A stretch of 64,000 bases of DNA from positions 32,001 through 96,000 of the IMG/VR virus record IMGVR_UViG_3300025872_000037, one strand, 5' to 3'. The notes under the pieces were generated by a model. It was not told the DNA's origin, made no database searches, and worked only from the letters and a program-made list of their open reading frames with translations. How positions within the stretch are numbered: position 1 is the first letter of the stretch; each line of letters starts with the position of its first letter. A program made the translations under genes and the position numbers. Below, one piece after another: positions 1 through 64,000 of the stretch. This DNA is from a virus.

Positions 1-31
1 CCACTGGTTACGACCCAACACGCGGCGCCGT

Positions 32-430
32 ATGAGCAACGACTGGGTACAAGATATCGCTGATATGCACCGCAAGTTCGGTGTCAATGATGCAGTACGC
101 AAGATGGATGCTGATAAGCTAAAAGCATTTTTGGAGTTTCGCATTCGTTTCCTACAAGAAGAACTTGACGAGATGCGAAACGCCGACGATCCTGAAGAAG
201 TAACGGACGCGCTGATTGATCTATGCGTTGTTGCCATCGGAACAATGGATGCTTTGGATATCAACGCTCATATTGCTTGGGATGAGGTGCATCGTGCAAA
301 TATGTCTAAGCAAGTTGGCATCAAGGATTCACGTCCGAACCCGCTTGGCTTGCCAGACTTAATTAAGCCAAAAGGTTGGATTGCTCCATTTCATACTGGT
401 AATATCGGTTTGCTTGAAAAGCTTAAGTGA
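32..430 (+). CDS. MazG/PRA-PH-like nucleoside triphosphate pyrophosphohydrolase (candidate dCTPase)
   Basis: EELDE...DALIDL acidic helices and EVHRANMSK motif; first gene of a base-modification operon. Confidence 0.75.
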   Translation: MSNDWVQDIADMHRKFGVNDAVRKMDADKLKAFLEFRIRFLQEELDEMRNADDPEEVTDALIDLCVVAIGTMDALDINAHIAWDEVHRANMSKQVGIKDSRPNPLGLPDLIKPKGWIAPFHTGNIGLLEKLK

Positions 431-1377
431 AGCACTCACTGACAGTTTTCGATTCGATCTTCGACAACAAGACATCCAAGCGGATGGATTTTGCCGAGTG
501 GACCGATCTCGAGAAAGTACTTTATCGCCTGAGCAAAATGCCAGGTTATAAGGCAAAAAGGGGAGAGATGAAAAAATCATCCTCACTCATCTCTCCCGCA
601 ATCTATCAGCCCAACTCGACCCGAGCCAACGCGAACGTCATCGCATGGGCGGGTTGGGCTGCTCTGGATGTTGACTCCTACGAGGGTGATATGCAGACTG
701 GCCTGGCTCAGTACCAGGACTATCATTTCGTCTGTTACTCGACTGCGTCCTCAACTATAGAGAAGCCGAAGTTCCGTCTCGTCTTTCCTCTGGTTCGTCA
801 TGTTCCGGCTGAAAGCATACGTCACTTCTGGTATGCGCTGAACAAGCAGTTTAATTCCATCGGAGACGAACAGGCAAAGGATCTGAGTCGTATGTACTAC
901 GTTCCTGCTCAGTATCCTGGTGCCAACAACTTCATCTTCACGAACTCTGGTAAGTGGATCGATCCTGACCAGCTCATGGCTCGGCACACCTATCTGCAGA
1001 AGACGAACGGCAGCATCCTCGATGGAATCCCTCAGGCCATGAGGGATGCACTGATGGAGGCCAGGAAGGAAAGGATGACGAATCGAGACGTTCGTTGGAC
1101 GTCCTATCGTGATTGCCCATTCGTCAACAAGAAGCTCATCGGAGAGTACCGGAACATCTCTGGGATCGACGGTTCTGGTCGGTACCGTATGATCTACAAG
1201 ATCATGACCAGCATCGCGTGTAATGCGGTCAAACGGAAGTACCCGATATCCCCAGAGGAGATCTCGAGCATGGTTCGTCAGCTAGACGAAGAGACCTCGA
1301 GGATCTACCAACGGCGGCCTCTGCATGTGGAAGCCGAGCGTGCAATCGAGTACGCCTATGCCCATGCAGATCAATAA
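427..1377 (+). CDS. AEP/prim-pol-like protein
   Basis: LDVD, YSTASS, PKFRLVFPL and D-x-SR motifs typical of phage primase-polymerase domains; GTG start. Confidence 0.6.
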   Translation: MKHSLTVFDSIFDNKTSKRMDFAEWTDLEKVLYRLSKMPGYKAKRGEMKKSSSLISPAIYQPNSTRANANVIAWAGWAALDVDSYEGDMQTGLAQYQDYHFVCYSTASSTIEKPKFRLVFPLVRHVPAESIRHFWYALNKQFNSIGDEQAKDLSRMYYVPAQYPGANNFIFTNSGKWIDPDQLMARHTYLQKTNGSILDGIPQAMRDALMEARKERMTNRDVRWTSYRDCPFVNKKLIGEYRNISGIDGSGRYRMIYKIMTSIACNAVKRKYPISPEEISSMVRQLDEETSRIYQRRPLHVEAERAIEYAYAHADQ

Positions 1378-1393
1378 GTTATGGTGCATTGGT

Positions 1394-1455
1394 AATCAAC
1401 AACTTAGGTAATTCTTAGTTGTTTACCTTTGCAAGGAATTTGCTAGGATATTGGC
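1394..1455 (+). promoter_or_regulatory. Early promoter cassette (IHF-like box, TTTAC -35, extended -10), copy 1
   Basis: AATCAACAACTTA-GGTAATTCTTAGTTG-TTTACC..TGCTAGGAT-6 nt-ATG; repeated elsewhere in the window. Confidence 0.7.
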
Positions 1456-1863
1456 ATGATGATTAACCAACTCGACAAGCAGACCCTCAAGACGATTCGT
1501 GCCGAGCTCGACCTCGCCATGAAGAACATCGAGAACCGGTACGGCGTGGTCCTTCGGACCGGCACCTGCCGCTTCACGTCCGAAGCCGCCACGATGAAGA
1601 TCGAGATCGCCACCCGCGGTGCTGCTGGCGAGGTGGTCGACACCGAGCTTGCCAACCTTCGCCGGAATCTGGCGTACCTCGGCCTGCGCGACGAGAACGT
1701 CGGCCAGACCTTTACCTACGGTGGCAAGACCTACAAGCTGACCGGCTACAAGCCGAAGCGTTACGCGAAGCCGTATCGCCTGCAGTGCCTCAACGACGGC
1801 AAGACCTACGTTGCTCCGGCGGACATGGTTCGTCGTGGCCTCGGTCTAGCCGTCCAGCCCTGA
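1456..1863 (+). CDS. hypothetical early protein
   Basis: ORF directly after the promoter cassette, phage-like codon usage. Confidence 0.75.
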   Translation: MMINQLDKQTLKTIRAELDLAMKNIENRYGVVLRTGTCRFTSEAATMKIEIATRGAAGEVVDTELANLRRNLAYLGLRDENVGQTFTYGGKTYKLTGYKPKRYAKPYRLQCLNDGKTYVAPADMVRRGLGLAVQP

Positions 1864-1865
1864 GT

Positions 1866-2459
1866 ATGCGAGTCAAGCTCACCCCTGAATCGGTCTCCTT
1901 TGCTATCGCAGAGGGGACCGAGATCTTTAAGAATTCTCGCAGCCTCAATTACCGAGACACGGAGCAGATAAAGATTAACAATTCCTTGCGAGGCGCATTC
2001 GGCCAACAAGCCTTCATTGAAGCGACGGGAGGCCGTCGCGTAACAGTTGAGGAGTGTCCAGCCTTTGCGTATGACGTGAAAGCCTCTAACGAGGCGATCC
2101 ACGCGTACTGTGGGTGGACTCTGCCGCTCGAGATGGACGCGGCGCGAGTTGAGGTAAAGACGAGCCGGATTGGCGGCCTCACGAAATGGATATCCTTCAA
2201 CGACCAAATGTTCAAGCACGTCACTAGGTGTGCAACCGCAGGGATGCTCGACTATGTGATCTTCTACGGAGTCCAGAACGAGGACCTGAAGAACTATGAG
2301 GCCGATGTTAGCCTTCTCGGAATTATTTCTGCCAAGGTTCTAACTCAGCAATTCACGGGCCCAGACAGGGAACGCCGACCATCGCTTCAAAACAAAGGAG
2401 ATTCGTTTCTTAATAAGAATAGCATCAACCGACAGAATCTCGGCCATATCTTTTTGTGA
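1866..2459 (+). CDS. hypothetical protein, possible PD-(D/E)XK nuclease
   Basis: ATG at 1866 just after the previous stop; YD...VEVKTS pattern. Confidence 0.45.
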   Translation: MRVKLTPESVSFAIAEGTEIFKNSRSLNYRDTEQIKINNSLRGAFGQQAFIEATGGRRVTVEECPAFAYDVKASNEAIHAYCGWTLPLEMDAARVEVKTSRIGGLTKWISFNDQMFKHVTRCATAGMLDYVIFYGVQNEDLKNYEADVSLLGIISAKVLTQQFTGPDRERRPSLQNKGDSFLNKNSINRQNLGHIFL

Positions 2460-2496
2460 TTTACAACCGCAACCATCTGTTTAGGATCTGACACCT

Positions 2497-3000
2497 ATGA
2501 AGGAATCAATTAAAATCTTGCACGAGTGTGCTGAACTGCAGCTCAAGAAGTCCAATGACTACCAGAATCCAAATTCCACGATCCGCCAAGCGGACTACTA
2601 TCCTCGCGGATTCGCTTCTATCCTGGACATCATCCATACCAAGGTCCTCCGCATGCGCTCGGTCCTCGAGGCCATGGAGAATGACCCAAACTACAATCCC
2701 AACTTTGAGTCGCTTGAAGATTCAGCCAAAGACCTGATCAACTACGCCTCATTCGCCGCTGCGTTCATTCGTGGTGGTATCGATGGCCAGGATCCGAAGC
2801 GTGACTTCTTGAATCGCCCTCGGAAGACTACGACTGGCACCATTAAGATAACTAGCTACGGGCCGCCAAGCGGCCAGCCATTCAATCCTCCTCCGGCAGG
2901 TAGTGTCTACCTGGACTGTAATACACCAGCCCAAGGAAACCTGACCGTCACCGGCACAGAAAACTCTCAGACAAAGTATTTCACCAATGCTAACAGTTAA
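2497..3000 (+). CDS. nucleotide-modification-associated domain protein (Nmad1/DUF1599-like, MazG-like helical fold)
   Basis: KKSNDY...K-x-x-R...ESLEDSAKDLINYA pattern; operon context. Confidence 0.65.
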   Translation: MKESIKILHECAELQLKKSNDYQNPNSTIRQADYYPRGFASILDIIHTKVLRMRSVLEAMENDPNYNPNFESLEDSAKDLINYASFAAAFIRGGIDGQDPKRDFLNRPRKTTTGTIKITSYGPPSGQPFNPPPAGSVYLDCNTPAQGNLTVTGTENSQTKYFTNANS

Positions 3001-3652
3001 AGACATCCGCCAACACTTCAAGGATGCTCTGACCCGTGAGGACTTCGTCATCGACAAGTCCGGTGTCAAGACCATCGAGATGGTCGGCGCCTCATTCCTG
3101 GCGAACGAGGATGCCATTTTCGGTGACGTCAATTGGGACTATGTCCGCCGTGAGATCCAGTGGTATGACAGCATGTCAAAGAAGGTCGCGGACATTCCTG
3201 GAGGTGCACCTAAAGTTTGGCAGGCTGTAGCCTCCAGCAAAGGAGAGATCAACTCCAACTATGGTTGGTGCATCTATTCCTCGGACAATCATAAGCAATA
3301 CTGGTCGGTGATGCTCGAGCTGCTGGCGAATCCAAACAGCCGCAGAGCCGTCATGATCTACACGCGTCCTACGATGCATTCTGATTATTGCCGAGATAAC
3401 ATGTCTGACTTCATGTGCACCAATGCGGTTCAGTACATGATTCGCAACAATGACCTTCATGCCGTGGTTCAGATGCGGTCCAATGATGTCGTCTTTGGTT
3501 ACAAGAACGACCGAGCCTGGCAACACGAAGTGATGGGTCGTCTTCTCGATGATCTGAACTCGAAGGGCGATAACCGCTATGGAATGGGAACTCTGACCTG
3601 GCAGGTCGGATCACTCCACGTCTACGAGCGCCACTTCAACCTCATTCAATGA
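2987..3652 (+). CDS. dCMP hydroxymethylase (T4 gp42-like, thymidylate synthase fold)
   Basis: INSNYGW, DFMCTN (catalytic Cys), MRSNDVVFGYKND with the cytosine-specifying Asp, GSLHVY. Confidence 0.85.
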   Translation: MLTVKDIRQHFKDALTREDFVIDKSGVKTIEMVGASFLANEDAIFGDVNWDYVRREIQWYDSMSKKVADIPGGAPKVWQAVASSKGEINSNYGWCIYSSDNHKQYWSVMLELLANPNSRRAVMIYTRPTMHSDYCRDNMSDFMCTNAVQYMIRNNDLHAVVQMRSNDVVFGYKNDRAWQHEVMGRLLDDLNSKGDNRYGMGTLTWQVGSLHVYERHFNLIQ

Positions 3653-4293
3653 ACTGTAACAAGTGGGACAACCGCTACCTGAGCCTGGCCAGAGAGGTCG
3701 GTTCGTGGTCCAAAGATCCTTCTCGCAAGATCGGAGCAGTGGCAATCGGAACCTGGGGCCAGGTTCTGTCACAGGGTTACAACGGTTTCCCACGCGGCAT
3801 TGAAGATACCGAGGACCGCCTGAACGATCGCCCGACAAAATACCGGTACGTCGTTCATGCGGAGATGAATGCCATCTACAACGCCAGTTTTAGCGGTGCG
3901 ATGTTGGCCGGTGCAACCATGTACGTGCACGGGCTTCCTATCTGTTCAGAGTGCGCGAAGGGAATCATACAGGTAGGAATCGGCCGCGTGGTCATACCGA
4001 GGCAGGAAGTACCAGATAACTGGAAAGAATCCTGTGAGTTCACCCGAACACTTTTTCATGAAGCAAAAATTCAGCTCGACGAAGTCGATTTCACCGAGAC
4101 TCATAGTTGTCGGAATGAACCCAGCGAAAACCCGTGGGAACCGGTCAAGATCTCCATCACTCCGGAGACTGGACGTATGGATGGATCGCCTGAAGATCCA
4201 GAGGTACTCGTTCATCAACAGCTCGCAGGCGCAAAAACCAAGGCTGTCAAATCTAGACCTGAATACTTTGGCCTTGACAAAAGGCTACGATAA
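3649..4293 (+). CDS. cd: dCMP deaminase
   Basis: SKDPS, GYNG, HAEMNAI and PICSEC zinc motifs; the C-terminal ~65 aa overlap the next ORF. Confidence 0.9.
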   Translation: MNCNKWDNRYLSLAREVGSWSKDPSRKIGAVAIGTWGQVLSQGYNGFPRGIEDTEDRLNDRPTKYRYVVHAEMNAIYNASFSGAMLAGATMYVHGLPICSECAKGIIQVGIGRVVIPRQEVPDNWKESCEFTRTLFHEAKIQLDEVDFTETHSCRNEPSENPWEPVKISITPETGRMDGSPEDPEVLVHQQLAGAKTKAVKSRPEYFGLDKRLR

Positions 4294-4450
4294 GGTCATT
4301 GCCCTTGGCGGGTTTGCCTCGCGAGCGCTGGATCGGATATCGGTCCAGCATTTTACTTTACCTCACCCGAGTCCTCTGAATCGAAAACTCAACGATCCAA
4401 AGTTTGAGGCCGCGGCGCTTGAAAAATGCTATAACTACCTGTACGCATGA
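4058..4450 (+). CDS. small uracil-DNA-glycosylase-superfamily protein
   Basis: VVGMNP, VIALG and LPHPSPLN motifs; start at 4058 is inferred. Confidence 0.65.
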   Translation: MKQKFSSTKSISPRLIVVGMNPAKTRGNRSRSPSLRRLDVWMDRLKIQRYSFINSSQAQKPRLSNLDLNTLALTKGYDKVIALGGFASRALDRISVQHFTLPHPSPLNRKLNDPKFEAAALEKCYNYLYA

Positions 4451-5613
4451 AAATTGAAATGACCCCTTACTACGACGAGTTCCTTCGCTACTTTAATCTG
4501 GCAAAGGATCAGCAGGCCAAGTGTAACCTTGGCATTATTCCTTACAAGGAATCTGAAATGGGAGATGCTCTTCTCGAGAACGTCGAACTGTACGATGTGG
4601 TGGAACGTAAGTACGCCGGTTTCTCTCAGATCGTCAATGACGTATTCTATGGATGGGCAGAGGAACATCCATACTGGCACAAGATGAAAGATGGCCACCA
4701 TAGCAAGCAGCGGAAAATCGTGGCCACGAACTGGACCGGTAAACAGAAGGTCTTCGGTCTAGAGGAATGGCTGTACGTCTTCCTGTTGCACCGAGTCTGC
4801 GGATCAGGAATCAATTACTCTCACAAACCATCAGGTTACCACAATACCCTACTCTTCGAACTTCACAAGTGCAATACGATCGAAGAAATGGTGGAGATGG
4901 TAAAGACGTATCCAAAGTCATTCTACACCTCGGTGGGATATCAGTTCCCGGCATTTCCAAAACCACATGCCGGGTCGGGGTACAAGCGAGGCGGTGATTA
5001 TTACTTGGCCGAATTTGCTCCGAGGTTGGTCAGGGACTTCGCAAAATTTTTGCAGGAAGCTCCTTCCCAGAAGGATCTGAGAGTATTGGGAGAATGGCTA
5101 TTTGCCTGGAACAAGAAGAATGGTCTGCGGGCCTACCGCTTCCAGTATGCCGCCTTCATTGCCGATGTCGCGGACTGGTTCCCTCAGTTCGTCAATCGGA
5201 CCAGCCATTTCTACTACGGTTCGAATGCCGTCGAGTGCATCTCGTACCTGGCAAAGCCGATGGGGCGACTGAAGGAGGAACAATTCTTGGATGCCGTGAT
5301 GGACAGAATCTATCTGGACACTGGATCGGTTCCCTACAATGCCGAAGACGTGTGCTGTGACTTCATCCGCTGGGTTGAGAATTATGTTCGTCCTGGAGCA
5401 GACTATGGCCACCTGGATCGAGACAAATTGTGGTCTTCTCACCGAATCACCGATCACCCGTACGGGCGCCAGAAGCCAATGCTTGAACTTGGTCTCATCA
5501 AATCTTTCAACGATTTGGATGTACACCCGTCCGACGACTATATACTGTCTAGGGCTGCAATGACTGTTACGGAATACAAGAACAAAGTGAAGGAACTTTA
5601 TGGCGCACGATAA
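4447..5613 (+). CDS. putative amino-acid:DNA transferase (aGPT-Pplase / HhH-glycosylase-like base hypermodification enzyme)
   Basis: DVVER..FS, FQY..IAD, YYGSNA and AEDVCCDFIRW resemble aGPT-Pplase motif order; sits next to a PLP enzyme. Confidence 0.5.
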   Translation: MKIEMTPYYDEFLRYFNLAKDQQAKCNLGIIPYKESEMGDALLENVELYDVVERKYAGFSQIVNDVFYGWAEEHPYWHKMKDGHHSKQRKIVATNWTGKQKVFGLEEWLYVFLLHRVCGSGINYSHKPSGYHNTLLFELHKCNTIEEMVEMVKTYPKSFYTSVGYQFPAFPKPHAGSGYKRGGDYYLAEFAPRLVRDFAKFLQEAPSQKDLRVLGEWLFAWNKKNGLRAYRFQYAAFIADVADWFPQFVNRTSHFYYGSNAVECISYLAKPMGRLKEEQFLDAVMDRIYLDTGSVPYNAEDVCCDFIRWVENYVRPGADYGHLDRDKLWSSHRITDHPYGRQKPMLELGLIKSFNDLDVHPSDDYILSRAAMTVTEYKNKVKELYGAR

Positions 5614-6487
5614 TCATGTCGTTGACGGAATCAACAAAGACCTGAAAGGATTGTCCTGGGCCGATGCCAAGGACTATTACCTAGGTCTTTGCGAAGGCTG
5701 GAAACCGTACAATCCGCCACCAGTTGTGGTGGAGCACGATGGTGTACAGGTGGTACGCGACGATCTGATCGTTGGTACGAAGACTCGCGCCGGAGATCTA
5801 CTGGCAGCCAAGGCGCCGCTCAAGACGATCGTGTACTGCCAGCCGCGTGTGGGTCTGGCCGGCGTTTCGATCGCCGATGTGGCCAAGAGGCACAACAAGA
5901 ACGTTGTTCTGTTCATGCCTTCCTCGAAGGAGATCTCTCGCCATCAGGCTTGTTGCATCGAGCGCGGTGCCACGGCATACTTCGAACGCATTGCTGCCAT
6001 GCCGAACCTGAATCGGAAGGCCGAGATGTGGGCCAAAGAGAACGGCGCATTCTTCGTTCCTCTCGGCCTCAAACACGAGTTAGCCACCGCTGGTATCGTT
6101 CACGCAGCCTCGATGATTCCGGAACCAGATGAAGTCTATGTGGCCATCTCGACCGGAGTGCTCTCTCGTGCCCTGCAGATCGCCTGGCCGAACGCAAAGT
6201 TCCACTGTGTGGCTGTGGCTCGTAATCTCAAGGAAGGTGAACTTGGCCGTGCCGAAGTCATCACCGAACCTCTGGACTTTACTGTAGCCGAGAAGAAGGA
6301 GAACCTGCCGCCGTTCCCGACGGTCAATACGTACGATGCGAAAGTCTGGAAGTACGTCCCGAAGAATGTCCGCGGAAAGAAGATCCTCATGTGGAACGTC
6401 GGTACCGAACCGGTTCTGAAAGACGAGACCATAATTCAGAAGACGAAGTCCTATCGTGACTGGGCAAAGAAGGAATCTAAAGGATGA
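5600..6487 (+). CDS. PLP-dependent fold-type II enzyme
   Basis: VRDDL..GTK.R (PLP lysine), VAISTGVL phosphate loop, YDAK. Confidence 0.75.
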   Translation: MAHDNHVVDGINKDLKGLSWADAKDYYLGLCEGWKPYNPPPVVVEHDGVQVVRDDLIVGTKTRAGDLLAAKAPLKTIVYCQPRVGLAGVSIADVAKRHNKNVVLFMPSSKEISRHQACCIERGATAYFERIAAMPNLNRKAEMWAKENGAFFVPLGLKHELATAGIVHAASMIPEPDEVYVAISTGVLSRALQIAWPNAKFHCVAVARNLKEGELGRAEVITEPLDFTVAEKKENLPPFPTVNTYDAKVWKYVPKNVRGKKILMWNVGTEPVLKDETIIQKTKSYRDWAKKESKG

Positions 6488-7509
6488 AATCAGTACTCGT
6501 AACTACTCCGATGGCTCCGATCTCGGAGCGCATCAGCTCTCATCGCGCCGCTCAGGCCGTGATCTATGCTGACCAGATTGCATCCAAGGGATATGACGTC
6601 ACGATCAACTTTGGCGGCAAGATCGACAACTACAATGACTGGGATATCCTGGCCGTTTACCACGGTAACGACTGGGGTGGTACGGTCAATATGTTCGGCG
6701 GCGTAAAGGCCTACGCGGCGATCGATCAGATCGTTAACCTATCGAAGTTCAAGGGAGAAGTATGGTCACTGGCAATCGATTTCCCAGACTATGCCGGGAT
6801 GATCAAGCCACGAGTGGACAAAGAACCAGACGCCCATCCAGCCTGGAAGAACGTCGACTGGGAAAATCTATCGAAGATGGTGACTTCGAGCTTGAAGATC
6901 CATACGAACGATTTTGTTGAATCGGGAAAACTTGCCTTCGGAGATTCACATGCGATCTCGATGTACCGTACAGGGTGGGAAGTCAACTCCGTACCGTTCA
7001 AGACTTTATATGGAGCTCTGGATATGGGACTCAAGGAATTTGTTATTGACGACGAGTACCAAGAGCTTGAGGTCTACTTCGGCAACATTGACATTCGTCA
7101 CCACCTGCTTCGTCAGCCAGATCCGAAGAAAGCGACTCAAGAACTCGTGTGCCGGTACGTCAAGCAGGCAAAGGAACTCAGAGAATCTGTCAAGGCCGAT
7201 GTGATTCGTATCTGGGAACCGCTGCCCATCGAGAACGAATCTCGCAAGTTGCCTAAGACCGGTTACTACAAGGGAACTCCGTTCTACGGATCCTGGACAG
7301 AGCGTAACGAGATCCGCAAGGTTTTTGTGGAAGAACTTCTGTCGAATTCTATCGACGGCGTGGATATTTTCCGATGGACCGACAAGCTCCTCAACGAAAA
7401 GGGAGAGCTTGATTTCGAGGCCATGGAGAAACCACAGTCCGTTCATCTTTCTCGTGCCTCCTATCCGCACTGGAGTGGAAAAGAGTGGAACGATTCTCAG
7501 ACAAAATAA
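6484..7509 (+). CDS. hypothetical protein with C-terminal SGNH-like domain
   Basis: FGDSH, FGNID and SVHL blocks in SGNH order. Confidence 0.5.
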   Translation: MKSVLVTTPMAPISERISSHRAAQAVIYADQIASKGYDVTINFGGKIDNYNDWDILAVYHGNDWGGTVNMFGGVKAYAAIDQIVNLSKFKGEVWSLAIDFPDYAGMIKPRVDKEPDAHPAWKNVDWENLSKMVTSSLKIHTNDFVESGKLAFGDSHAISMYRTGWEVNSVPFKTLYGALDMGLKEFVIDDEYQELEVYFGNIDIRHHLLRQPDPKKATQELVCRYVKQAKELRESVKADVIRIWEPLPIENESRKLPKTGYYKGTPFYGSWTERNEIRKVFVEELLSNSIDGVDIFRWTDKLLNEKGELDFEAMEKPQSVHLSRASYPHWSGKEWNDSQTK

Positions 7510-7546
7510 GATTTACAACCGTCACGAAATGTGACATGATACCTTT

Positions 7547-8626
7547 ATGTCATCACTGTTATCTAAGCTTAAGAAAAACTCAAAGATCGATCAGACCGAC
7601 GTGCTGGACAAGTCCGAACTCTTCAATGATAAGGACATGATTCCCACGGATATCCCGATGCTCAATGTGGCACTCTCGGGTTCTCTGGATGGCGGCCTTA
7701 CCTCTGGCCTGACGGTCCTCGCCGGTCCATCGAAGCACTTCAAGTCGAGCTACTCGCTCATCATGGCCTCTGCGTATCTTAAGAAGTACCCAGAAGCCGT
7801 CATGCTTTTCTACGATTCTGAGTTCGGTTCTCCACAACAGTACTTCAAGACCTTCGGTATCGATCCGTCTCGAGTTCTTCACACTCCTGTCACAAATGTC
7901 GAGGAGCTGAAGTTCGATCTGGTCAATCAGCTGAATGGCCTGGAGCGTGGAGAGAAGGTCATCGTGATCATCGACTCGATCGGTAACTTGGCCTCGAAGA
8001 AGGAAGTCGAGGATGCAATGAACGAGAAGTCGGTGGCTGATATGTCTCGAGCTAAGGCTCTCAAGGGTCTGTTCCGTATGGTCACTCCGTACCTGACTCT
8101 CAAGAACATCCCGCTCGTGGCCATCAATCATAGCTACAAGACGATCGAGATGTACTCGAAGGACGTCATGTCCGGTGGTACCGGCATCTACTATTCTGCC
8201 AATGCAGTCTGGATGCTTGGTCGCCAGCAGGACAAGGATGACGATGGTCTGCACGGCTATCACTTCGTGATCAACATCGACAAGTCTCGCTTCGTGAAGG
8301 AGAAGTCAAAGATTCCGATCTCGGTCTCATTCAACGGTGGCGTTGAGAAGTACTCTGGTCTTCTCGAGACCGCGCTGCTCGGTGGCTTCGTGACGAAGCC
8401 TTCGGCTGGTTGGTACCAGCGCAAGGGCGACGAGAACAAGTACCGCGAGAAGGATACATACGCAGCTGAGTTCTGGGATCCGCTTCTCAACTCGAGCGAC
8501 TTCAAGGAGTTCATCAAGGGCCACTTCACCGTTGGCTATCGTTCTATCTTAGATAATGAGGAAGCAAAGATCACCAAGTCAAACCTAAAAAATCTATCAG
8601 TTGAGGACGAAGAGGATGAAGAATAA
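7547..8626 (+). CDS. uvsX: RecA-like recombinase UvsX
   Basis: GPSKHFKS Walker A, YDSEFG, ADMSRAK. Confidence 0.97.
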   Translation: MSSLLSKLKKNSKIDQTDVLDKSELFNDKDMIPTDIPMLNVALSGSLDGGLTSGLTVLAGPSKHFKSSYSLIMASAYLKKYPEAVMLFYDSEFGSPQQYFKTFGIDPSRVLHTPVTNVEELKFDLVNQLNGLERGEKVIVIIDSIGNLASKKEVEDAMNEKSVADMSRAKALKGLFRMVTPYLTLKNIPLVAINHSYKTIEMYSKDVMSGGTGIYYSANAVWMLGRQQDKDDDGLHGYHFVINIDKSRFVKEKSKIPISVSFNGGVEKYSGLLETALLGGFVTKPSAGWYQRKGDENKYREKDTYAAEFWDPLLNSSDFKEFIKGHFTVGYRSILDNEEAKITKSNLKNLSVEDEEDEE

Positions 8627-8981
8627 GATCACCTCTAAATCTTACAAGCTTCTCGACAGCGAGAATGAAACGTATGCCGTACGAATCCTTGACAAAAAGT
8701 ACGAGGATGTTATCATCCAATACGGAAAGATTTCTCTCAAGGTCAACGAAGACTCCGAGACTGCAACGTTGAGCTATAAGTTCAGCATCGTCGATTGCCC
8801 AGATAAATTTATCAAAGAAGATCTGGAACACGACAAGAACTTCAATACATACGTCGGAGACATTCTAACGTTCATCATCCAAAGCGCATTCGATACCGGT
8901 AACTATACCTTCGGCGACGGAAAATCCTCTGATGTCAAATCAACTACAGACAACGATTCTTCAGAAAATCGTAAACGATGA
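8617..8981 (+). CDS. conserved protein between uvsX and gene 41 (gp40 position)
   Basis: Synteny only; ATG near 8617. Confidence 0.55.
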
Positions 8982-10293
8982 GAAGTTTTGCAGGAAAGTT
9001 CTGCCATTCATCAAGACTGAGTACTTCGATTCTGCACACAAGTGCGTCTATCGGTTAGTACTCGACTTCATCACGAAGTACAACAAGCTGCCGACTCGTG
9101 CAGCTCTGGACATCGACTTCCAGAACAAGGCAGAGACGTCTGAGGATCTGTATCCAAAGGCGGTCTCGATCCTTGAATCTCTGGATCAGAATCCTCAAGT
9201 AGAAGAAACATGGTTGCTAGAGAACACGGAGAAGTGGTGCAAAGACCGCGCCGTGTTCCTGGCCATCATGGAATCCATCGAGATCATCGATGGCAAGAAG
9301 AAGGATCTCTCGAAGGATGCGATTCCTGACATCCTTCACAAGGCTCTGGGAATCAACTTCGACAATTCTGTCGGACATGATTACCTGCAGGACTTTGAGA
9401 AGCGGTATGACTTCTATCATCGTGTCGAGGATCGTCTGCCGTTCGACCTTGAGCTGTTCAACACCATCACCAAGGGTGGGGTTCCTCGCAAGACGCTGAA
9501 CATCGCACTCGCAGGCACTGGTGTCGGCAAATCTCTGTTCATGTGCCACGTGGCTGCTTCTGCTCTAGCTCAGGGTAAGAATGTCCTTTACATCACTCTC
9601 GAAATGTCAGAGGAACGCATCGCTGAACGTATCGATGCCAACCTCATGAACATCCAGATCGATCAACTCTCATCTCTGAGTAAAGGTATGTTTGCCGATA
9701 AGGTCACTCGCATTGCAGGTACCACGGTCGGCAAGCTCATCATCAAGGAATACCCGACAGCATCAGCTCACACTGGGCACTTTCGTGCCTTGCTGAATGA
9801 ACTGAAGCTGAAGAAGGACGTTGTTCCAGATGTGATCTTCGTGGACTACCTGAACATCTGCGCCTCCTCTCGAATGAAGGGCCTAGGTGGTTCGATCAAT
9901 ACCTACTCACTCATCAAGGCTATTGCCGAGGAGCTTCGTGGTCTGGCGGTCGAGTTCAACGTGCCGATCTTCTCTGCAACCCAGACCACTCGATCTGGTT
10001 TCAGCAACACCGACCTCGAGCTTACTGACACGTCCGAGTCATTCGGTCTTCCTGCCACGGCCGACTTCATGTTTGCCTTGATCACCACCGAGGAGCTTGA
10101 GAAGCTTGGCCAGATGATGGTCAAGCAGCTAAAGAACCGGTACAATGACCCGAGTGCCAACAAGAGGTTCATCATCGGTGTTGACCGGTCCAAGATGAAG
10201 CTGTACGATGTGGAGGACAAAGCCCAGACCCTTTCCAAGGAAGCCACGGTCCGTGGTGGATCCAAGGATTTTAGTGATTTCACCATACAATAA
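8932..10293 (+). CDS. 41: replicative DNA helicase gp41
   Basis: AGTGVGKS, LEMSEE, VDYLNIC, SESFGLPATAD, KQLKNRY. Confidence 0.97.
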   Translation: MSNQLQTTILQKIVNDEKFCRKVLPFIKTEYFDSAHKCVYRLVLDFITKYNKLPTRAALDIDFQNKAETSEDLYPKAVSILESLDQNPQVEETWLLENTEKWCKDRAVFLAIMESIEIIDGKKKDLSKDAIPDILHKALGINFDNSVGHDYLQDFEKRYDFYHRVEDRLPFDLELFNTITKGGVPRKTLNIALAGTGVGKSLFMCHVAASALAQGKNVLYITLEMSEERIAERIDANLMNIQIDQLSSLSKGMFADKVTRIAGTTVGKLIIKEYPTASAHTGHFRALLNELKLKKDVVPDVIFVDYLNICASSRMKGLGGSINTYSLIKAIAEELRGLAVEFNVPIFSATQTTRSGFSNTDLELTDTSESFGLPATADFMFALITTEELEKLGQMMVKQLKNRYNDPSANKRFIIGVDRSKMKLYDVEDKAQTLSKEATVRGGSKDFSDFTIQ

Positions 10294-10333
10294 GTGTTTA
10301 CAAACCACCAAAACATGCTAGGATTCTAAGATC

Positions 10334-10927
10334 ATGGGAATGTTCGACACAGTCAGCTGGGCGGATCCGCTTCCTTTCTCCGAGGAAATGGTCACCCATG
10401 GGCTGAACAAAAACAACTGGTCCTTCCAGACGAAGGACTTCGACTGTTCGATGGACAACTACGTCGTACAGGGCAACCAACTTTTCATCGTGAAATACCG
10501 AGACGAGAAGTGGATTGCGGGCGATCCGAAGGCCAAGAACCTATCAGATCGATTTGGTTACATGGATCGTACGGGAGAATACCTAGATCCGGTAAAAGTT
10601 ACCACAACTGCCAGAGTCTACGACTTCCTGCAGGAGTCCGAATGGAATCGTCTACCGGTCTCTGGGTACGATTACTGGGTCGAATTTGAGGTCGTCTTCA
10701 TCGACGGAAAGGTCGACTCGGTTACTCTGGTGAAGTTCACAACGGAGGATAACTCCGAGAGAAAGCAACGAGACAAGGAGTTTCGAGAGTCTCTGATACG
10801 CGAACAGGCTCGCTGGAGGAATCGGTTCTTCTTTGGTACTCGTCCGTACCGTTTTGTTAGCCGTTACATCCGCAGAGCACTCAATTCAACCGCAGATTTC
10901 TTGTACAGACTTTCCAACAAAATATGA
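10334..10927 (+). CDS. hypothetical phage protein (MGMFD...QTKD family)
   Basis: ORF after a TTTACA..TAGGAT promoter. Confidence 0.7.
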   Translation: MGMFDTVSWADPLPFSEEMVTHGLNKNNWSFQTKDFDCSMDNYVVQGNQLFIVKYRDEKWIAGDPKAKNLSDRFGYMDRTGEYLDPVKVTTTARVYDFLQESEWNRLPVSGYDYWVEFEVVFIDGKVDSVTLVKFTTEDNSERKQRDKEFRESLIREQARWRNRFFFGTRPYRFVSRYIRRALNSTADFLYRLSNKI

Positions 10928-11217
10928 GCACAAATCAAAAGAAAGACGCTGAGCAACTCAAGGTCTTTAATTCTCCGATCTACCGCCGCCGCATCAAACG
11001 CATGGTGGAGATGGCCAAGACCGTCCGTGGGATCCACGGCAAGATCCCGAAGGGTGATCTTCCAAAGCTCAAGGAGACAGCTTCTCAGAAGGAGAAGGAT
11101 CTTCGTGCCCAGAAACAGGCATATCGCCTGAACATCGACGTGCTGCATTATTTTGCGGCCACGATGGTGTCTCACCGCCCGACCGATGTCGGTCCATCCG
11201 AGCAATCCGATGCCTAA
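10924..11217 (+). CDS. hypothetical basic protein
   Basis: Overlap-coupled ORF. Confidence 0.6.
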   Translation: MSTNQKKDAEQLKVFNSPIYRRRIKRMVEMAKTVRGIHGKIPKGDLPKLKETASQKEKDLRAQKQAYRLNIDVLHYFAATMVSHRPTDVGPSEQSDA

Positions 11218-11497
11218 GGTCGTCATCAACGCCAACTACGGTGGCTTCTTCATCTCGGACGAGGCTCTCGCCAGAATTCGAGAGCTGAAGGGAGGCATAT
11301 CTGAATCAGACTTCCTCAAGGAGCCCCTTCGTAGAGACGACAGAGATTTGGTCACTGTCGTTGAGGAGATGCAGAATAAAGCGTGTGGTAACTGGTCTGA
11401 ATTAAAGGTCGTCGAAGTTCCTGATGACGTTGAGTGGGAAATTCAAGAATATGACGGCTGGGAATGGGTAGCTGAAAAACACAGAACATGGCACTGA
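11210..11497 (+). CDS. hypothetical phage protein (KVVIN..YGGF family)
   Basis: VVINANYGGF and W.IQEYDGWE motif common in phages. Confidence 0.75.
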   Translation: MPKVVINANYGGFFISDEALARIRELKGGISESDFLKEPLRRDDRDLVTVVEEMQNKACGNWSELKVVEVPDDVEWEIQEYDGWEWVAEKHRTWH

Positions 11498-11661
11498 CAT
11501 ACATCAAAACGCTGGCTCCAATCTGGAACGTCATCGTTGCTGTCCTGAACTTCATGGCCTTCATCTGGCTGGCATCGTTTGTTTTCATCGTTATCTTTTT
11601 TCTTTATCACTGGGTCACCGGTAAACCAATTTCAATGGACTATGATGGTCCTGATTTCTGA
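11488..11661 (+). CDS. small membrane protein (57 aa)
   Basis: Read by hand: MALTYIKTLAPIWNVIVAVLNF...; coupled to the flanking ORFs. Confidence 0.55.
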   Translation: MALTYIKTLAPIWNVIVAVLNFMAFIWLASFVFIVIFFLYHWVTGKPISMDYDGPDF

Positions 11662-11966
11662 TGAGCTACAAGATCTTTCTCGGCACTCAAAATCCTCCAG
11701 ATTCTTCGTGGGTTCAACTGCGAAGCTTTTTGGACTTCAAGGTCGCTGTTGCGGCCCGGGGAATCCCAGAAGAAGTGTCATTTGATTATGAACTCGATGG
11801 AGAAGGAAATGGATATGACGCAGCCGCCTGGTTAATCAACCACTGCGTGACATTCTCCATGATTTTTCCAAGGTATTCGGTTGCCTGCAAAATTCCTGCT
11901 CAGTGCGAGAAGATTGAGATGCTCATCAGAAGCTTTAACTCGTACCGCCAGAGCACAATCAAATGA
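11661..11966 (+). CDS. divergent cyclic-phosphate-processing receiver-like (cREC) domain
   Basis: IFL...PP..W...RS; PEEVSFDYEL; GYD.A.WL. Confidence 0.6.
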   Translation: MSYKIFLGTQNPPDSSWVQLRSFLDFKVAVAARGIPEEVSFDYELDGEGNGYDAAAWLINHCVTFSMIFPRYSVACKIPAQCEKIEMLIRSFNSYRQSTIK

Positions 11967-12649
11967 AGATTGTCTGCATATCAGACACCCATGGTCGGCA
12001 TCTTGACATGCCGTTACCAGATGGTGATGCCATTATTCATGCCGGAGATTTCTGCTCCCATGGCAGCTACTACGACTGCGTACGTTTCTTTGGATGGTTC
12101 GGGAATCTCCCGTACGAACACAAGATCTGCATTGCCGGAAACCATGATCTTTGGATGGAGAGAGCGTCTCGGTCAGATCTCGATCCGATCATTCCACCGT
12201 CGGTCCGTTATCTTAACGATTCCGGAACTACGATCAATGGGATCAACTTCTGGGGATCTCCGGTCCAGCCGAGGTTCTACAATTGGGCTTTCAATCGTGA
12301 TCGTGGAGAAGACATCAAGAAACATTGGGATCGTATCCCAAATGATACGCACGTCCTCATCACTCACGGGCCCGCTCACGGCCACTGTGATACAGTCTAT
12401 CAGGTCACTCCGGCGGGAATGATGGCGGAGAATACTGGCTGCATGGATCTCCGCGCCACAATTGAAAACATTCGGCCTCACGCACATGTTTTTGGCCACA
12501 TTCACTGCGGATACGGAATGGAATGCAGCGAATCTACTGTATTCCTGAATTGTTCAGTCTGTGATGAATCCTACCGCGCAGTCAATCGTCCGTTCATTCT
12601 AGATCTAAACCCAGACGGCTCTGTCTTTGGAGCCTACGAAGCACTATGA
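11963..12649 (+). CDS. calcineurin-like metallophosphoesterase
   Basis: DTHG, HAGD, AGNHD, THGP, GHIH. Confidence 0.93.
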   Translation: MKIVCISDTHGRHLDMPLPDGDAIIHAGDFCSHGSYYDCVRFFGWFGNLPYEHKICIAGNHDLWMERASRSDLDPIIPPSVRYLNDSGTTINGINFWGSPVQPRFYNWAFNRDRGEDIKKHWDRIPNDTHVLITHGPAHGHCDTVYQVTPAGMMAENTGCMDLRATIENIRPHAHVFGHIHCGYGMECSESTVFLNCSVCDESYRAVNRPFILDLNPDGSVFGAYEAL

Positions 12650-12876
12650 AAATCGCAATCCTACTCTTACTTTCAATCTGGTCCATTGCAGGAATCTTTC
12701 TGTACCTTTCAATGTTCGACTCGACGAACCAGGTCAAGCCCTGGAAATCGGTGGTGAACGTAATTGTGTCCGGCCCAATCATGATCGCAATCACGCTGCT
12801 ATCTCTGGTCATCGGTGTCCTTGCCGAGACATGGGAATGGTTCAGCCGTAAATACAGAACCTGGCTATTCAACTAA
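12646..12876 (+). CDS. small membrane protein
   Basis: Two hydrophobic segments. Confidence 0.6.
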   Translation: MKIAILLLLSIWSIAGIFLYLSMFDSTNQVKPWKSVVNVIVSGPIMIAITLLSLVIGVLAETWEWFSRKYRTWLFN

Positions 12877-12877
12877 C

Positions 12878-13579
12878 ATGACCCTTACAAGAGATTTTCT
12901 TTTTAACGCGGACGAACACGTCAAAAAAGACGTGTCGACCTACGATGCATATGTCGCACTTCCGAAATCTGAGCGTGAACGCAGGGTCTCATTCTGGATC
13001 ACTCCATGGTATAAGACTCCATGGTCATACACCTGGAACCCTCTTGAAGAGGAGTGCGAGGCCACGAAGATCGACCGTTTCCTGAGGAAAAATTATCCCA
13101 TCCAATTCTTCGTTCGCGAATTGGCCACAGATATAAAATACTGGTGGAGAGATAAGAAGTGGGCCGTCATCTCGTTCTATCGAGACTGGGTACCAGGCCG
13201 CCGAGCCGATATGAGGAAGAAGGTTTTTCCTCGTCATTATACCGACCTCGTGGATATGATCGTGACGTTCCACCTGCAGGTGCTCATCGAGTTCGTCGAA
13301 CGAGAGGAAGCTCTCCTCAATAATGATTACACCACAAACGAAACCGATCAGCAGTTTGCTGCCGAGCTTCGCGAGTGCTATGAGTACGCGAGTGCCGGCC
13401 GCGCGAAGATGACGAAGGCGATCGATGCTGAGGCTAATCGAGCATTTAACGAGTCTCGAGAGAATGGCGCGAACTCATCCACTTACAAGAAATTAACCGA
13501 GATGGAAAATGAAGTCATGGACTACGATACAAAGGTCTGTGAATGGGTTGTGAAAAACCGTAACCGTCTCTGGGTATAA
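12878..13579 (+). CDS. hypothetical protein
   Basis: Long ORF in operon; ATG 12878 chosen as start. Confidence 0.7.
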   Translation: MTLTRDFLFNADEHVKKDVSTYDAYVALPKSERERRVSFWITPWYKTPWSYTWNPLEEECEATKIDRFLRKNYPIQFFVRELATDIKYWWRDKKWAVISFYRDWVPGRRADMRKKVFPRHYTDLVDMIVTFHLQVLIEFVEREEALLNNDYTTNETDQQFAAELRECYEYASAGRAKMTKAIDAEANRAFNESRENGANSSTYKKLTEMENEVMDYDTKVCEWVVKNRNRLWV

Positions 13580-13582
13580 AAT

Positions 13583-14017
13583 ATGACAAACGACCAAGAT
13601 ACTGATGTCCCGTTCAACACAGACGAGGATCCGTTTCCCAGTGCCATCTGGGACAAAGCTGCCGATGATGCTGCAAAGCGTTATGCTGAGGCTGTACGAG
13701 ACGAGATCTACGAACTAGACGGGTCACAAATCGGAAAGGTCAACTTCAGCCACGAGATGGTCGCAAGTTCTGATCAAAAGAAGAAGGCCAGGTCAATAGT
13801 GATTCGGTCCGACTTCGGGGCGGTTCTCGTTTTACCGGACTTCAAGAAGAAGTCCGCCTCCGCCACGATCCTGAACCTTGGAGTCATTCGTGCCATGAAG
13901 CAGGAAGGGTACACATCAGAATATATCCAGGAGAACGGCAAGATCTATGGCGACGTCAGGCCTTTCGATAAAAAGAACGTTGAGCTATTCGCCTATTACC
14001 TGACCCATAAAATATGA
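13583..14017 (+). CDS. hypothetical protein
   Basis: ORF in operon. Confidence 0.65.
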   Translation: MTNDQDTDVPFNTDEDPFPSAIWDKAADDAAKRYAEAVRDEIYELDGSQIGKVNFSHEMVASSDQKKKARSIVIRSDFGAVLVLPDFKKKSASATILNLGVIRAMKQEGYTSEYIQENGKIYGDVRPFDKKNVELFAYYLTHKI

Positions 14018-14709
14018 TCTTTGACCATCAAACCGTACGGCTCATCAGCCACACGAAATCGGTCTCCAATGGTCCTGCTGCGATGGATATGCAGGAACTC
14101 GTGGCCTTCTGCGCTCGGGTCAGCAATCCAGCAAACCAGAACAACCTGGAGACATCCGAGAAGCTTGTTCGTTACCTGATCAAACACCGCCACTGGTCTC
14201 CTCTGGAGATGGTCTCGGCCACGGTCGAGATCAACACCACTCGTGACATCGCCCGGCAGATCCTGAGGCATCGTTCGTTTTCGTTTCAGGAGTTCTCTCA
14301 GCGCTATGCCGATCCGACCGCCGCTCTGGAGATGGTGGTCCGTGAGGCCAGGTTGCAGGACAAGAAGAACCGCCAGAATTCGGTTTCAACAGATGACCAG
14401 AACCTCATGATCTGGTGGAAGGAACGGCAGAAAGATCTCATCGAGCTGTCGGAGAGCATCTACAAGGATGCCACTGCCCGTGGAATCGCCAAGGAACAGG
14501 CTCGAGCGATCCTCCCTGAGGGTTGCACGATGTCTCGGATCTACATGGCCGGAACGCTGCGCAGCTTCGTTCACTTCATTGACGTCCGATCTGCCAATGG
14601 GACTCAGGCCGAATGTGCAGACGTGGCCCGAAAGACCGCAGAGGTTCTCAGGCCGGTTTTCCCAATGGTCCTGGAGTTTGTTCAATCTCAAGCCGTTGAT
14701 GGCCAATGA
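14014..14709 (+). CDS. thyX: FAD-dependent thymidylate synthase ThyX
   Basis: HWSPLE and RHRSFSFQEFSQRY signature. Confidence 0.95.
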   Translation: MIFDHQTVRLISHTKSVSNGPAAMDMQELVAFCARVSNPANQNNLETSEKLVRYLIKHRHWSPLEMVSATVEINTTRDIARQILRHRSFSFQEFSQRYADPTAALEMVVREARLQDKKNRQNSVSTDDQNLMIWWKERQKDLIELSESIYKDATARGIAKEQARAILPEGCTMSRIYMAGTLRSFVHFIDVRSANGTQAECADVARKTAEVLRPVFPMVLEFVQSQAVDGQ

Positions 14710-14800
14710 GTTCTGAGAAAAAAGAAAAAACACCTCACAATTTGTTTTACATCGAGCAGTTTCTAGTTAGGATGGTTCTCGTTAAACTGATTCATTCATT

Positions 14801-15157
14801 ATGAATACCAACAACAGCAATAGTCAGAACACGGCCGCCTCGACTCCCAAGTCCTCGAAGGCCTCGAATAAGTCCGCCAATACGGCTACGACCACTGCCA
14901 CCGCTTCGGCTCCCGCCCGCGGTCTCCGCAAGCCTGAGGTCGTTGCGATGCTCAAGAATTTCAAGTTCCCGAGCGAGCCGTTCACCATCAAGCAGGCCTG
15001 CACCGCTCTCGGTGCCGATCACTGGTTGATCCACAACTACGTCAAGGCCAATGGCAAGATCGTCGGCGACGCGCCGAAGTCTGCCGGTCCGAACGGCAAG
15101 GCTCGCGGTAAGGCCGCAAAGCTCTATCAGCTCCCCGCTGACAAGCTGGTCTTCTGA
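14801..15157 (+). CDS. basic protein with low-complexity N-terminus, possible DNA-binding protein
   Basis: Own promoter and downstream hairpin; strong codon bias; K/A-rich. Confidence 0.7.
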   Translation: MNTNNSNSQNTAASTPKSSKASNKSANTATTTATASAPARGLRKPEVVAMLKNFKFPSEPFTIKQACTALGADHWLIHNYVKANGKIVGDAPKSAGPNGKARGKAAKLYQLPADKLVF

Positions 15158-15210
15158 CCAACCGGCGCGCGGTGGCGCCTCATAATGTCCACCCCTCTTT
15201 TTCATCATCA

Positions 15211-15258
15211 GAATGGCTGGTTACCTAAGTTATTGGTGGCCAGCCATTTCTGCTTTTG
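15211..15258 (+). terminator. putative intrinsic terminator
   Basis: AATGGCTGG...CCAGCCATT followed by a T-rich tract. Confidence 0.5.
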
Positions 15259-15284
15259 TGAATCTATTTTCTGCGCGTGTTGGT

Positions 15285-15346
15285 AATCAACAACTTAGGT
15301 AATTCTTAGTAGTTCACTTTTTCTGGGTATTTGCTAGTATTTCCTC
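15285..15346 (+). promoter_or_regulatory. Early promoter cassette, copy 2
   Basis: AATCAACAACTTAGGTAATTCTTAG..TGCTAGTAT-6 nt-ATG. Confidence 0.7.
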
Positions 15347-15658
15347 ATGATGAAAAACACCACCCAGAACGAGATGATCAACGGCTGGAACATGAGCCTG
15401 TTCCACTATCACGGCGGCTACCTCTCCTACGGTGAGCTCGTGTTTCAGACCAAGTTCGTGGCTCGGTTCAAGTACAACAAGCGTGACCGTCTTGGCTTCC
15501 AGAAGTTCCTGGTGAACAACTTCACTCCCCTCGAGTACTTCACCCGCCTGATGACGCAGGCTCCCCTCGACATCCTCAAGTCCGCTGGCTACGTCAGCGC
15601 TAGCGAGAAGCGCCTACAGAAACAAAAAGCTTGGTTGTCGTTCTCCAGCGCCCTCTGA
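15347..15658 (+). CDS. hypothetical early protein
   Basis: Follows promoter cassette. Confidence 0.75.
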   Translation: MMKNTTQNEMINGWNMSLFHYHGGYLSYGELVFQTKFVARFKYNKRDRLGFQKFLVNNFTPLEYFTRLMTQAPLDILKSAGYVSASEKRLQKQKAWLSFSSAL

Positions 15659-15660
15659 CC

Positions 15661-15721
15661 ATCAACAACTTAGGTAATTCTTAGTTGTTTACTCCAGACC
15701 ACAATTTGCTAGTATTTCCTC
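15661..15721 (+). promoter_or_regulatory. Early promoter cassette, copy 3
   Basis: ATCAACAACTTAGGTAATTCTTAGTTGTTTAC..TGCTAGTAT-6 nt-ATG. Confidence 0.7.
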
Positions 15722-15928
15722 ATGATGAAACTCACCAAAAAGCTCCCGAACGGTCGCCTGCAAGTCAACAAGTCCGCGGTCATTGCCCGCCTCAAGCAGC
15801 TCCGCAAGGAGCGTAAGGACACCGATCTCCCTGGCCTCCTGCCGGTCTCCGACCGCGAGGTCGTTCGTGAGGCGTCCGAGATGACTCGGTATAACGCCGA
15901 CAAGTTCATCAACACCTCCGAGGACTGA
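15722..15928 (+). CDS. hypothetical early protein
   Basis: Follows promoter cassette. Confidence 0.7.
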   Translation: MMKLTKKLPNGRLQVNKSAVIARLKQLRKERKDTDLPGLLPVSDREVVREASEMTRYNADKFINTSED

Positions 15929-15969
15929 GATCCCTCCTTCTGAACAGAAACCTCAAACAACTTTAGACC

Positions 15970-16209
15970 ATGAGCTACAAGAATTGGACCTACACTCCCT
16001 GGGATGACAACGACGGTGATTGCACCAAGATCTGGCATGACTTCACCCACGCGGATGGACGCAGGGTCTCCTGTGACTTCAACCCCTACTCGCGGATGAC
16101 CGCCGAGGATATCCGTCTCTGGTTCGACCTCGGTATGCCTGATCGGATCGACAGCGGTCCGCTGGACAGCTTCGACCTCAACGTCCTCTGGAAGGAAGCC
16201 CATCCGTGA
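15970..16209 (+). CDS. hypothetical protein
   Basis: ORF with phage codon usage. Confidence 0.65.
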   Translation: MSYKNWTYTPWDDNDGDCTKIWHDFTHADGRRVSCDFNPYSRMTAEDIRLWFDLGMPDRIDSGPLDSFDLNVLWKEAHP

Positions 16210-16228
16210 CCGCCGATACCACTAACCT

Positions 16229-16453
16229 ATGAAACTCGATCCTCTCGACATGCTGATGGCAGTCATCACGGCCATCTGTATCTCGTTCCTTGTATCCCTT
16301 CTCATGGCGCTGCCTGTGATGTGGATCTGGAACTCTACGTTCCCAGACCTGTTCCGATTCCCAGAGATCTCCTGGTGGACCGCCTGGAAGATCTCCGTCC
16401 TCTGTTCGTTTCTCTTTAAGACCAGCATTAGCACAAAGTCCGACAACTCGTAA
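16229..16453 (+). CDS. small membrane protein (paralog of 47083..47313)
   Basis: ALPVMWIWNSTFPDLF...WWTAWK. Confidence 0.7.
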   Translation: MKLDPLDMLMAVITAICISFLVSLLMALPVMWIWNSTFPDLFRFPEISWWTAWKISVLCSFLFKTSISTKSDNS

Positions 16454-16607
16454 CCAATGAAACCGTACCAGTTCGATATCGTTCAGGAATCATCCTACTC
16501 GATCGCCGAGGAACGTATGATGTCGATCCATGAGGATCCTCATCAGCCGTGGTCTTCCCGTTCTGCTGCGGTAGAGGACGAATTGCCGGTCCAGGAGACC
16601 ATATCCG

Positions 16608-17105
16608 ATGGCTGCTGAGGTGCTGGTCACCGGTGGGTCAAAGTTCCAGCGCAAACTCCTACACGAGGCCTGCGATTACTATGTGACCCGTCTACTCGGT
16701 TACCAGATCTCTCGAGAGATCGTCGTGGTCGTCAAGATTCGAAAGAATCTGATGGAGCAGGAAAACTCAAAGGCAGACTGCATCTGGGATGATGACGAAG
16801 ATATGCCTCGGGAGTTTGAGATCCGTCTAGATGCTGATCTGACGATCATGGCGATGCTTCGGTGCCTGGCTCATGAGTGCGTTCATGTGGCACAGTACGC
16901 CTCCGGCAAGATGAAGGACACTAACTCGATTCAGGTCATTAAGTGGAAGGGCAAGAAGATCGATCGAAGAGGGATAGACTATTTTGATCTCCCGTGGGAG
17001 CTCGAGGCCTACGGACAAGAGTTCGGCCTAATGGATCGGTTCATCAATGCCAAAGGATACGCAAAGAAGAAGTGGTACAACGATCCTGACTTTTCTACTT
17101 CTTGA
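16608..17105 (+). CDS. zinc metallopeptidase-like protein
   Basis: LAHECVHVAQY (HExxH) and PWELEA. Confidence 0.8.
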   Translation: MAAEVLVTGGSKFQRKLLHEACDYYVTRLLGYQISREIVVVVKIRKNLMEQENSKADCIWDDDEDMPREFEIRLDADLTIMAMLRCLAHECVHVAQYASGKMKDTNSIQVIKWKGKKIDRRGIDYFDLPWELEAYGQEFGLMDRFINAKGYAKKKWYNDPDFSTS

Positions 17106-18366
17106 GTTTGAAGCCGATCTTGTTTCCGCCAGGATTTGCTACGTTCGAATGATACTCAAAGATGAATTCACTCTCGGCAAATCCTCTGAGCTCATACTCA
17201 ACCGAGCTGGCCGAGAGGTGAATATAAAGCTGCTGAATGTCGTTCGTTCGAACGATGTCTGTCAGAAATGACGTGTATTTTGGATTCTTGTTGACCTCGT
17301 CAACCAGAGCATAGGCCATCGGAGACAGTATGGCGCCAGATTTTCTCTGGCCGGGAGAATTCCATACCGATACCAGAGTCTCAAGCTTTCCAGCTCTGCC
17401 GATCTTCGAGTAGAAGTTTTTGTCCAGAGCCTTAAACGCCGACTCCCCGTCCTTGAATACCTTCATCCATTCCTCGATCTCCTTGTCCTTATATTCCTTC
17501 TCCCCGATAAGCTTTCCGACGAGGTCATATAGAGGGGATCCGATGGCTTTTGCTGCCATGACGATTCCATCCGTTCCAGAATTTTCTGAGATGGCGCCTA
17601 TGAAGTTATAGATCTTGCGATCATCCGGATTTGTAAAGTTTTTCCCCCTGAGCATTTCCCAGACCGAAGAGATAGACGGTGCAGCACCGCCACCAGCCTT
17701 TGCTGATACTGGAACCTTCAGTTTGTTCTTCAGAATCGCATAGTAGTCCACGAGCTTCTGATTGCTCTTGGATGGAAACTCGATCGCCACAACCTCGTCT
17801 TCCTTGTCGTAGTTATTCAGGAACCACCAAGCTCCGCTGATCTCTCCAAAATCTTTTGCGACGATGGCGATGTCTTTGTCCGAGAGTTTAGCCTTTGGTA
17901 GAGCTGCTTTGTTCTTAGAGCTATTGTTTAGCACCTCAAGCATGAACTCCTTGGCATGAGGAGCAACCATTGCGTTGTTCTTGATCGCCTTCTCGACCTC
18001 ACGAATGAAGCTCGCCCTTGGTATGGTCTTTCCTCCGAGACCCAGACCGTCAGGAGTCAGCATCTTGTTTCCGATGGTCTTGACGTTATCTGTACTGCCA
18101 GACCTAGGTTTCACCCCAGGTTTCTGGAGCATGTCAAACTTGACTCTGACCTTATGAGTCTTTCCGCCGAACTTATAGGTCACAACCGGTTTGCCATCGT
18201 AGTCTTTTGTCGATGGAACTGTGACTTCCTGTCCAGCATTCAGCTTGCCTACGACCTTCGACTGAACCTTCTCATCGAAGGCCTCAGTGTCTTTCTTAAT
18301 GATGGTCGTTACATCCCCGGCAAATTTGTAATACTTTTCCCAGGCAGCTTTTCCAGTTGTCGCCAT
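17095..18366 (-). CDS. hypothetical protein with probable PD-(D/E)XK nuclease-like domain
   Basis: DFGE, LVDYY and VSAK pattern; last gene of a late minus-strand operon. Confidence 0.5.
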   Translation of the reverse strand: MATTGKAAWEKYYKFAGDVTTIIKKDTEAFDEKVQSKVVGKLNAGQEVTVPSTKDYDGKPVVTYKFGGKTHKVRVKFDMLQKPGVKPRSGSTDNVKTIGNKMLTPDGLGLGGKTIPRASFIREVEKAIKNNAMVAPHAKEFMLEVLNNSSKNKAALPKAKLSDKDIAIVAKDFGEISGAWWFLNNYDKEDEVVAIEFPSKSNQKLVDYYAILKNKLKVPVSAKAGGGAAPSISSVWEMLRGKNFTNPDDRKIYNFIGAISENSGTDGIVMAAKAIGSPLYDLVGKLIGEKEYKDKEIEEWMKVFKDGESAFKALDKNFYSKIGRAGKLETLVSVWNSPGQRKSGAILSPMAYALVDEVNKNPKYTSFLTDIVRTNDIQQLYIHLSASSVEYELRGFAESEFIFEYHSNVANPGGNKIGFKLKK

Positions 18367-18980
18367 TATTTGATGCCCATGCCTTTTCTCACGTCATGGA
18401 ACATCTCATCCTTGTGAGCTGCACTCATCTTTGACGGAGCTCCGGCATGGAATTGTTTCTTGTTTCCTGTTGATGCATGCTCGCGCATCTTACTGGCCGA
18501 AATGCCGCTTACACCCTCTGAGTCCGGGTCACGTTCTCCGGCCGAGTGAACCGTGATTGACTTGAAGTGGTAGAACCCATGGTCGGTCTTCTTACCGTTG
18601 TATTTGTGCAGAACGGCGTGCATATCTTTGGCTCGGTCTGATCCAGCCACAACATGCAGGTGCTCGACGCCCTTGGAATGAAGGTCGACGGCGTGGTGCA
18701 GAAGACTTGGCTTCTCTTTACTGGAGGTCGAGAGATTCGTGCCAGGAAAAGCCCTCTTCGCGTGCTTCAGCTTTTGGGACGGGCTCAGGGGATTCTTCTT
18801 CGGGTCGTGTGAGTGAGACATGATGACCTCATGACTGGCGCCATGTTTCTTCGCGACGTCATGAACCTTGTTGATCAGTGCCTCGTGTCCATTCGTGATT
18901 GGATTCATTCGAACGAATGACATCACGTGGTGCTTACCAGTCGATTCCTGTTCCGTGACGAATTGAAGAAATCTTTTCAC
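18366..18980 (-). CDS. cytidylyltransferase-like (HxGH) nucleotidyltransferase, His-rich
   Basis: RMNPITNGH, KNPL, VAGSDR, SASKMR. Confidence 0.85.
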   Translation of the reverse strand: MKRFLQFVTEQESTGKHHVMSFVRMNPITNGHEALINKVHDVAKKHGASHEVIMSHSHDPKKNPLSPSQKLKHAKRAFPGTNLSTSSKEKPSLLHHAVDLHSKGVEHLHVVAGSDRAKDMHAVLHKYNGKKTDHGFYHFKSITVHSAGERDPDSEGVSGISASKMREHASTGNKKQFHAGAPSKMSAAHKDEMFHDVRKGMGIK

Positions 18981-18982
18981 CG

Positions 18983-20209
18983 TTAGACCTTTCCAAATTT
19001 CTTGACCTTGAGTAGATTCGACCTGGCAAACTCTGCGCGATTGACCAGCTTTGTCGGCTCGGTCTGCCCCTTGAACTTATGGTTCACCACGAATCCCTCT
19101 GGCTTTGAGCGGGTGTCACCGATGTGGTGGGTGAGTCCACCCTCATGCTTCTCGAGGTTCTTCACCAGAACGTTCTTGGCCTGTTGAAGGTGATGGTGCA
19201 TGCTCAGGAGATTATTGTAGTGCCCCTCGTTCTTCTTGATGTGCTCGATGTGACCGGCACCCTCTGCACGCTTCTTCTCCTGGTTGGCCGGAGTCTTGAG
19301 CTTGCTGGCCTGTCTCTCGTAGTGGCCTGCGATGTGTTGCTGAAGACCCTGAGCCGTTGGCTTCTCTCCGGTACGAACGGTATGGTTGATGTACGTGCTC
19401 AGGTGACTGAAGTCTCCCTGATGCTTGGCGGTTGCCTTGTACATTGCTGACCCATGGTTGTCGTGGATCTTCTTGGCCGCAGCCATGTGCTGGTGAAAGG
19501 CGACCTGATCCTTGTGGGGATATTCGACCTTCGAGGTGTCGTGCTCGGCGGTCTTGAAATGAACGTCTGGGTGAGAGCCAAAACTCTTCGTGTCCGGATG
19601 AGGACTCACCGACATGTGCTCGACACCCTTCTTCGTAGGATGTGGCTTGTACTGCTGGTGAACGACGACACCGATCTTTGACTTCTTCACCTTCTCGGCC
19701 TCGGCACCATGAGCGGTGTAGGTGATCGTGTTCGGAGTGAAAGAGACCGATCCGTCCTTGTTGTGCTTGTGATCCTCTGCGGTGTGCATCACGTCTCCCT
19801 GGTAGACTCCAGTCTTTGGTGCAACCTTTGGCAGGTGATGGAGAGCCGACTTCAGTTTGCTGACCAGACCAGGAGCGTGTCCATGGTTCTTCTCGATGTC
19901 GGCGTTGCTGTAATTGATCTTCGGATTCTTGTTGAATGCCGACTTGGTCGCCACAAAGAACTTCTTCGTCTCCGGATGGTGACCGAAGACCAGAGACGGG
20001 GATCCGTCGTACTTCATGGTCAGATCGCTGCTGTGCTTTCCGGCCTTCATGTGCTCGTGAGCCTGAGTGAGGGCGCCGTGGGCATGTTCGAAACCAGCAG
20101 ATCCATGCAAGATCGGACGGTCCTCTGGGTGATGGATGTGTGTCAGCTGTTGCGGATTCGATGCCTCAAGCAGCTCTGTAAATTCAGAAAAGGGTACGAT
20201 CGTGGCCAT
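18983..20209 (-). CDS. DUF6267-like protein with KxDG ligase/nucleotidyltransferase motif, His-rich
   Basis: KYDGSPS, FFVATKSAFNK, YQGD, FTPNTITY, EGFV, KLVNR. Confidence 0.75.
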   Translation of the reverse strand: MATIVPFSEFTELLEASNPQQLTHIHHPEDRPILHGSAGFEHAHGALTQAHEHMKAGKHSSDLTMKYDGSPSLVFGHHPETKKFFVATKSAFNKNPKINYSNADIEKNHGHAPGLVSKLKSALHHLPKVAPKTGVYQGDVMHTAEDHKHNKDGSVSFTPNTITYTAHGAEAEKVKKSKIGVVVHQQYKPHPTKKGVEHMSVSPHPDTKSFGSHPDVHFKTAEHDTSKVEYPHKDQVAFHQHMAAAKKIHDNHGSAMYKATAKHQGDFSHLSTYINHTVRTGEKPTAQGLQQHIAGHYERQASKLKTPANQEKKRAEGAGHIEHIKKNEGHYNNLLSMHHHLQQAKNVLVKNLEKHEGGLTHHIGDTRSKPEGFVVNHKFKGQTEPTKLVNRAEFARSNLLKVKKFGKV

Positions 20210-20215
20210 TCCCCA

Positions 20216-20223
20216 TATTTATA
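20216..20223 (-). promoter_or_regulatory. T4-type late promoter
   Basis: TATAAATA on the minus strand, 6 nt upstream of the 20209 ATG. Confidence 0.75.
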
Positions 20224-20237
20224 CTATGGAAATGCCT

Positions 20238-20270
20238 AAAAGAAAACGGGGCGGATTTTGCCCGCCCCGT
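20238..20270 (-). terminator. intrinsic terminator of the lipoprotein gene
   Basis: ACGGGGCGG/CCGCCCCGT stem with T-tract on the minus strand. Confidence 0.7.
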
Positions 20271-20300
20271 GTTAAGGTAAAAGCTTTTACCCTGTGAGGG

Positions 20301-20618
20301 TTATTTGGCCGGAGCTGCAGGGGCCGGTGCAACGATGTCCGAGACACCCTTGACCATTCCACCGACGAGATCCAAACCTCCGCCAACGATTGCTCCGCCG
20401 CCGGAGACGACCTTACCGGCCGCATTGGAAGCAACGCCGAGAGAACGACCGACATCGGCCGCACCATTACCGACGACGTTACCAACGCCACCGATGGCTG
20501 CCTGTCCCATTCCCTTGGCTGAGTTATAGGTAGCATCGACTGTACCGCATCCGGACAGGAGTGCAATGGCCGAAGCAAGAAGAACTGAGGTGAGTTTGAT
20601 GTTTTTCATACGGAGCAT
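20301..20618 (-). CDS. small Gly-rich lipoprotein
   Basis: Signal peptide with lipobox LLSGC; Gly/Val-rich glycine-zipper-like body. Confidence 0.75.
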   Translation of the reverse strand: MLRMKNIKLTSVLLASAIALLSGCGTVDATYNSAKGMGQAAIGGVGNVVGNGAADVGRSLGVASNAAGKVVSGGGAIVGGGLDLVGGMVKGVSDIVAPAPAAPAK

Positions 20619-20639
20619 ATTTATCCAAAACGGTTCCTC

Positions 20640-20647
20640 TATAAATA
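20640..20647 (+). promoter_or_regulatory. T4-type late promoter
   Basis: TATAAATA upstream of the 20708 operon. Confidence 0.7.
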
Positions 20648-20707
20648 GATTTCTATATCACTCCTTGCAAAATCGTTTGCATCGAAAATGGGAAACTCGA
20701 AACAATC

Positions 20708-21043
20708 ATGCTAAGCTTCAAAGACTTTACTCCAGTACAGTATACCGGCGGTGAGACCGAAATGCAGGATCGGTACGCATTCAAGCGTCACCATGGCATC
20801 GTCGGTGAGGCAGAGGATGCCGAGAAGGCATCGACTCCTGGACCAAAGACAAAGATTTCAGTGACGCGTCCTATCGGCCACAAGATCGCCGATATCGGAC
20901 CTGGTGGAACGGAGCATAACGTCCAGACAAAGGACTGGCCAGAGCGTACCTCATCCGAGACAATCTCTAAGATTCGCGGACGTATCAAGGAGAATCGCGA
21001 GCGTCGTGCCAAGCACAAGGAGCAGAACAGCGATCGGTCATGA
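20708..21043 (+). CDS. hypothetical late protein
   Basis: MLSFKDF N-terminus like T4-type internal head proteins. Confidence 0.7.
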   Translation: MLSFKDFTPVQYTGGETEMQDRYAFKRHHGIVGEAEDAEKASTPGPKTKISVTRPIGHKIADIGPGGTEHNVQTKDWPERTSSETISKIRGRIKENRERRAKHKEQNSDRS

Positions 21044-21957
21044 TCAAATCGTTCTCTCAGTTCCTTTCTGAGGACGCTCCAAAGGAGGTCGTCTTTGCAT
21101 TTGGTCGGTTCAATCCTCCGACCGTTGCACATGAGGCCTTGCTCGAGAAGGTAGCAGATCTCGCCAAGGGCGGTCGTACCTATCGAATCTATTCTTCCAA
21201 GGTCGAGGATCCAAAGAACAATCCGCTGCCGCTGACCGAGAAGGTCAAGTTCATGCGGAAAATGTACCCCCGTCATGCCCGCAGCATCGTCTCGGATACC
21301 GACATCTCTTCTCCACTGCAGGTCTGCACGAAGCTGTACGAACAGGGATTCCGTAAGGTGACTCTGGTCGTCACCGAGAGCAATGTTGCTGAGTTCAAGG
21401 CTCTCCTGAACGGAAACAATGGCCATGAGGGTTCACATGGATTCTACTTCTTCAAGGAAGGAGTCTCGGTTGTTTCATCCGGTCTAAAGGATCCAGATTC
21501 GACCGTTCTGACCGAATCCAAAGTACACGCAGCGATCAGCGCCAATGACCTCGAGCTCTTCACGAAGAGCCTGCCAGCCGGATTCGCTGAGGCCAGAGAG
21601 CTGTTCAATGCCGTCCGTACCGGCATGGGTCTGAGAGAGACGAAGAATTTCCGCAAGCACGTACAGCTTGCACCCGTATCGGAACGCCGTGAGGCCTATG
21701 TGGCCGGCGAGCTGTTCCAGGTCGGAGACGACGTCGTTCTGAAAGAATCCAGTGAGGTCGGCAAGATCTCACATCGTGGCACGAACTACCTGATCGTCTC
21801 CATGCACGACGGCCGCAAGGTCCGTAAGTGGCTGAACGGCGTCGAGTTACTCGAGAAGAAAGCCCCTGAGGTCGTCGAGCTTGAGACAAAGATCGTCATT
21901 GAAAGAGATCCATCAATACCTGGCAAACCAATCTCAAAACTTAGAAACCTGTCCTGA
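21040..21957 (+). CDS. cytidylyltransferase-like protein with C-terminal SH3/KOW-like domain
   Basis: FGRFNPPTVAH, KNNPL; REAY..GELFQVGD tail. Confidence 0.85.
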   Translation: MIKSFSQFLSEDAPKEVVFAFGRFNPPTVAHEALLEKVADLAKGGRTYRIYSSKVEDPKNNPLPLTEKVKFMRKMYPRHARSIVSDTDISSPLQVCTKLYEQGFRKVTLVVTESNVAEFKALLNGNNGHEGSHGFYFFKEGVSVVSSGLKDPDSTVLTESKVHAAISANDLELFTKSLPAGFAEARELFNAVRTGMGLRETKNFRKHVQLAPVSERREAYVAGELFQVGDDVVLKESSEVGKISHRGTNYLIVSMHDGRKVRKWLNGVELLEKKAPEVVELETKIVIERDPSIPGKPISKLRNLS

Positions 21958-23828
21958 TGAAAAACCTGAAGAAGATCCGCGAAGAACATGGCGCCGGTGA
22001 GTGGGGAACACCCGAGCTCACCAAGAAATACCAGGACGAGACACCTGGACAGACCGTCAAGGAGGCGAAGTTCAAGGTCACGTTCATGCACAAGCACCCA
22101 GAGGGTCAGAAGCAGCATGACTATGTGGTCTCAGCTCCTCATCAAAATGCAGCCGACAAGAAGGCCATCGAGCTGCATCGCAAGGCACATCCATCCGGTG
22201 ATTTCCACATGTGGAACTCCGAGGAGCTGTACGAAGAAGGACTGAAGGACGCTTGCTGGAAAGGCTACGAGGCCATCGGAATGAAGATGAAGAATGGCCG
22301 CAAAGTTCCAAACTGCGTACCGAAGGAAGGTCATACCGAGGATGCCCAGGCCGCCCATCAGGCAGCTCATGCGGCGCTGAAGAAGGACGACATCGAGACC
22401 TACCACAAGGAGATGGACAAGAAGTTTGCTGCCCATCAGGCAGCCGAGAAGGAAGCGGCCAAGAAGCCGGTCAAGACGTTCGAGGCCACAGAATTCAAGG
22501 CCGATGAAGGCCTACTGGCACGTATCAAGAAGGACCACGAGGAACTCAAGAACAAATCCACGAAAGAAGTTCTCGCTGTTCACCAGGGACAACATCGAGT
22601 TCGTTCGAACTATACGGCAGCAGAGATCGGCGGAAAGCATGCCATGATCGGTGACATCCTTCGCAATCGCCATGGATCGAAGCACGTCGATCACTATTTC
22701 AGCCAGAAAGAAGACACCGAGGAGAAGAATCTCAAGATCACCAAACACGAGAAGATGGCCGTTGAGGCATCAAAGCGCGGTGACAAGCAGGCACAGCAAT
22801 ATCACCTGGCAATCGTCTCGAAGCTCAAGAACGAATCCGTCGCGGTGAACGAAGAGGCCGGTCAAACGCACCGGGTCGACGTTATGATGGATGATCCGAA
22901 GAAGGGCGAGATCGTTCGTGGCGTCTACCAGACCCACAAGGCAAAACTCCTGAAGAGAGTCCATGTCCAGGCAAACGATCCAAAGGACGCCGAGGCAAAG
23001 GCACACGCCCACTTCACGAAGCAAGGATTCAACGTCCATAGTGCCAAGCACCATTCGGTCGTACAGGAGAGCACAGAGATCTCCGAGGCCGCTACTGGAG
23101 ATGAAAAGACACAGAAGCACCTAGTGACCGTCACAGTGACGGATCCTCAACACTCCATGCAGACCAAGCGCAAGGAGAAGATCATGAAACGCGTGAAGGT
23201 CTCCGCAAAAGATCCGAAGGATGCCGTTGCCAAGGCCGAGGCTCACTATAAGAAGCACGGCTTCAAGGTCCATGATTCACTGCACCACTCGGTCGTTCAG
23301 GAAAGCCTGGACACTGATGAGATCGTGGATTCTACAGAAGAGCCATCCAACGACCAGCAATTACTTTCGATGGCCCGCGGTCAACTGTCAGAGATCGCTG
23401 ATATGGCCAAGGAACTTGTGGATTCTATGGATGAGACCGATGACCTCGAGCCATGGATGAACGCAAAAATAACCACGGCGTATGTCAACCTCGACGACGT
23501 CCATTCCTTCATTGCATATGGCGACGAGTATTCAACAGACAACGATTCTGAAAAAGAAAAAGGTGAGCTCGGAGAAGCAGCCGGAGAGATCGATTCGGAA
23601 GAGAAAGCGCAGATCGCCAAGATGCAAACCCTCATCCGACTCGGAATGCTCAACATCGCAGAGCTCCCCATCGCCCTCAGAGTGATGAAGAAGCTGGCAT
23701 CCGATCAGCAGATTAACATGGTAGAGGACCGAAAGATGCTGCTCAAGCTTCTCTCAGAACTTATCGAACTGGTGACGGAGGACGACACAGTCTTCCGCCG
23801 CGTCAAGATGAACGTTCAAAAGTCCTAA
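21957..23828 (+). CDS. modular His-rich putative internal head protein
   Basis: Repeated modules separated by V/L/I-x-E-[AES] sites; CWKGY...VPNCVP motif. Confidence 0.65.
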   Translation: MKNLKKIREEHGAGEWGTPELTKKYQDETPGQTVKEAKFKVTFMHKHPEGQKQHDYVVSAPHQNAADKKAIELHRKAHPSGDFHMWNSEELYEEGLKDACWKGYEAIGMKMKNGRKVPNCVPKEGHTEDAQAAHQAAHAALKKDDIETYHKEMDKKFAAHQAAEKEAAKKPVKTFEATEFKADEGLLARIKKDHEELKNKSTKEVLAVHQGQHRVRSNYTAAEIGGKHAMIGDILRNRHGSKHVDHYFSQKEDTEEKNLKITKHEKMAVEASKRGDKQAQQYHLAIVSKLKNESVAVNEEAGQTHRVDVMMDDPKKGEIVRGVYQTHKAKLLKRVHVQANDPKDAEAKAHAHFTKQGFNVHSAKHHSVVQESTEISEAATGDEKTQKHLVTVTVTDPQHSMQTKRKEKIMKRVKVSAKDPKDAVAKAEAHYKKHGFKVHDSLHHSVVQESLDTDEIVDSTEEPSNDQQLLSMARGQLSEIADMAKELVDSMDETDDLEPWMNAKITTAYVNLDDVHSFIAYGDEYSTDNDSEKEKGELGEAAGEIDSEEKAQIAKMQTLIRLGMLNIAELPIALRVMKKLASDQQINMVEDRKMLLKLLSELIELVTEDDTVFRRVKMNVQKS

Positions 23829-23832
23829 TAAC

Positions 23833-24135
23833 ATGTCATCACGGAAAGCAGAAGCAGTCGTAGATCAGCGCCTCGATCGCATCGAGTCTAAGATCGACAA
23901 GTTATCCGAGGCGATCGTCTCGATCGCGAGAGCAGAGGAGAAACTGATTCAACTTGAGAACGACAAGAAGTTCCTCATGGAACGCATGTTGAACATTGAG
24001 GAGAGAGTCGCAGATACAGAGAGAAGGACAGAGGAGCACAGTTCAGCAATTTCAATCATCCAACGTATTACCTGGATCGTGGTCTCAACAGTCGTTGCAG
24101 GCGCGGCCGGTGCATACATCCACTTCGGTAAATAA
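23833..24135 (+). CDS. coiled-coil protein with C-terminal TM helix (XhlA/holin-like)
   Basis: RLDRIESKIDKL coiled coil plus terminal hydrophobic helix. Confidence 0.6.
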   Translation: MSSRKAEAVVDQRLDRIESKIDKLSEAIVSIARAEEKLIQLENDKKFLMERMLNIEERVADTERRTEEHSSAISIIQRITWIVVSTVVAGAAGAYIHFGK

Positions 24136-24150
24136 GAAGAACCAACAATC

Positions 24151-26340
24151 ATGAAGTCAATCCTATCAGTCGCAGAGGCATACGCAAAGATGTCGGAGGA
24201 CTCCCAGAATCTGGCAGCCACCAACGCCGCACAGGCACAACAGAAGCAGGAGGATCAACCAGAGATTCCATCCTGGGTCCCTGGCAACATTCCTGGTGAA
24301 AAGAAGAAGGAATTCGCAGAGGCCGCCAAGAAGGCCTGGGAATCCGACAATACTCAGTTTGACTTCGACGGCCGTACCTACAAGATCACCGAGAAGCGTC
24401 ATGGCAATCAGGACAAGCTCGATGTCAATAACAACGGCAAGATCGACGCCGATGATCTCGCGGCTCTCCGTTCCGGTGAAAAAGAGGCAAACGAGGAACT
24501 CGTCGGAAACCAGCACAAGCTTGATGTCAACAAGAATGGAAAGATTGACGGAGATGATCTGGCTGCCCTGCGCGCCGGTAAGAAACCGACGAATGAGCAC
24601 CACTTCGAGAACGAGACGGAGACTCCTGGTCAGACCCAATATCCTGGATCTGATATGAAAGATACCAATGGAAACGGCGAGATCGACGGAGAAGACAAGG
24701 CCGAGATGCCAGACAAAGAGGAAAACGACGAAGGCCTGGAGGAGAGTGTCCGCCTGAAGAAGTCACAGGATATGCTGAAGGTCGCCCATGGCGCAATGTC
24801 CCGTGACGAGTACAAGAAGAAGTGGGCACATCTCAAGAAGCCAAAGAACAAGCTCGCTGGCCCTGGCGGTCTGTACAAGAACCTTGTCAAGGAAGGCGAA
24901 GAAAACCCAACCGACAAGCTCACTATCGACGTTCCTGCAATGATCCGCGCTCTGGAGAAATCCCGCGAGGACTTCAAGTCTGATGCCGACATCCATAATT
25001 TTGTTCAGGATCTTCTCAAGAAGAAAGACCAGGAAGTCAAGACAAATGACCTGCCAGGTGAGCCAGTCAAGGAAGCCCTGGATCCAAAAGCCGATGCAGG
25101 AGAATGGATCAGCGACTTCGTGCACAGCACGAATCCAAAGTTCGATGGTAAGTCACCAGAAAAACGCAAGGAGATGGCCCTGGCCGCTTACTACCAGGCG
25201 CGCCGTGATGCCGGCCTCAAGGAAGAGGTCATGACTGAGGCAACTGCCACGGATCTCAGCAAGAAAGCACACGCCCTCTCGGCTGCAGCAAACACAGCGA
25301 AGGATCACAAGGCCGCTGCAAATGCTCACTATAAGGCAGCCGAGGCATTACGCCGCCACACGACTGCCAATGCCGCAAAGACAGGAGCGAAGGCAGACGC
25401 TGCTCACGATGCTGCACTTAAACACGAAGAACTCGGTGACAAACACCTCGAAAAAGCTATGACAAAGAAAGAATCAACACAGATTAACGAGAACGTCGCC
25501 GGTGACGCCCGCGCGGTCGACTTGACCACAGCGGCAAATCAGGCCTCTGCTCTGGCTCACTCGACTCCATCAGAGGCTGGAGCCCTGGCGCATCACGATG
25601 CCGCCACGAAGGCGCATCAACATGCTGCCGATCACTACCGCGTCTATGCTCACCATGCCGGAGATCCTGAGCTTCGTCGCGCAGCTGAGATTCACCACAA
25701 GTTCCATACGGATATGGCTCAGCATCATACCCTGAAGGGCGTCAGCCTGAGCATGGACGACAAACCGGCAAACAACGTGAATCGTTATGCTTCCGGACAT
25801 GTTGAGGAAAGCACAGCCGTCAACGAAGCATTGGCCCATGACGAAAACATCAGCAAGAAGGCACACGACCTCTCTGCAGTAGCAAAGAAGTCAAACACTC
25901 CTAGCGATCACCTCGAGGCAATGAAGGCACACAATACTGCTCAACTTCATCATGCCAAGCTCTATCACAGCGCTGCACAAAAGAAGGATTCAGCAGCAAA
26001 GGATGTTCACGCTAAAGCATATCACGACCATAAGATGGCAGCCGATCTTCACCATGATACAGCACAATTCATTGCTGTTACAAAGGGCAGCGTCAAGGAA
26101 GGTACTGCTGCTGATGCCAAAGGCGGCCCTGAGGTCATGGACGTTGCTACCAAGAAGATGAAGGATGAGGCAGATAAGAACGTCAAGGCTGAGGAAGCAC
26201 CTTATACCAACAAGGCAGACGGATCAGAGGAAGTTACTCCTGCTGAAAAGCCAAAGGCCAATCCTTCTCCAATGCCAACTCTGACCAAGGAACAAGCACT
26301 GCGTTCTGTCGCTGATGCATACGTTGCAATGCAGAAATAA
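24151..26340 (+). CDS. modular His/Ala-rich putative internal head protein with EF-hand/dockerin-like repeats
   Basis: DVNNNGKIDADD, DVNKNGKIDGDD and DTNGNGEIDGED repeats; xxE junctions. Confidence 0.65.
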   Translation: MKSILSVAEAYAKMSEDSQNLAATNAAQAQQKQEDQPEIPSWVPGNIPGEKKKEFAEAAKKAWESDNTQFDFDGRTYKITEKRHGNQDKLDVNNNGKIDADDLAALRSGEKEANEELVGNQHKLDVNKNGKIDGDDLAALRAGKKPTNEHHFENETETPGQTQYPGSDMKDTNGNGEIDGEDKAEMPDKEENDEGLEESVRLKKSQDMLKVAHGAMSRDEYKKKWAHLKKPKNKLAGPGGLYKNLVKEGEENPTDKLTIDVPAMIRALEKSREDFKSDADIHNFVQDLLKKKDQEVKTNDLPGEPVKEALDPKADAGEWISDFVHSTNPKFDGKSPEKRKEMALAAYYQARRDAGLKEEVMTEATATDLSKKAHALSAAANTAKDHKAAANAHYKAAEALRRHTTANAAKTGAKADAAHDAALKHEELGDKHLEKAMTKKESTQINENVAGDARAVDLTTAANQASALAHSTPSEAGALAHHDAATKAHQHAADHYRVYAHHAGDPELRRAAEIHHKFHTDMAQHHTLKGVSLSMDDKPANNVNRYASGHVEESTAVNEALAHDENISKKAHDLSAVAKKSNTPSDHLEAMKAHNTAQLHHAKLYHSAAQKKDSAAKDVHAKAYHDHKMAADLHHDTAQFIAVTKGSVKEGTAADAKGGPEVMDVATKKMKDEADKNVKAEEAPYTNKADGSEEVTPAEKPKANPSPMPTLTKEQALRSVADAYVAMQK

Positions 26341-26356
26341 TTAACCACCATTCGTC

Positions 26357-26692
26357 ATGGCCTCACTATTCGATAAAATCAAACGAGCCCTAGGCTTCTA
26401 TCCTGAGGTCAACTACGGCTCATTCTACAAGATCGAGGAGAAGACAGGTGAACCTATCAAGGTCACCTATTCTCCTGCTCCAGCTCCGGTTGATCCTCCT
26501 CCAGCCCCAGAGCCAGAGATTCCAGAATCTTTGAGCTCGCAGGAGGCTGCAGTCGACACGAAGGATGATGGCATCGATCTGACGGCCATGACGAAGGCTG
26601 AACTGATTCAGTTTGGCACCGAGAGAGGCATCTCTGTCAATTCCAGGATGAAGAAGCAGGAGATCATCGACGCCATTAATTCTAAACTTTAA
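26357..26692 (+). CDS. protein with C-terminal Rho-N/HeH-like domain
   Basis: LTAMTKAEL...GI...MKKQEIIDAI. Confidence 0.7.
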   Translation: MASLFDKIKRALGFYPEVNYGSFYKIEEKTGEPIKVTYSPAPAPVDPPPAPEPEIPESLSSQEAAVDTKDDGIDLTAMTKAELIQFGTERGISVNSRMKKQEIIDAINSKL

Positions 26693-26807
26693 TGGCTAAA
26701 AAAGCAAAAAAGTTTGTGGCCTACAAGCGCAGGCCATCAGGAAAGAACAAATATAAAGCTGGCAGATTCATTTAAGTATTTCATAGCGGTACCTCATAAA
26801 TACCGCT

Positions 26808-27176
26808 ATGAAACTTTTTGATGAACTGACAGAGGATAATTTCACGCTCTTTGCAGCCAAGCACTACAGCAACCCGCAGTGCCTAGATATCGCCGAGTTC
26901 GAGGAGGATATTGCAAGATTTAAGTATGTCAAACGTCTCCTGAGACGGTATAATCAGTCAGGAGACCTGCAAGAAAGACTGATCTTAAATCACCTGATCA
27001 TCATCTCCAATGTCTTTGGAATCAGTGCAGCAAACAAGATGCTGTTCCACAAGATTGAAGAAGAGCTCTGGCCGGCACTCAAAACATTTTTAGTTTACCT
27101 CAACTATCTTCCAGAAAACGAAAAGGTTGAGATTCCACTCGACCAGAACATTGTCAAAGTCCTCAGAAGCATATGA
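26808..27176 (+). CDS. conserved T4-like myovirus protein
   Basis: LTEDNF.LFAAKHY.NPQC; ERLILNH motif. Confidence 0.8.
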   Translation: MKLFDELTEDNFTLFAAKHYSNPQCLDIAEFEEDIARFKYVKRLLRRYNQSGDLQERLILNHLIIISNVFGISAANKMLFHKIEEELWPALKTFLVYLNYLPENEKVEIPLDQNIVKVLRSI

Positions 27177-27523
27177 ACCCCCAAGTCCTTCAATCACTCG
27201 CCTCTGCCTACTCAGAGGTAACAGAGGCCTATAATCTGAGCAAGGGCCACAAGGTGTATCACGATGCAGCATCCGCTGAGTTTGCCAAGCACTACGTGAA
27301 GGGTCACAAGGGAGAACACACTCCTGGTGCACCAACAGAGAAGCACGAGAAGGACTCCGAGGAATTTCACAATACGTACAGCTCACAGCATGTCCGTACC
27401 GGTTTCGGTGGTTCCGGAACATCCGTCTACACCCATAAACAGTCCGGGGATAAGTTCCAGGTTGTCCGCCGTGCAAATGGCCAGGGATTCGACGGTACCG
27501 ACCACAACATCACAAAACTGTGA
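27173..27523 (+). CDS. hypothetical His-rich protein
   Basis: N-terminus LQSLASAYSEVTE resembles that of the 24151 ORF. Confidence 0.7.
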   Translation: MNPQVLQSLASAYSEVTEAYNLSKGHKVYHDAASAEFAKHYVKGHKGEHTPGAPTEKHEKDSEEFHNTYSSQHVRTGFGGSGTSVYTHKQSGDKFQVVRRANGQGFDGTDHNITKL

Positions 27524-27888
27524 TGAAAACGGTTCGGAAACTCCGTGAGGATGGAACTCCTGCAGGTGGAGCTCCTGGCATGTCTTCCCCGGCAAATGTT
27601 ACGGGAGATTCCCCGAACATGGCGATGCCACCATCAATGGTACCTGGGCCGGTGATTCGCCGCAAGTACCGCCAGTTTGACCTGGAACCAGAGACTTTTC
27701 GAAAGTTTGAGAAGGGAAAGATGAAGTTCGAGAGATGGTCCCGTTTCCTGGATCTCAGCAATGAGAACCATAAAGCCATCTACGATTACGCATACAGCAA
27801 TCGTGGCAGGGACCATACAATCGTCATTCGTGATAGCAACACCGGAGCACTTCGTGCGATTCGCCGCCGTCCACACAACGGCGAGTGA
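27520..27888 (+). CDS. hypothetical late protein
   Basis: MKTVRKLRED N-terminus; coupled ORF. Confidence 0.7.
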   Translation: MMKTVRKLREDGTPAGGAPGMSSPANVTGDSPNMAMPPSMVPGPVIRRKYRQFDLEPETFRKFEKGKMKFERWSRFLDLSNENHKAIYDYAYSNRGRDHTIVIRDSNTGALRAIRRRPHNGE

Positions 27889-28026
27889 ACGATGTAAAAG
27901 TGCCCAGGTATAGATAAGGTCACTGATTTTTTCAGGCCGTAAGTCACTTTACGGTTTACATCTGACGCACTGTGCAGTACAGTGTTGGTCGGCTAAATTT
28001 ATTCATTCTGCGCGTATCCTACCACT

Positions 28027-29001
28027 ATGATCTTCGAGGAACAGATCTCTCGTAAACCTGACCATTATCCATGGACTGAAGAGTTCATCACAGCCATGCA
28101 CAACGGCTTCTGGACCGACAAGGAGTTTAATTTCCAGAGTGATGTGCAGGACTTCAAGACGGAACTCACCCCTCAGGAACGAGAGATGATCTCCCGATGC
28201 CTCTCGGCGATCGGCCAGATCGAGGTCGCGGTCAAGACATTCTGGGCAAAGCTCGGAGAGAACCTTCCTCACCCTTCCATCACAGACCTGGGCTACGTGA
28301 TGGCCAACGTCGAGGTGATCCACAACAATGCCTACGAGCGTCTTCTCCGAGTGCTGGAGATGGAGCACATCTTCGAGGAGAACCTAAAGCTAGACATCAT
28401 TCAGGGCCGTGTCCAGTACCTCCGCAAGTACCTCAAGAAGCACTACAAGGATGCCCGCAAGCAGTACGTCTATTCCTTGATCCTTTTCACCCTGTACGTG
28501 GAGAACGTGTCCCTGTTCAGCCAGTTCTACACCATCAATTGGTTCAACCGTTATCGGAACGTCCTGAAGGATACGGCACAGCAGGTCGCCTATACCTCCA
28601 AGGAAGAGCTGATCCATGCCTTAGTTGGCATCAAGCTCGTCAACACCATCCGCCAGGAACATCCTGAGCTGTTTGACGAGGAGCTCATCGAACGCATCCG
28701 CCATGAGTGCGAGGAGGCCTATAAGGCAGAGGCTCGCATCATTGACTGGTCGGTGAATGGCTATAAGGGAGACGGTCTCAACTCTGATATCCTGAAGGAA
28801 TTCATCAAGAACCGCCTGAATGATTCTTTGGTCCAGATCGGCATCAAGCCGGTCTTTGAGAACCTAGACCAGAAACTCCTGGAGCAGACGACATGGTTCG
28901 ATGAGGACGTGCTGGGCAATACCGCCACAGATTTCTTCTTCAAGCGGCCGGTGGAATACTCGAAGAAGTCCCAATCGTTCTCATCATCTGATCTTTTCTA
29001 A
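28027..29001 (+). CDS. nrdB: ribonucleotide reductase class I beta subunit
   Basis: FWTDKEF, EVIHNNAY, ENVSLFSQF, EELIH, DFFFKRPVEY. Confidence 0.96.
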   Translation: MIFEEQISRKPDHYPWTEEFITAMHNGFWTDKEFNFQSDVQDFKTELTPQEREMISRCLSAIGQIEVAVKTFWAKLGENLPHPSITDLGYVMANVEVIHNNAYERLLRVLEMEHIFEENLKLDIIQGRVQYLRKYLKKHYKDARKQYVYSLILFTLYVENVSLFSQFYTINWFNRYRNVLKDTAQQVAYTSKEELIHALVGIKLVNTIRQEHPELFDEELIERIRHECEEAYKAEARIIDWSVNGYKGDGLNSDILKEFIKNRLNDSLVQIGIKPVFENLDQKLLEQTTWFDEDVLGNTATDFFFKRPVEYSKKSQSFSSSDLF

Positions 29002-29004
29002 ATC

Positions 29005-30654
29005 ATGAATCAACGTTACTATTGGCTCAACGAGGACTCGCGCCTCTTCCTGGAACGCGGTTACCTGGCCCAAGGTCAGACGCCTGAACAGCGAGTTCGC
29101 CAGATCGCAGAGGCCGCCGAGACGATCCTGAGAATCGATGGCTTTGCGAACAAGTTCGAGGACTACATGTCCCGTGGGTGGTACTCCCTGTCATCACCCA
29201 TCTGGGCAAACTTTGGAATCCAGCGTGGATTGCCAATCTCATGCTTCGGATCATACATCTGTGACAAGCTCGAGTGCATCCTTGAGAAGACCGCAGAGGT
29301 CGGAATGATGACGAAGATGGGTGGCGGCACATCTGCCTATTTTGGCGGCCTCCGTGCCCGTGGGTCAGATATCTCGACCGGAGGAAAGTCCTCTGGACCG
29401 GTCCACTTCATGGAGATGTTCGAGACCACGACCAACGTGGTGTCCCAGTCAAACGTGCGTCGTGGATCCTTTGCGGCCTATCTGCCAGTCGAGCACCCTG
29501 ATGTTCTCGAGTTCCTGCAGATTCGCAGTGAAGGCCATGCTATTCAGAACCTATCGATCGGCATCACGGTGACAGATGAATGGATGCGGTCAATGGTTGC
29601 CGGGGATGAAAGCAAGCGCAAGATCTGGGGCAAGATCATACAGAAACGATTTGAGTCTGGCTATCCATACATCCTCTTCACGGATGCGGTCAACGGAAAT
29701 GCTCCTCAGGTCTACAAGGACAAGGGCAAAAAGATCGTGGCCAGCAACCTTTGCTCTGAGATTGCACTCTCCTCGACCGAGGACGAATCGTTCGTCTGCA
29801 ATCTGTCCTCGATGAATCTCCTGCACTACGATGAGTGGAAGGATACTGATGCTCCAGAGGTCATGACCTATTTCCTCGATGCCGTGATGACCGAGTTTAT
29901 CCGCAAGGTCTCAGGAATGCCTTTTATGCAGGCACCATACCGTTTTGCAGTGAACCAGCGTGCTCTCGGAATCGGCGTGTTGGGCTGGCATTCTTACCTG
30001 CAGTCCAAGATGATTCCTTTCGAGTCGTTCGAGGCAAAGCTTCTCAACGTTCAGATCCACAAGCTCCTGCGCGACAAGACTCAGTCCGCCAGTCGAAAGA
30101 TGGCCACCGAGTACGGTGAACCGGAACTCCTCAGGGGATACGGTCTACGTAACGTCACGACGCTGGCGATTGCTCCTACCACATCCTCGAGCTTCATCCT
30201 GGGCCAGGTTTCTCCATCGATCGAGCCGCTCAATTCCAACTACTTCGTGAAGGATCTCTCCAAGGGTAAGTTCACCTACAAGAATCCTTACCTCGAGACG
30301 GTTCTGGAAAAGCACGGCAAGAACGACCGAAACACCTGGCAGACTATCCTCGTCAGAGGTGGATCCGTTCAACACCTCGACTTCCTCTCGGAAAACGAGA
30401 AGGACGTCTTCAAGACCTTCGGTGAGATCTCACAGAAAGAGATCGTCATTCAGGCCGCGGCTCGTCAGAAGTACATCGATCAGAGCCAGAGCCTGAACCT
30501 GATGATTCATCCGAAGACTTCCCCGAAAGACGTCAATCAACTTCTCATTTTTGCCTGGGAGCAGGGCGTCAAGAGCCTTTACTACCAGCGCGGAACCAAT
30601 CCTGCCCAGGAACTTGGGCGTAACCTGTTGCACTGTGCATCCTGCGAAGCATGA
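29005..30654 (+). CDS. nrdA: ribonucleotide reductase class I alpha subunit (no ATP cone)
   Basis: PISC, SNLCSE, VCNL, APTTSSS, KSLYY, C-terminal CASC. Confidence 0.96.
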   Translation: MNQRYYWLNEDSRLFLERGYLAQGQTPEQRVRQIAEAAETILRIDGFANKFEDYMSRGWYSLSSPIWANFGIQRGLPISCFGSYICDKLECILEKTAEVGMMTKMGGGTSAYFGGLRARGSDISTGGKSSGPVHFMEMFETTTNVVSQSNVRRGSFAAYLPVEHPDVLEFLQIRSEGHAIQNLSIGITVTDEWMRSMVAGDESKRKIWGKIIQKRFESGYPYILFTDAVNGNAPQVYKDKGKKIVASNLCSEIALSSTEDESFVCNLSSMNLLHYDEWKDTDAPEVMTYFLDAVMTEFIRKVSGMPFMQAPYRFAVNQRALGIGVLGWHSYLQSKMIPFESFEAKLLNVQIHKLLRDKTQSASRKMATEYGEPELLRGYGLRNVTTLAIAPTTSSSFILGQVSPSIEPLNSNYFVKDLSKGKFTYKNPYLETVLEKHGKNDRNTWQTILVRGGSVQHLDFLSENEKDVFKTFGEISQKEIVIQAAARQKYIDQSQSLNLMIHPKTSPKDVNQLLIFAWEQGVKSLYYQRGTNPAQELGRNLLHCASCEA

Positions 30655-30833
30655 AGATTGAAAAAGAATGCAATTGTTGCGGGGCTCTGTACTCCATACT
30701 CTTTACGGAGCTCCCGCAGGAACTTGATCCTGAATTTGAAGATCAGGAGATGGACGAGGAATCTGAGTTTTACCCAGAGTTCTGTCCTTTCTGTGGATCT
30801 CACGAATCTGACGAAGACGAGGACGAAGACTGA
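30651..30833 (+). CDS. small acidic zinc-finger protein
   Basis: CNCC...CPFCG. Confidence 0.7.
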   Translation: MKIEKECNCCGALYSILFTELPQELDPEFEDQEMDEESEFYPEFCPFCGSHESDEDEDED

Positions 30834-30844
30834 TACATAGTACC

Positions 30845-31261
30845 ATGTGGTACTATCGTGGTGAACTATTTGATCCAAAGCCAGAGGAACTTGATCCGAA
30901 GAAAACGATCGGATTCGTCTATCTCATCACGAACCTGGTGAATGGCCGGCTTTACGTCGGCAAGAAACTCTTTTTCTCCTCGAAGAGCAAGCAGGTCAAG
31001 GGAAAGAAAAAGAAGTTCAAGGCTGAGTCTGACTGGAGATCCTACTACGGATCGAACGCTGCGATTCAGGAGGACGTCAAGGATCTGGGTCCTGGTAGCT
31101 TCAAGAGGGAGATCCTTTACCTCTGCTCCTCGAAGTCTGAGTGTTCCTATTGGGAGGCCTACGAGCAGTTCACCCGTAAGGCCATCCTGGACCAGAAGTA
31201 CTACAACGACTGGCTGACCTGTAAGATCACCAGGAAGCACCTCAAAAATCTGCAATTTTGA
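30845..31261 (+). CDS. GIY-YIG endonuclease-like protein
   Basis: GFVYLITN...YVGKK, YYGS, YYN. Confidence 0.85.
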   Translation: MWYYRGELFDPKPEELDPKKTIGFVYLITNLVNGRLYVGKKLFFSSKSKQVKGKKKKFKAESDWRSYYGSNAAIQEDVKDLGPGSFKREILYLCSSKSECSYWEAYEQFTRKAILDQKYYNDWLTCKITRKHLKNLQF

Positions 31262-31301
31262 TGTTTACATCTGCCCTCTCCTGGGGTAGTATGTCTGGAC
31301 A

Positions 31302-32159
31302 ATGATCATCGTAGATTACTCTGGCGTGGCCATCGCTAACCTGTTTGCCATGCGTATCTCGGTCTCCGAGGGATTAGTTCGTCATTGCATCCTGAACTCC
31401 CTGAGACTTTACAATGCGAAGTACCGTCGGGAATACGGCCAGATGGTTCTGGCCTGTGACGGCGGTGGCACCTGGCGTCGCGAGATGTTCCCTCAGTACA
31501 AGGCTTCCCGCAAGGCCGCCCGTGAGTCGGGGGACATCGACTGGAAGGAATTCTTCCGGATCCTCGGCAATGTTCGAGACGAGATTCGCGAGAACCTCCC
31601 CTTCAAGGTCGTACACCTGCAGGGAGTCGAGGCCGATGACATCATCGCCACGCTCACCGATAGCACCCAGGAGTTTGGAAAGCATGAGCCGGTCATGATC
31701 ATTTCCTCCGATAAGGACTTCGTTCAGCTCCATCGGTACAAGAATGTTCGTCAGTACAGCCCGATGGCCAAGGAGTTCGTCAAGGAGAAGGATCCGGTTC
31801 GTTACCTGCAGGAGCACGTTCTGCGTGGCGATACTGGTGACGGTGTTCCGAATGTTCTTTCTCCGGATGATGTGTTTGTCTCCGGTGGCCGTCAGACACC
31901 TCTTCGTGCCAAACTCATGGATGAGTGGATCTCTAACTGGGATTCACTGCAGACCAAGATGACGGCTGAGCAATATCGCAATTTCCAGCGCAATCAAGCT
32001 CTGATCGATCTCACAAAAATTCCCTCCGCCAAGAAGACGGAGATCATAAATACTTTCGAATCTGTGAAACCGGCTTCGAACACATTGAATTACTTGGTTG
32101 AAAAACGTTGCTCCCAGCTCATCGAGTGTGCGGAGGAATTTAACACCGTCTCGCTATGA
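31302..32159 (+). CDS. rnh: T4-type RNase H / 5'-3' exonuclease
   Basis: YKASR, EADDII, SSDKDFVQL, GDTGDGVPN. Confidence 0.95.
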   Translation: MIIVDYSGVAIANLFAMRISVSEGLVRHCILNSLRLYNAKYRREYGQMVLACDGGGTWRREMFPQYKASRKAARESGDIDWKEFFRILGNVRDEIRENLPFKVVHLQGVEADDIIATLTDSTQEFGKHEPVMIISSDKDFVQLHRYKNVRQYSPMAKEFVKEKDPVRYLQEHVLRGDTGDGVPNVLSPDDVFVSGGRQTPLRAKLMDEWISNWDSLQTKMTAEQYRNFQRNQALIDLTKIPSAKKTEIINTFESVKPASNTLNYLVEKRCSQLIECAEEFNTVSL

Positions 32160-32599
32160 ATAAGTTTAAACCGACAGAGGTGTTCGAGATTTTCGATCTT
32201 GTGCAGAAAGCCGAGACGAAAGAAGAACGCGTTGCCATCCTGAAGGAGAACAACTGTCTCGCAATCCGAGATGTTCTCCGTGCAGCCTTTGACGACACAA
32301 TCGTCTTCACCGTTCCCCCTGGCGCACCTCCGTTCAAGGAGACGCTGTCCACGGAAGGAAGGTCTCCGACCACTCTGATGAGATCCACGAAGGATTTCAC
32401 GTACTTCGTGAAGCGTGGCAAAGGAGATGCTCTCAAGCAGACCAAGCGAGAGACTTTGTTTCTTCGTATGCTCGAGGGAATTCATCCGCGTGACGCAGCG
32501 ATTGTCATCGCGATGAAGGACAAGAAGCTGCAGGAACAATACCCTGCTATCAGCAAGGAACTCGTGAAGGCCGTCTGGCCTGACCTGATTTTATCTTGA
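32156..32599 (+). CDS. conserved myovirus protein (DUF6433-like)
   Basis: PPGAPP, KRETLF..MLEGIHP; lies downstream of rnh. Confidence 0.75.
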   Translation: MNKFKPTEVFEIFDLVQKAETKEERVAILKENNCLAIRDVLRAAFDDTIVFTVPPGAPPFKETLSTEGRSPTTLMRSTKDFTYFVKRGKGDALKQTKRETLFLRMLEGIHPRDAAIVIAMKDKKLQEQYPAISKELVKAVWPDLILS

Positions 32600-32653
32600 C
32601 GGCACAGTGTGCCCACTACATCATGGTTCACGCAAAACACAACAGCGAGATAC

Positions 32654-32836
32654 ATGATCACAAACCAACTGGAAAGACTCAAGCAAGATTCAGTGGAACT
32701 CGATTACTTCATTCAGCGCCTCCAGAAGGAGGGCAATGAGAAGCGAGTGAAGGCCATACAGAACAAACAGAAATACCTTGAGGAATACATCCAGACAATG
32801 CAACAAGTGAATACCATGGCGGAGGTCGCCGCCTGA
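32654..32836 (+). CDS. small coiled-coil protein
   Basis: MITNQLERLKQD... Confidence 0.6.
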   Translation: MITNQLERLKQDSVELDYFIQRLQKEGNEKRVKAIQNKQKYLEEYIQTMQQVNTMAEVAA

Positions 32837-32889
32837 TCTTTGTGATTTACAGACCTGCACCGGCAGGTTAGATTGATTGTCCTTTCGTT

Positions 32890-33462
32890 ATGAACATCTT
32901 TGTCTTAGATTCTTCACCCGTGCTTGCTGCACAACAGCAGTGTGACAAGCACGTGGTGAAGATGATCGTGGAATCAGCCCAGATGCTGAGTACCGCTCAC
33001 CGCCTGCTTGATGGTAAGATGCGATCCGTTGTCAGATCCAATATCGATACCGGCAAGACCCGTAAAGCCAAGATCTGGGAACTCACCGATAAAACTCTTG
33101 ACTCCACACTGTACGGTGCGGTGCACATGGGTCATCCTTGCACCATCTGGACCATGGAATCCATGGCCAATTACCTGTGGCACTATGAGCACTTCTGTGC
33201 GCTGTGTGACGAGTACACCTACCGTTACGGCAAGAAGCACGGCACCGACGAGAAGCTCCGTTTCGTGCTAGACCAGGCTCCCTCTAACATACCTGACATT
33301 CCTCAGACACCATTCCGCCTGGCGATGAAGTCAAATCCCGAGTGCATGAATGAGAACGATCCCGTGACTTCCTATCGTAAATTCTACCAGACAAAGCAGG
33401 GTCGCTTCAAGATGGTCTGGACGAAGCGTAACCGCCCTGACTGGTTCACAGTTTCTGCCTAA
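32890..33462 (+). CDS. pyrimidine-dimer DNA glycosylase / DenV-like protein
   Basis: MNIF.LD, CDKHVVKMIVESAQMLS, HPC..W. Confidence 0.8.
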   Translation: MNIFVLDSSPVLAAQQQCDKHVVKMIVESAQMLSTAHRLLDGKMRSVVRSNIDTGKTRKAKIWELTDKTLDSTLYGAVHMGHPCTIWTMESMANYLWHYEHFCALCDEYTYRYGKKHGTDEKLRFVLDQAPSNIPDIPQTPFRLAMKSNPECMNENDPVTSYRKFYQTKQGRFKMVWTKRNRPDWFTVSA

Positions 33463-33463
33463 T

Positions 33464-33715
33464 ATGCCTAACTATGATTTCACCTGCCAATCTTGTGGTC
33501 ACGAATTCGAACAGATCGTTCCATTCGAGGATCGAGATTCACCACTGAAGTGCCCGAGCTGTGGCAAGAAGAAGGTATCTCGTGGGGTCTCCGCAGTCAA
33601 GATGTCTTATTCCAGCCTCAAGTCTAACGTCAGCCGAGCTGGGAGCGGTTGGAATGACGTCCTTAGAAAGGTGAAGAAAGGTTCAGGCAGATCCAATACT
33701 ATCCGAACTCGCTAA
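33464..33715 (+). CDS. FmdB-family zinc-ribbon protein
   Basis: MPNYDFTCQSCGHEFE...CPSCG. Confidence 0.88.
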   Translation: MPNYDFTCQSCGHEFEQIVPFEDRDSPLKCPSCGKKKVSRGVSAVKMSYSSLKSNVSRAGSGWNDVLRKVKKGSGRSNTIRTR

Positions 33716-34458
33716 TGGCAAAATCAAAGAAACAGAAACAAGCTCAGCCACCAGTCTCTCTTCCGAAGTTTGACTCCCTCAAGGTCATCGAACCTTTGAC
33801 GAAGTCTCAGGAGAAAGTCTTCAAGGCATTCGAGAAGAACAATCACCTTTGCCTATCTGGTTGTGCCGGTACTGGAAAAACGTTTTTGGCCATGTACCTG
33901 GCGTTCCAGGAGATCATGAGTGGCAAGTCAAAGGCCGACAAGATCATCATCGTTCGTTCGATTGTTCCTACTCGTGACATTGGTTTCTTGCCGGGAGATC
34001 GTGCCGAGAAGGAGTCCACGTACTTGTATCCGTACATTGCGATCTGCGCCGAGCTATTCGGAGATCCGATGGCCTGGAACAAACTGGTCGCCAAGAAGCA
34101 GGTGGAGTTCCTGACCACATCCTTCGTGCGTGGTATCACTCTGAGGGATTCTATCGTCATCATCGATGAGATGCAGAACCTCACTTTCCATGAACTCGAT
34201 TCCATCATCACCCGTCTGGGTGACGGTTGCCGCCTCATCATGTGCGGTGATTACTACCAGACAGATCTGGAGAAGAAGAACGACAAGAGTGGAATCCTGG
34301 AGTTCATGGAGATCATCGAGCAGATGAAGTATTTTTATTGCATCGAATTCGGCTGGCAGGACATCGTCCGTTCAGGCCTGGTTCGAGATTACATCATGAC
34401 GAAGGAGATCGTGCAGAAACAGAAATCAAAGCAACCACAAGGAAATGAAAAGAGGTAA
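33715..34458 (+). CDS. phoH: PhoH-like ATPase
   Basis: GCAGTGKT, GFLPG, RGITL, IDEMQN, DIVRS. Confidence 0.95.
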   Translation: MAKSKKQKQAQPPVSLPKFDSLKVIEPLTKSQEKVFKAFEKNNHLCLSGCAGTGKTFLAMYLAFQEIMSGKSKADKIIIVRSIVPTRDIGFLPGDRAEKESTYLYPYIAICAELFGDPMAWNKLVAKKQVEFLTTSFVRGITLRDSIVIIDEMQNLTFHELDSIITRLGDGCRLIMCGDYYQTDLEKKNDKSGILEFMEIIEQMKYFYCIEFGWQDIVRSGLVRDYIMTKEIVQKQKSKQPQGNEKR

Positions 34459-34639
34459 AGCCCGGGATAAGTACGCAGAGATGGATGAGTTCGAGCGTAA
34501 GGCTCGCAAGAACAAGAAGAGCCGTCGTTCTGACGAATCTGATCAATATGAATCTTCACATGGCAGAATTAATCCACATGACTTCCTCGATGAGGAAGAA
34601 GAGTTCTACAGCGAACTCGAGAGGTTAGATCGTAACTGA
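34445..34639 (+). CDS. small charged protein
   Basis: Coupled ORF. Confidence 0.55.
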   Translation: MKRGKARDKYAEMDEFERKARKNKKSRRSDESDQYESSHGRINPHDFLDEEEEFYSELERLDRN

Positions 34640-35310
34640 TGCCATTCATACACCAGAGAGTTGACATCGGATACGCCGATCTCCCCTGCGAAACGGGGGA
34701 GAAGGGGCGTAACTATGTCACTCCCCAGGGAAAGAAGTACCCATCGATCACCACGGTCTTGTCGATCCTTTCAAGGCAAAAGATTCTGGAGTGGAGAAAA
34801 CGAGTGGGTGAAGAGGAGGCCAATGCCATATCCCGTGCTGCGGCCGGGCGTGGGACAAGCGTCCATACTCTGGTCGAGAAATATCTCAACAATGAGGTGA
34901 TGGACGAATCTGCTATGCCAAATGCCAAGGCGGCCTTTCGGTCTCTGCAACCGATCCTCGACGCTCATGTCGGCAAGATCTTCATACAGGAAGCACCTCT
35001 GTACTCAGATCACCTGCAGGTTGCCGGCAGATGTGACCTCGTCGCTGAGTTTGATGGCAAGATCTCCATCGTGGACATCAAGACCTCAAAGCGAGTCAAG
35101 GATGCCAGTGAGATCTCATCTTACTTCATGCAGGAGGCCGCCTATGCCATCATGTTCGAGGAACGAACCGGGATCCCAGTGACCAACCTCGTAACCGTCA
35201 TGTCGGTCGATTTCGCAGATCCGATCATCTTCAGAGAGAAGAGAGACAACTGGACAAAATCACTTAGAGAAACCATCGCAAAATATCAGTCAGAACAGAT
35301 ACATACTTGA
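34639..35310 (+). CDS. PD-(D/E)XK exonuclease
   Basis: YPSITTVL, RGTSVH, AGRCD, DIKTS, Q..AY. Confidence 0.9.
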   Translation: MPFIHQRVDIGYADLPCETGEKGRNYVTPQGKKYPSITTVLSILSRQKILEWRKRVGEEEANAISRAAAGRGTSVHTLVEKYLNNEVMDESAMPNAKAAFRSLQPILDAHVGKIFIQEAPLYSDHLQVAGRCDLVAEFDGKISIVDIKTSKRVKDASEISSYFMQEAAYAIMFEERTGIPVTNLVTVMSVDFADPIIFREKRDNWTKSLRETIAKYQSEQIHT

Positions 35311-35934
35311 ATGAACCACAAACCTTTGTTATCAAGCCCGATCGCCGAGATGCTGGGTGTCGACAAGAAGAATCAGGCCGCCTTTACCGATAAGGCACTC
35401 GCCCATCTTCACGAGTACTACATCACTGGCACCATCGAGGAGGCCAACAAGTACACCGAATGGTTCAACCAGATCCGGCACGCCCCGCCGACTGACATCA
35501 TCAAGCTTTACATCAACTCAGAGGGTGGTAGCCTCTGGACGGCGATTCAGTTCATGCGAGTCATCCGAGAGTGCAAGGCTCCGGTAGTTGCTTCGGTTGA
35601 AGGCGCTTGCATGAGTGCGGCCACGATCATCTTCCTGATGTCTGATACCTACGAGATCTCTCCACACTCGATGTTCATGTTCCACAACTATTCAGGTGGC
35701 ACCATCGGAAAGGGTGGCGAGATGATCGACCAGATCAAGCACGAGCGAGTCTGGTCCGAGAAGCTTCTCTTCGAGATCTACCAGAACTTTTTGACGGATG
35801 CCGAGATACGAGCGATCCTGGAGAACAAGGACATCTGGATGACCGCGGAGGAAGTTGTTTCACGATTGAACAAGAAGGCCAAGATTCTGGCCAAGAAGAA
35901 GATCAAGAGTACCAAGGGGTTGGATACCAACTAG
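35311..35934 (+). CDS. ClpP-like serine protease
   Basis: INSEGG, CMSAAT (Ser), MFH (His), DIWMTAEE. Confidence 0.9.
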   Translation: MNHKPLLSSPIAEMLGVDKKNQAAFTDKALAHLHEYYITGTIEEANKYTEWFNQIRHAPPTDIIKLYINSEGGSLWTAIQFMRVIRECKAPVVASVEGACMSAATIIFLMSDTYEISPHSMFMFHNYSGGTIGKGGEMIDQIKHERVWSEKLLFEIYQNFLTDAEIRAILENKDIWMTAEEVVSRLNKKAKILAKKKIKSTKGLDTN

Positions 35935-35950
35935 TTAGGTCACCGTTGGG

Positions 35951-36012
35951 TATCAACGGCTTAGGTAATTCTTAGTTGTTTACGTTTGCGCAGCATGTGC
36001 TAGTATGCTGCC
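35951..36012 (+). promoter_or_regulatory. Early promoter cassette, copy 4
   Basis: TATCAACGGCTTAGGTAATTCTTAGTTGTTTAC..TGCTAGTAT-6 nt-ATG. Confidence 0.7.
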
Positions 36013-36252
36013 ATGATGAATAACAACACGACTACTGTTCTTGATGCGGTCTTCGATCTCGAGCGCGATGCTCGCAAGGCCGCTGACCACTACGCTTTCC
36101 GGGTAGGTTACCTCGAGGCTCAGCTGAAGTACACGATTTCTTCCGGTGAGGCCAAAGGCATCAAGATCACCAATCTCGAGGCTTACGTCAAGTGGGCCAA
36201 TGAGCTGATCGCTCAATCCCTCAAGGATGCCAACCGGTTGGCTCCTCGTTGA
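36013..36252 (+). CDS. hypothetical early protein
   Basis: Follows promoter cassette. Confidence 0.7.
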   Translation: MMNNNTTTVLDAVFDLERDARKAADHYAFRVGYLEAQLKYTISSGEAKGIKITNLEAYVKWANELIAQSLKDANRLAPR

Positions 36253-36313
36253 ATCAACGGCTTAGGTAGTTCTTCGTTGTTTACTCTCTGAACGTTTTTG
36301 CTAGTATTTCCTC
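36252..36313 (+). promoter_or_regulatory. Early promoter cassette, copy 5
   Basis: AATCAACGGCTTAGGTAGTTCTT..TTTAC..TGCTAGTAT-6 nt-ATG. Confidence 0.7.
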
Positions 36314-36511
36314 ATGAAACAAGAATTCGTCTCTGTTCACCTCACCGAATCCGCTGGCGACATGGCTCGTCTGGATGACGTGTACCGTACCATCACGGCG
36401 GTCAACCGTCTCCTCGGTACCAACCTCTCGGTTCGTATCGAGTTCACCGACGGCATCAATGTTGTCTCCCCCGATTCGGCCAAGTATGCTGAGGCCCTTG
36501 TGACCAACTAA
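36314..36511 (+). CDS. hypothetical early protein
   Basis: Follows promoter cassette. Confidence 0.7.
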   Translation: MKQEFVSVHLTESAGDMARLDDVYRTITAVNRLLGTNLSVRIEFTDGINVVSPDSAKYAEALVTN

Positions 36512-36515
36512 TCCT

Positions 36516-36716
36516 ATGGAAAATACTCCCCACTTCAGTTCTCCGAGCCATATCGTGTCAGAAAAGTATCACGAGGGCATCAACCTCCTGATCGCCGATC
36601 TCCTTGAGACGGCCGACGAGTTTGGCATCGATCGCAAGAACATCCCGACCGACTTCGTCCAGAATTACCTGGACTCAGTTGCCGAGGACATCTTCGACAC
36701 CATCGACCACAGCTAA
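36516..36716 (+). CDS. hypothetical protein
   Basis: Coupled ORF. Confidence 0.6.
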   Translation: MENTPHFSSPSHIVSEKYHEGINLLIADLLETADEFGIDRKNIPTDFVQNYLDSVAEDIFDTIDHS

Positions 36717-36717
36717 C

Positions 36718-36945
36718 GTGTATACCCACAACGCCACCACCGCCCGACTCATTGCGGCAGGCATCTTGCCTGATCCCAACTTCGTTCCTCGCGAGACCAA
36801 GGTCAACCGGTTTGGCGTGATGATCTGGGACCACAAGACCGCCGGGCATTGTCAGGTCCTCTCCGGCGAGAGCTGGAAGCAGGCCCGCAAGTACAACGTC
36901 CCCCGCAAGGGTTTCAGCTCGGTCGTCAAGTCGATCACCGGTTAA
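36718..36945 (+). CDS. hypothetical protein
   Basis: GTG start right after the previous stop. Confidence 0.55.
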   Translation: MYTHNATTARLIAAGILPDPNFVPRETKVNRFGVMIWDHKTAGHCQVLSGESWKQARKYNVPRKGFSSVVKSITG

Positions 36946-36951
36946 TCCGTT

Positions 36952-37027
36952 GGTCGCGTAGCCCAACGGCAGAGGCAGGAGACTTAAAATCTCTTCAGTG
37001 TGGGTTCGAATCCCACCGCGACTACCA
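36952..37027 (+). tRNA. tRNA-Leu(TAA), short variable arm
   Basis: Cloverleaf, anticodon loop CTTAAAA, GTTCGAAT, encoded CCA. Confidence 0.9.
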
Positions 37028-37032
37028 TCACC

Positions 37033-37683
37033 ATGGTACCTGTAGATCCATCAGAGAAGACAACTCTCGTACTCAACCGAAACTACCAGTCAAGCGGTAG
37101 GTTCTTCACCGCGCGCGCCGCCATTCGTCACATGATGAATGGCCGAGTCAAGGGGCTTGATGCCGTGGGTAACTGCGCATCCTGGAACGGTGACGAGGTG
37201 ACAGAGGTCGAGGGCTACTCGAATAGCCTGAGCTGGGCGGATCTGACGGTTGAACTGTACCATGACCAGCCTTGCCTTCGGTCAGCACCTAACGTCGTGA
37301 CCGGAGAGGAGACTCAGTGGCCGGTGCCGACCATCGTGGTCTGTACCCATCATTTCGGTTATCATGCCAGGTTAGGCCAGAACGTGTCCCTGAAGACCAT
37401 CTATGGCCTTTACAAGGGAGTCTGCCAGTACTGTCTTCAGAAAGTTCCTTTCTCAGCATCCACCAAGGACCATGTCTATCCAAAGTCCATGGGTGGTACA
37501 AATGACCAGCAGAACATTGTGCTGGCATGCCGGTCCTGCAATTCGGCCAAGGACAACTCGTACCCTTACCTAAACGTCAATGGTGAAGAGGTCAGACCGA
37601 GGTCAGCCCACCATTTCCTCAGTATGATCCCTGATGGGATGCAGATGCGAGAGGAATGGAAACAATTTTTGTTCGTTCACTAA
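37033..37683 (+). CDS. HNH endonuclease
   Basis: LVLN..Y, CQYC, DHVYPKSMGG, N.V.AC..CN. Confidence 0.9.
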   Translation: MVPVDPSEKTTLVLNRNYQSSGRFFTARAAIRHMMNGRVKGLDAVGNCASWNGDEVTEVEGYSNSLSWADLTVELYHDQPCLRSAPNVVTGEETQWPVPTIVVCTHHFGYHARLGQNVSLKTIYGLYKGVCQYCLQKVPFSASTKDHVYPKSMGGTNDQQNIVLACRSCNSAKDNSYPYLNVNGEEVRPRSAHHFLSMIPDGMQMREEWKQFLFVH

Positions 37684-37720
37684 TCTTTTTTGTTTACAAC
37701 GGTCAGAAAACATGATTGAG

Positions 37721-37728
37721 TATAAATA
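37721..37728 (+). promoter_or_regulatory. late promoter (plus upstream TTTACA..CATGAT sigma70-like promoter) for the RNA island
   Basis: TATAAATA at 37721; TTTACA at about 37693. Confidence 0.7.
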
Positions 37729-37736
37729 ATCAAATC

Positions 37737-37844
37737 TTGAAAAGCTTCAAACAAACCACAGACTCAAATACGTCAATCCGACCAACAATCGGATGGGCAC
37801 CTGTCTGTGGCCGCAATGAAGCCGCATTCGGGGGTTCGAAATAG
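37737..37844 (+). CDS. putative attenuator leader peptide (35 aa)
   Basis: TTG start; MKSFKQTTDSNTSIRPTIGWAPVCGRNEAAFGGSK*; stop lies inside the antiterminator arm. Confidence 0.5.
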   Translation: MKSFKQTTDSNTSIRPTIGWAPVCGRNEAAFGGSK

Positions 37845-37870
37845 AGATCACAATTTAGATCTCTTCTTCG

Positions 37871-37900
37871 AACCTCTGAACCAAAAGTTCAGAGGTTTTT
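37871..37900 (+). terminator. intrinsic terminator competing with an upstream antiterminator hairpin (37831-37876)
   Basis: AACCTCTGAAC-CAAAA-GTTCAGAGGTT-TTT. Confidence 0.75.
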
Positions 37901-38362
37901 AGTTTCACCGCCAGACTCCGGCTTCAAGGAGTCCAAACGACCGACATAGGGGGATCCAATCCGCGCCCTGAAAGCGCGATAGGGACCGAAGCAATTCGTT
38001 CTTTTTAGATAAAACCGAGCGGCCCCGGACGCTCATTAAAATAATTCGCCGGGCTTCTTTCCTGCCTGCACTGAAGTACGGGTTCATTCCGAGAAGCAGA
38101 AATGCTCTAGGTGCAGGTGGGACTATTTTGCGGCCAGTTTCGACTGGCAGGTGCAACCGCAGTAACGGGTTCTGCGCAAACAAAAACCCGGCCAATTTCC
38201 CGAAGCACGATTCGGACTCACAGATAGGTTGAAGATGGCAATGTAGCTTTGCCACCGATCTCACTGTCATCCTCATAACCCACACCGCGGGGCTACACGG
38301 TGTGGTGTCTTACTGAGGTGACTGAGCTCGGCCTCGTAAAGCTGTGAGCGGGAATTCATTTT

Positions 38363-38437
38363 GCCCTTGTAGCTCAGTGGTAGAGCGCCAGTTTTGTAAA
38401 CTGGATGTCGTCGGTTCAAGCCCGACCGGGGGCTCCA
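38363..38437 (+). tRNA. tRNA-Thr(TGT)
   Basis: Cloverleaf, CCAGT-TTTGTAA-ACTGG, CCA. Confidence 0.95.
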
Positions 38438-38523
38438 TTTTCGTCCGCTTGTCTAGCGGGTTCGACGCGGTCGGTGCGATACGGTCCGCGATACCAAAAG
38501 CCTTAACCGTGTCGCCAATTTAT

Positions 38524-38651
38524 CTCCGAGAGAGGGTGAGTGAACACCTCCGTTAGCGGTAGAACTTCAATGATGCTAACGGGTATGAGCCACACGAAGT
38601 AGAGAATTGAAGCTCGAACGTGTTATAGCAGCTTAATCAGCTGCCTCGGAG
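38524..38651 (+). ncRNA. tRNA-like RNA (acceptor + T-arm mimic with long insert)
   Basis: CTCCGAG/CTCGGAG 7-bp stem stacked on GCAGC-7 nt-GCTGC. Confidence 0.4.
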
Positions 38652-38658
38652 TCCCTTT

Positions 38659-38733
38659 GAGTGTGTAGTGTAACGGTCAGCACCGGCTAGCCTGCGGGCC
38701 CTGTGAGTGCGGGTTCGACTCCCGTCACACTCA
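38659..38733 (+). tRNA. atypical tRNA / pseudo-tRNA, anticodon undetermined
   Basis: GAGTGTG/CACACTC acceptor, normal D and T arms, irregular anticodon arm, no CCA. Confidence 0.6.
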
Positions 38734-38745
38734 ATTCATTTCTGC

Positions 38746-38822
38746 GCGCCAGTGTCGTTGAACGGTTAAACAGCTGTCTGCAAAGCAGCAAAATGCAGGT
38801 TCGATTCCTGTCTGGCGCTCCA
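38746..38822 (+). tRNA. tRNA-Cys(GCA)
   Basis: GCTGT-CTGCAAA-GCAGC, U73, CCA. Confidence 0.88.
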
Positions 38823-38828
38823 ATTTAC

Positions 38829-38920
38829 GGAAGAGTGGCTGAGTGGGTTAAGGCAACGGTCTTGAAAACCGTCGTGGCGTATAGTCGTCACCGTGAGTTC
38901 GAATCTCACCTCTTCCGCCA
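38829..38920 (+). tRNA. tRNA-Ser(TGA)
   Basis: Long variable arm, CTTGAAA loop, GCCA. Confidence 0.95.
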
Positions 38921-39069
38921 TTTTATAGAGAGTTAAGGGCACTGCTACCGGACGATCGCGGTAGGTTCACGTAGCTTAATAAGCACACATAGCTAAACAC
39001 TCTCTTCTTTTTAGCCTCCACTTGAGGGTGAACCACAGAGCTGGGGTAGATGAATCCAGCAGGCTATTT

Positions 39070-39153
39070 GCACTAGTGATGGAACGGCAGACATGAAAGT
39101 CTTAGAAGCTTTTGCCGCGAGGCGTACAGGTTCAAGTCCTGTCTAGTGCACCA
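39070..39153 (+). tRNA. tRNA-Leu(TAG)
   Basis: CTTAGAA loop, variable arm, ACCA. Confidence 0.93.
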
Positions 39154-39162
39154 ACAATTTTA

Positions 39163-39238
39163 GGGCCATTAGCTCATTTGGCAGAGCGCCTGATTTGCAT
39201 TCAGGAGGTGAGCGGTTCGACCCCGCTATGGTCCACCA
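39163..39238 (+). tRNA. tRNA-Ala(TGC)
   Basis: TTTGCAT loop, G3-U70, ACCA. Confidence 0.95.
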
Positions 39239-39242
39239 CTTT

Positions 39243-39351
39243 GGTGTAGGGTTAAGACGGTTCGAATCCGTCGTCGCCTTTGGATCGGCGCTAGTAAACC
39301 GTTTTGGACAAGGCGAGCGCTCGCTGATAAGGTTCGAACCCTTACACACCA
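39243..39351 (+). ncRNA. tRNA-like RNA with two T-arms, CCA end
   Basis: GACGG-TTCGAAT-CCGTC and TAAGG-TTCGAAC-CCTTA; GGTGT/ACACC closure. Confidence 0.5.
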
Positions 39352-39515
39352 ATCTATTCCTGCTGGGGCTCTGATCAGAGCGCGCATAACGAGGAGCATC
39401 ACCTCGAGAGTCCACGAACAGCAGGATTCAATTTATGCCGGCACGGTCAATCGCGAGACTGGTTAAAATCAGACGAGAGTGTACTGATACCGAAAATGCC
39501 GGCACCAATTTCTAC

Positions 39516-39590
39516 ACGGACGTGGTACATTAGTAGTGCAGCAGTCTCCAAAACTGCCTTATGGGGGTGCGATTCCCTCCGTCCGTGCCA
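39516..39590 (+). tRNA. tRNA-Trp(CCA)
   Basis: GCAGT-CTCCAAA-ACTGC, GCCA. Confidence 0.9.
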
Positions 39591-39596
39591 TTTTAC

Positions 39597-39673
39597 GGGG
39601 TGGTAGCTCAGCTGGTTAGAGCGTCTGCCTGTCACGCAGAAGGTCGCGGGATCGAGGCCCGTCCATCCCGCCA
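39597..39673 (+). tRNA. tRNA-Asp(GTC)
   Basis: CTGTCAC loop, GCCA. Confidence 0.95.
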
Positions 39674-39678
39674 TTTTT

Positions 39679-39753
39679 GCCGCCATCGTCTAACGGTCAG
39701 GACAGCGGGTTTTCATCTCGCTAATCGGGGTTCGATTCCCCGTGGTGGTACCA
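39679..39753 (+). tRNA. tRNA-Glu(TTC)
   Basis: TTTTCAT loop, CCA. Confidence 0.93.
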
Positions 39754-39786
39754 TTTTTACGTATGTTATAAATAGGTCATAAGTTT

Positions 39787-40227
39787 ATGACCAAAAACGA
39801 AAAAATTAGTCAAGCATTAAAGAAGCGTTTTAGCAAACAGCCGCATCACAAAAAAGGTAAAGCTGGTAAAAAGCACGATAAAATCGCAAAGCAAAAAATA
39901 CGCGAAGCTTTAATAAAACATTATGATTCTGCAGGAAGAATGTCCGATGCGCAGAAAAAAGCACGCAATAAAGCTAATGTTTATGCTTACAGAGCTAGAA
40001 AACGAAATGCGATACCAGAAAATGCAAATTTAGCTCTAATAAAACTAATTTATGAAAAATGTCCAGAAGGTTATCACGTAGATCATATAATTGCATTGGC
40101 ATCTGGAGGTCTACACCATCAAGATAATCTTCAATATTTACCTATTGCGGAAAATTGCCGCAAAGGTAAAAGCAATAATTACAATTCTTCTTTAGCCAAA
40201 GATTGGCGAGATTTTATTGGCATGTAG
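39787..40227 (+). mobile_element. free-standing HNH homing endonuclease gene inside the tRNA array
   Basis: YHVDHIIAL..GGLH...NLQYL...N; strongly AT-rich; own TATAAATA at 39767. Confidence 0.85.
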
Positions 40228-40292
40228 TTCAATGGTAGAACCCGCGACTGTTAATCGCGCAATTGGTTGTTCGACTCAACCCATGCCAGCCA
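40218..40292 (+). tRNA. tRNA-Asn(GTT)
   Basis: CTGTTAA loop, GCCA. Confidence 0.92.
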
Positions 40293-40302
40293 GTTTATTT
40301 TT

Positions 40303-40379
40303 CGGCGCGTAGCACAGCCTGGTAGTGCACTTGCTTTGGGAGCAAGCCGTCGGGGGTTCGAATCCCTCCGCGCCGACCA
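40303..40379 (+). tRNA. tRNA-Pro(TGG)
   Basis: TTTGGGA loop, C1-G72, ACCA. Confidence 0.95.
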
Positions 40380-40386
40380 TTTTCGA

Positions 40387-40461
40387 TGGCCCATTGTGTA
40401 ATGGTTAGCACAGCTGACTTTGACTCAGCTAGTTGGGGTTCGAGTCCCTGTGGGCCAGCCA
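40387..40461 (+). tRNA. tRNA-Gln(TTG)
   Basis: CTTTGAC loop, U1-A72, GCCA. Confidence 0.93.
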
Positions 40462-40815
40462 ATTTGAGCAGAGTCCTAGCTGTTCGTAAAACAGGAGCCG
40501 GTGTGATCGGTATTGCCGTTGTTCAGCGGGTAACCGTGCGCGGGAGAATCGGGTGCTGCTCTTTTTACTTTATGAAAAAACCTGAAAACTTATCACAGAT
40601 CCTTCTAGTTATCCTGGCGGTCATCGCCGATATTTTCTTAATCGTAAACGTCATCCATCACTGGTGACATGATCACTCGTCTCGTTCAATTAGTGTTTCT
40701 TTCCGTTCTCATTCCGGCTGCGATCTCAGCATTTTTGATCGTGGCCGTTACGTTAACTGCAAGCATCGTGGTAGGATTTCTGGTCCTATTCCACAGATTG
40801 CTCTCGTAGCTTCTT

Positions 40816-40891
40816 GGTCCTGTAGCTCAATGGTCAGAGCAGAGGACTCATAATCCTTTGGTTGTGGGTTCAAGTCCCACCGGGACCACCA
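40816..40891 (+). tRNA. tRNA-Ile2 or elongator Met (CAT)
   Basis: CTCATAA loop, ACCA. Confidence 0.9.
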
Positions 40892-40906
40892 TATATACTT
40901 TTGTAC

Positions 40907-40982
40907 GCGGTAGTAGCTCAGTTGGTAGAGCGCCATCCTTCCAAGCTGGTTGTCGCAGGTTCGAATCCTGTCTGCCGCTCCA
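40907..40982 (+). tRNA. tRNA-Gly(TCC)
   Basis: CTTCCAA loop, U73, CCA; one anticodon-stem mismatch. Confidence 0.92.
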
Positions 40983-40991
40983 ATTTACTTG

Positions 40992-41068
40992 GTCCTCGTA
41001 GCTCAACCGGAAAGAGCACCGTTTTTCTAAATCGGTGGTTGTGGGTTCGAGTCCCGCCGTGGACGCCA
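40992..41068 (+). tRNA. tRNA-Arg(TCT)
   Basis: TTTCTAA loop, GCCA; stem mismatches. Confidence 0.88.
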
Positions 41069-41164
41069 TTTTGACTTTGCGAGGAATCGCAAATGGTGGA
41101 GGGGTAATCCCAACACCCCCTGGAAGTGGGAAGCGCATACTTAAATCACGCTTAACTAATTTTT

Positions 41165-41541
41165 GGGCCTGTTCTGGATTCTATTCAGTGACAGACTTAT
41201 TGTAAGCAAGCATGGTTGCTGGACCATTCAACATCAGCAAAAACACAAACGGCATCTCAAATGTCATCGAGGCGATCTTCGGTACTCGTACCGAGGAGCT
41301 TCAGCTCGCAGCCTAAGAAACTGTGACCGACACGTCGTCCGATTCTCGCTGAGTCGACGGTCGTCATCAAGCGAGACTGATCTTCGAGAATTGTGGCTCG
41401 GTAGAAGAATCAGTACACTCTAGCCATTACGCCAGGAGAGTTGATAGCGACAGCTCCTGGCATGATCACAGCTATCTAAGCTTGTAGAAAACGATCGGAA
41501 AAGCACTGAACACACGGGTTCGACTCCCGTCAGGTCCACCA
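41165..41541 (+). ncRNA. ssrA: tmRNA
   Basis: GGGCCTG/CAGGTCC-ACCA with G3-U, T-arm GGTTCGACTCC, pk1, tag ORF 41251-41316 GISNVIEAIFGTRTEELQLAA*. Confidence 0.93.
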
Positions 41542-41700
41542 CTATTCCTTCGGTAACTTACGAAGGCAGACTAATCCCTCGACGAAGACTACCTCAAACC
41601 TGTCGCCGTCCTCAACTCTGAGCATGGCGGGTGTGAGTTCTTCATCAAAGAAAAGTGAGCCATCAGTGGTAAGTCTGAGGTCGTATCCGTGGAATCTCAT
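41542..41700 (-). CDS. small hypothetical protein (52 aa)
   Basis: Read by hand: MRFHGYDLRLTTDGSLFFDEELTPAMLRVEDGDRFEV...; AAAGGA RBS and CATAAATA upstream. Confidence 0.6.
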   Translation of the reverse strand: MRFHGYDLRLTTDGSLFFDEELTPAMLRVEDGDRFEVVFVEGLVCLRKLPKE

Positions 41701-41811
41701 GGGTGTTCCTTTCTATTTATGAAATGCTTAGAATTCGTTCACTTTTTTGTTTACAGGGTCATGCGGCAGTGTATGATCTGATCATAGTCAATTTTGTTCT
41801 TTTTCAACTTT

Positions 41812-42058
41812 TGTGACGGAATAAGCCTTTTCCTTAGGGCTAACGTATAACCACGGTGAAGAACCGCGGTTAGTTCCGGGACTTGTAAGTAAGTAAGGTA
41901 CTACGCTGAGGCCTAGGTTGGCCAACCGAAGCTACCAGAGGTACGGGTTGTAAGCATGAAATATCATGATATGGCGACTCGTTACGGTGCGACGGCACCA
42001 TCTGACTGAATAACTGAAGGCAAGTTCCCCGGATGGAGGTAATCATTAGTCCTCCCAA
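41812..42058 (+). ncRNA. unidentified structured RNA
   Basis: ORF-free; own TTTACA..TATGAT promoter; CCGGGACTTG/CAAGTTCCCCGG long-range stem. Confidence 0.4.
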
Positions 42059-42473
42059 TTTTTACTTTCGAGGCTTGATCTCCTCGAAACCCTCTCCCTT
42101 AGCAGCATTCACTAATCTATTGTCTGCACGGATGTTCGGTAGGGAACAAATGCTGGTAATGATGAAATAGACATCGGCTGGCACTACACGACAACGCTAC
42201 TGTGAGAGGGTACTCTTTCATCATACTCGACTAGGCGAGTCTAAATAGAAGAATAGGCCTAGTGCGGCAGATGCATCAGTGCGTAGCGCAAAGTGCATCT
42301 GCGACTTGCCACGCCACAGCTCCGGTGAGCTCAGGATTAAAGCTAAAAGCGCTGTGTGAATAAACACGAGGACAAAAATTGGCTAATGTATATCTCATAT
42401 GGCCGATAAATAAATCTCGTTGCGATAAGATATTCGCCAGCGTGGCACCTCTTTCAAGTTCTTTTCAATTTAT

Positions 42474-42548
42474 TGCAGTGTGGAGCAGTGGCAGCTCGCT
42501 TGGCTCATAACCAAGAGGTCAGGGGTTCGATTCCCTTCTCTGCACCCA
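42474..42548 (+). tRNA. tRNA-Met(CAT), initiator-like
   Basis: fMet-type D arm TGGAGCAG..GCTCG, CTCATAA loop, CCA. Confidence 0.88.
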
Positions 42549-42549
42549 A

Positions 42550-42777
42550 TTTTCTTAGATCGCAATTCAATAGGCAAATGCGCCGTTAGTGGTCGTATTC
42601 ATCGAAGCTAGCAACGTCAGAACAGCAGGACAGCTATGACGCCGAGTGGCTAATTGCGACGGATGGTATGTCGAAGCCCGGATGTTAAGACCCGCTGTTA
42701 TCTAGAACGGTCTCATCCGGTGGCAGTAATGCCTAGCAGAGCCCAGGACAACATCGATGAGCAGCGATCTAAGAAAA
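42550..42777 (+). ncRNA. unidentified ~225-nt structured RNA
   Basis: Perfect terminal stem TTTCTTAGATCGC/GCGATCTAAGAAA. Confidence 0.5.
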
Positions 42778-42936
42778 AGCAGATACTGCACCTATAGTTA
42801 ACTATAGGAAGCTTTCTGGTGGTCTGAACCTCGCGCCAGCGGACGCCTTCCGCTGGCGGTGTAAGCAACCGGTTGCTAGATACGAGGCTCTGAAAGTTCA
42901 CAAAGACCTTACTTTACGATAATAAATAGTTTTCCT

Positions 42937-44448
42937 ATGCGTAATAACACACATAATAATCCAAACCTGAAGAACGGATTGCTTATCAGCATTCTTTTCT
43001 TCTTTTTTGCAGCTTCAGCAGCAGCGCTCCCAAGCACTGGTGCTTCTAACCTCCAGACAACTCCTGGAGTAACGTTCACGCAGTCGGGTTCGACGCTGGC
43101 GTTTAATGCCCCGGATCGGGCGATTCTGAACTGGAACAACTTTGGTTCCGGTACAGATCATATCGCGGTTGCTGACACTATCAGGTATAATCTTCCTGGT
43201 GCTGCAGCATCGGTCCTTAACATCGTTTCCGGTGGTGCACAGACCACGATCAACGGAACGATTGAATCAAACGGAAAAGTTTACGTGCTAAATCCAAACG
43301 GCATCGTGATCGGTGGCACCTCACGCATCGATACCAATGCATTTGTTGCTAGCGCAGTGGACAATCCATTTGCTGCACAGTTCAAGTACATGGCTGATGG
43401 AGTTATTCCTTCAGAGGTGGGTGGACAGCGTACTGCAAATGGTAACGTTGTTGCTCAAACTGGTGCAATCTTTGCAACTCCTAATGTGGTCATTCTTGGC
43501 AAGGATATCACCATCGGTGGTGTCTTGACTGCCGGAAATATGCTGCTTGGTGGAGATGGCGCAGTGGTCGTTGGTGGTGCAGCATCAACCACGTGGGTTT
43601 CTGGTGATTTGACAATCACTAATCCTACTGGCACAACTACGATTGGAGTTCCTACCGCTAACGTCGGCACCAATAATGCTATTTCCGTCATTTCGACATC
43701 TGGCGATATTACTAATGCTATTGGTTCTCGTGTTCTAGGAAAGAATCTGATCGCTAACACTGTTAGTGGTAATGTCACACTTGCCGCTGTTGCTACAAGC
43801 GCAGTCACTGCAAATGGCAAGAACGTCACAGTTGCATTTGACGCCGGATCACTCACACCAAGCTTCTCGGGATCTGCAGTCACTGGCCTAACAGTCACTG
43901 CTCCTGCTTATCTGCTCTTAGCTGATGTCAAGGGCGACGCTGCCAATAACAGCTTCACAGCTGGTGGCACACTGACTCTTGGCAAGGTTCATCTGGGCGG
44001 TAGCGCATCCTTCACGGGATCTCGTGTAGTTGACTCGGTTGACAGCGTATTCGTCTATGACCGTACGTCATTCTCCGCCACCGCTGGAGATGTTGCAGTT
44101 ACCAAGGCTGGTCACAGCTTCGGCCCTCTGTCGATCTCTGCCACTGGCAATGGTACTGTCTATGAGAATGCTACGATCAATCTCAATGCTGTGAACGTCA
44201 AGGAGCTTGTCCTGAAGACAAAGGAAGCATTCTTCCAGACTCCTAACACCTTCGCTCTGACAGCCACGAAGTTCTCGCTCGATACTCTCGGCGCAGTCAC
44301 CTTCACCGGCGGTACGATCTCGAACGGTCTGACGATCAATGCAGGATCAGGTAACGTTGACCTGAGCAAGCTAAGCCTCGTCACCAATCTGAATAGCGTT
44401 GCTCCAGTTGTCACCACAACCGGTACGGTTGCTAACCCAGCTCAATAA
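42937..44448 (+). CDS. secreted filamentous-haemagglutinin (TPS) N-terminal-domain beta-helix protein
   Basis: Signal peptide; ILNWNNF, VLNIV, INGTI.SNG.V..LNPNGIVIG; G/T/A/V-rich repeats. Confidence 0.85.
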   Translation: MRNNTHNNPNLKNGLLISILFFFFAASAAALPSTGASNLQTTPGVTFTQSGSTLAFNAPDRAILNWNNFGSGTDHIAVADTIRYNLPGAAASVLNIVSGGAQTTINGTIESNGKVYVLNPNGIVIGGTSRIDTNAFVASAVDNPFAAQFKYMADGVIPSEVGGQRTANGNVVAQTGAIFATPNVVILGKDITIGGVLTAGNMLLGGDGAVVVGGAASTTWVSGDLTITNPTGTTTIGVPTANVGTNNAISVISTSGDITNAIGSRVLGKNLIANTVSGNVTLAAVATSAVTANGKNVTVAFDAGSLTPSFSGSAVTGLTVTAPAYLLLADVKGDAANNSFTAGGTLTLGKVHLGGSASFTGSRVVDSVDSVFVYDRTSFSATAGDVAVTKAGHSFGPLSISATGNGTVYENATINLNAVNVKELVLKTKEAFFQTPNTFALTATKFSLDTLGAVTFTGGTISNGLTINAGSGNVDLSKLSLVTNLNSVAPVVTTTGTVANPAQ

Positions 44449-45122
44449 TGAATAAGCTCATCGCGCTGTTCCTCGCCACTGCAGCCATTTCACAGGCTGC
44501 TTTGGCTCCTGCTAATTATGGTACTCTGACAGTCGGTTACCGCGAGAAGGATATCACCTTCGGTCGTGTTTCTAGCCGTCAGGGAGCTTATGTCGCCGAT
44601 GCTGCTTTCAAGTGGGAAAGTTTCCGGATGAATGCAGTAATGCAGAACAACGTTTCTCTCAAGGATTCCGGTCTTTATCAGGCCGATCTTATCGGAGGTT
44701 ACTCGTTCTTTTCTACGCTTGCTAATGTCGAGCTCGGTACAAAGTACGTCACGAAGTTCAAGGCTGATCCAAAAGATCGGATGAATCACTGGCGTCCATT
44801 TGTTACAGTCGGTAACTCCTGGTTGGCAGTCACTGCGACAGCTGATCTTGAGGCTCAAACCACGAACATCGAAGGCAAGGTCTCAAAGACACTTCCTCTG
44901 TTCTTAGGCCTTAGCAGCACCACTGCTCTATCAGCCGGTTATACCGATGTCAATGATGCCCTTCCTCGTACTCTGAAGGAAGTCAAGTACACCAATGCGT
45001 ACTACGGCGGATCCTTCGATATCACCTGGAAGATTGCTACTGCAGGTATCTACGTCCTGCACGATGGTATCAAGAAGGAATGGTCAGCTGGCTGGAGAGC
45101 CGGAACTACAATCCGCTTCTAA
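44448..45122 (+). CDS. putative outer-membrane beta-barrel protein
   Basis: Signal peptide, alternating amphipathic strands, terminal Phe (GTTIRF). Confidence 0.7.
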   Translation: MNKLIALFLATAAISQAALAPANYGTLTVGYREKDITFGRVSSRQGAYVADAAFKWESFRMNAVMQNNVSLKDSGLYQADLIGGYSFFSTLANVELGTKYVTKFKADPKDRMNHWRPFVTVGNSWLAVTATADLEAQTTNIEGKVSKTLPLFLGLSSTTALSAGYTDVNDALPRTLKEVKYTNAYYGGSFDITWKIATAGIYVLHDGIKKEWSAGWRAGTTIRF

Positions 45123-45143
45123 GCTAATACTTCCTCAATGCCT

Positions 45144-45173
45144 ATGGCTGCATCGAAAGGTGCAGCCATTTTT
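45144..45173 (+). terminator. intrinsic terminator
   Basis: ATGGCTGCATC-GAAA-GGTGCAGCCAT-TTTT. Confidence 0.85.
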
Positions 45174-45211
45174 GTGTTTACACGCAGCGATTCAGAGTAT
45201 AGTATTCTACT

Positions 45212-45784
45212 ATGATAACTAAGTACATCTTTGTAGATCTTGACGAGACGCTGTTTCACTCGCGCTTCTTAGGAGTTGAGCCAACAAAAGCGATGAAGGC
45301 TATTATGAACGACAACGAGAAGTTAGTTAAACTCGTCAATTACCAAGACGGAGAAATTTCAGACTATGAGTTTTATGGTTCTTGCTTACGCCCAGGCGCG
45401 CACGATCTGTTGGCAGCATTGCGGGCTATTCCGAACAGTAAAGTAATGGTTTTGACGTCCTCTGTCGAAGACTATGCTCAAGCTAATAATCGAGCTCATG
45501 GCTTGGGATTCGACAATACCGACATCTATGCCCGAGCAAAATTGGAGCAAGGTATCGTGCCAGATTTGGGCATTACTGATCCAACAAGCGCTAAGTTCTA
45601 TCTGATCGACAATCTGCCCCGCCATGAGAATCGCATCAAGGTTCGCTGGATAGATCAGCTGGCGGATCATCCGCTTAGGTATATCAAGGTGCCAGAATTC
45701 TTTAGCGCTGAGCAGGATCGTCACCTTGACTCAGATTTGATTGCTGATATCCTGCTGAAGATCAACAACTTAGATAATTCATAA
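45212..45784 (+). CDS. HAD-superfamily (NIF/FCP1-like) phosphatase
   Basis: FVDLDETL, LRPG, LTSS, LIDN. Confidence 0.85.
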   Translation: MITKYIFVDLDETLFHSRFLGVEPTKAMKAIMNDNEKLVKLVNYQDGEISDYEFYGSCLRPGAHDLLAALRAIPNSKVMVLTSSVEDYAQANNRAHGLGFDNTDIYARAKLEQGIVPDLGITDPTSAKFYLIDNLPRHENRIKVRWIDQLADHPLRYIKVPEFFSAEQDRHLDSDLIADILLKINNLDNS

Positions 45785-45805
45785 CTCGTTGCTAATCAAT
45801 ATCTT

Positions 45806-46075
45806 ATGGGATCATCATCCTCTTACGGCTACGACAAACACTACGCCCAGCAACGTGCAATCGCCGCGGATCGTTTATGGACGGGCGTAAACTCGATCTC
45901 TGACGACCATGCCTATGTAGCAGCGCTCGCATTGGATCAGATGAAATGGAAACTGAACAAACTACATCTGACTCGCGAGGAGTACGACGAGTGGCGTGGA
46001 TTCATTGATGCGCTCAGTAGAGTTCTGCCGGAATCACGCGCAGTCATCAATCTTCAGCAACGTTCTCGTAAGTAA
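45806..46075 (+). CDS. hypothetical protein
   Basis: ORF flanked by dyad motifs. Confidence 0.55.
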   Translation: MGSSSSYGYDKHYAQQRAIAADRLWTGVNSISDDHAYVAALALDQMKWKLNKLHLTREEYDEWRGFIDALSRVLPESRAVINLQQRSRK

Positions 46076-46401
46076 TTGCTAGTCAGTGGCTTAGCCCGTT
46101 TTGTAAGTCGTTGGTGCTCAGCAAGATAAAGGCTATCAAAAACCTATACAGATTGCTGGAAATAGTGTAGAATATCTGCAGAATGAAACTTGAATACCAC
46201 AACTACTGGTTCTTGATTCGCGGCGGAGATCGTCCGATTTCGCTCGACTTCAAGGCGATCAGTCTAGACGCTGCTCGTGCTGATATCTATGCCGCCTACG
46301 GTGAGGATGTCGAGATCATTACCTGCGGGCGCTACTGAGCACCAACGGGTTACGTGATTTTCTCTCCTATCTTTTTATCTAAAACCTGTTAAGATTTCTA
46401 A

Positions 46402-46854
46402 ATGATGAATGCTACTGCTACCAAGGTCTGGAACGAACTGCAAGCTCAGTTTCCGAATCACTTCGAGTTCAAGCGTAAGACGCTGCACGATGTTGCCGCC
46501 AAGCTCGGTTACGGCACGCCTCAGTACAAGGATCTGATCGCTGACGAGTTCAAGGTCCGCAAGGGTCTCTACAACTATGCGTCTCTGCGCCCTGATCTCA
46601 CCGGCAAGGTGACTGAGAAGCCTGCGACGCTGTCGCTCGCCAAGAAGATCGAAAAGGAAGTCAAGAAGACTAAGAAAGTCAAGTCGGACAAGACTTGGCA
46701 AGGCAAGAAGATCATTGACGCAGACGGTGACTTTCTGGTTGTCGAAACCAAGTCCGAGCCGAATACCGGCACTGTCTATGCCGAGCGCGATGGCGTCGGT
46801 TACTGCTACCGCAACGGCGAGGTGGTTCACACCTTCAACCGCAGCGCGAAGTAA
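46402..46854 (+). CDS. hypothetical early protein
   Basis: ATGATG start after a promoter-like cassette. Confidence 0.7.
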   Translation: MMNATATKVWNELQAQFPNHFEFKRKTLHDVAAKLGYGTPQYKDLIADEFKVRKGLYNYASLRPDLTGKVTEKPATLSLAKKIEKEVKKTKKVKSDKTWQGKKIIDADGDFLVVETKSEPNTGTVYAERDGVGYCYRNGEVVHTFNRSAK

Positions 46855-46859
46855 TCGCC

Positions 46860-47093
46860 ATGGCTACCAAGCGAACGTTCTCCATTCCAGTCATCTGGAC
46901 GATGACTGGTTATGTTCGAGTGCAAGCAGAGAATCTCGAGGATGCGATTGATGCGACAATGGAAGCACCTTTACCTCTTGATGGTGACTATCTCGAGGAC
47001 TCTTTTGAGATTGACTACAGCGAGATTTCTCATTTTAATACTCTCACACCTGATGAAAAGGCGCAGGTAACTAAGGAAATGTATGGAAGATAA
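46860..47093 (+). CDS. hypothetical protein
   Basis: V.AENLEDAI motif common in small phage proteins. Confidence 0.65.
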   Translation: MATKRTFSIPVIWTMTGYVRVQAENLEDAIDATMEAPLPLDGDYLEDSFEIDYSEISHFNTLTPDEKAQVTKEMYGR

Positions 47094-47313
47094 GATACCT
47101 ACAGGTTCGATCTTTGAGAAGATCGGTATTATTCTCACTGCACTTGCAGCGGTTTTCTTCGTAAGTTTAGTTCTTGCGTTACCCGTAATGCTGCTGTGGA
47201 ATAGTACTATGCCCGATCTGTTCAAGATCTCGCCTATTGACTGGTGGACAGCATGGAAACTGATGATGCTTTCTACTTTCCTTTGCAATCGTTTTACATT
47301 TTCTTCTAAGTAA
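47083..47313 (+). CDS. small membrane protein (paralog of 16229..16453)
   Basis: ALPVMLLWNSTMPDLF...WWTAWK. Confidence 0.7.
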   Translation: MEDKIPTGSIFEKIGIILTALAAVFFVSLVLALPVMLLWNSTMPDLFKISPIDWWTAWKLMMLSTFLCNRFTFSSK

Positions 47314-48413
47314 TGAAACTACCCACTTTGTATTCTCGCACCTCAACTGGTGCGGTGCAGGAATGGACCATTGAGATCAATGGTGACAAGTACCGCACGA
47401 CTTATGGCCAAACTGATGGCAAGAAGCAGACGACAGAGTGGACAATAGCTAAGCCCACTAACGTCGGGCGTTCTAACGAGCGTGATGGCGCTGCGCAAGC
47501 AGAGTTCGAAGCTCGTGCTGTCTGGAAGAAGCGTACTGAGCGCGGTTACTACGAGGATGTCGCTGACATTGACAAGCCGCCTTTCATTGAGCCGATGCTA
47601 GCTCAGAAGTATGAGGATCGCAAGGACGAGATCGTCTTCCCTGTCTGGAGTCAGCCGAAGCTCGATGGCATTCGGTGTATCTGTACTCGTCAGGGTATGT
47701 TCAGCCGTAATGGCAAGAAGATCGTTTCTGCTCCACATATTCACGCATCGCTGCAGTCATTCTTTGACAAGCATCCGGATGTTATTCTGGACGGTGAGCT
47801 GTATGCTGACAAGCTTGCTAATGACTTCAACAAGATCTGCTCGCTCGTCAAGAAGCAAAAGCCTACCGAAGCTGACCTCAAGGAATCAGCACGAGCAATC
47901 GAATACCACATCTACGATATAGTAGATACTGGAATGACGTTCTCAGAACGCTACCGCTGGCTTGAAGCAAATCTGCCTTTCGGTGATCGGAATAAGCAAA
48001 TTCGGCTGGTTATGACTGTAGAGGTGGTGCACGAGAAAGAGCTCGATCATATCTACGGCAGTTACATTGAGGATGGTTATGAAGGCCAGATGGTTCGCGT
48101 AGATGCTCCGTACGAGCAGAAGCGCTCGAAGAATCTGCTCAAGCGCAAGGAGTTTCAGGACGCAGAGTATCAGATCAATGAGATCGGCGAAGGCGAAGGC
48201 AACCGTACCGGTATGGCTGGATTTGCGATACTTGAGAACAAAGACGGTAGTCTGTTTCGCTCGAACATCAAGGGTAGCCATGAGTTCCTTGCTGAACTGT
48301 GGAATGACCGCGAGCGCGTCATCGGTCAGAAAGCTACCGTGCAATTCTTTAATCTGACACCTGATGGTGTTCCGCGTTTTCCCTATGTCATCGCAATCCG
48401 CAACTATGAATAA
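47313..48413 (+). CDS. ATP-dependent DNA ligase
   Basis: QPKLDGIR, LDGELY, GYEGQM, KRS.NLLKRK, PRFP. Confidence 0.93.
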   Translation: MKLPTLYSRTSTGAVQEWTIEINGDKYRTTYGQTDGKKQTTEWTIAKPTNVGRSNERDGAAQAEFEARAVWKKRTERGYYEDVADIDKPPFIEPMLAQKYEDRKDEIVFPVWSQPKLDGIRCICTRQGMFSRNGKKIVSAPHIHASLQSFFDKHPDVILDGELYADKLANDFNKICSLVKKQKPTEADLKESARAIEYHIYDIVDTGMTFSERYRWLEANLPFGDRNKQIRLVMTVEVVHEKELDHIYGSYIEDGYEGQMVRVDAPYEQKRSKNLLKRKEFQDAEYQINEIGEGEGNRTGMAGFAILENKDGSLFRSNIKGSHEFLAELWNDRERVIGQKATVQFFNLTPDGVPRFPYVIAIRNYE

Positions 48414-48633
48414 GACACCATCAGTTACCGATCAGCCTATTTTCAAGCCTAAGATGGTCGGGCGTGAAGTCATCATGGAGGACATCATTGCTGCCCATAT
48501 TGCTTTCTATGAAACGTTAGAAAAACGTGGAATTAAGTTTGCATCGAGAGAGGAAGATGATAGATTCTATGATAGCATGAGGCTCTTCCTAGAGGAGAGT
48601 TTTAATTGGCCCGATTATGGCAACTACAACTAA
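48406..48633 (+). CDS. hypothetical protein
   Basis: Coupled ORF. Confidence 0.55.
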   Translation: MNKTPSVTDQPIFKPKMVGREVIMEDIIAAHIAFYETLEKRGIKFASREEDDRFYDSMRLFLEESFNWPDYGNYN

Positions 48634-48841
48634 CAAATACCAACTCACACTTGACGACGAAGCTGCAGATCGCATCGTAATCTGTTCTTTGCGCGAGTCA
48701 ATTGACACACTCGAGCGCAGCATTAATAAGATTACAAGCCGCAAGAAGCTGACTGCATACGACAGAATGGCGCTCGTGGAAGAAATGGATGATCTATCTG
48801 CGCTGCAGAAGGTGTATAATTACTACGGAGGCAATCTATGA
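48617..48841 (+). CDS. hypothetical protein
   Basis: Coupled ORF. Confidence 0.6.
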   Translation: MATTTNKYQLTLDDEAADRIVICSLRESIDTLERSINKITSRKKLTAYDRMALVEEMDDLSALQKVYNYYGGNL

Positions 48842-49422
48842 GCCCAGAACTAGACAAGAAACTCTGCGAGAAATATCCTAAGATTTTTATCAATCGCAGC
48901 AAGTCACCACAGGAGTCTTGTATGTCCTGGGGCTTTGAGGTCGGCGATGGTTGGTACGATCTGCTAGATACTCTTTGCGAGGCATTGACATACACCTACA
49001 ATACCTCTGTTGAGGTTGATGAAGAAGATGGCAAGCTATTTGGTATTACTCCGTACAACCATCTTATGGGTAAGCAGAGTTACTATTATCGAGTTGAAGC
49101 ACCTCAGGTTGTTGCAGATCAAGTTAAAGAAAAGTTTGGTAGCTTGCGCTTTTACTATCATCTAGAATTTGATAAAGAAAATGCTCGTCTAGAAGAAAAG
49201 TATCCTGATCTTAAAGAGGTCAACAAGCGGTATAGAGATTATATAGATGGTGTAGTTCACTTTGCAGAGATTGCATCTGCGAGAACTTGTGAAGTTACTG
49301 GTGCTCCCGGCCAGCTTCATGTCCGCAATGGCTGGTTTAAGGCATTGAATACCGAGGTTGCAAAGACAGAAGCATATGCTGACTACAAGCCATACATTCC
49401 AAGTAAATATGAAGAAGCTTAA
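48838..49422 (+). CDS. conserved phage protein (GDGW...QVKEKFG.LRFY family)
   Basis: Recurrent phage motif. Confidence 0.75.
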   Translation: MSPELDKKLCEKYPKIFINRSKSPQESCMSWGFEVGDGWYDLLDTLCEALTYTYNTSVEVDEEDGKLFGITPYNHLMGKQSYYYRVEAPQVVADQVKEKFGSLRFYYHLEFDKENARLEEKYPDLKEVNKRYRDYIDGVVHFAEIASARTCEVTGAPGQLHVRNGWFKALNTEVAKTEAYADYKPYIPSKYEEA

Positions 49423-49771
49423 GATCGAAAAGAAACACTTGGCGGACATCGAGTTTGTCCGCGCAATGATTGACCACCACAATAAGTATACCGATATTCT
49501 GGTAGATCGTATCGCGCAGCGCATAGGTATTACCAGCGAGCAAGAAAAAGAAATTCTTTCGGATCATGTCTATAACGGATCAGATTGGACAGTCGAGATC
49601 ATCGAGGATCAGAAATGAGTAACGGCAAAGGATCTAAACCGCGGCCATTTAGCGTTTCGCAAGATGCCTTTGCTGCTAATTGGGATTCAATTTTTGGGGT
49701 GAAGGATAAGTCTGTACCTTCTACCCAACACACAGACACACAGACACAACCCAAAAAGAAAAGGAAAAACA

Positions 49772-50002
49772 ATGGCTAATACTGGTAAAAATGCTTACGA
49801 GATTCGTCTCGAGGTTCTTCAGCTCGCTGTCGCACAGGCTGACAGCGCGTACTTCACTCAACTTGATCTTGCCCGTCACCTCGCTGGTGATGGCAAGGGA
49901 TACGAGATCCCAGAGGACAAGCGCGTCCGTGAGGCTCTCAAGATCGCCAAGAAGCTCTACGCTTTCGTAGAGGGTGAAGGTGAAGGCGAAGATACCGAAT
50001 AA
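49772..50002 (+). CDS. hypothetical protein (KNAYEIRLEVL family)
   Basis: Motif common in T4-like phages. Confidence 0.7.
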   Translation: MANTGKNAYEIRLEVLQLAVAQADSAYFTQLDLARHLAGDGKGYEIPEDKRVREALKIAKKLYAFVEGEGEGEDTE

Positions 50003-50013
50003 TACTTTGCGCC

Positions 50014-51015
50014 CTACTGTAAGGTAGGCGCAGATGGTGGAGGTGAAGGCGGAGGTACCGTTGTTGGTGCTTCCGCCTTTTTCTTTGCAAAGTGTGGTTT
50101 GCCCTTCGGATCTAATAGCACCATTGCAAGCACGCCCAATCCCATCACTGTCGCAACAACCCAGAACGGAATTGTGGCAGCGACATATGACAGGCCAAGC
50201 ATTGCAATACCAGAGACAATAAACGTCGGTGATTTCATCAGGAATCCGATCAGCAGCAGTAGAATACCCACGCCCAGCAGTGCCTTAACAATCCATCCGA
50301 CCATCTCAAGACGCTGCTTTTCTTTTGCAATCTCGACAGCATCTTTAGCTTCTTTAAGCATTCGTTCACGTTCTGCAGCTTGTTCTTCCTGAATCTTTTT
50401 TAGCGCAGTCGCTTGATCCATACGAAGCTTTACCTTTTCTGCTTCCTTCTTCTTGACAAGCGCATCGGCTTCCTCATAGCGTTTAGCAGCAGCTTGCGCC
50501 TCTTTGGTTTTTGCTTCGTACTTCTTTGTAATATCGACGAGTTCCTTCTTAACATCTTCCAGTATTTCTGCATCGATTGCTTTCTTCTTAGGATCAGGCA
50601 CTGGCATTAGCATTTCCGCGTTTTCCTTGGCCTTGAGATTTGCAATCAGTACTCGCTTGTCGAGACCTACTACCTCTTCTGTAGCAGAAATGATGCCGTA
50701 GTTGATCTCTGAAATCTTGTCGAAATTCTCGTTGTCTACCTTTTCGCGTGCTGCATAAGCCGCTGCTAACTCCTGGCGAAACTTTTCGTATTGTGCCTCG
50801 AGTGCTCTGCGCGCTTCAGCTTCGCGCCGAGCAATTTCTGTCATACGATCCACTGCGCCTGCTGTTGCCGTTGCGCCTGCGACAGTACCCGAGGTGTCGC
50901 CATTATTCTTATTGAGTCGATCACCTAGCGACCCTATCTTACTTCCTAAACCCATCAGCATTTGGCAACCAGTGAGCAAAAATAGTAAAGGTAATACTGC
51001 AAGTAATCGCATCAT
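50014..51015 (-). CDS. lipoprotein with long coiled coil and C-terminal TM helices
   Basis: Lipobox LLTGC; about 200-aa coiled coil; three hydrophobic segments. Confidence 0.75.
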   Translation of the reverse strand: MMRLLAVLPLLFLLTGCQMLMGLGSKIGSLGDRLNKNNGDTSGTVAGATATAGAVDRMTEIARREAEARRALEAQYEKFRQELAAAYAAREKVDNENFDKISEINYGIISATEEVVGLDKRVLIANLKAKENAEMLMPVPDPKKKAIDAEILEDVKKELVDITKKYEAKTKEAQAAAKRYEEADALVKKKEAEKVKLRMDQATALKKIQEEQAAERERMLKEAKDAVEIAKEKQRLEMVGWIVKALLGVGILLLLIGFLMKSPTFIVSGIAMLGLSYVAATIPFWVVATVMGLGVLAMVLLDPKGKPHFAKKKAEAPTTVPPPSPPPSAPTLQ

Positions 51016-51022
51016 TCCGAGC

Positions 51023-51034
51023 TATTTATAAATA
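51023..51034. promoter_or_regulatory. overlapping divergent late promoters
   Basis: Palindrome TATTTATAAATA contains TATAAATA on both strands, between divergent ORFs. Confidence 0.75.
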
Positions 51035-51041
51035 GACCCAC

Positions 51042-51617
51042 ATGGAGAATATTGCTAAAAGTGAATGCGGCAGAGTCCATGGGCCTAATTGGCTCAAATG
51101 GATAGGACATCTTAAGGGTAAGCCCAACATTGTTGGCATGGAACTTGGCACTTTTCAGGGTGATTCTGCTCAATGGTTTCTTGACAACATCTTTACTGAC
51201 CCTACTAGCAAGTATATCTGTGTTGATCCATTCACAGGATCAGTCGAGCATTCTATCGCAAGAATTGACTGCACGAAGAACGAGTCAATCACCCGCGAAA
51301 AGCTCAAGCAATATTCTAATGTCGTCATTCATACAGAGTATTCAAATCAGCTGCTCTGGGGTAGCAATCTCCAGCTTGATTTTGTTTACATCGATGCTGC
51401 GCACGATGCAATGAACGTGCTACGCGATGCAGTACTTTCATTTGAAATACTAAGGCCGGGTGGCGTGATAGTATTTGATGACTACAGCTGGCGCGTAATG
51501 CCGCGAGACATTGATTGCCCAGGAGTAGCAATTGATGCATTTGCCACGTGCTATGCGGATCACATCGAATTTCTAGGAAAAGGATCGCAATACGCGATTC
51601 GCAAACTCAATAAATAA
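51042..51617 (+). CDS. class I SAM-dependent methyltransferase (Methyltransf_24-like)
   Basis: ELGTFQGDS, CVDP, DFVYIDAAH, LRPGGVIVFDDY. Confidence 0.9.
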   Translation: MENIAKSECGRVHGPNWLKWIGHLKGKPNIVGMELGTFQGDSAQWFLDNIFTDPTSKYICVDPFTGSVEHSIARIDCTKNESITREKLKQYSNVVIHTEYSNQLLWGSNLQLDFVYIDAAHDAMNVLRDAVLSFEILRPGGVIVFDDYSWRVMPRDIDCPGVAIDAFATCYADHIEFLGKGSQYAIRKLNK

Positions 51618-51623
51618 ATCACT

Positions 51624-51878
51624 ATGGTCGCTACAATTCTTAAAGTACTTGCCGCAGAAACTTCTGTTGGAACCGCTGGATCCACGCTAAATGGTCATCA
51701 GCTTATTCGCGTTTACAATAGCACTGCGAGCGATGTTTTGGTCACAATTAAAAATGCATCGGATGTTACTACTGGTAGCTTTACGCTAAAGACTTACACC
51801 GAAGCATTTGTTCGCAAAATGCCTGCCGAAAGCATTTCTGCTTCTGCCACAATTAAAATGGCTCCGGTTTCTTTCTAA
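51624..51878 (+). CDS. small beta-rich protein, possibly structural
   Basis: Late-like context. Confidence 0.6.
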   Translation: MVATILKVLAAETSVGTAGSTLNGHQLIRVYNSTASDVLVTIKNASDVTTGSFTLKTYTEAFVRKMPAESISASATIKMAPVSF

Positions 51879-51879
51879 T

Positions 51880-52470
51880 ATGGCAGCCGACAAAAATTAC
51901 GAGTCGCACGCTGGAGAAAACGGCACTGTGATTGAGAACCGCGTCTTTCCAGATACTGGAATCAACGCACTTGATTACTCAGATATTCTGAAGTTCTCGA
52001 ATAGCACAAACTGTGTTGTCGAGGGCTGCACAATTCATGGCGGCAAGGAAGATTGTATCGATGTGGTGCGTGGCTCAAACTACAAGATCTTCAACACCAC
52101 TCTGATTCCGTTTCATAATGGAATCACGCTGAAGGGATCAATTGATGGTGTGCTGCTCGACAACGTGCTATTTGATGGTCATGGAAAAGACTGCGATATC
52201 GACATTGGTCAGTTTGACAATTACTGGTGGATCGGTCGTGCACCTACTCGCAACGTCACACTCAATAATCTTAAGTCCACGGATGGCAAGCCAGTGATCG
52301 TTCGTCTTTGGGATGCAGCTGTTCCAACTATCACGAATTCAAACGTGAAGATCATTAAGGTGCCGAAGCTGCTTTGGTGGCCATACTTTGTCTTCCGTGC
52401 TGCTCAGACGCGCGGATATAAGAACGTTGCAAAGCCAGTAGATTCAACTACCTTCATCAAGACCAAGTGA
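51880..52470 (+). CDS. right-handed beta-helix (pectin-lyase-like) protein
   Basis: NCVVEGCTIHGGKEDCIDV repeats. Confidence 0.65.
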   Translation: MAADKNYESHAGENGTVIENRVFPDTGINALDYSDILKFSNSTNCVVEGCTIHGGKEDCIDVVRGSNYKIFNTTLIPFHNGITLKGSIDGVLLDNVLFDGHGKDCDIDIGQFDNYWWIGRAPTRNVTLNNLKSTDGKPVIVRLWDAAVPTITNSNVKIIKVPKLLWWPYFVFRAAQTRGYKNVAKPVDSTTFIKTK

Positions 52471-53216
52471 ACATTCAGGTTCTGATCCTCGCCTTTAACG
52501 AGGAAACTATATTACCCTACACGCTGCGGCACTACCGCACGTTTGCAGACAAGATACTAGTTTACGATGCATTCTCGACAGACAATAGCCGTAACATCTG
52601 TCGAGAATACGGAGCAATAGTGCAGGATTGGAAGACTGATGGTCTAAATGATGCGGTAGCAAAGCATATCAAGAATACCGGCTGGATCAATAACCACAAG
52701 TCAGACTGGGTAATTTGTGTAGATGCAGATGAGCTGATCTACTTTCCAAAGGGTGTTCAGTATACGCTCGAGCAGTACGATTCGCAAAAGCTAGGTGTGA
52801 TCAAGCCATATGGATTTGAGATGTTCAGCGAAACAATGCCCACTACATCTGGTCAGATTTACGATGAGATCAAGATGGGTGGTCGCGATGATAAGTGGTA
52901 TGGAAAGCCAGTACTGTTCTCGCCCAGACGACTACGCAGCATAGATTTTTCTGCAGGTGCTCATACCTGCACTTGGATCGACATTGATGGAAATGATCGG
53001 CAGTGTCCATCACCAGAGGTTGAACCACCAACATACTTATTGCATTATCACCACATCGGGCCAATCGAAAGAATTGCAGCGCGTTATGACGCCACTCGTG
53101 CTCGTCTATCTAAAACAAATGTGGACAATAAGTGGGGAAATTTTGACCCTGGAATAAAACACGCGCAAGATAAGCGTAAAGCAATAAGCAAAACGCTCCA
53201 TCAGGTAATAGCCTAG
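52467..53216 (+). CDS. GT2-like glycosyltransferase
   Basis: FNEE..LP, YD..STD.S, WVICVDADE. Confidence 0.88.
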   Translation: MNIQVLILAFNEETILPYTLRHYRTFADKILVYDAFSTDNSRNICREYGAIVQDWKTDGLNDAVAKHIKNTGWINNHKSDWVICVDADELIYFPKGVQYTLEQYDSQKLGVIKPYGFEMFSETMPTTSGQIYDEIKMGGRDDKWYGKPVLFSPRRLRSIDFSAGAHTCTWIDIDGNDRQCPSPEVEPPTYLLHYHHIGPIERIAARYDATRARLSKTNVDNKWGNFDPGIKHAQDKRKAISKTLHQVIA

Positions 53217-53430
53217 GTAATAGCTCAAGAATCTATAAATATGGATGACGCCTCACCCAGCGTCACCTTTATGGATTCAAAATCTCCAGCTGAAGAAAGA
53301 GCAAAGAAAATAGCAATTCAGTCGATTGCCTATCAAGGCGACCGAGTGTTAGATGCTATCTATGCTCTTGTGATTGGCGCAGCAATGGGATTTACTTTGG
53401 GTTTTATGGTTTCAGCATTACTTACCTAAT

Positions 53431-53691
53431 ATGAGCGCAAACGAAGATCCTATTTTTGATTTTGGATTTACAGCAGTTGACGAGAACGAACTGGAGGTCA
53501 CAAAGCAAGTTGATGTGGCGTACCAGCGCGTTGCCGAGCACGAGGACAAGCTTAATCGGCTTTATAATGCAATACTTCCTCTCCTACAGAATCTAAAGAA
53601 GAACCCAGAAAAGGAATACATTAAGTGGCCTAATCGCGTCAAGAAGGTAGAGGAGTTTGAGACATTCATCGCCAAGATCATCACTGAATGA
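53431..53691 (+). CDS. conserved T4-like protein
   Basis: FDFGFTAVDE; LKKNPEKEYI.WPNR. Confidence 0.75.
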   Translation: MSANEDPIFDFGFTAVDENELEVTKQVDVAYQRVAEHEDKLNRLYNAILPLLQNLKKNPEKEYIKWPNRVKKVEEFETFIAKIITE

Positions 53692-53972
53692 ACTTCGAGA
53701 CCTTCAAGTCAATAATGGATTTGGGCTTCTCGGTAGCCGCAGTGGCTGTCGGCGGAGTCTTCATAGTGATCTTACTGAAGTACATCCTGGCCGGAGTTGT
53801 TTCAGATGTGGAATCGCTCAACGGTCTGGCTACGATGTTGAACAATCGTATTCGTACCATGAATAACGATCTGATTAGGATTGACGCTCTTGTATCCTCG
53901 CGCTTTGGTCTGAGAGTCGATCTAGAAAGATTGGCGCGTACTGACGGAAAGACCGATGCAAGAAGAGATTAA
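53688..53972 (+). CDS. membrane protein (TM + coiled coil)
   Basis: NRIRTMNNDLIRID; paralog of the next ORF. Confidence 0.75.
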   Translation: MNFETFKSIMDLGFSVAAVAVGGVFIVILLKYILAGVVSDVESLNGLATMLNNRIRTMNNDLIRIDALVSSRFGLRVDLERLARTDGKTDARRD

Positions 53973-54312
53973 TACTTTTAAAAATGCAGTAAACCAATAC
54001 GGCCTGCCCATCATGGCTGCGGGCGGCATGGGATACTTCATTTACTTCGTCTGGAAATTTGTGACTGAAAATATCAACTCGAAGCTATCAGAAGCAAAGA
54101 AAACGATGATTGCTCTGATCGATAGAATCCGTATGCTCGATAACGATCTGATTCGTCTTGAGCAAAAGATCAATACTGCTATCGAGGTACAACGCGGCGA
54201 AAATCCAATAAGCCGCACAAACCCTCCAATACCAAAACCGGATGAAACAAAACCGCAACCAGTCATCAGACACGTGGATGCTTCTAACTCTAGCAATAAT
54301 CCTGTTTCTTAG
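53956..54312 (+). CDS. membrane protein (TM + coiled coil)
   Basis: GLPI.AA.GMGYFIYFVW; LIDRIRMLDNDLIRL. Confidence 0.75.
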   Translation: MQEEINTFKNAVNQYGLPIMAAGGMGYFIYFVWKFVTENINSKLSEAKKTMIALIDRIRMLDNDLIRLEQKINTAIEVQRGENPISRTNPPIPKPDETKPQPVIRHVDASNSSNNPVS

Positions 54313-54742
54313 CATAATGCCATCTTGTGTCCGTGGATCGGACATGGTGCATTCGTTTAAGTCTCCAGCATTCAACGGTATCGGGTATTCATCTCATGTT
54401 TTTACTCAGGAGAATTTAGCACGTACTCGAAAGCAGACAATTAAGGACGTTGCGAAGGCAGAGGCAGAAAATCTTAAGCTTGCAGGGCAGAATACTCCGC
54501 TGAATAACTTCATCGTTAATCTTCAGGCAAGAATCTACTCGCAGCTTGCATCTCAGGTTACCGACGAGATCTTCAATGCATCGGGTGCTACTTTTGGCGT
54601 TATCAATTTGCAAGGTGGAGCAACAGTAACATGGAATAGAGCAGGGGATTTTGTCACTCTGTACATCGTCGATCCTTCTACAGGAAATACGACTTCAATT
54701 CAGGTGCCAGTAGGATCGCTAGGCACTCCTCCAAACGGATGA
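54242..54742 (+). CDS. csgF: curli assembly protein CsgF-like
   Basis: Signal peptide; FKSPAFNG.GYSSH; F..NLQARIYSQL; T.IQVP; directly upstream of csgG. Confidence 0.8.
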   Translation: MKQNRNQSSDTWMLLTLAIILFLSIMPSCVRGSDMVHSFKSPAFNGIGYSSHVFTQENLARTRKQTIKDVAKAEAENLKLAGQNTPLNNFIVNLQARIYSQLASQVTDEIFNASGATFGVINLQGGATVTWNRAGDFVTLYIVDPSTGNTTSIQVPVGSLGTPPNG

Positions 54743-55554
54743 TACGAGCGCTGATAGCAATTACGCTGGGGCTGTCTTTAGTTGGCTGTGGCTCGCTGCC
54801 GAGATCGCCGCGCATTATCGAAGCGCCGTTGGCTCAACAGTCACCATTGCAGAAGCAACTCAATTCTCTGCCAACAATGGATGGCAGCCGAATCACGATT
54901 GCTGTCTATACATTTGCTGACAAGACTGGACAGAGAAAAACAGTTGATCAGTATGCATCCTTTTCTTCGGCCGTTACTCAAGGTGCAGAATCATGGTTGA
55001 TCGATGCACTCAGAATTGCAGGACAGGGCAAGTGGTTTCAGGTTCTAGAACGCGCATCTCTGGACAATCTTATCAAGGAACGGCAGTTGATCGCGCAGAC
55101 ACGAGAATCCTTCTTCGGTAAAGAGGCCGAAAAACTATCACCACTACTTTTTGCGGGAATCATCGCAGAAGGCGGGATTATCGGATACGACACTAACGTA
55201 CTGACAGGAGGAGCCGGTGCCAGCTTACTTGGAATCTCTGGTAGCACTCAGTACCGCAAAGATGTAGTTACTGTTTCGCTTCGATTCATTTCAGTTCAAA
55301 CTGGCGAGGTCCTACTGTCTGTGGCTGTCACAAAGACAATCACAAGTGTCGCGACCTCCGGAAACCTTTTTAAGTTTTATGAGCATGGAGTAACTCCCGC
55401 AGAATCGGAAATTGGCCTGACTGCAAACGAACCCAACACAATTGCGGTTCGCAGTGCTATTGACCAGGCTGTGATTGAAATCATATATCAGGGAGCCAAA
55501 ACTGGATTATGGAAATTCGTCACAGCTAACAACCAACCCACAACCGACAAATGA
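54739..55554 (+). CDS. csgG: curli secretion channel CsgG/HfaB family lipoprotein
   Basis: Lipobox LVGC; AVY.F.DKTGQ; AVTQGA; F.VLER..L.NL.KERQ; GGIIGYD. Confidence 0.93.
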   Translation: MIRALIAITLGLSLVGCGSLPRSPRIIEAPLAQQSPLQKQLNSLPTMDGSRITIAVYTFADKTGQRKTVDQYASFSSAVTQGAESWLIDALRIAGQGKWFQVLERASLDNLIKERQLIAQTRESFFGKEAEKLSPLLFAGIIAEGGIIGYDTNVLTGGAGASLLGISGSTQYRKDVVTVSLRFISVQTGEVLLSVAVTKTITSVATSGNLFKFYEHGVTPAESEIGLTANEPNTIAVRSAIDQAVIEIIYQGAKTGLWKFVTANNQPTTDK

Positions 55555-56357
55555 AGACCTCAGTCGTAGCACTCACACTGCTTCTGCTCTCAGCTGCGAC
55601 AGCACTGGCTCAGAATCAGATATACATAAATCAAATAACAACTGGTGGAAACACCACGCTCGTTCAGGTTGGAAGCCTGAACAAAATCGGCACTTCGGCT
55701 GCAGCCCAAAGTGACATCACTGGAGATAACATCGTGTTCGAGATGCGCCAAATCGGCAATAGTAATGACACGAAGTTCTCCATTGCTAGCGCCAATAATC
55801 TGAAATTACTGACAGTTGCTACTGGCAACAGCAACACTCAACAGTATTACTTCAGCGGCGCCAGCAACAATGCAAACATACTGCTGAATGGAAACTCAAA
55901 CAAGTTCTTACTCAATGGAGATACCTCGGTGGATCACACATCGAATAGTGATACCACTAAGGCTACCTTCACCAATTCGGACCTTATCTTCAACGTTCAA
56001 GGTAATTCCAACGACCTGCGCTTTGGAATTAGTTCAGGTAAATACAACTACCTGGACTACTCGATCACTGGTGACTCCAATAACATCAAGTCCACCCAAA
56101 TCGGAAACCCAGGAGGCGCTGCTGCAAAAACTGGTCACGAGCAGACCGTTGTGCTTACAGGCTCAAGCAACAACCTGACAATCTATCAGGCCGGACTTGA
56201 AAAGCAGACTCTGAACTACACGATGACTGGATCGACAAATAACGTGCAGATTGTTCAGACAACTGCCGGTTATGCTCCGATTATGACTACAAATGGAACG
56301 AATGGACCTACTGGGCCATCACAGACTACAAATTCAATTACTCCTCCAGGAAATTGA
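55551..56357 (+). CDS. secreted curlin-like repeat protein
   Basis: Signal peptide; ~22-aa repeats of Q/x-x-G-x-x-N, N/S/T/G-rich. Confidence 0.75.
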   Translation: MKTSVVALTLLLLSAATALAQNQIYINQITTGGNTTLVQVGSLNKIGTSAAAQSDITGDNIVFEMRQIGNSNDTKFSIASANNLKLLTVATGNSNTQQYYFSGASNNANILLNGNSNKFLLNGDTSVDHTSNSDTTKATFTNSDLIFNVQGNSNDLRFGISSGKYNYLDYSITGDSNNIKSTQIGNPGGAAAKTGHEQTVVLTGSSNNLTIYQAGLEKQTLNYTMTGSTNNVQIVQTTAGYAPIMTTNGTNGPTGPSQTTNSITPPGN

Positions 56358-56372
56358 TTTAGTCTTTAGATT

Positions 56373-57518
56373 ATGAAGTTTGGCCAGACAGCCGCTATTG
56401 CTTTAGCTTTAGCGGCTGCTTCGTCTGCAAAGGCTTATATCGGAAAGATGATGGAGGTCACTGGCCCTACGCAGATCGTGCGAGGCAAAGACAAGATTGA
56501 AGGTAAAGTAGAGGTTGGAGTTGAGATGAATGACTCAGTCGAGACTTTAAAATCTCGTGTGTCCATCACGTTCGAGGATAATACTAAGATGCAAGTCACA
56601 GAGTTCTCGAAGCTCAAGATCGATGAGTTCGTTTATGATCCAAAGAGTGGTAAAGGATCACTGTCTGTCAAGGCTGCATTCGGCACTGTGAGGTACGCAT
56701 CCGGAGCCATTGCCAAGAACAGTCGAGAAAACGTCAAGGTTCAGACTCCGACAGCCAAGGTTTCGGTGCGTGGTACTGACTTCTCTATGACGGTATCGGA
56801 GGACGGCAAGAGTCTGATCGTCCTTTTACCATCAAAGCCACTGGCGGCCGGAGGACCTCCGTTGGTTGGAGAGATCTCAGTGTCGAATCTCTCCGGAACT
56901 GTGATGCTCAATCAGGCGTATCAGGCCACATTCGTTGCGTCATCCACGATTGCACCGACAGTACCAGTGATACTAGACTTTCAGGATGAGTCAAAGATCA
57001 ACAATATGCTCATCGTGGAGACTCCGCGCCAGGTGTCTCAGGCTGTTAAAGAGCAAAAGAAAGAAAAGCAGAATCAATCTAGCAATGAAGAAGATAATAA
57101 ACCGAAAAGGGGAGCCAGCACAAAGTCTGAAAACAATAAGACTGCGGTTTCTCAGGTCGATACGCCACCAACTGCTGAAGCAGTGGCTCAGACAGAAGAG
57201 CCAGCTCCTGTCGAAACTAAGTTAGAATTGGCAGCAATCCAGCCTGCAGTATTGCAGGCGGCCGCTCAGGCAATCGAGAAGGTAGTGGCTCCAGCTGCGC
57301 CAGTTACTCCTGTTCTGGTAAGTATGACAACAAATCCTGGATGGTCTACAGATGGAGTGAATGCTATACTCTCGCTTGATAACAGCGGACAGATCCTGTA
57401 CTACACCACAAAAGCAAATGCCAGTCTGACAGTGGAGGTCACGACAGCAGCAGGTACTAAAACATACCCGCTAAACTTTGGCGATAAATCATCTGTGAAA
57501 GTAATACAAAAGAAATGA
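56373..57518 (+). CDS. FecR-domain periplasmic protein
   Basis: ITFEDNT...E.S.L.ID.FVYD; TPTA.VSVRGTDF. Confidence 0.85.
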   Translation: MKFGQTAAIALALAAASSAKAYIGKMMEVTGPTQIVRGKDKIEGKVEVGVEMNDSVETLKSRVSITFEDNTKMQVTEFSKLKIDEFVYDPKSGKGSLSVKAAFGTVRYASGAIAKNSRENVKVQTPTAKVSVRGTDFSMTVSEDGKSLIVLLPSKPLAAGGPPLVGEISVSNLSGTVMLNQAYQATFVASSTIAPTVPVILDFQDESKINNMLIVETPRQVSQAVKEQKKEKQNQSSNEEDNKPKRGASTKSENNKTAVSQVDTPPTAEAVAQTEEPAPVETKLELAAIQPAVLQAAAQAIEKVVAPAAPVTPVLVSMTTNPGWSTDGVNAILSLDNSGQILYYTTKANASLTVEVTTAAGTKTYPLNFGDKSSVKVIQKK

Positions 57519-59557
57519 AGAAACATACTCTCAAAACACTTGCAGTTGGCTTTAGTGTGCTCGTCGTAGCAATCTTGCTACGTATCTGGGATCCATATCC
57601 GATTGAGGTGTTACGCCTAAAAGGTTTAGATTACTACCAGCGACTACAAGAAAAGCGTGTGGCAGAAAACATCGCGGTGATCGAGATCGATGAAGACGCG
57701 CTAGAAACAAATGGCCAATGGCCCTGGAAGCGCGATGTTCTTGCCGCGGGTATTCAGCGGGCATTTGACGAAGGCGCGTCAGCTGTTGTGCTTCCAATCA
57801 TTTTTGCAGAACCAGATCGTCTAGGCGGCGATGCTGCATTTGTCGAGCAACTCGGCAAGGCGCCAGTCATCATCGCTCAATCGGCTGCACAAAAGGGCAA
57901 AGGTGAGCCAGTACCGCGCGGTCTTGCAACAATCGGCGGAGGTGCTGAAGATTGGCTATTCGATTATCCAGCGGCAATAGGACCAGTTGGTGACATTGGT
58001 AAATCAGCTGCAGGTGTAGGCATGCTACTAACAGCACCCGAACTTGATGGCGTGGTACGTCGCTTACCACTGATTGTTCAGGTCAAAGGCGAGAAATATC
58101 CTACTCTACCACTTGAAGTGCTGCGCGTCTTTGGCGGCGAGGCAAGCAATCAAGCTAAAGTATCTGAGGCGGGTATTTCAGCAATTCGAGTTGCTGGTAT
58201 TCCGCCAATCAAAACCGATGCGAATGCGCGAGTCTGGCTCAATTTCAAGTATACCTTTCCATCGGTAGCATACACCGCAAAAGATTGGTCAGCGATAAAA
58301 GGAAAGATTGTTGTTATCGCGCCGACAGCAGAAGGTCTTGCAAATACTGTTGCTACTCCACTCGGAACAAGTTATGGATATGAAGTTAATCTGCAGGCAT
58401 TGCAAATGCTGATCGATGAAGCACGTCTCGAACGTCCCGCAGAATTTGATCTGTATGAGCTAGGCGCTGGTCTGCTAGTTGCAGCAATTGCAGTGGTAAC
58501 GATCTGCTACCTAGGATATGGCATCGCTGGCCTGATCTTTGCTGTACTTGCTGCTCTGCCGATCGGCGCAGGATTCTATCTGTTTAATCTGGGTATGCTT
58601 GCCGACTATACCTGGATCGTGGGCGCGTTGATTGCAAGCTGGGGATCTGCGCTGTTTATGCGCTTCGTGATGGAATTCAAGCTCAAGCAGCAAATCAAGA
58701 AGCAGTTCGAGACATACCTCTCACCGGATCAGGTCGCACAGCTGCAGAAGAATCCCGATGCACTCAAGCTGGGTGGCGAGGAACGCGAGCTCTCGATTAT
58801 GTTCACTGATGTCCGCGGATTCACCGCGATCTCTGAGCACTACGGAAAGAACGTGCAGGGACTGACGCAGATTATGAACCGCTATATGACTGCAATGACG
58901 CGCTCGATCATTGAAAAGAAAGGCACACTTGACAAGTACATCGGTGATGCTCAGATGGCATTTTGGAATGCGCCGCTTGATGATAGTTCTCATGCCATCC
59001 ATGCCGTCGAGACAGGACTTGAAATGATGGGTAGCCTCAAAGCGTTCAATGAAGAGATCGCAAGGGAAGGTGTGCCGGCATTCGGTATGGGATTGGGAAT
59101 TAACACTGGTACTGTAGTCGTAGGCAATATGGGATCTGAGCAGCGGTTCGACTACACCTGTCTAGGCGACCACGTCAATCTTGCTTCTCGCCTTGAGGGT
59201 CAGTCAAAACCGTACGGCGTCAAAATTGTGCTTGGACCAGTGACACGAGAGAAGGTCAAGGATGTCTATCCTACGCTCGAGCTCGACTGCATTGCAGTGA
59301 AAGGCAAGAAAGAAGGCGTGAAGATCTACACTGTTTTCGATAAGGGTACTAGTACCTATTCTAGCAGCCATGACCATTTCTTGGAATACTACCGCGCACG
59401 CCAGTGGGACAAAGCGATTGCACTGGCAAAAGACCTTGCTACTCGGATGGATTTCATGGCTGGATACTATGAGATGATGATCGAACGAATCGAGTATCTG
59501 CGCGACAATGACCCGGGCGAACAGTGGGATGGCGTCTACAGAGCGACATCTAAGTAG
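57515..59557 (+). CDS. CHASE2-domain class III adenylate cyclase
   Basis: GQWPW.R, DGVVRR (CHASE2); 3 TM; FTDVRGFT, DKYIGDA, DYT.LGD.VNLASRLE, VKGK. Confidence 0.95.
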   Translation: MKKHTLKTLAVGFSVLVVAILLRIWDPYPIEVLRLKGLDYYQRLQEKRVAENIAVIEIDEDALETNGQWPWKRDVLAAGIQRAFDEGASAVVLPIIFAEPDRLGGDAAFVEQLGKAPVIIAQSAAQKGKGEPVPRGLATIGGGAEDWLFDYPAAIGPVGDIGKSAAGVGMLLTAPELDGVVRRLPLIVQVKGEKYPTLPLEVLRVFGGEASNQAKVSEAGISAIRVAGIPPIKTDANARVWLNFKYTFPSVAYTAKDWSAIKGKIVVIAPTAEGLANTVATPLGTSYGYEVNLQALQMLIDEARLERPAEFDLYELGAGLLVAAIAVVTICYLGYGIAGLIFAVLAALPIGAGFYLFNLGMLADYTWIVGALIASWGSALFMRFVMEFKLKQQIKKQFETYLSPDQVAQLQKNPDALKLGGEERELSIMFTDVRGFTAISEHYGKNVQGLTQIMNRYMTAMTRSIIEKKGTLDKYIGDAQMAFWNAPLDDSSHAIHAVETGLEMMGSLKAFNEEIAREGVPAFGMGLGINTGTVVVGNMGSEQRFDYTCLGDHVNLASRLEGQSKPYGVKIVLGPVTREKVKDVYPTLELDCIAVKGKKEGVKIYTVFDKGTSTYSSSHDHFLEYYRARQWDKAIALAKDLATRMDFMAGYYEMMIERIEYLRDNDPGEQWDGVYRATSK

Positions 59558-59613
59558 ATCAACGACTTACGTAACTTTCTTTCCTGTACTTTTAGCTCAA
59601 GGTATGTAGTGTA
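59557..59613 (+). promoter_or_regulatory. Early promoter cassette, variant B (also 59877-59937, 60194-60255, 60589-60650)
   Basis: ATCAACGACTTACGTAACTTTC..TGTAC..TGTAG(G/T/C) shortly before the start codon. Confidence 0.65.
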
Positions 59614-59874
59614 GTGATAATGAAACTGCACTACTTTACCTCGGATCAATTCAAGTGGAAGGGTACTCACGGTACTGCTAAGATTAGTGATATACTGAGC
59701 AACCGTCACGAGAACATCAGCCGGTTTGCCATTACTTCTATTCGTACTGGACAAACTCGTTTCTACGAGATCGATACCAATGCGCCTGGGTATGAAGACG
59801 GATGGGACGGCGAATTCAAGTGCTATACCGACAATCTTTTCGATGGTACTCGGATTACTATAGTGAACGACTGA
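59614..59874 (+). CDS. hypothetical early protein
   Basis: Follows cassette. Confidence 0.65.
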   Translation: MIMKLHYFTSDQFKWKGTHGTAKISDILSNRHENISRFAITSIRTGQTRFYEIDTNAPGYEDGWDGEFKCYTDNLFDGTRITIVND

Positions 59875-59937
59875 TAGTCAGTTACTTACGTAACTTTCTT
59901 TCCTGTACTTTTTGAGCCATTTGTGTAGGATATTGCC

Positions 59938-60192
59938 ATGATGAATGCTAAGCAACTTGCCGCTCGTACTAATGTCGTGACATCCTTTGTCTCTAAATCT
60001 TGGATGACTGACGGTACGCGAACTGTAGTTCAGTTTTTGCCGCGCGAAAAGCAAGTTATTGGACAGACACAAACTCGCGAGCGCGAGATCATCGCTAGCT
60101 CGGTCTTGCCCGTCAAAGAAGACGACTGGGCGTTGCTCTACAAAGTTTTTGCAACTAACACGAGTTTTGAGCGTTGGGAGATGTCCTACTGA
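59938..60192 (+). CDS. hypothetical early protein
   Basis: Follows cassette. Confidence 0.65.
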   Translation: MMNAKQLAARTNVVTSFVSKSWMTDGTRTVVQFLPREKQVIGQTQTREREIIASSVLPVKEDDWALLYKVFATNTSFERWEMSY

Positions 60193-60255
60193 GCATCAAC
60201 GGGTTACGAACTTTTCTGTCCTGTACTTTTTGAGCCATTTGTGTAGGATATTGCT

Positions 60256-60546
60256 ATGATGAAAAACGAACTGAAGACTGTCAAGTACAATGGTGTCCGC
60301 TATCGCATCACGCGAAACAATGGCGTGGAGCTCGTACTTGTGCCGCGTCGTGCGAAGAATGACGACAAGAAAGTCACTGTAAAAATCTCCGATCTCTCCA
60401 AGCGTCTTCGCGACCGCCTCAAGGCTGGCAAGAACGCAACTGATTACCACTACGTGCGTAGCGCGATGAACGGTGCTCTCGTCAAGGAAGACATTGCTAC
60501 GCCGTACGGCTGCTCTGTGGGCGATGAGGCCTACTGGTGTAACTAA
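60256..60546 (+). CDS. hypothetical early protein
   Basis: Follows cassette. Confidence 0.65.
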   Translation: MMKNELKTVKYNGVRYRITRNNGVELVLVPRRAKNDDKKVTVKISDLSKRLRDRLKAGKNATDYHYVRSAMNGALVKEDIATPYGCSVGDEAYWCN

Positions 60547-60650
60547 TTGGTAGTCAACGGGTTAGAAAAACTTAGCGTGCCTGTTGGCTATCAACGGGTT
60601 ACGCAACTTAAATAGCTTTACTTTTTGCTCAGAGTGTGTAGCATAGTCTT

Positions 60651-61079
60651 ATGAAAATGATACTTGCGCTTCTTGCTCTGACGACCGCTGCGGCTGCTGC
60701 CGACCAGTCGCGTCTGATTGATGCGTTGATCCGCGTCGAGTCAAATGGCAACGCCGCTGCGGTGGGCGACTCCGGCAAAGCTCTCGGCATTCTTCAGATC
60801 CATGCGATTACTGTCGCCGAGGCTAACCGCCTGTCTGGCAAGCACTTTACGCATCGTGAGATGCTCGACCCTACTAAGGCGCGCGCTGTTGCCGAGATTG
60901 TGCTAAGCCATTACTCTAAACACATTAGCAAAACGACCGGCCGTGATGCGACCAACAAGGAATTGGCGTTCATCTGGAACGGTGGTGCGGGCGCATGGAA
61001 GCGAGTCGCCAATCCGGTGGCCGACGCCAAGCAGAAGAACCTCGAGAACTACTGGAACAAAGTTTCGCGGTCGCTGTAA
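60651..61079 (+). CDS. secreted lysozyme-like / lytic transglycosylase
   Basis: Signal peptide; LIRVES.G...A.GD.G.A.G.LQI; WNGG. Confidence 0.85.
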   Translation: MKMILALLALTTAAAAADQSRLIDALIRVESNGNAAAVGDSGKALGILQIHAITVAEANRLSGKHFTHREMLDPTKARAVAEIVLSHYSKHISKTTGRDATNKELAFIWNGGAGAWKRVANPVADAKQKNLENYWNKVSRSL

Positions 61080-61282
61080 ATCAAACAATGAACGACTCAC
61101 ATCTTCAACCTCCCCAATCAGACATTGACTCTGCACTTAGAATTGAAAAGAGTGTGAAGCAAAATGAGCGAGCACACTATCTGGAATTCATGAACGATGT
61201 TCCGATGTCTGCTCGTAAGACACCAAGAGAATTGCGTGATGGTTGCATCTTGAGCCATCTTTTCGATCGGTCGAGGCAATAA

Positions 61283-61504
61283 TTGTTTACCGTGAAAGCA
61301 AAAACTAAAGTCGAGTACCGCCTTGAGTGGCGCGCAGTATGGCCTGAGCCAAGTTGGGAGCCAGCTGGCCGATTCGTCAATCCTGTCTCTATGAGAGAAG
61401 CAGTCAAGAAAATGATGAAAGATGGCAATAAAGTTCGCGTCACTAAGATAGTTTCTGAACGCACAATCCACACGCCCAAAGGTTGGAAAAACTCGCTAGA
61501 ATAA
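61283..61504 (+). CDS. hypothetical protein
   Basis: ORF track. Confidence 0.5.
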   Translation: MFTVKAKTKVEYRLEWRAVWPEPSWEPAGRFVNPVSMREAVKKMMKDGNKVRVTKIVSERTIHTPKGWKNSLE

Positions 61505-61692
61505 ATACCTTTGTTCTGTGAAATGAGCCTACTTCTAGTAAGTAGATCAAGATATACGTTTCGGCCTTCGTTCACAAGATGACACTGTTGGCCTAGTTAA
61601 CATAAAAAGATACTTCAACTCAGATTGAGGTAGGCTCATTTGACAGAACTTTTTGATTTACATTCCGTGCCGTTTATGGCAGGATCTACACT

Positions 61693-61983
61693 ATGACTAA
61701 GACTAAATACACTCGCGAGCAGTTGCTCAAAGTTCTTCGCGCCGGAGATCCGGTTGTTGTGACATTCACCAAGGTTGATGGAACTAAGCGAGATATGCGC
61801 TGCACGCTCAACGACATTCTCGTACCAGAGGATAAGCATCCGAAGGGCACAAAGCAGATCAAAGAGAATCTGGATGTCATTCGCGCTTACGATCTTGATT
61901 CAGATGGCTGGCGCTCGTTCCGTGTCGATTCTGTCACTGGTTACACGCCCGCGCCACTTGAAGTAAATCTGAACCTGATCTAA
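61693..61983 (+). CDS. SH3/WYL-like fold protein
   Basis: VTFTKVDGT.R.MRCTL; YDLD..GWRSFR. Confidence 0.85.
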   Translation: MTKTKYTREQLLKVLRAGDPVVVTFTKVDGTKRDMRCTLNDILVPEDKHPKGTKQIKENLDVIRAYDLDSDGWRSFRVDSVTGYTPAPLEVNLNLI

Positions 61984-61984
61984 T

Positions 61985-63175
61985 ATGGCGCGCAAAGCAA
62001 AAGTTCCGAACACAAGCTACAAGATCCGCGCCATCGACACTCGGTATACAGGTGACGAGCCTGTCTGGGATGGCTGGGAGCGTTGGGATCTGGAGAAGTT
62101 CAAGAAAGAACGTTCTCGCGCATTCAATTTTTACAACTACTACTTGGATGCGGTGCAGACGAAAGGCGCTGTCTTTGAGTGGATGGAGCGCAACAGTTAT
62201 TCTAAGGATGACATTGCTGCAGTAAAAGCTGCGCCCGACTATCTTCCGGGTATTACTGCTGGCACGTTGTGCATCTGTATGAACCGCGGTATGCCGGCGC
62301 TGCATCCTGAACTTGAAAACGAGCAACCTTCTGACGCAGCATTTGTCTCTGATGCACTGATCAAAGCGATTGCAGAAGGCCGGCGTGCTAAGCAGCCAGA
62401 TACTGTGGCAGTAGATACTGCGCCAGCTATTTCGCCGATGCTTCTTCTGAAGGCCAAGGCGCAGCGCACAGTCATCATGGATCTTGATGTTCTGCTTGAT
62501 GACTGGATGCGAACCAAGGGGCAGAAGGTGCGCCGCATCGATCTGTATGAGACGATGAACGGACACGATCTATCCGCCCTAGCTTGCCCGCTCGTTGAAC
62601 GCTGGCTGACGCGGCAGCGCGATGAAATGGTTGCTGCGCGTGACAAGACTGACCCCGATCTGGTTGAAGGCTATCGCTATCTGACAGGGCCTGAGCTGCG
62701 TGACCGCATCGATGCGACAGAACAGATGCTCGCTGATCTGAGCCGTTACTGCCATGCTGCAAAAGCAACTCGTGCACCGCGCAAGAAGCGTGCTAAGTCT
62801 GCAGACAAGCAGATCACCAAGCTCAAATACCGCAAAGAAGACACCGAGTATAAGATTGCATCGATCAATCCGACACGAGTTGTTGGTGCATATCGTTTGC
62901 TAGCATTCAATACCAAGAAGCGTATGCTGCTTGACTATGTTGCTCAGTCAGCGGAAGGTTTCTCGATCAAGGGAACCTCGCTCAAGAACGTCGATGAAAC
63001 TAATAGTCGTTGCACTCGTCTGCGAAAGCCTAACGAATTCCTGGAGGTTGTGCTGAATAATACCGCCAAGCAGATTGAAAAGGCCTGGGAAAAGCTGACT
63101 ACGAAGGAAGGTAAACCCAAGGTACGAATCAATGAGGATGTAGTACTGCTACGAGTCTTCGATAAGAAAGATTAA
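61985..63175 (+). CDS. conserved T4-like hypothetical protein
   Basis: SINP...GA..L..FNTK.R; TRLRKP; RINE...LL. Confidence 0.75.
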   Translation: MARKAKVPNTSYKIRAIDTRYTGDEPVWDGWERWDLEKFKKERSRAFNFYNYYLDAVQTKGAVFEWMERNSYSKDDIAAVKAAPDYLPGITAGTLCICMNRGMPALHPELENEQPSDAAFVSDALIKAIAEGRRAKQPDTVAVDTAPAISPMLLLKAKAQRTVIMDLDVLLDDWMRTKGQKVRRIDLYETMNGHDLSALACPLVERWLTRQRDEMVAARDKTDPDLVEGYRYLTGPELRDRIDATEQMLADLSRYCHAAKATRAPRKKRAKSADKQITKLKYRKEDTEYKIASINPTRVVGAYRLLAFNTKKRMLLDYVAQSAEGFSIKGTSLKNVDETNSRCTRLRKPNEFLEVVLNNTAKQIEKAWEKLTTKEGKPKVRINEDVVLLRVFDKKD

Positions 63176-63228
63176 TAGCTAATAGCTTTATCCTTTACAA
63201 GATTTAATCAAGGCTGTATTATATCATC

Positions 63229-63474
63229 TTGGAATCACAACTAATGTTAGATAACATCTTAACTAAAACTACATTAACTCAACGAGTAGAAGAACTTGTT
63301 AAAGTTGAGAAGATGACTTACATCGAGGCAGTGCTACATATCTGCAATGAGCATCAGATCGATCCTGCCGATATTGGCAAGCTGATCGTGCCGTCGATTA
63401 AAGCTAAGATTGAAGCTGAAGGTATGGCATCTAATCTTCTTCCTAAGTCTAACTCGCTGAATAACTTTTTATGA
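63229..63474 (+). CDS. 33: late transcription coactivator gp33
   Basis: YIEAVL.IC....ID....KLI..SIK.KIEAE...N.L; synteny with gene 59. Confidence 0.85.
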   Translation: MESQLMLDNILTKTTLTQRVEELVKVEKMTYIEAVLHICNEHQIDPADIGKLIVPSIKAKIEAEGMASNLLPKSNSLNNFL

Positions 63475-63665
63475 GCACAGAACAAACCGTAAACATTACC
63501 GCTAATCCCGATGGTTCGCTGGCCGCTACGCCCGCTAAGATTCCACTGAAGTTTCGTCCTCGCCGCGGCCGCCATCCTGATGTTACGCCTGGCGCGTTTG
63601 GCAATGGCCGCAAGCACAATGGCATCAAGTACCGTCGTAGCTCCCTGATCCGTCGTTTTCAATGA
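63471..63665 (+). CDS. small basic protein
   Basis: Coupled ORF. Confidence 0.5.
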   Translation: MSTEQTVNITANPDGSLAATPAKIPLKFRPRRGRHPDVTPGAFGNGRKHNGIKYRRSSLIRRFQ

Positions 63666-63913
63666 TGAAGGTCTACACACTCGATCAGAACGATCTGCAG
63701 AGGACCGGTCAAGCGGCCACCACTGCATTTCTGAATACGGCTCTGGCTGATAAAGTCATCACTCAGGAGCAATACAATGAACTCTCGAAGTACAGTATGA
63801 TCTGCCATACCCCGAACGGATTCATTGAACGGCTGAAAACCGCCATTGGATTCAACAAGGAAGAGAATGGGTATGAGAAGATCTACTGGACTTCGCATCA
63901 ACTGACAAGGTAA
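63662..63913 (+). CDS. hypothetical protein
   Basis: Coupled ORF. Confidence 0.55.
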   Translation: MMKVYTLDQNDLQRTGQAATTAFLNTALADKVITQEQYNELSKYSMICHTPNGFIERLKTAIGFNKEENGYEKIYWTSHQLTR

Positions 63914-64000
63914 TGCAGCCTTGGGAGGCATATCAGATATATACTGCGCTGAAGCTGCACTTTGAGTCCGAATCTTACGACGCCTTAAAGTACAACTTTA
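63913..64000 (+). CDS. 59: helicase loader gp59 (5' fragment)
   Basis: MQPWEAYQIYTALKLHF....YD..KYN, runs off the window. Confidence 0.8.
   Translation, partial: MQPWEAYQIYTALKLHFESESYDALKYNF

Follow-up and report, generated by a model that had tools for sequence, protein, structure and literature searches.

The hypermodified thymidines of phages M6, ViI, PaMx11 and PhiW-14 involve a dUMP hydroxymethylase, a 5-hydroxymethyluracil (5-hmU) DNA kinase (PF18748), a PF18724 transferase and a PLP decarboxylase (PMC8989533, PMC11472151). The PLP-dependent decarboxylase of M6, gp52, acts on DNA-bound amino acids and has Lys36 as its probable aldimine lysine, as described in PMC8989533, where mutation of the Cys or the Glu of a Glu-x3-Cys motif is stated to abolish activity. 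In the structure paper on PaMx11 gp46, the nucleophile is Cys247 (PMC11472151). For cytosine, the MetaGPA study describes a 5-hydroxymethylcytosine carbamoyltransferase that makes 5-carbamoyloxymethylcytosine, and in its discovery the transferase gene was linked to a gp42-type gene in metaviromes (PMC8670742). Here we analyzed a stretch of 64,000 nucleotides (the window; positions 32,001 to 96,000 of IMG/VR record IMGVR_UViG_3300025872_000037) from an uncultured, freshwater, T4-like phage whose sequence contains hydroxymethylcytosine (hmC) synthesis genes as in T4. The place of the T4 sugar-adding gene is taken by three linked enzymes akin to those with which other phages decorate thymine, and the cytosines of the phage DNA are probably decorated in a way so far undescribed; a literature search found no published account of this cassette.

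Profile and structure searches recovered every member of the gene list in the original prediction, all on the + strand. Downstream of the gp42-type gene, three genes encode a 388-aa helical protein, a 295-aa PLP enzyme and a 341-aa two-domain protein. Among 80 close loci, the PLP gene stands beside the helical gene in 76 and the 341-aa gene in 75, and in each of the four loci without the former and the five without the latter the contig is cut within ~1.1 kb. A relative of the helical protein is encoded by 569 confirmed stretches of IMG/VR, a viral-contig collection. With the three genes kept together in 75-76 of the 80 loci, their clustering is not due to chance. A primase-like N-terminus (427-1377; phrog_9765, E 4e-62) and the ORFs at 1456-2459, neither of them mentioned in the original prediction, occur in just 5, 3 and 2 of the 80 related loci and thus fall outside the conserved set.

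The thymidylate-synthase homologue (2987..3652, + strand) matches PDB 1b49, T4 dCMP hydroxymethylase, and 1b5d with E 2e-87 over residues 2-220. It contains the motif MRSNDVVFGYKND exactly as originally quoted, in which ThyA D169 is kept as Asp and N177 is replaced by Asp, and the motif SDFMCTN, which includes the catalytic Cys (Cys148) and has Asp at the ThyA L143 position. By the residues that PMC13326640 gives as diagnostic for 5-hydroxymethyl-dCMP (5-hm-dCMP) versus 5-hydroxy-dCMP synthases, all markers of the former are present; the marker of the latter is absent, as ThyA 169 is Asp and not Asn. Judged by these residues, the enzyme is a true T4-type 5-hm-dCMP synthase, in agreement with the gp42-type enzyme with a cytosine-specifying Asp that had been predicted. 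The D...D form of the synthase motif was matched 66 times, in 66 of the 80 close loci, and the Asn177 form beside a Cys motif in none of them; in all 66, which extend far enough, the three genes come after a gp42-type gene. Eight of the other 14 loci are cut upstream and the remaining six form a single lineage, in which no thymidylate-synthase homologue was found in three records searched (15-39% complete). In deep lineages, whose helical proteins are 25-35% identical, a D/D-type homologue was present in five of nine loci, and none was found within the fetched stretch of the other four. In none of the 89 examined loci did the module have a dUMP-type (Asn177) hydroxymethylase next to it. Across shallow and deep lineages, the downstream module is tied to the gp42-type synthase.

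A MazG-like nucleotide pyrophosphohydrolase (32..430, + strand; PF01503, E 4e-8; phrog_671, E 4e-22), whose gene lies upstream of gp42 in 45 of the 80 loci, may, by analogy with T4 gp56, be a dCTPase that excludes dCTP from DNA and yields dCMP. Immediately upstream of the gp42-type gene, and overlapping it, is a gene for a Nmad1/DUF1599-like protein (2497..3000, + strand; phrog_18404, E 5e-13; phrog_1485, E 4e-11; PF07659, E 0.0017, at 19.1 bits under the 25-bit cut-off), found in 59 of the 80 loci. The dCMP deaminase (3649..4293, + strand; PF00383, E 2e-17; phrog_174, E 2e-39) has an ORF of 214 aa, compared with 147-159 aa in most relatives, with the domain ending at about residue 147. Together with the flavin-dependent thymidylate synthase ThyX, which was found where it had been reported (14014..14709, + strand; PF02511, E 2e-41), it probably provides dTMP in the ordinary T4-type manner. 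A small UDG-superfamily protein of ~130 aa (ORF 4034-4450, probable start 4058, + strand; PF03167, E 1.1e-5, 26.0 bits versus a cut-off of 24.3) keeps HPSP[LR]NR or a near variant (HPSGLNR, HPSMRNR) in 11 aligned homologues; its gene occurs in 46 of the 80 loci and invariably lies between gp42/deaminase and the helical gene.

The 388-aa protein (4447..5613, + strand) is a helical DNA-glycosylase-like protein, predicted by AF2 to be all-alpha (pLDDT 94.9), and had no Pfam match. Foldseek against BFVD, which holds predicted viral protein structures, gave weak matches to AADT, Pplase1, HMUDK_hel and EndoIII (E 0.003-0.4, TM 0.38-0.51), whereas the PDB search returned nothing at E <= 0.001, the best matches being 8-oxoguanine glycosylases, every one with E > 0.1. 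Of the 30 named ESM Atlas matches, 26 were clusters carrying PF18723 (clade 1, HMUDK_hel, "kinase helical domain"). The PF18723 HMM itself did not match the window's protein, and hhalign against the PF18723 alignment was marginal (E 0.0034, probability 9.6%, 159 columns), pairing C304 with the invariant C295 and E300 with E291. Both residues of this Glu300-x3-Cys304 motif are invariant across 45 helical-protein sequences, and M6 gp51 carries the same motif (E243-x3-C247), formed by the Cys and Glu whose mutation abolishes activity (PMC8989533). The original link of this aGPT-Pplase-like protein to amino-acid:DNA transferases was not supported as worded, since every test for membership of that family (PF18724) failed: there was no HMM match and the hhalign probability was 0.7%. 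We place the protein as a third clade of the AADT/HMUDK_hel (formerly aGPT-Pplase) superfamily, nearest to clade 1. As M6 gp55 (clade 1, PF18723) was dispensable in the reconstitution in vitro described in PMC8989533, the nearest relatives of the helical protein are without a proven catalytic role. Related loci also encode a 345-aa paralogue of the helical protein (hhalign E 1.8e-5).

The next gene (5600..6487, + strand) encodes the fold-type II PLP enzyme that had been predicted, although PF00291 matched with E 0.071 only; it belongs to phrog_7093 (E 1.4e-37), the archetype of which is M6 gp52 (E 2e-159). Its Lys61, invariant in eight sequences, aligns with Lys36 of gp52, and the enzyme is a gp52 relative that has kept the catalytic Lys. 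The 341-aa protein (6484..7509, + strand; AF2 pLDDT 89.1) consists of a BGT-N-like and an SGNH part. Foldseek matched it to SGNH esterases in the PDB (E 9e-6 to 2e-3), bearing out the SGNH-like assignment, and 16 diverse family members retain the blocks GDSH, GNID and S-x-H; a clear Asp in SGNH block V was absent from the 16-sequence alignment. In the model, the C-half looks like an intact SGNH esterase/acyltransferase fold. The gene immediately precedes uvsX, in the interval after gene 42 that b-gt occupies in T4, and in all seven long relatives (639-790 aa) a 341-like N-part is fused to a 388-like C-part.

A glucosyltransferase had been reported missing from the cluster. This holds for recognised families, but the 341-aa protein has, in its N-half, a weak similarity to the N-domain of T4 beta-glucosyltransferase (BGT; Pfam E 0.025; Foldseek versus 1nzd, E 6e-4; hhalign versus T4 b-gt, E 8.5e-5, probability 60%, residues 31-97). 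The residue that we take, from our alignment, to be the equivalent of BGT Asp100 is not conserved in the 341-aa family. Outside the cluster, the window contains a GT2-family gene (52467-53216) that could add a sugar; it was absent from all five related records searched. The predicted lack of the usual P-loop 5-hmU kinase extended to the whole record of 128,087 bases, from which PF18748, PF18724 and PF18723 were all absent, and a relative that is 99% complete lacks PF18748 as well. As the record is 76% complete, a kinase could lie in its missing part.

On balance, we consider it somewhat probable that the genes make up a pathway of two stages, by which a hypermodified cytosine is placed in the phage DNA. 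The first stage, which precedes replication, is well supported by the gene assignments: the MazG-like enzyme would turn dCTP back to dCMP, the gp42-type enzyme would make 5-hm-dCMP from it, and this would be phosphorylated and incorporated into DNA in place of C, while the dCMP deaminase and ThyX would deliver ordinary dTMP. For the second stage, we infer that the 341-aa and 388-aa proteins act together on the hmC of the DNA, in the role that the thymidine pathways give to the P-loop 5-hmU DNA kinase and the helical protein paired with it. In the mechanism that we prefer, the SGNH domain (Ser155, His321) would esterify the 5-CH2OH group, creating a leaving group without ATP-dependent phosphorylation. 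The helical protein would then flip the base, and Cys304, assisted by Glu300, would attack C6; the ester would depart, and the exocyclic methylene would be joined by a nucleophile that is probably an amino acid. Finally, the PLP enzyme (Lys61) may trim the attached amino acid, the simplest way being a decarboxylation that leaves an amine. Of this scheme, the identities of the genes, their linkage, the fusion, the conservation of the catalytic residues and the lack of the kinase are observed, whereas DNA as the substrate, the sequence of the steps, activation by acylation and the kind of adduct are predictions.

The same pair might instead put a non-amino-acid group, for example an acyl ester or a group derived from a sugar, on hmC, with the accessory genes making or tailoring a free donor and the PLP enzyme acting on a metabolite. 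We regard this as possible but doubtful. In its favour, the pair is constant and the accessory genes vary: the PLP gene is absent from lineage L094-L098, and L096 has in its place a UDP-glucose/GDP-mannose dehydrogenase-family gene and an NAD epimerase; lineage L080 has an additional GT2-TPR gene and a UDP-galactopyranose mutase; and cultured Aeromonas phages have the fused pair (C-part with a weak PF18723 match, E 0.0036) and no PLP homologue, as in phage 44RR2.8t, where the fusion lies beside a sodium:solute symporter. SGNH domains, moreover, include acyl transferases as well as esterases. Against this stand the adjacency of the PLP gene in 76 of the 80 loci of the clade, the Cys/Glu motif of the helical protein, which suits C6-attack chemistry better than plain binding, and the membership of the PLP enzyme in the family of gp52, which was shown to act on DNA-bound amino acids (PMC8989533). 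The originally suggested amino-acid-derived, possibly acylated hmC adduct remains putative; elsewhere, the pair occurs with sugar-nucleotide enzymes in place of the PLP enzyme.

That the module acts on 5-hmU, formed by deamination of hm-dCMP or of hmC in DNA and decorated as in M6/ViI by an unusual route, had been offered as an alternative and is very unlikely. The deaminase gene does lie here between gp42 and the module, and the PLP and helical-superfamily relatives of proven function all act on thymidine derivatives (PMC8989533). However, the module is retained although only 42 of the 80 loci have the deaminase next to gp42; T4 itself ordinarily combines a deaminase with a thymidylate synthase, and ThyX is encoded here; the module is accompanied by neither an Asn177-type hydroxymethylase nor a 5-hmU DNA kinase; and a UDG-superfamily gene would presumably fit poorly with a genome full of uracil derivatives. 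Least probable of all is a role outside DNA modification, with the helical and UDG-like proteins as repair glycosylases for an hmC genome and the PLP and SGNH proteins working in unrelated metabolism or attacking the envelope of the host: the 8-oxoguanine glycosylase folds and the carbohydrates commonly targeted by SGNH esterases would fit, but every long form joins the esterase-fold protein to the helical protein, gene order and gp42 adjacency are fixed, the PLP family is known for DNA modification, and the 341-aa gene occupies the b-gt position.

Compared with known systems, the cassette would share with the hmC carbamoyltransferase a non-sugar group on hmC in phage DNA, although that enzyme is unrelated and performs a single step on the hydroxyl group, with no helical, PLP or SGNH component (PMC8670742). 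The RB69/DLP3 arabinosylation clusters (PMC13326640) likewise belong to T4-like phages with an Asp177 synthase and have modification genes between the polymerase gene and uvsX or rIIA; their 5-hydroxy-dCMP synthases, however, have Asn at ThyA 169, and they use glycosyltransferases and NDP-arabinose genes. With T4 and its glucosyl-hmC, the cassette has in common the gp42 homologue (E 2e-87), the order 43 ... 42 ... [transferase] uvsX 40-like 41 and the weak resemblance to the BGT N-domain, whereas the UDP-glucose-binding C-domain is swapped for an SGNH-fold domain (GDSH, GNID, His) and the helical protein and the PLP enzyme are two additional insertions. As in M6, ViI, PaMx11 and PhiW-14, a 5-hydroxymethylpyrimidine is made at the nucleotide level by a thymidylate-synthase homologue, a helical glycosylase-like protein with Glu-x3-Cys and a gp52-family PLP enzyme with the catalytic Lys are present, and helical genes can be paralogous pairs, as the 345-aa paralogue indicates for related loci. 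Unlike in these phages, the base is cytosine (Asp177-type synthase) rather than uracil, and the helical protein fails both the PF18724 and the PF18723 models. Its nearest named family by ESM Atlas and hhalign is nevertheless PF18723 (HMUDK_hel, e.g. M6 gp55), and it differs from these proteins in its fused or adjacent partner, which is an SGNH-fold protein in place of the P-loop kinase.

The window derives from a T4-like phage and spans positions 32001-96000 of a linear virus record of 128,087 bases, whose completeness is put at 76%. An 862-aa ORF with the size expected of a DNA polymerase ends just upstream of the window. Further genes encode UvsX (7547-8626; PF21134 and PF00154) and a gp41-like DnaB-family helicase (8932-10293), past which ribonucleotide reductase and DNA ligase genes are found. 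The resulting order, polymerase ... 42 ... uvsX, small ORF, 41, is that of T4 (43, imm, 42, b-gt, segA, uvsX, 40, 41). Every gene named in the original prediction was found at its place, and an NCBIfam search with eight of the proteins returned nothing useful. Freshwater metagenome runs contain DNA nearly identical to that of the window: at least half of the sampled words were found in three further studies, with two possible source samples left out. Among cultured phages, no megablast match to positions 1-8000 was obtained.

The gp42-type protein (221 aa, 2987-3652) matched T4 dCMP hydroxymethylase over its whole length in the PDB (1b49/1b5d/1b5e/6a9b, E 2e-87; residues 2-220 on chain positions 6-225). 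Its FMCTN and FGYKND motifs align with FMCTN and FGFRND of T4, which contain T4 Cys148 and T4 Asp179. Three positions of this family, numbered here after ThyA, have been related to substrate and product in a 2026 study, which showed that some gp42-like enzymes yield 5-hydroxy-dCMP and not 5-hydroxymethyl-dCMP: Asp at N177 goes with cytosine as substrate, an acidic L143 position with a product other than methyl, since water is admitted and yields hydroxymethyl, and Asn at D169 with a hydroxy rather than a hydroxymethyl product (PMC13326640). The window enzyme reads SDFMCTN ... MRSNDVVFGYKND and has Asp at all three positions, as does T4: the Asp of SDFMC stands three residues ahead of the Cys in both enzymes, and the D169 position lies in MRSND, not MRSNN. 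Because the residues at L143, D169 and N177 are identical to those of T4, the enzyme is predicted by every available sequence criterion to be a 5-hydroxymethyl-dCMP synthase.

Between this gene and the module downstream lie the deaminase and UDG-like genes. The UDG-like protein was recognized by PF03167 (26.0 bits versus a cut-off of 24.3, E 1.1e-5) and had no phmmer sequence match in the PDB. The deaminase ORF, which runs to 4293, encodes 214 aa, compared with 147-159 aa in most relatives, and extends well past the end of the domain near residue 147; its overlap with the UDG-like ORF amounts to about 236 bases (3649-4450 region). A close relative, locus L003, has a similarly long deaminase of 231 aa. 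A lost stop codon, a real overlap and an assembly frameshift are all possible explanations.

To see which genes travel together, we compared related loci. A pattern scan of IMG/VR gave 569 stretches confirmed as encoding a relative of the 388-aa helical protein (4447-5613, plus strand), and the best 80 of them, 64-93% identical, were searched by tblastn with the proteins of the window. The PLP enzyme gene (295 aa, 5600-6487, plus strand) was found in 76 and the gene for the 341-aa protein (6484-7509, plus strand) in 75 of the 80 loci; in the four loci without the former and the five without the latter, the sequence stops no more than about 1.1 kb past the gene before it. The other genes were found less often: gp42 in 66/80, Nmad1 in 59/80, the UDG-like gene in 46/80, MazG in 45/80 and the deaminase in 42/80. 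Three ORFs at 427-1377, 1456-1863 and 1785-2459 were rejected as members of the cassette, being kept in 5/80, 3/80 and 2/80 loci, respectively. The first of these, between MazG and the modification genes, encodes a 316-aa protein with a primase-like N-terminus that matches just the N-terminal 250 of the 939 positions of the 'DNA primase' family phrog_9765 (E 4e-62); besides the five close loci, it is kept in three of the five loci of a deeper lineage, L094-L098 (L094, L096 and L098).

The cytosine-type hydroxymethylase accompanies the module far beyond the window. A motif scan of the 80 loci gave 66 matches with Asp at both the 169 and the 177 positions, and in 64 of these SDFMCTN precedes the match. 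One unrelated Asn/Asn match, which has no Cys motif, was taken as chance. Of the 14 loci without an Asp/Asp match, eight are cut upstream and six belong to one lineage (L072, L076 and L079-L082), for which three searched records (L072, L080 and L081, 15-39% complete) contained no thymidylate synthase homologue. In two deeper lineages, found with distant queries and having a helical protein 25-35% identical, an Asp/Asp thymidylate synthase homologue was present in five of nine loci, and the fetched stretches of the remaining four contained no thymidylate synthase homologue. A dUMP-type hydroxymethylase (Asn177) was found beside the module in none of the 89 loci. One alternative is that the module decorates hmU arising by deamination. 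We regard this route as weak: the deaminase is not constant among the loci, dTMP is ordinarily supplied in the T4 manner by ThyX together with a deaminase, and the module is accompanied by no gene specific to hmU.

The firmest tie of the module to known hypermodification pathways is the PLP gene. Its product matched phrog_7093 (E 1.4e-37, residues 38-268 on profile positions 14-278 of 279), a family that M6 gp52, one of the thymidine-hypermodification proteins of phage M6, matches from end to end (E 2e-159); in direct BLASTP, the similarity between the two proteins was weak (E 1e-4). When the window protein and six of its relatives were aligned with M6 gp52 (eight sequences), Lys61 did not vary and lay opposite gp52 Lys36, the probable aldimine lysine according to passages of PMC8989533; a PFP..YD.K.W motif near the C-terminus and a Ser-x-Gly loop are also common to the window protein and gp52. 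The Pfam PALP model (PF00291) remained below cut-off (E 0.071, 12.9 bits versus 35); as a control, M6 gp52 itself reached 39.5 bits. In M6, gp52 decarboxylates the glycine-derived adduct on thymine in DNA, as the same source describes (PMC8989533). We conclude from the profile match and the aligned lysine that the window enzyme belongs to the M6 gp52-type family of fold-type II and is a predicted decarboxylase. The only relatives in cultured phages are from Microcystis phage Mae-JY30 (L086:6992-7702) and Erythrobacter phage vB_EliS_R6L (KY006853 gp1). They are 29-35% identical (E 1e-27 to 7e-30), are annotated as 'DNA modification methylase' and sit beside ParB/sulfiredoxin genes or within a very long gp1.

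The 341-aa protein had been called SGNH-like, and this assignment was borne out. It had no phmmer match in the PDB, and its AF2 model (pLDDT 89.1) was compared with known structures by Foldseek. The C-terminal half (about 145-341) matched SGNH esterases and acetyl-esterases, with 2hsj as the best match (E 9e-6), followed by sialate O-acetylesterases and PAF acetylhydrolases (E 1e-4 to 2e-3); the TM scores (target) were 0.5-0.6 over about 205 columns. SGNH hydrolases are recognized by Gly-Asp-Ser in block I, Gly-x-Asn in block III and a His in block V, usually as DxxH. Indeed, all 16 of 16 diverse sequences have retained GDSH (Ser155), GNID (Asn201) and S-[VI]-H (His321); these sequences include seven fused forms, the protein of Aeromonas phage 44RR2.8t and the lineage of locus L080; the usual Asp of block V is not evident in this family.

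The N-terminal half may point to a different relationship. It stayed below the cut-off of the T4 beta-glucosyltransferase model PF09198 (14.8 and 16.5 bits versus 27), and hhalign of the family alignment against T4 b-gt gave E 8.5e-5 at 60% probability, residues 31-97 aligning with 29-98 and an N-x-F-G-G motif being common to both. The gene lies directly upstream of uvsX, which is the position of b-gt in T4. The C-terminal UDP-glucose-binding domain of T4 b-gt, in contrast, has no counterpart in the 341-aa protein, whose C-terminal half matches SGNH esterases. This protein and the helical protein also occur as one chain: an exhaustive search with the helical protein yielded seven proteins of 639-790 aa, and all seven consist of a 341-like N-terminal part (E 2e-29 to 2e-58) and a 388-like C-terminal part.

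The helical protein itself was predicted to be part of an amino-acid:DNA transferase machinery. It has 954 homologues at E ≤ 0.001, and no Pfam, PHROG or NCBIfam match was found. The PF18724 model gave no match at E ≤ 10 either to the protein or in six frames of the 128-kb record, while the positive control, M6 gp51, was found with E 1.4e-46. Profile-profile comparison by hhalign of the family with 26 PF18724 proteins was not significant (probability 0.7%, E 0.077, 18 columns), nor was that with M6 gp51 alone. Membership in PF18724 was therefore rejected, both the family model and the profile-profile tests being negative.

What may remain of this prediction is a possible remote similarity on the PF18723 (HMUDK_hel) side and a conserved E-x3-C motif. 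The PF18723 model did not match the helical protein (positive control M6 gp55, E 8e-56), and hhalign against 19 PF18723 proteins gave E 0.0034 with a probability of 9.6% over 159 columns. In this alignment, the invariant Cys304 pairs with an invariant Cys295 and Glu300 with Glu291; the GPGA of M6 gp55 is matched by the hairpin G258-x-N260, and the invariant Glu296 and Lys299 by Asp305 and Arg308. Across 45 sequences, neither E300 nor C304 varies. M6 gp51 has E243-x3-C247 with the same spacing, and hhalign left the two motifs unaligned. According to passages of the respective papers, mutation of this Cys or the neighbouring Glu of M6 gp51 abolishes transferase activity (PMC8989533), and the paper on the PaMx11 gp46 structure proposes Cys247 as the nucleophile that attacks C6 (PMC11472151).

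For the Foldseek comparison suggested for 4447-5613, an AF2 model was used. It is all-alpha (pLDDT 94.9), and its strong matches in BFVD are only its own relatives from uncultured phages, one of which, 62% identical, bears the UniProt name 'Amino acid:DNA transferase domain-containing'. Weaker matches form a coherent run of AADT, Pplase1, the 5-hmdU-DNA-kinase helical domain and endonuclease III (E 0.003-0.4, TM 0.37-0.51), those counted toward HMUDK_hel being weak (E 0.03-0.4, TM 0.37-0.51). Against the PDB, no match was obtained at E ≤ 0.001; the top matches, all above this value, were archaeal 8-oxoguanine glycosylases, and PaMx11 gp46 (8z2n) followed at E ~2. By ESM Atlas features, 26 of the 30 named matches were clusters with PF18723 in 11-13% of their members. 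In our reading, the helical protein would represent a third clade of the superfamily, nearer to clade 1 and with a catalytic-looking dyad. Clade 1 includes M6 gp55, which was dispensable in the reconstitution described in passages of PMC8989533, so the nearest named family is one without proven activity.

The absence of a 5-hmU DNA kinase, first noted for the window, extends further: a search with PF18748 found nothing in the whole 128,087-base record (76% complete) or in the related records G004 (99% complete), G005 and G001. Taken together, the cassette is, as judged from its genes, a real and widespread variant of phage pyrimidine hypermodification without a kinase, apparently aimed at hmC. 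The interpretation as hmC hypermodification thus kept its hmC-type synthase, the linkage of the module and the PLP family, and lost PF18724 membership. Its first stage, the making of hmC DNA, is strongly predicted by homology. The second, the decoration of this hmC, is suggested by linkage, fusion, the PLP family and conserved catalytic residues, from which we infer the chemistry. A role in repair or metabolism instead of DNA modification would leave the fusion, the fixed gene order and the PLP family unexplained.

How hmC might be activated without a kinase is suggested by the SGNH domain, which would acylate the hmC hydroxyl. We favour acyl activation because the C6-attack chemistry needs a leaving group, the kinase is absent, the Ser and His of the SGNH domain are intact, and this domain is physically coupled to the helical protein. 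As a tentative and rather doubtful proposal, a large aquatic T4-like clade may have replaced hmC glucosylation with DNA chemistry of a new type: an SGNH enzyme on a BGT-N-like DNA-gripping domain would O-acylate hmC, a Cys-dependent helical enzyme would put an amino acid or some other nucleophile in place of the ester, and interchangeable accessory genes, a PLP decarboxylase here and sugar-nucleotide enzymes elsewhere, would diversify the adduct. If true, this would be the first DNA-base O-acyltransferase, the base being activated without kinase or ATP, and a family of undescribed cytosine bases would result.

The accessory genes indeed differ between lineages. Many close loci have a 345-aa paralogue of the helical protein (hhalign E 1.8e-5) between the helical and PLP genes; one of them, L013 (11106-15286), also has a C5-cytosine methylase downstream of the module. 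The L080 lineage (L080:8605-15423) adds a GT2-TPR protein and a UDP-galactopyranose mutase to the core pair of 341-aa and helical proteins. The L094-L098 lineage has no PLP gene, and in its place L096 (8328-12792) has a UDP-glucose/GDP-mannose dehydrogenase-family gene and an NAD epimerase/dehydratase. From these differences it follows that the core pair may be a general engine that places groups on hmC, the product varying from one lineage to another. For the window, the M6 gp52-type enzyme argues by analogy for an amino-acid-derived group on hmC.

Cultured phages encode parts of this system. Aeromonas T4-like phages (44RR2.8t, 31 and others) have a 795-aa protein that matches the 341-aa protein over its first 330 residues (E 2e-41) and whose C-terminal part shows a weak PF18723 match (E 0.0036), a GPGA hairpin and an E-x2-C-C-x-F stretch; hhalign of the helical family with the 44RR2.8t fusion was not significant. 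In 44RR2.8t, a gp42-type gene with SDFMCTN and MRSNDAIFGYRND is found alongside a normal thymidylate synthase. No PLP homologue was found in the Aeromonas phages, tblastn with the 388-aa protein as query found nothing in cultured phages at E ≤ 1e-3, and hmmsearch with the helical-family profile found nothing in 44RR2.8t or Tenacibaculum phage PTm5. Cultured Aeromonas phages that have a fused core pair and a gp42-type gene make the question directly testable at the bench. PTm5 (L137:5914-6903, L140:1441-2280), in which relatives of the helical protein were looked for and not found, encodes a homologue of the 341-aa protein as a separate gene amid those for ribonucleotide reductase. Its divergent thymidylate synthase homologue reads MRSNN...D, with the Asn at ThyA 169 that is the 5-hydroxy-dCMP synthase signature.

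Several other features of the window were recorded. A GT2-family glycosyltransferase is encoded at 52467-53216 (PF00535, 28.4 bits versus a cut-off of 23.3; best PDB match GmaR, E 1.4e-6). It was rejected as an obligate partner of the module, being absent from five of the five related records searched. A cluster of 17 tRNA genes (36952-42548, plus strand) contains a full-length tmRNA gene at 41165-41541 (RF00023, 91.8 bits versus a threshold of 47, E 2e-35), for which ARAGORN gave the tag peptide GISNVIEAIFGTRTEELQLAA, and a tRNA at 38658-38734 with a four-base anticodon (cctg) according to ARAGORN (Rfam tRNA, 42.7 bits). Between the tmRNA and the last tRNA-Met, a match to the Pistol ribozyme (42225-42284, RF02679) is barely above threshold (36.9 bits versus 34.5, E 4e-4). 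At 11661-12649, the gene for a cREC_REC 'cyclic-phosphate processing receiver' protein (PF20274, E 4e-9) directly precedes one for a calcineurin-like phosphoesterase (PF00149, E 8e-11); the two may act together in processing a cyclic nucleotide or phosphate. The region 17095-26340 has a strong strand-linked AT skew (-0.26 at 18001-20000, +0.32 to +0.33 at 22001-26000) and spans large ORFs (423, 408, 623 and 729 aa) without a functional PHROG match.

In the literature searched, no account was found of hmC being decorated by an AADT-like, PLP or SGNH route, and the kinase-less hmC cassette is undescribed there. To our knowledge, amino-acid-type hypermodified pyrimidines are so far known for thymidine only, and all characterized amino-acid-type pathways that we know of need a DNA kinase. 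The cassette would carry this type of chemistry over to cytosine without such a kinase, which implies a new way to activate the hydroxymethyl base. With 569 IMG/VR stretches and occurrence in freshwater runs of several studies, its product may represent one of the major forms of DNA in aquatic viromes, so far unmeasured, with a bearing on restriction and CRISPR evasion, on bias in sequencing and base calling, and on hmC-labelling enzymes. According to passages of the respective sources, the adducts on hmC are sugars in T4 and a carbamoyl group as the non-sugar adduct on record (PMC8670742), and the arabinosyl bases of RB69 rest on 5-hydroxycytosine (PMC13326640). The passages of a review of Tevenvirinae bases, which name no Aeromonas phage of the 44RR2.8t group, contain no such genes as those of the cassette (PMC8056088). 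The thymidine systems differ in the partner of the helical protein, fused or adjacent: there it is a P-loop kinase, whereas here it is an SGNH-fold protein.

Follow-up and report, generated by a model that had tools for sequence, protein, structure and literature searches.

A probable leader-peptide transcription attenuator at the head of the tRNA and tmRNA island of an uncultured phage

The DNA analyzed here (the window) is a stretch of 64,000 nucleotides, which corresponds to bases 32001-96000 of the 128-kb record of an uncultured freshwater virus. Its ribonucleotide reductase is closest to those of phages of Agrobacterium, Sinorhizobium, Rhodobacter and Ruegeria (58-65% identity). We identified (with ARAGORN and Rfam) one island on the plus strand, at window positions 36952-42548, that holds all 17 of the tRNA genes found in the record as well as the tmRNA gene. 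An intrinsic terminator lies within the island, and 16 of the 17 tRNA genes are 3' of it. An earlier, sequence-only reading of this DNA had proposed that an RNA island follows the terminator immediately. This is correct, as a conserved RNA begins at 37901 and the tRNA-Thr gene, also downstream of the putative attenuator element, at 38363. The features of the locus are collected in Table 1.

Table 1. Features in and around the putative attenuator element (window positions)
Feature	Position	Strand	Basis or remark
HNH endonuclease gene	37000-37683		Pfam HNH; between tRNA-Leu and the attenuator element
TTTACA, -35-like hexamer	37693..37698	+	Read by eye; T(T/G)TAC(A/T) in most relatives
TATAAATA box, phage promoter-like element	37721..37728	+	Enriched; kept in relatives
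Leader ORF (TTG start, 34 sense codons after the start, TAG)	37737..37844	+	35-codon ORF; equivalents in relatives
Hairpin 1, long irregular stem-loop inside the ORF	37744..37822	+	Fold
Hairpin 2, predicted antiterminator	37828..37879	+	5' arm 37828-37849, 3' arm 37858-37879; -31.8 kcal/mol
Intrinsic terminator (12-pair stem 37870-37898, 5-nt loop, TTTTT)	37870..37900	+	5' arm 37870-37881
Conserved structured RNA, ~150 nt, no family assigned	37901..38050	+	First product behind the terminator
tRNA genes Thr to Arg and tmRNA	38363..41541	+	ARAGORN, Rfam

The RNA directly behind the terminator is nearly invariant among the window and three related sequences (L002, L005 and L007). Its consensus fold, based on 12 sequences, comprises 27 pairs, eight of them with compensatory changes, and no Rfam model matched it at E <= 10. 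A scan for promoter-like sites between the terminator and this RNA found none. Thus, transcription that starts at the leader's promoter must pass the terminator gate.

Relatives of the locus were collected with two queries. A ClpP-like gene located 1.8 kb upstream (35311-35934) led to 284 related viral stretches, from which we retained 80, and a 30-nt motif of the RNA just behind the terminator retrieved 19 viral and 22 metagenome stretches. Together, the window and the motif-bearing stretches represent 26 distinct upstream sequences. A common layout is present in 21 of these: promoter-like region, ATAAATA box, short ORF, hairpin 1, a second hairpin that bears the stop codon, and a terminator that overlaps it. 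The 21 leader-bearing sequences fall into about seven diverged lineages (the window with L211; L005/L007; L023/L200; L027/L016/L191/L194; the L012-L026 group; L204/L205; and L084/L197). Between lineages, BLAST aligns the terminator part only and not the leader bodies.

The other five sequences (L002, L003, L008, L017 and L034), which represent four lineages, are leaderless. Their promoter-like region abuts the downstream RNA directly, and the box is present there in all but L034. L002 and L003 are the closest relatives of the window (~90% DNA identity in the flanks), and what they are missing is exactly the segment from just after the box through 37900. Given its absence from 5 of 26 sequences, including the nearest ones, the element is evidently dispensable.

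A covariance model of hairpin 2 and the terminator (R1) recovered one forward copy per locus, at the same place each time, in 31 of 100 sources (the search covered loci other than L095-L189). The rest of the window and the more distant ClpP loci gave no copies. A search with a generic terminator pattern matched at least 107 unrelated stretches. When 50,697 phage records were searched by blastn, a search for near matches with 36900-38500 found tRNA-Thr only (four records) and one for distant matches with 37600-38365 found nothing; no cultured relative with the element was found among these records. Positions 37756-37839 are outside the cover of the contigs from four RNA runs, which have no bearing on termination or read-through. 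One run (X6) yielded a 2,793-nt contig of a leaderless relative, which skips 37685-37901, and two others (X1 and X7) yielded short stretches identical to parts of the HNH gene, 38212-38349 and the tRNA region.

The leader starts with a promoter-like region, for which the sequence-only reading had named two hexamers, TTTACA and CATGAT, and the TATAAATA box. The box is indeed present. The hexamers are less convincing: CATGAT (37711-37716) follows TTTACA at a spacing of only 12 nt, so the pair is not a canonical sigma-70 promoter, and a promoter scan of the window listed nothing at these positions. As judged by eye, relatives have a -10-like hexamer (TAGGAT, TATGAT or TAATAT) 16-17 nt 3' of the -35-like one. 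The window is without that -10-like hexamer, owing to a 12-nt gap relative to L023.

The TATAAATA sequence occurs seven times in the window (0.6 expected) and 16 times in the genome. Seven of the 16 copies sit 5-12 nt before the ATG of ORFs of 95-408 aa, and from these distances it seems that phage genes are expressed from the box with very short or no 5' leaders. The box is kept as ATAAATA in nearly all relatives, whether leader-bearing or leaderless; L034 and L084/L197 have other promoter-like sequences in its place. In five of the seven lineages with an ATG, the leader ATG is 5-9 nt behind the box (by eye), which is the same geometry as that of the seven real genes of the genome (5-12 nt). 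By the same visual comparison, the distance is ~20 nt in the L012-L026 lineage and the promoter of L084/L197 is different. The corresponding distance for the TTG of the window is 8 nt.

The 35-codon ORF that had been proposed at 37737-37844 has the coordinates and the translation claimed for it, but its start is TTG and not ATG, and we identified no Shine-Dalgarno sequence before it. An equivalent ORF, the stop of which falls inside the 5' arm of hairpin 2, is present in all eight lineage representatives (seven start with ATG, and the window with TTG). These ORFs have 22-34 sense codons and end in TAA or TAG, and the stop codon is 53-66 nt before the end of the T-run in every representative. 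For comparison with chance, we required an ORF of at least 20 codons that starts within 30 nt of the box and ends at the hairpin-2 stop. Within single lineages, 2.6-4.4% of mononucleotide shuffles of the ORF body contained an ORF of this kind, as against 7 of 8 real lineages with ATG, or 8 of 8 if TTG is counted, although the lineages have common ancestry and these probabilities therefore cannot simply be multiplied. We relied on the mononucleotide shuffles, as a "dinucleotide-ish" control (1.4-11%) mixes poorly.

Among close relatives, leader lengths differ by multiples of three (27 codons in L027, 26 in L016 and 25 in L023). The window and L023 have TTCAAACAA in common and read it in different frames, yet the same stop ends both ORFs (by eye). 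Thus, openness of the frame, rather than the peptide, appears to be maintained. The leader peptides are poorly conserved, synonymous and non-synonymous changes are about equally numerous in four close variants of one lineage (by eye), and a PHROG search with eight leader peptides matched no families. Leaders of the L012 type contain further ORFs of 20-30 codons in other frames. The leader ORF is predicted to be translated.

Hairpin 1 has a counterpart at the same place in all eight lineage representatives, with unrelated sequences, and may act as a pause site or spacer. For hairpin 2, the earlier proposal was a ~17-bp stem (37831-37849 with 37858-37876) with the stop codon in its 5' arm. The stem is there and the stop is where it was said to be (UAG, 37842-37844), but the hairpin is larger, with 13 + 7 pairs (37828-37840/37867-37879 and 37843-37849/37858-37864). 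All eight representatives have their stop in the 5' arm of hairpin 2. The strong intrinsic terminator that had been predicted was confirmed (Table 1). Its overlap with hairpin 2, the basis on which mutual exclusion had been suggested, is also real, but extends over 10 nt (37870-37879) and not only the six of AACCTC. The shared stretch is 8-11 nt long in all eight representatives, so the two helices are mutually exclusive.

The region from 37725 to 37910 is far more stable when folded than its shuffled versions (z = -7.4; none of 200 matched it). Across the representatives, local energies are -18 to -36 kcal/mol for the antiterminator and -12 to -19 kcal/mol for the terminator. Both conformers proposed for the leader were recovered by folding: of the 13 sequences, 11 fold as free RNA into the full hairpin 2 and no terminator (L084 and L197 form the terminator), and constrained thermodynamic folding gives the terminator in 13 of 13 when positions -15 to +13 around the stop are blocked, as they would be under a terminating ribosome. 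For the window, the two states differ little in energy (-63.9 kcal/mol for the terminator with a truncated hairpin, and -63.7 kcal/mol for the full hairpin). Given this, and the behavior of free L084 and L197 RNA, the switch is not equally clean everywhere. No segment that could pair with the 5' arm of hairpin 2, and so enforce termination without translation, was found in the leader; RNA left untranslated would thus default to read-through.

Covariation was counted in an alignment of 11 sequences (A3, which is without L204, L205 and L016), as a MAFFT alignment (A2) misaligned L204 and L205. The alignment from the model search (A5), into which 27 reverse-strand images are mixed, was left out of the counts. 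Both partners have changed in 13 of the 23 pairs of hairpin 2, and 80.6% of its cells are paired. None of 500 shuffles reached these values, and shifted registers pair at most 48% of cells. Of the 11 terminator pairs, five have changes in both partners; 91.7% of cells are paired, against at most 69% in shifted registers, and 0-1 of 500 shuffles scored as high. Columns common to both helices pair correctly in each. For example, the overlap changes from ACCUCU to ACCUCC in L211, with a matching change in the 3' arm of the terminator. By this comparative measure, both alternative structures are under selection.

The alignment of relatives thus bears out the upstream ORF, the position of its stop and the covariation of the stems, although the closest relatives are without the element. 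The geometry of attenuation and its predicted direction, as first proposed, are also supported: the ORF and stop are kept in every representative, both helices covary, and blocking of the stop leads to the terminator in every sequence folded. On these comparative grounds, we conclude that a bistable terminator/antiterminator element with a maintained leader ORF is real and conserved.

We think it probable that the element is a ribosome-mediated (leader-peptide) transcription attenuator at the head of the RNA, tRNA and tmRNA island. Transcription would start at the promoter-like region with the TATAAATA box, and the short ORF, which begins a few nucleotides downstream, would be translated while the RNA is being made. 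The stop codon would lie in the 5' arm of hairpin 2, the 3' arm of which doubles as the 5' arm of the terminator. Should the ribosome not be at the end of the ORF when the polymerase makes the terminator, hairpin 2 would form in its stead, and read-through would enter the conserved ~150-nt RNA and then the tRNA genes. A ribosome at or near the stop would cover the 5' arm and leave the shared segment to pair downstream, and the transcript would end near 37900. Fast decoding would thus turn the island off and slow decoding would turn it on. The free and blocked folds, together with the absence of a termination-enforcing segment, imply that efficient translation of the leader would terminate transcription and that slow or absent translation would let it read through. 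The geometry of the modelled folds fits selection by ribosome position, and the reading presumes a signal that slows the ribosome.

Covariation establishes the two helices and not what chooses between them. The switch may be real and yet set by a trans-acting factor (a phage or host RNA-binding protein, a small RNA or a tRNA), with the ORF incidental or secondary. Hairpin 1, which is kept in 8 of 8 lineages without an assigned role, and the weak TTG start of the window's ORF are both compatible with such control. However, neither the unpaired stretches nor the loops of the two hairpins keep their sequence between lineages, which leaves no visible binding site or ligand pocket common to all. 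A T-box or metabolite riboswitch was considered and rejected, because no Rfam model of these classes matched at E <= 10 and because loop and junction sequences differ between lineages. Control in trans would also leave unexplained the upkeep of the ORF, the fixed position of its stop and the in-frame bias toward A in third positions (see below). We therefore regard a trans-acting selector as unlikely.

Another explanation dispenses with condition-dependent regulation. The terminator could be constitutively leaky, and damp or insulate the island, or it could simply be the end of a gene for a ~165-nt small RNA or a micropeptide. The dispensability of the element in 5 of 26 sequences would suit this, and so would the nature of the terminated product, a stable structured RNA (by the z-score given above). 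There is also a precedent, in that attenuator-derived RNAs that act in trans are known, e.g., rnTrpL, as outlined in PMC6614838. A plain terminator, on the other hand, needs no stronger competing hairpin that covaries and shares 8-11 nt with it, and a micropeptide gene is at odds with the poor conservation of the peptides and with PHROG matches for none of the eight. We consider this explanation improbable as a whole, while noting that a short RNA that acts in trans could coexist with attenuation.

A structured spacer in which the ORF and the overlap arose by chance is highly improbable, and the comparative data already bring this reading close to refutation. In its favor, short ORFs are common (including in other frames of the L012-type leaders). 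Against it, the fold is far outside the shuffled range (z = -7.4), all eight lineages have an ORF of a kind that only 3-4% of shuffles per lineage produce, 500 out of 500 shuffles covary less than the real helices, and R1 finds exactly one copy per locus in a constant place.

For ribosome-mediated attenuation, the codons of the leader are of interest with regard to what might be sensed. The sequence-only reading had noted 16 different amino acids in the leader peptide and took this diversity as the mark of a general sensor of translation failure. This argument fails, because 16 distinct residues in the 34 codons of the window leader is the chance expectation (15.2; P = 0.42). Of nine leaders compared with chance in this way, significant diversity was seen in one only, that of the L022 lineage (18 of 29, P = 0.011).

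A different pattern appears when codons are pooled. Among 213 leader codons from eight lineages, the commonest are ACA (15), TCA (13), CCA (10), GCA (9) and CAA (8). In the phage's genes, ACA, TCA, CCA and CAA each account for 1-2% of codons and GCA for 2.7%. Codons ending in A make up 40% of the pooled leader codons vs. 20% in the phage's genes. In the part of the leader 5' of the hairpin-2 arm, 76 of 165 in-frame codons end in A (46%), compared with 88 of 314 in the off-frames (28%; Fisher P = 7e-5), and the in-frame count is highest or tied in 8 of 8 lineages. Each of the favored codons is matched exactly by a U34 tRNA encoded in the island (Thr-UGU, Ser-UGA, Pro-UGG, Ala-UGC and Gln-UUG). 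Codons with an exact U34 cognate in the island number 60 of 165 in frame and 58 of 314 off frame.

The leader may thus be a supply gauge for the tRNAs behind it, i.e., the element could provide negative feedback on the tRNA genes through decoding speed. When U34 tRNAs are scarce, the ribosome would lag, the antiterminator would form and the island would be transcribed; once tRNAs had accumulated, the ribosome would reach the stop in time and the terminator would close the island. We put this forward tentatively, and not as the main claim, for several reasons. The match in the window alone is weak (12 of 34 exact cognates vs. a background of 0.24, P = 0.10). Leu codons are nearly absent from the leaders despite two tRNA-Leu genes in the island, and Lys, Phe, Ile and Val codons occur in leaders without a phage tRNA for them. 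Furthermore, an A-rich 5' coding region could instead serve translation initiation. A wobble-inclusive match of the window leader to all island tRNAs was also tried, and is not significant (18 of 34 vs. a background of 0.45, P = 0.23).

On leaderless mRNAs, non-AUG starts are expected to be poorly used. If the window transcript is of this kind, its TTG start suggests that the window copy may be weakly translated and biased toward read-through. Considering also the near-isoenergetic states and the loss of the leader in the nearest relatives, the window's copy looks like a weakened or leaky version of the attenuator. A weak copy would fit the loss of the leader in relatives.

Phage tRNA islands are usually treated as cargo that is expressed constitutively or temporally. 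If the attenuation reading is true, these phages meter their output of tRNA, tmRNA and accessory RNA against the current decoding capacity of the cell. This might tie phage tRNA genes to host defenses that attack tRNA, and to codon-usage mismatch with the host. The element is small (~180 nt), and the leaderless relatives, with the same promoter placed directly against the same RNA, are natural controls.

No description of tRNA genes under the control of a leader peptide, in phage or cell, was found by full-text searches of the literature outside subscription journals. The idea of a leader attenuator of the Escherichia coli tRNA-Phe genes received no support from the same literature and was dropped. 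Rfam leader families (Trp, His, Thr, Leu, Phe, etc.) gave no meaningful match to 37690-37900 at E <= 10. The best Rfam scores for this region were 21 bits for a microRNA model on the opposite strand (gathering threshold 62) and 17 bits for PsrR1 (threshold 42).

In its architecture, the element resembles the leader-peptide attenuators of amino-acid operons (trpL, hisL and pheL types; general description in PMC1183508). In both, a short ORF with a hairpin inside it lies between the promoter and the regulated genes, the stop is placed so that a terminating ribosome would mask the 5' strand of the antiterminator, and the antiterminator and intrinsic terminator have a strand in common. The amino-acid attenuators control biosynthetic enzymes, whereas the phage element fronts RNA genes (an unclassified RNA, tRNAs and tmRNA). 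Also unlike them, it is without a run of one regulatory codon and without the 1:2-type pairing that enforces termination when the leader is untranslated.

Two further systems are instructive. In whiB7 of mycobacteria, as outlined in PMC10274678, a ribosome that stalls in an upstream ORF, the sequence of which varies, causes antitermination, the codons of this ORF determine what is sensed, and knock-down of a tRNA or a tRNA synthetase activates the gene. The phage element is likewise a putative translation-stress attenuator with a variable upstream ORF. The likeness would be one of mechanism. whiB7 belongs to a cellular stress regulon and has an alanine-enriched upstream ORF (PMC10274678), whereas the phage leaders are biased toward A-ending Thr, Ser, Pro, Gln and Ala codons, and the products under control would be tRNAs. 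In the vmlR leader of Bacillus subtilis, a ribosome stalled on the leader ORF favors an antiterminator at the expense of an intrinsic terminator, and leakiness is tuned by RNA polymerase pausing, according to the account in PMC9226507. That account describes an extra anti-antiterminator layer and a response to specific antibiotics, whereas two competing helices are seen in the phage element. Judging from its sequence and that of its relatives, the element is most likely a variation on the known attenuator mechanism, one that occurs in a phage, gates RNA genes and operates without a run of a single codon.

The structured RNA of about 150 nt that follows the leader's intrinsic terminator is present in related viral or metagenome loci (L002, L005, L008, L012, L017, L023, L034, L084, L204 and L211), where it is more conserved than the adjoining protein genes. 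Compensatory changes were identified in 8 of the 27 pairs of its consensus fold. No Rfam family matched this RNA, even at E <= 10. The first tRNA gene of the RNA island (tRNA genes and tmRNA) always lies 3' of it. Between this RNA and tRNA-Thr, the window carries a stretch of ~235 nt (38125-38360) that is missing from L002, L005 and L007. Part of it (38212-38349) occurs, with one difference, on a contig of X7, one of the four RNA runs present as contigs.

The HNH endonuclease gene upstream of the leader is kept in most relatives. Judging from these comparisons, the leader is not part of the HNH element, because in L012, L013 and L015 other sequence replaces the HNH gene upstream of the leader.

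The promoter-like box TATAAATA is over-represented ~12-fold in the window, and we identified 16 sites of it across the 128-kb record. Seven of these 16 are followed, after 5-12 nt, by the ATG of a long ORF that has no Shine-Dalgarno sequence; their placement suggests that TATAAATA is a phage promoter yielding leaderless or near-leaderless mRNAs.

Features of the window discussed here
Feature	Position	Remarks
HNH endonuclease gene	37000-37683	inserted between tRNA-Leu and island promoter
Structured RNA, ~150 nt	37901-38050	directly 3' of terminator
tRNA-like gene, 8-nt anticodon loop	38658-38734	four-base anticodon CCUG (ARAGORN)
Phage tmRNA	41165-41541	tag GISNVIEAIFGTRTEELQLAA
Sigma-70-like promoter	41750-41777	TTTACA-16-TATGAT; 3' of tmRNA
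Pistol self-cleaving ribozyme match	42225-42284	inside RNA island; Rfam
TATAAATA sites	20216, 20640, 37721, 39767, 51023, 51027, 53234

Within the island, the tRNA-like gene with the enlarged anticodon loop recurs in L007, L191 and L194, and L027 has different four-base anticodon calls. The Pistol match scores 36.9 bits (E = 4.5e-4), barely over the Rfam gathering score of 34.5. The island has just one good sigma-70-like promoter, the one behind the tmRNA gene, and a second transcription unit may start at this predicted site.
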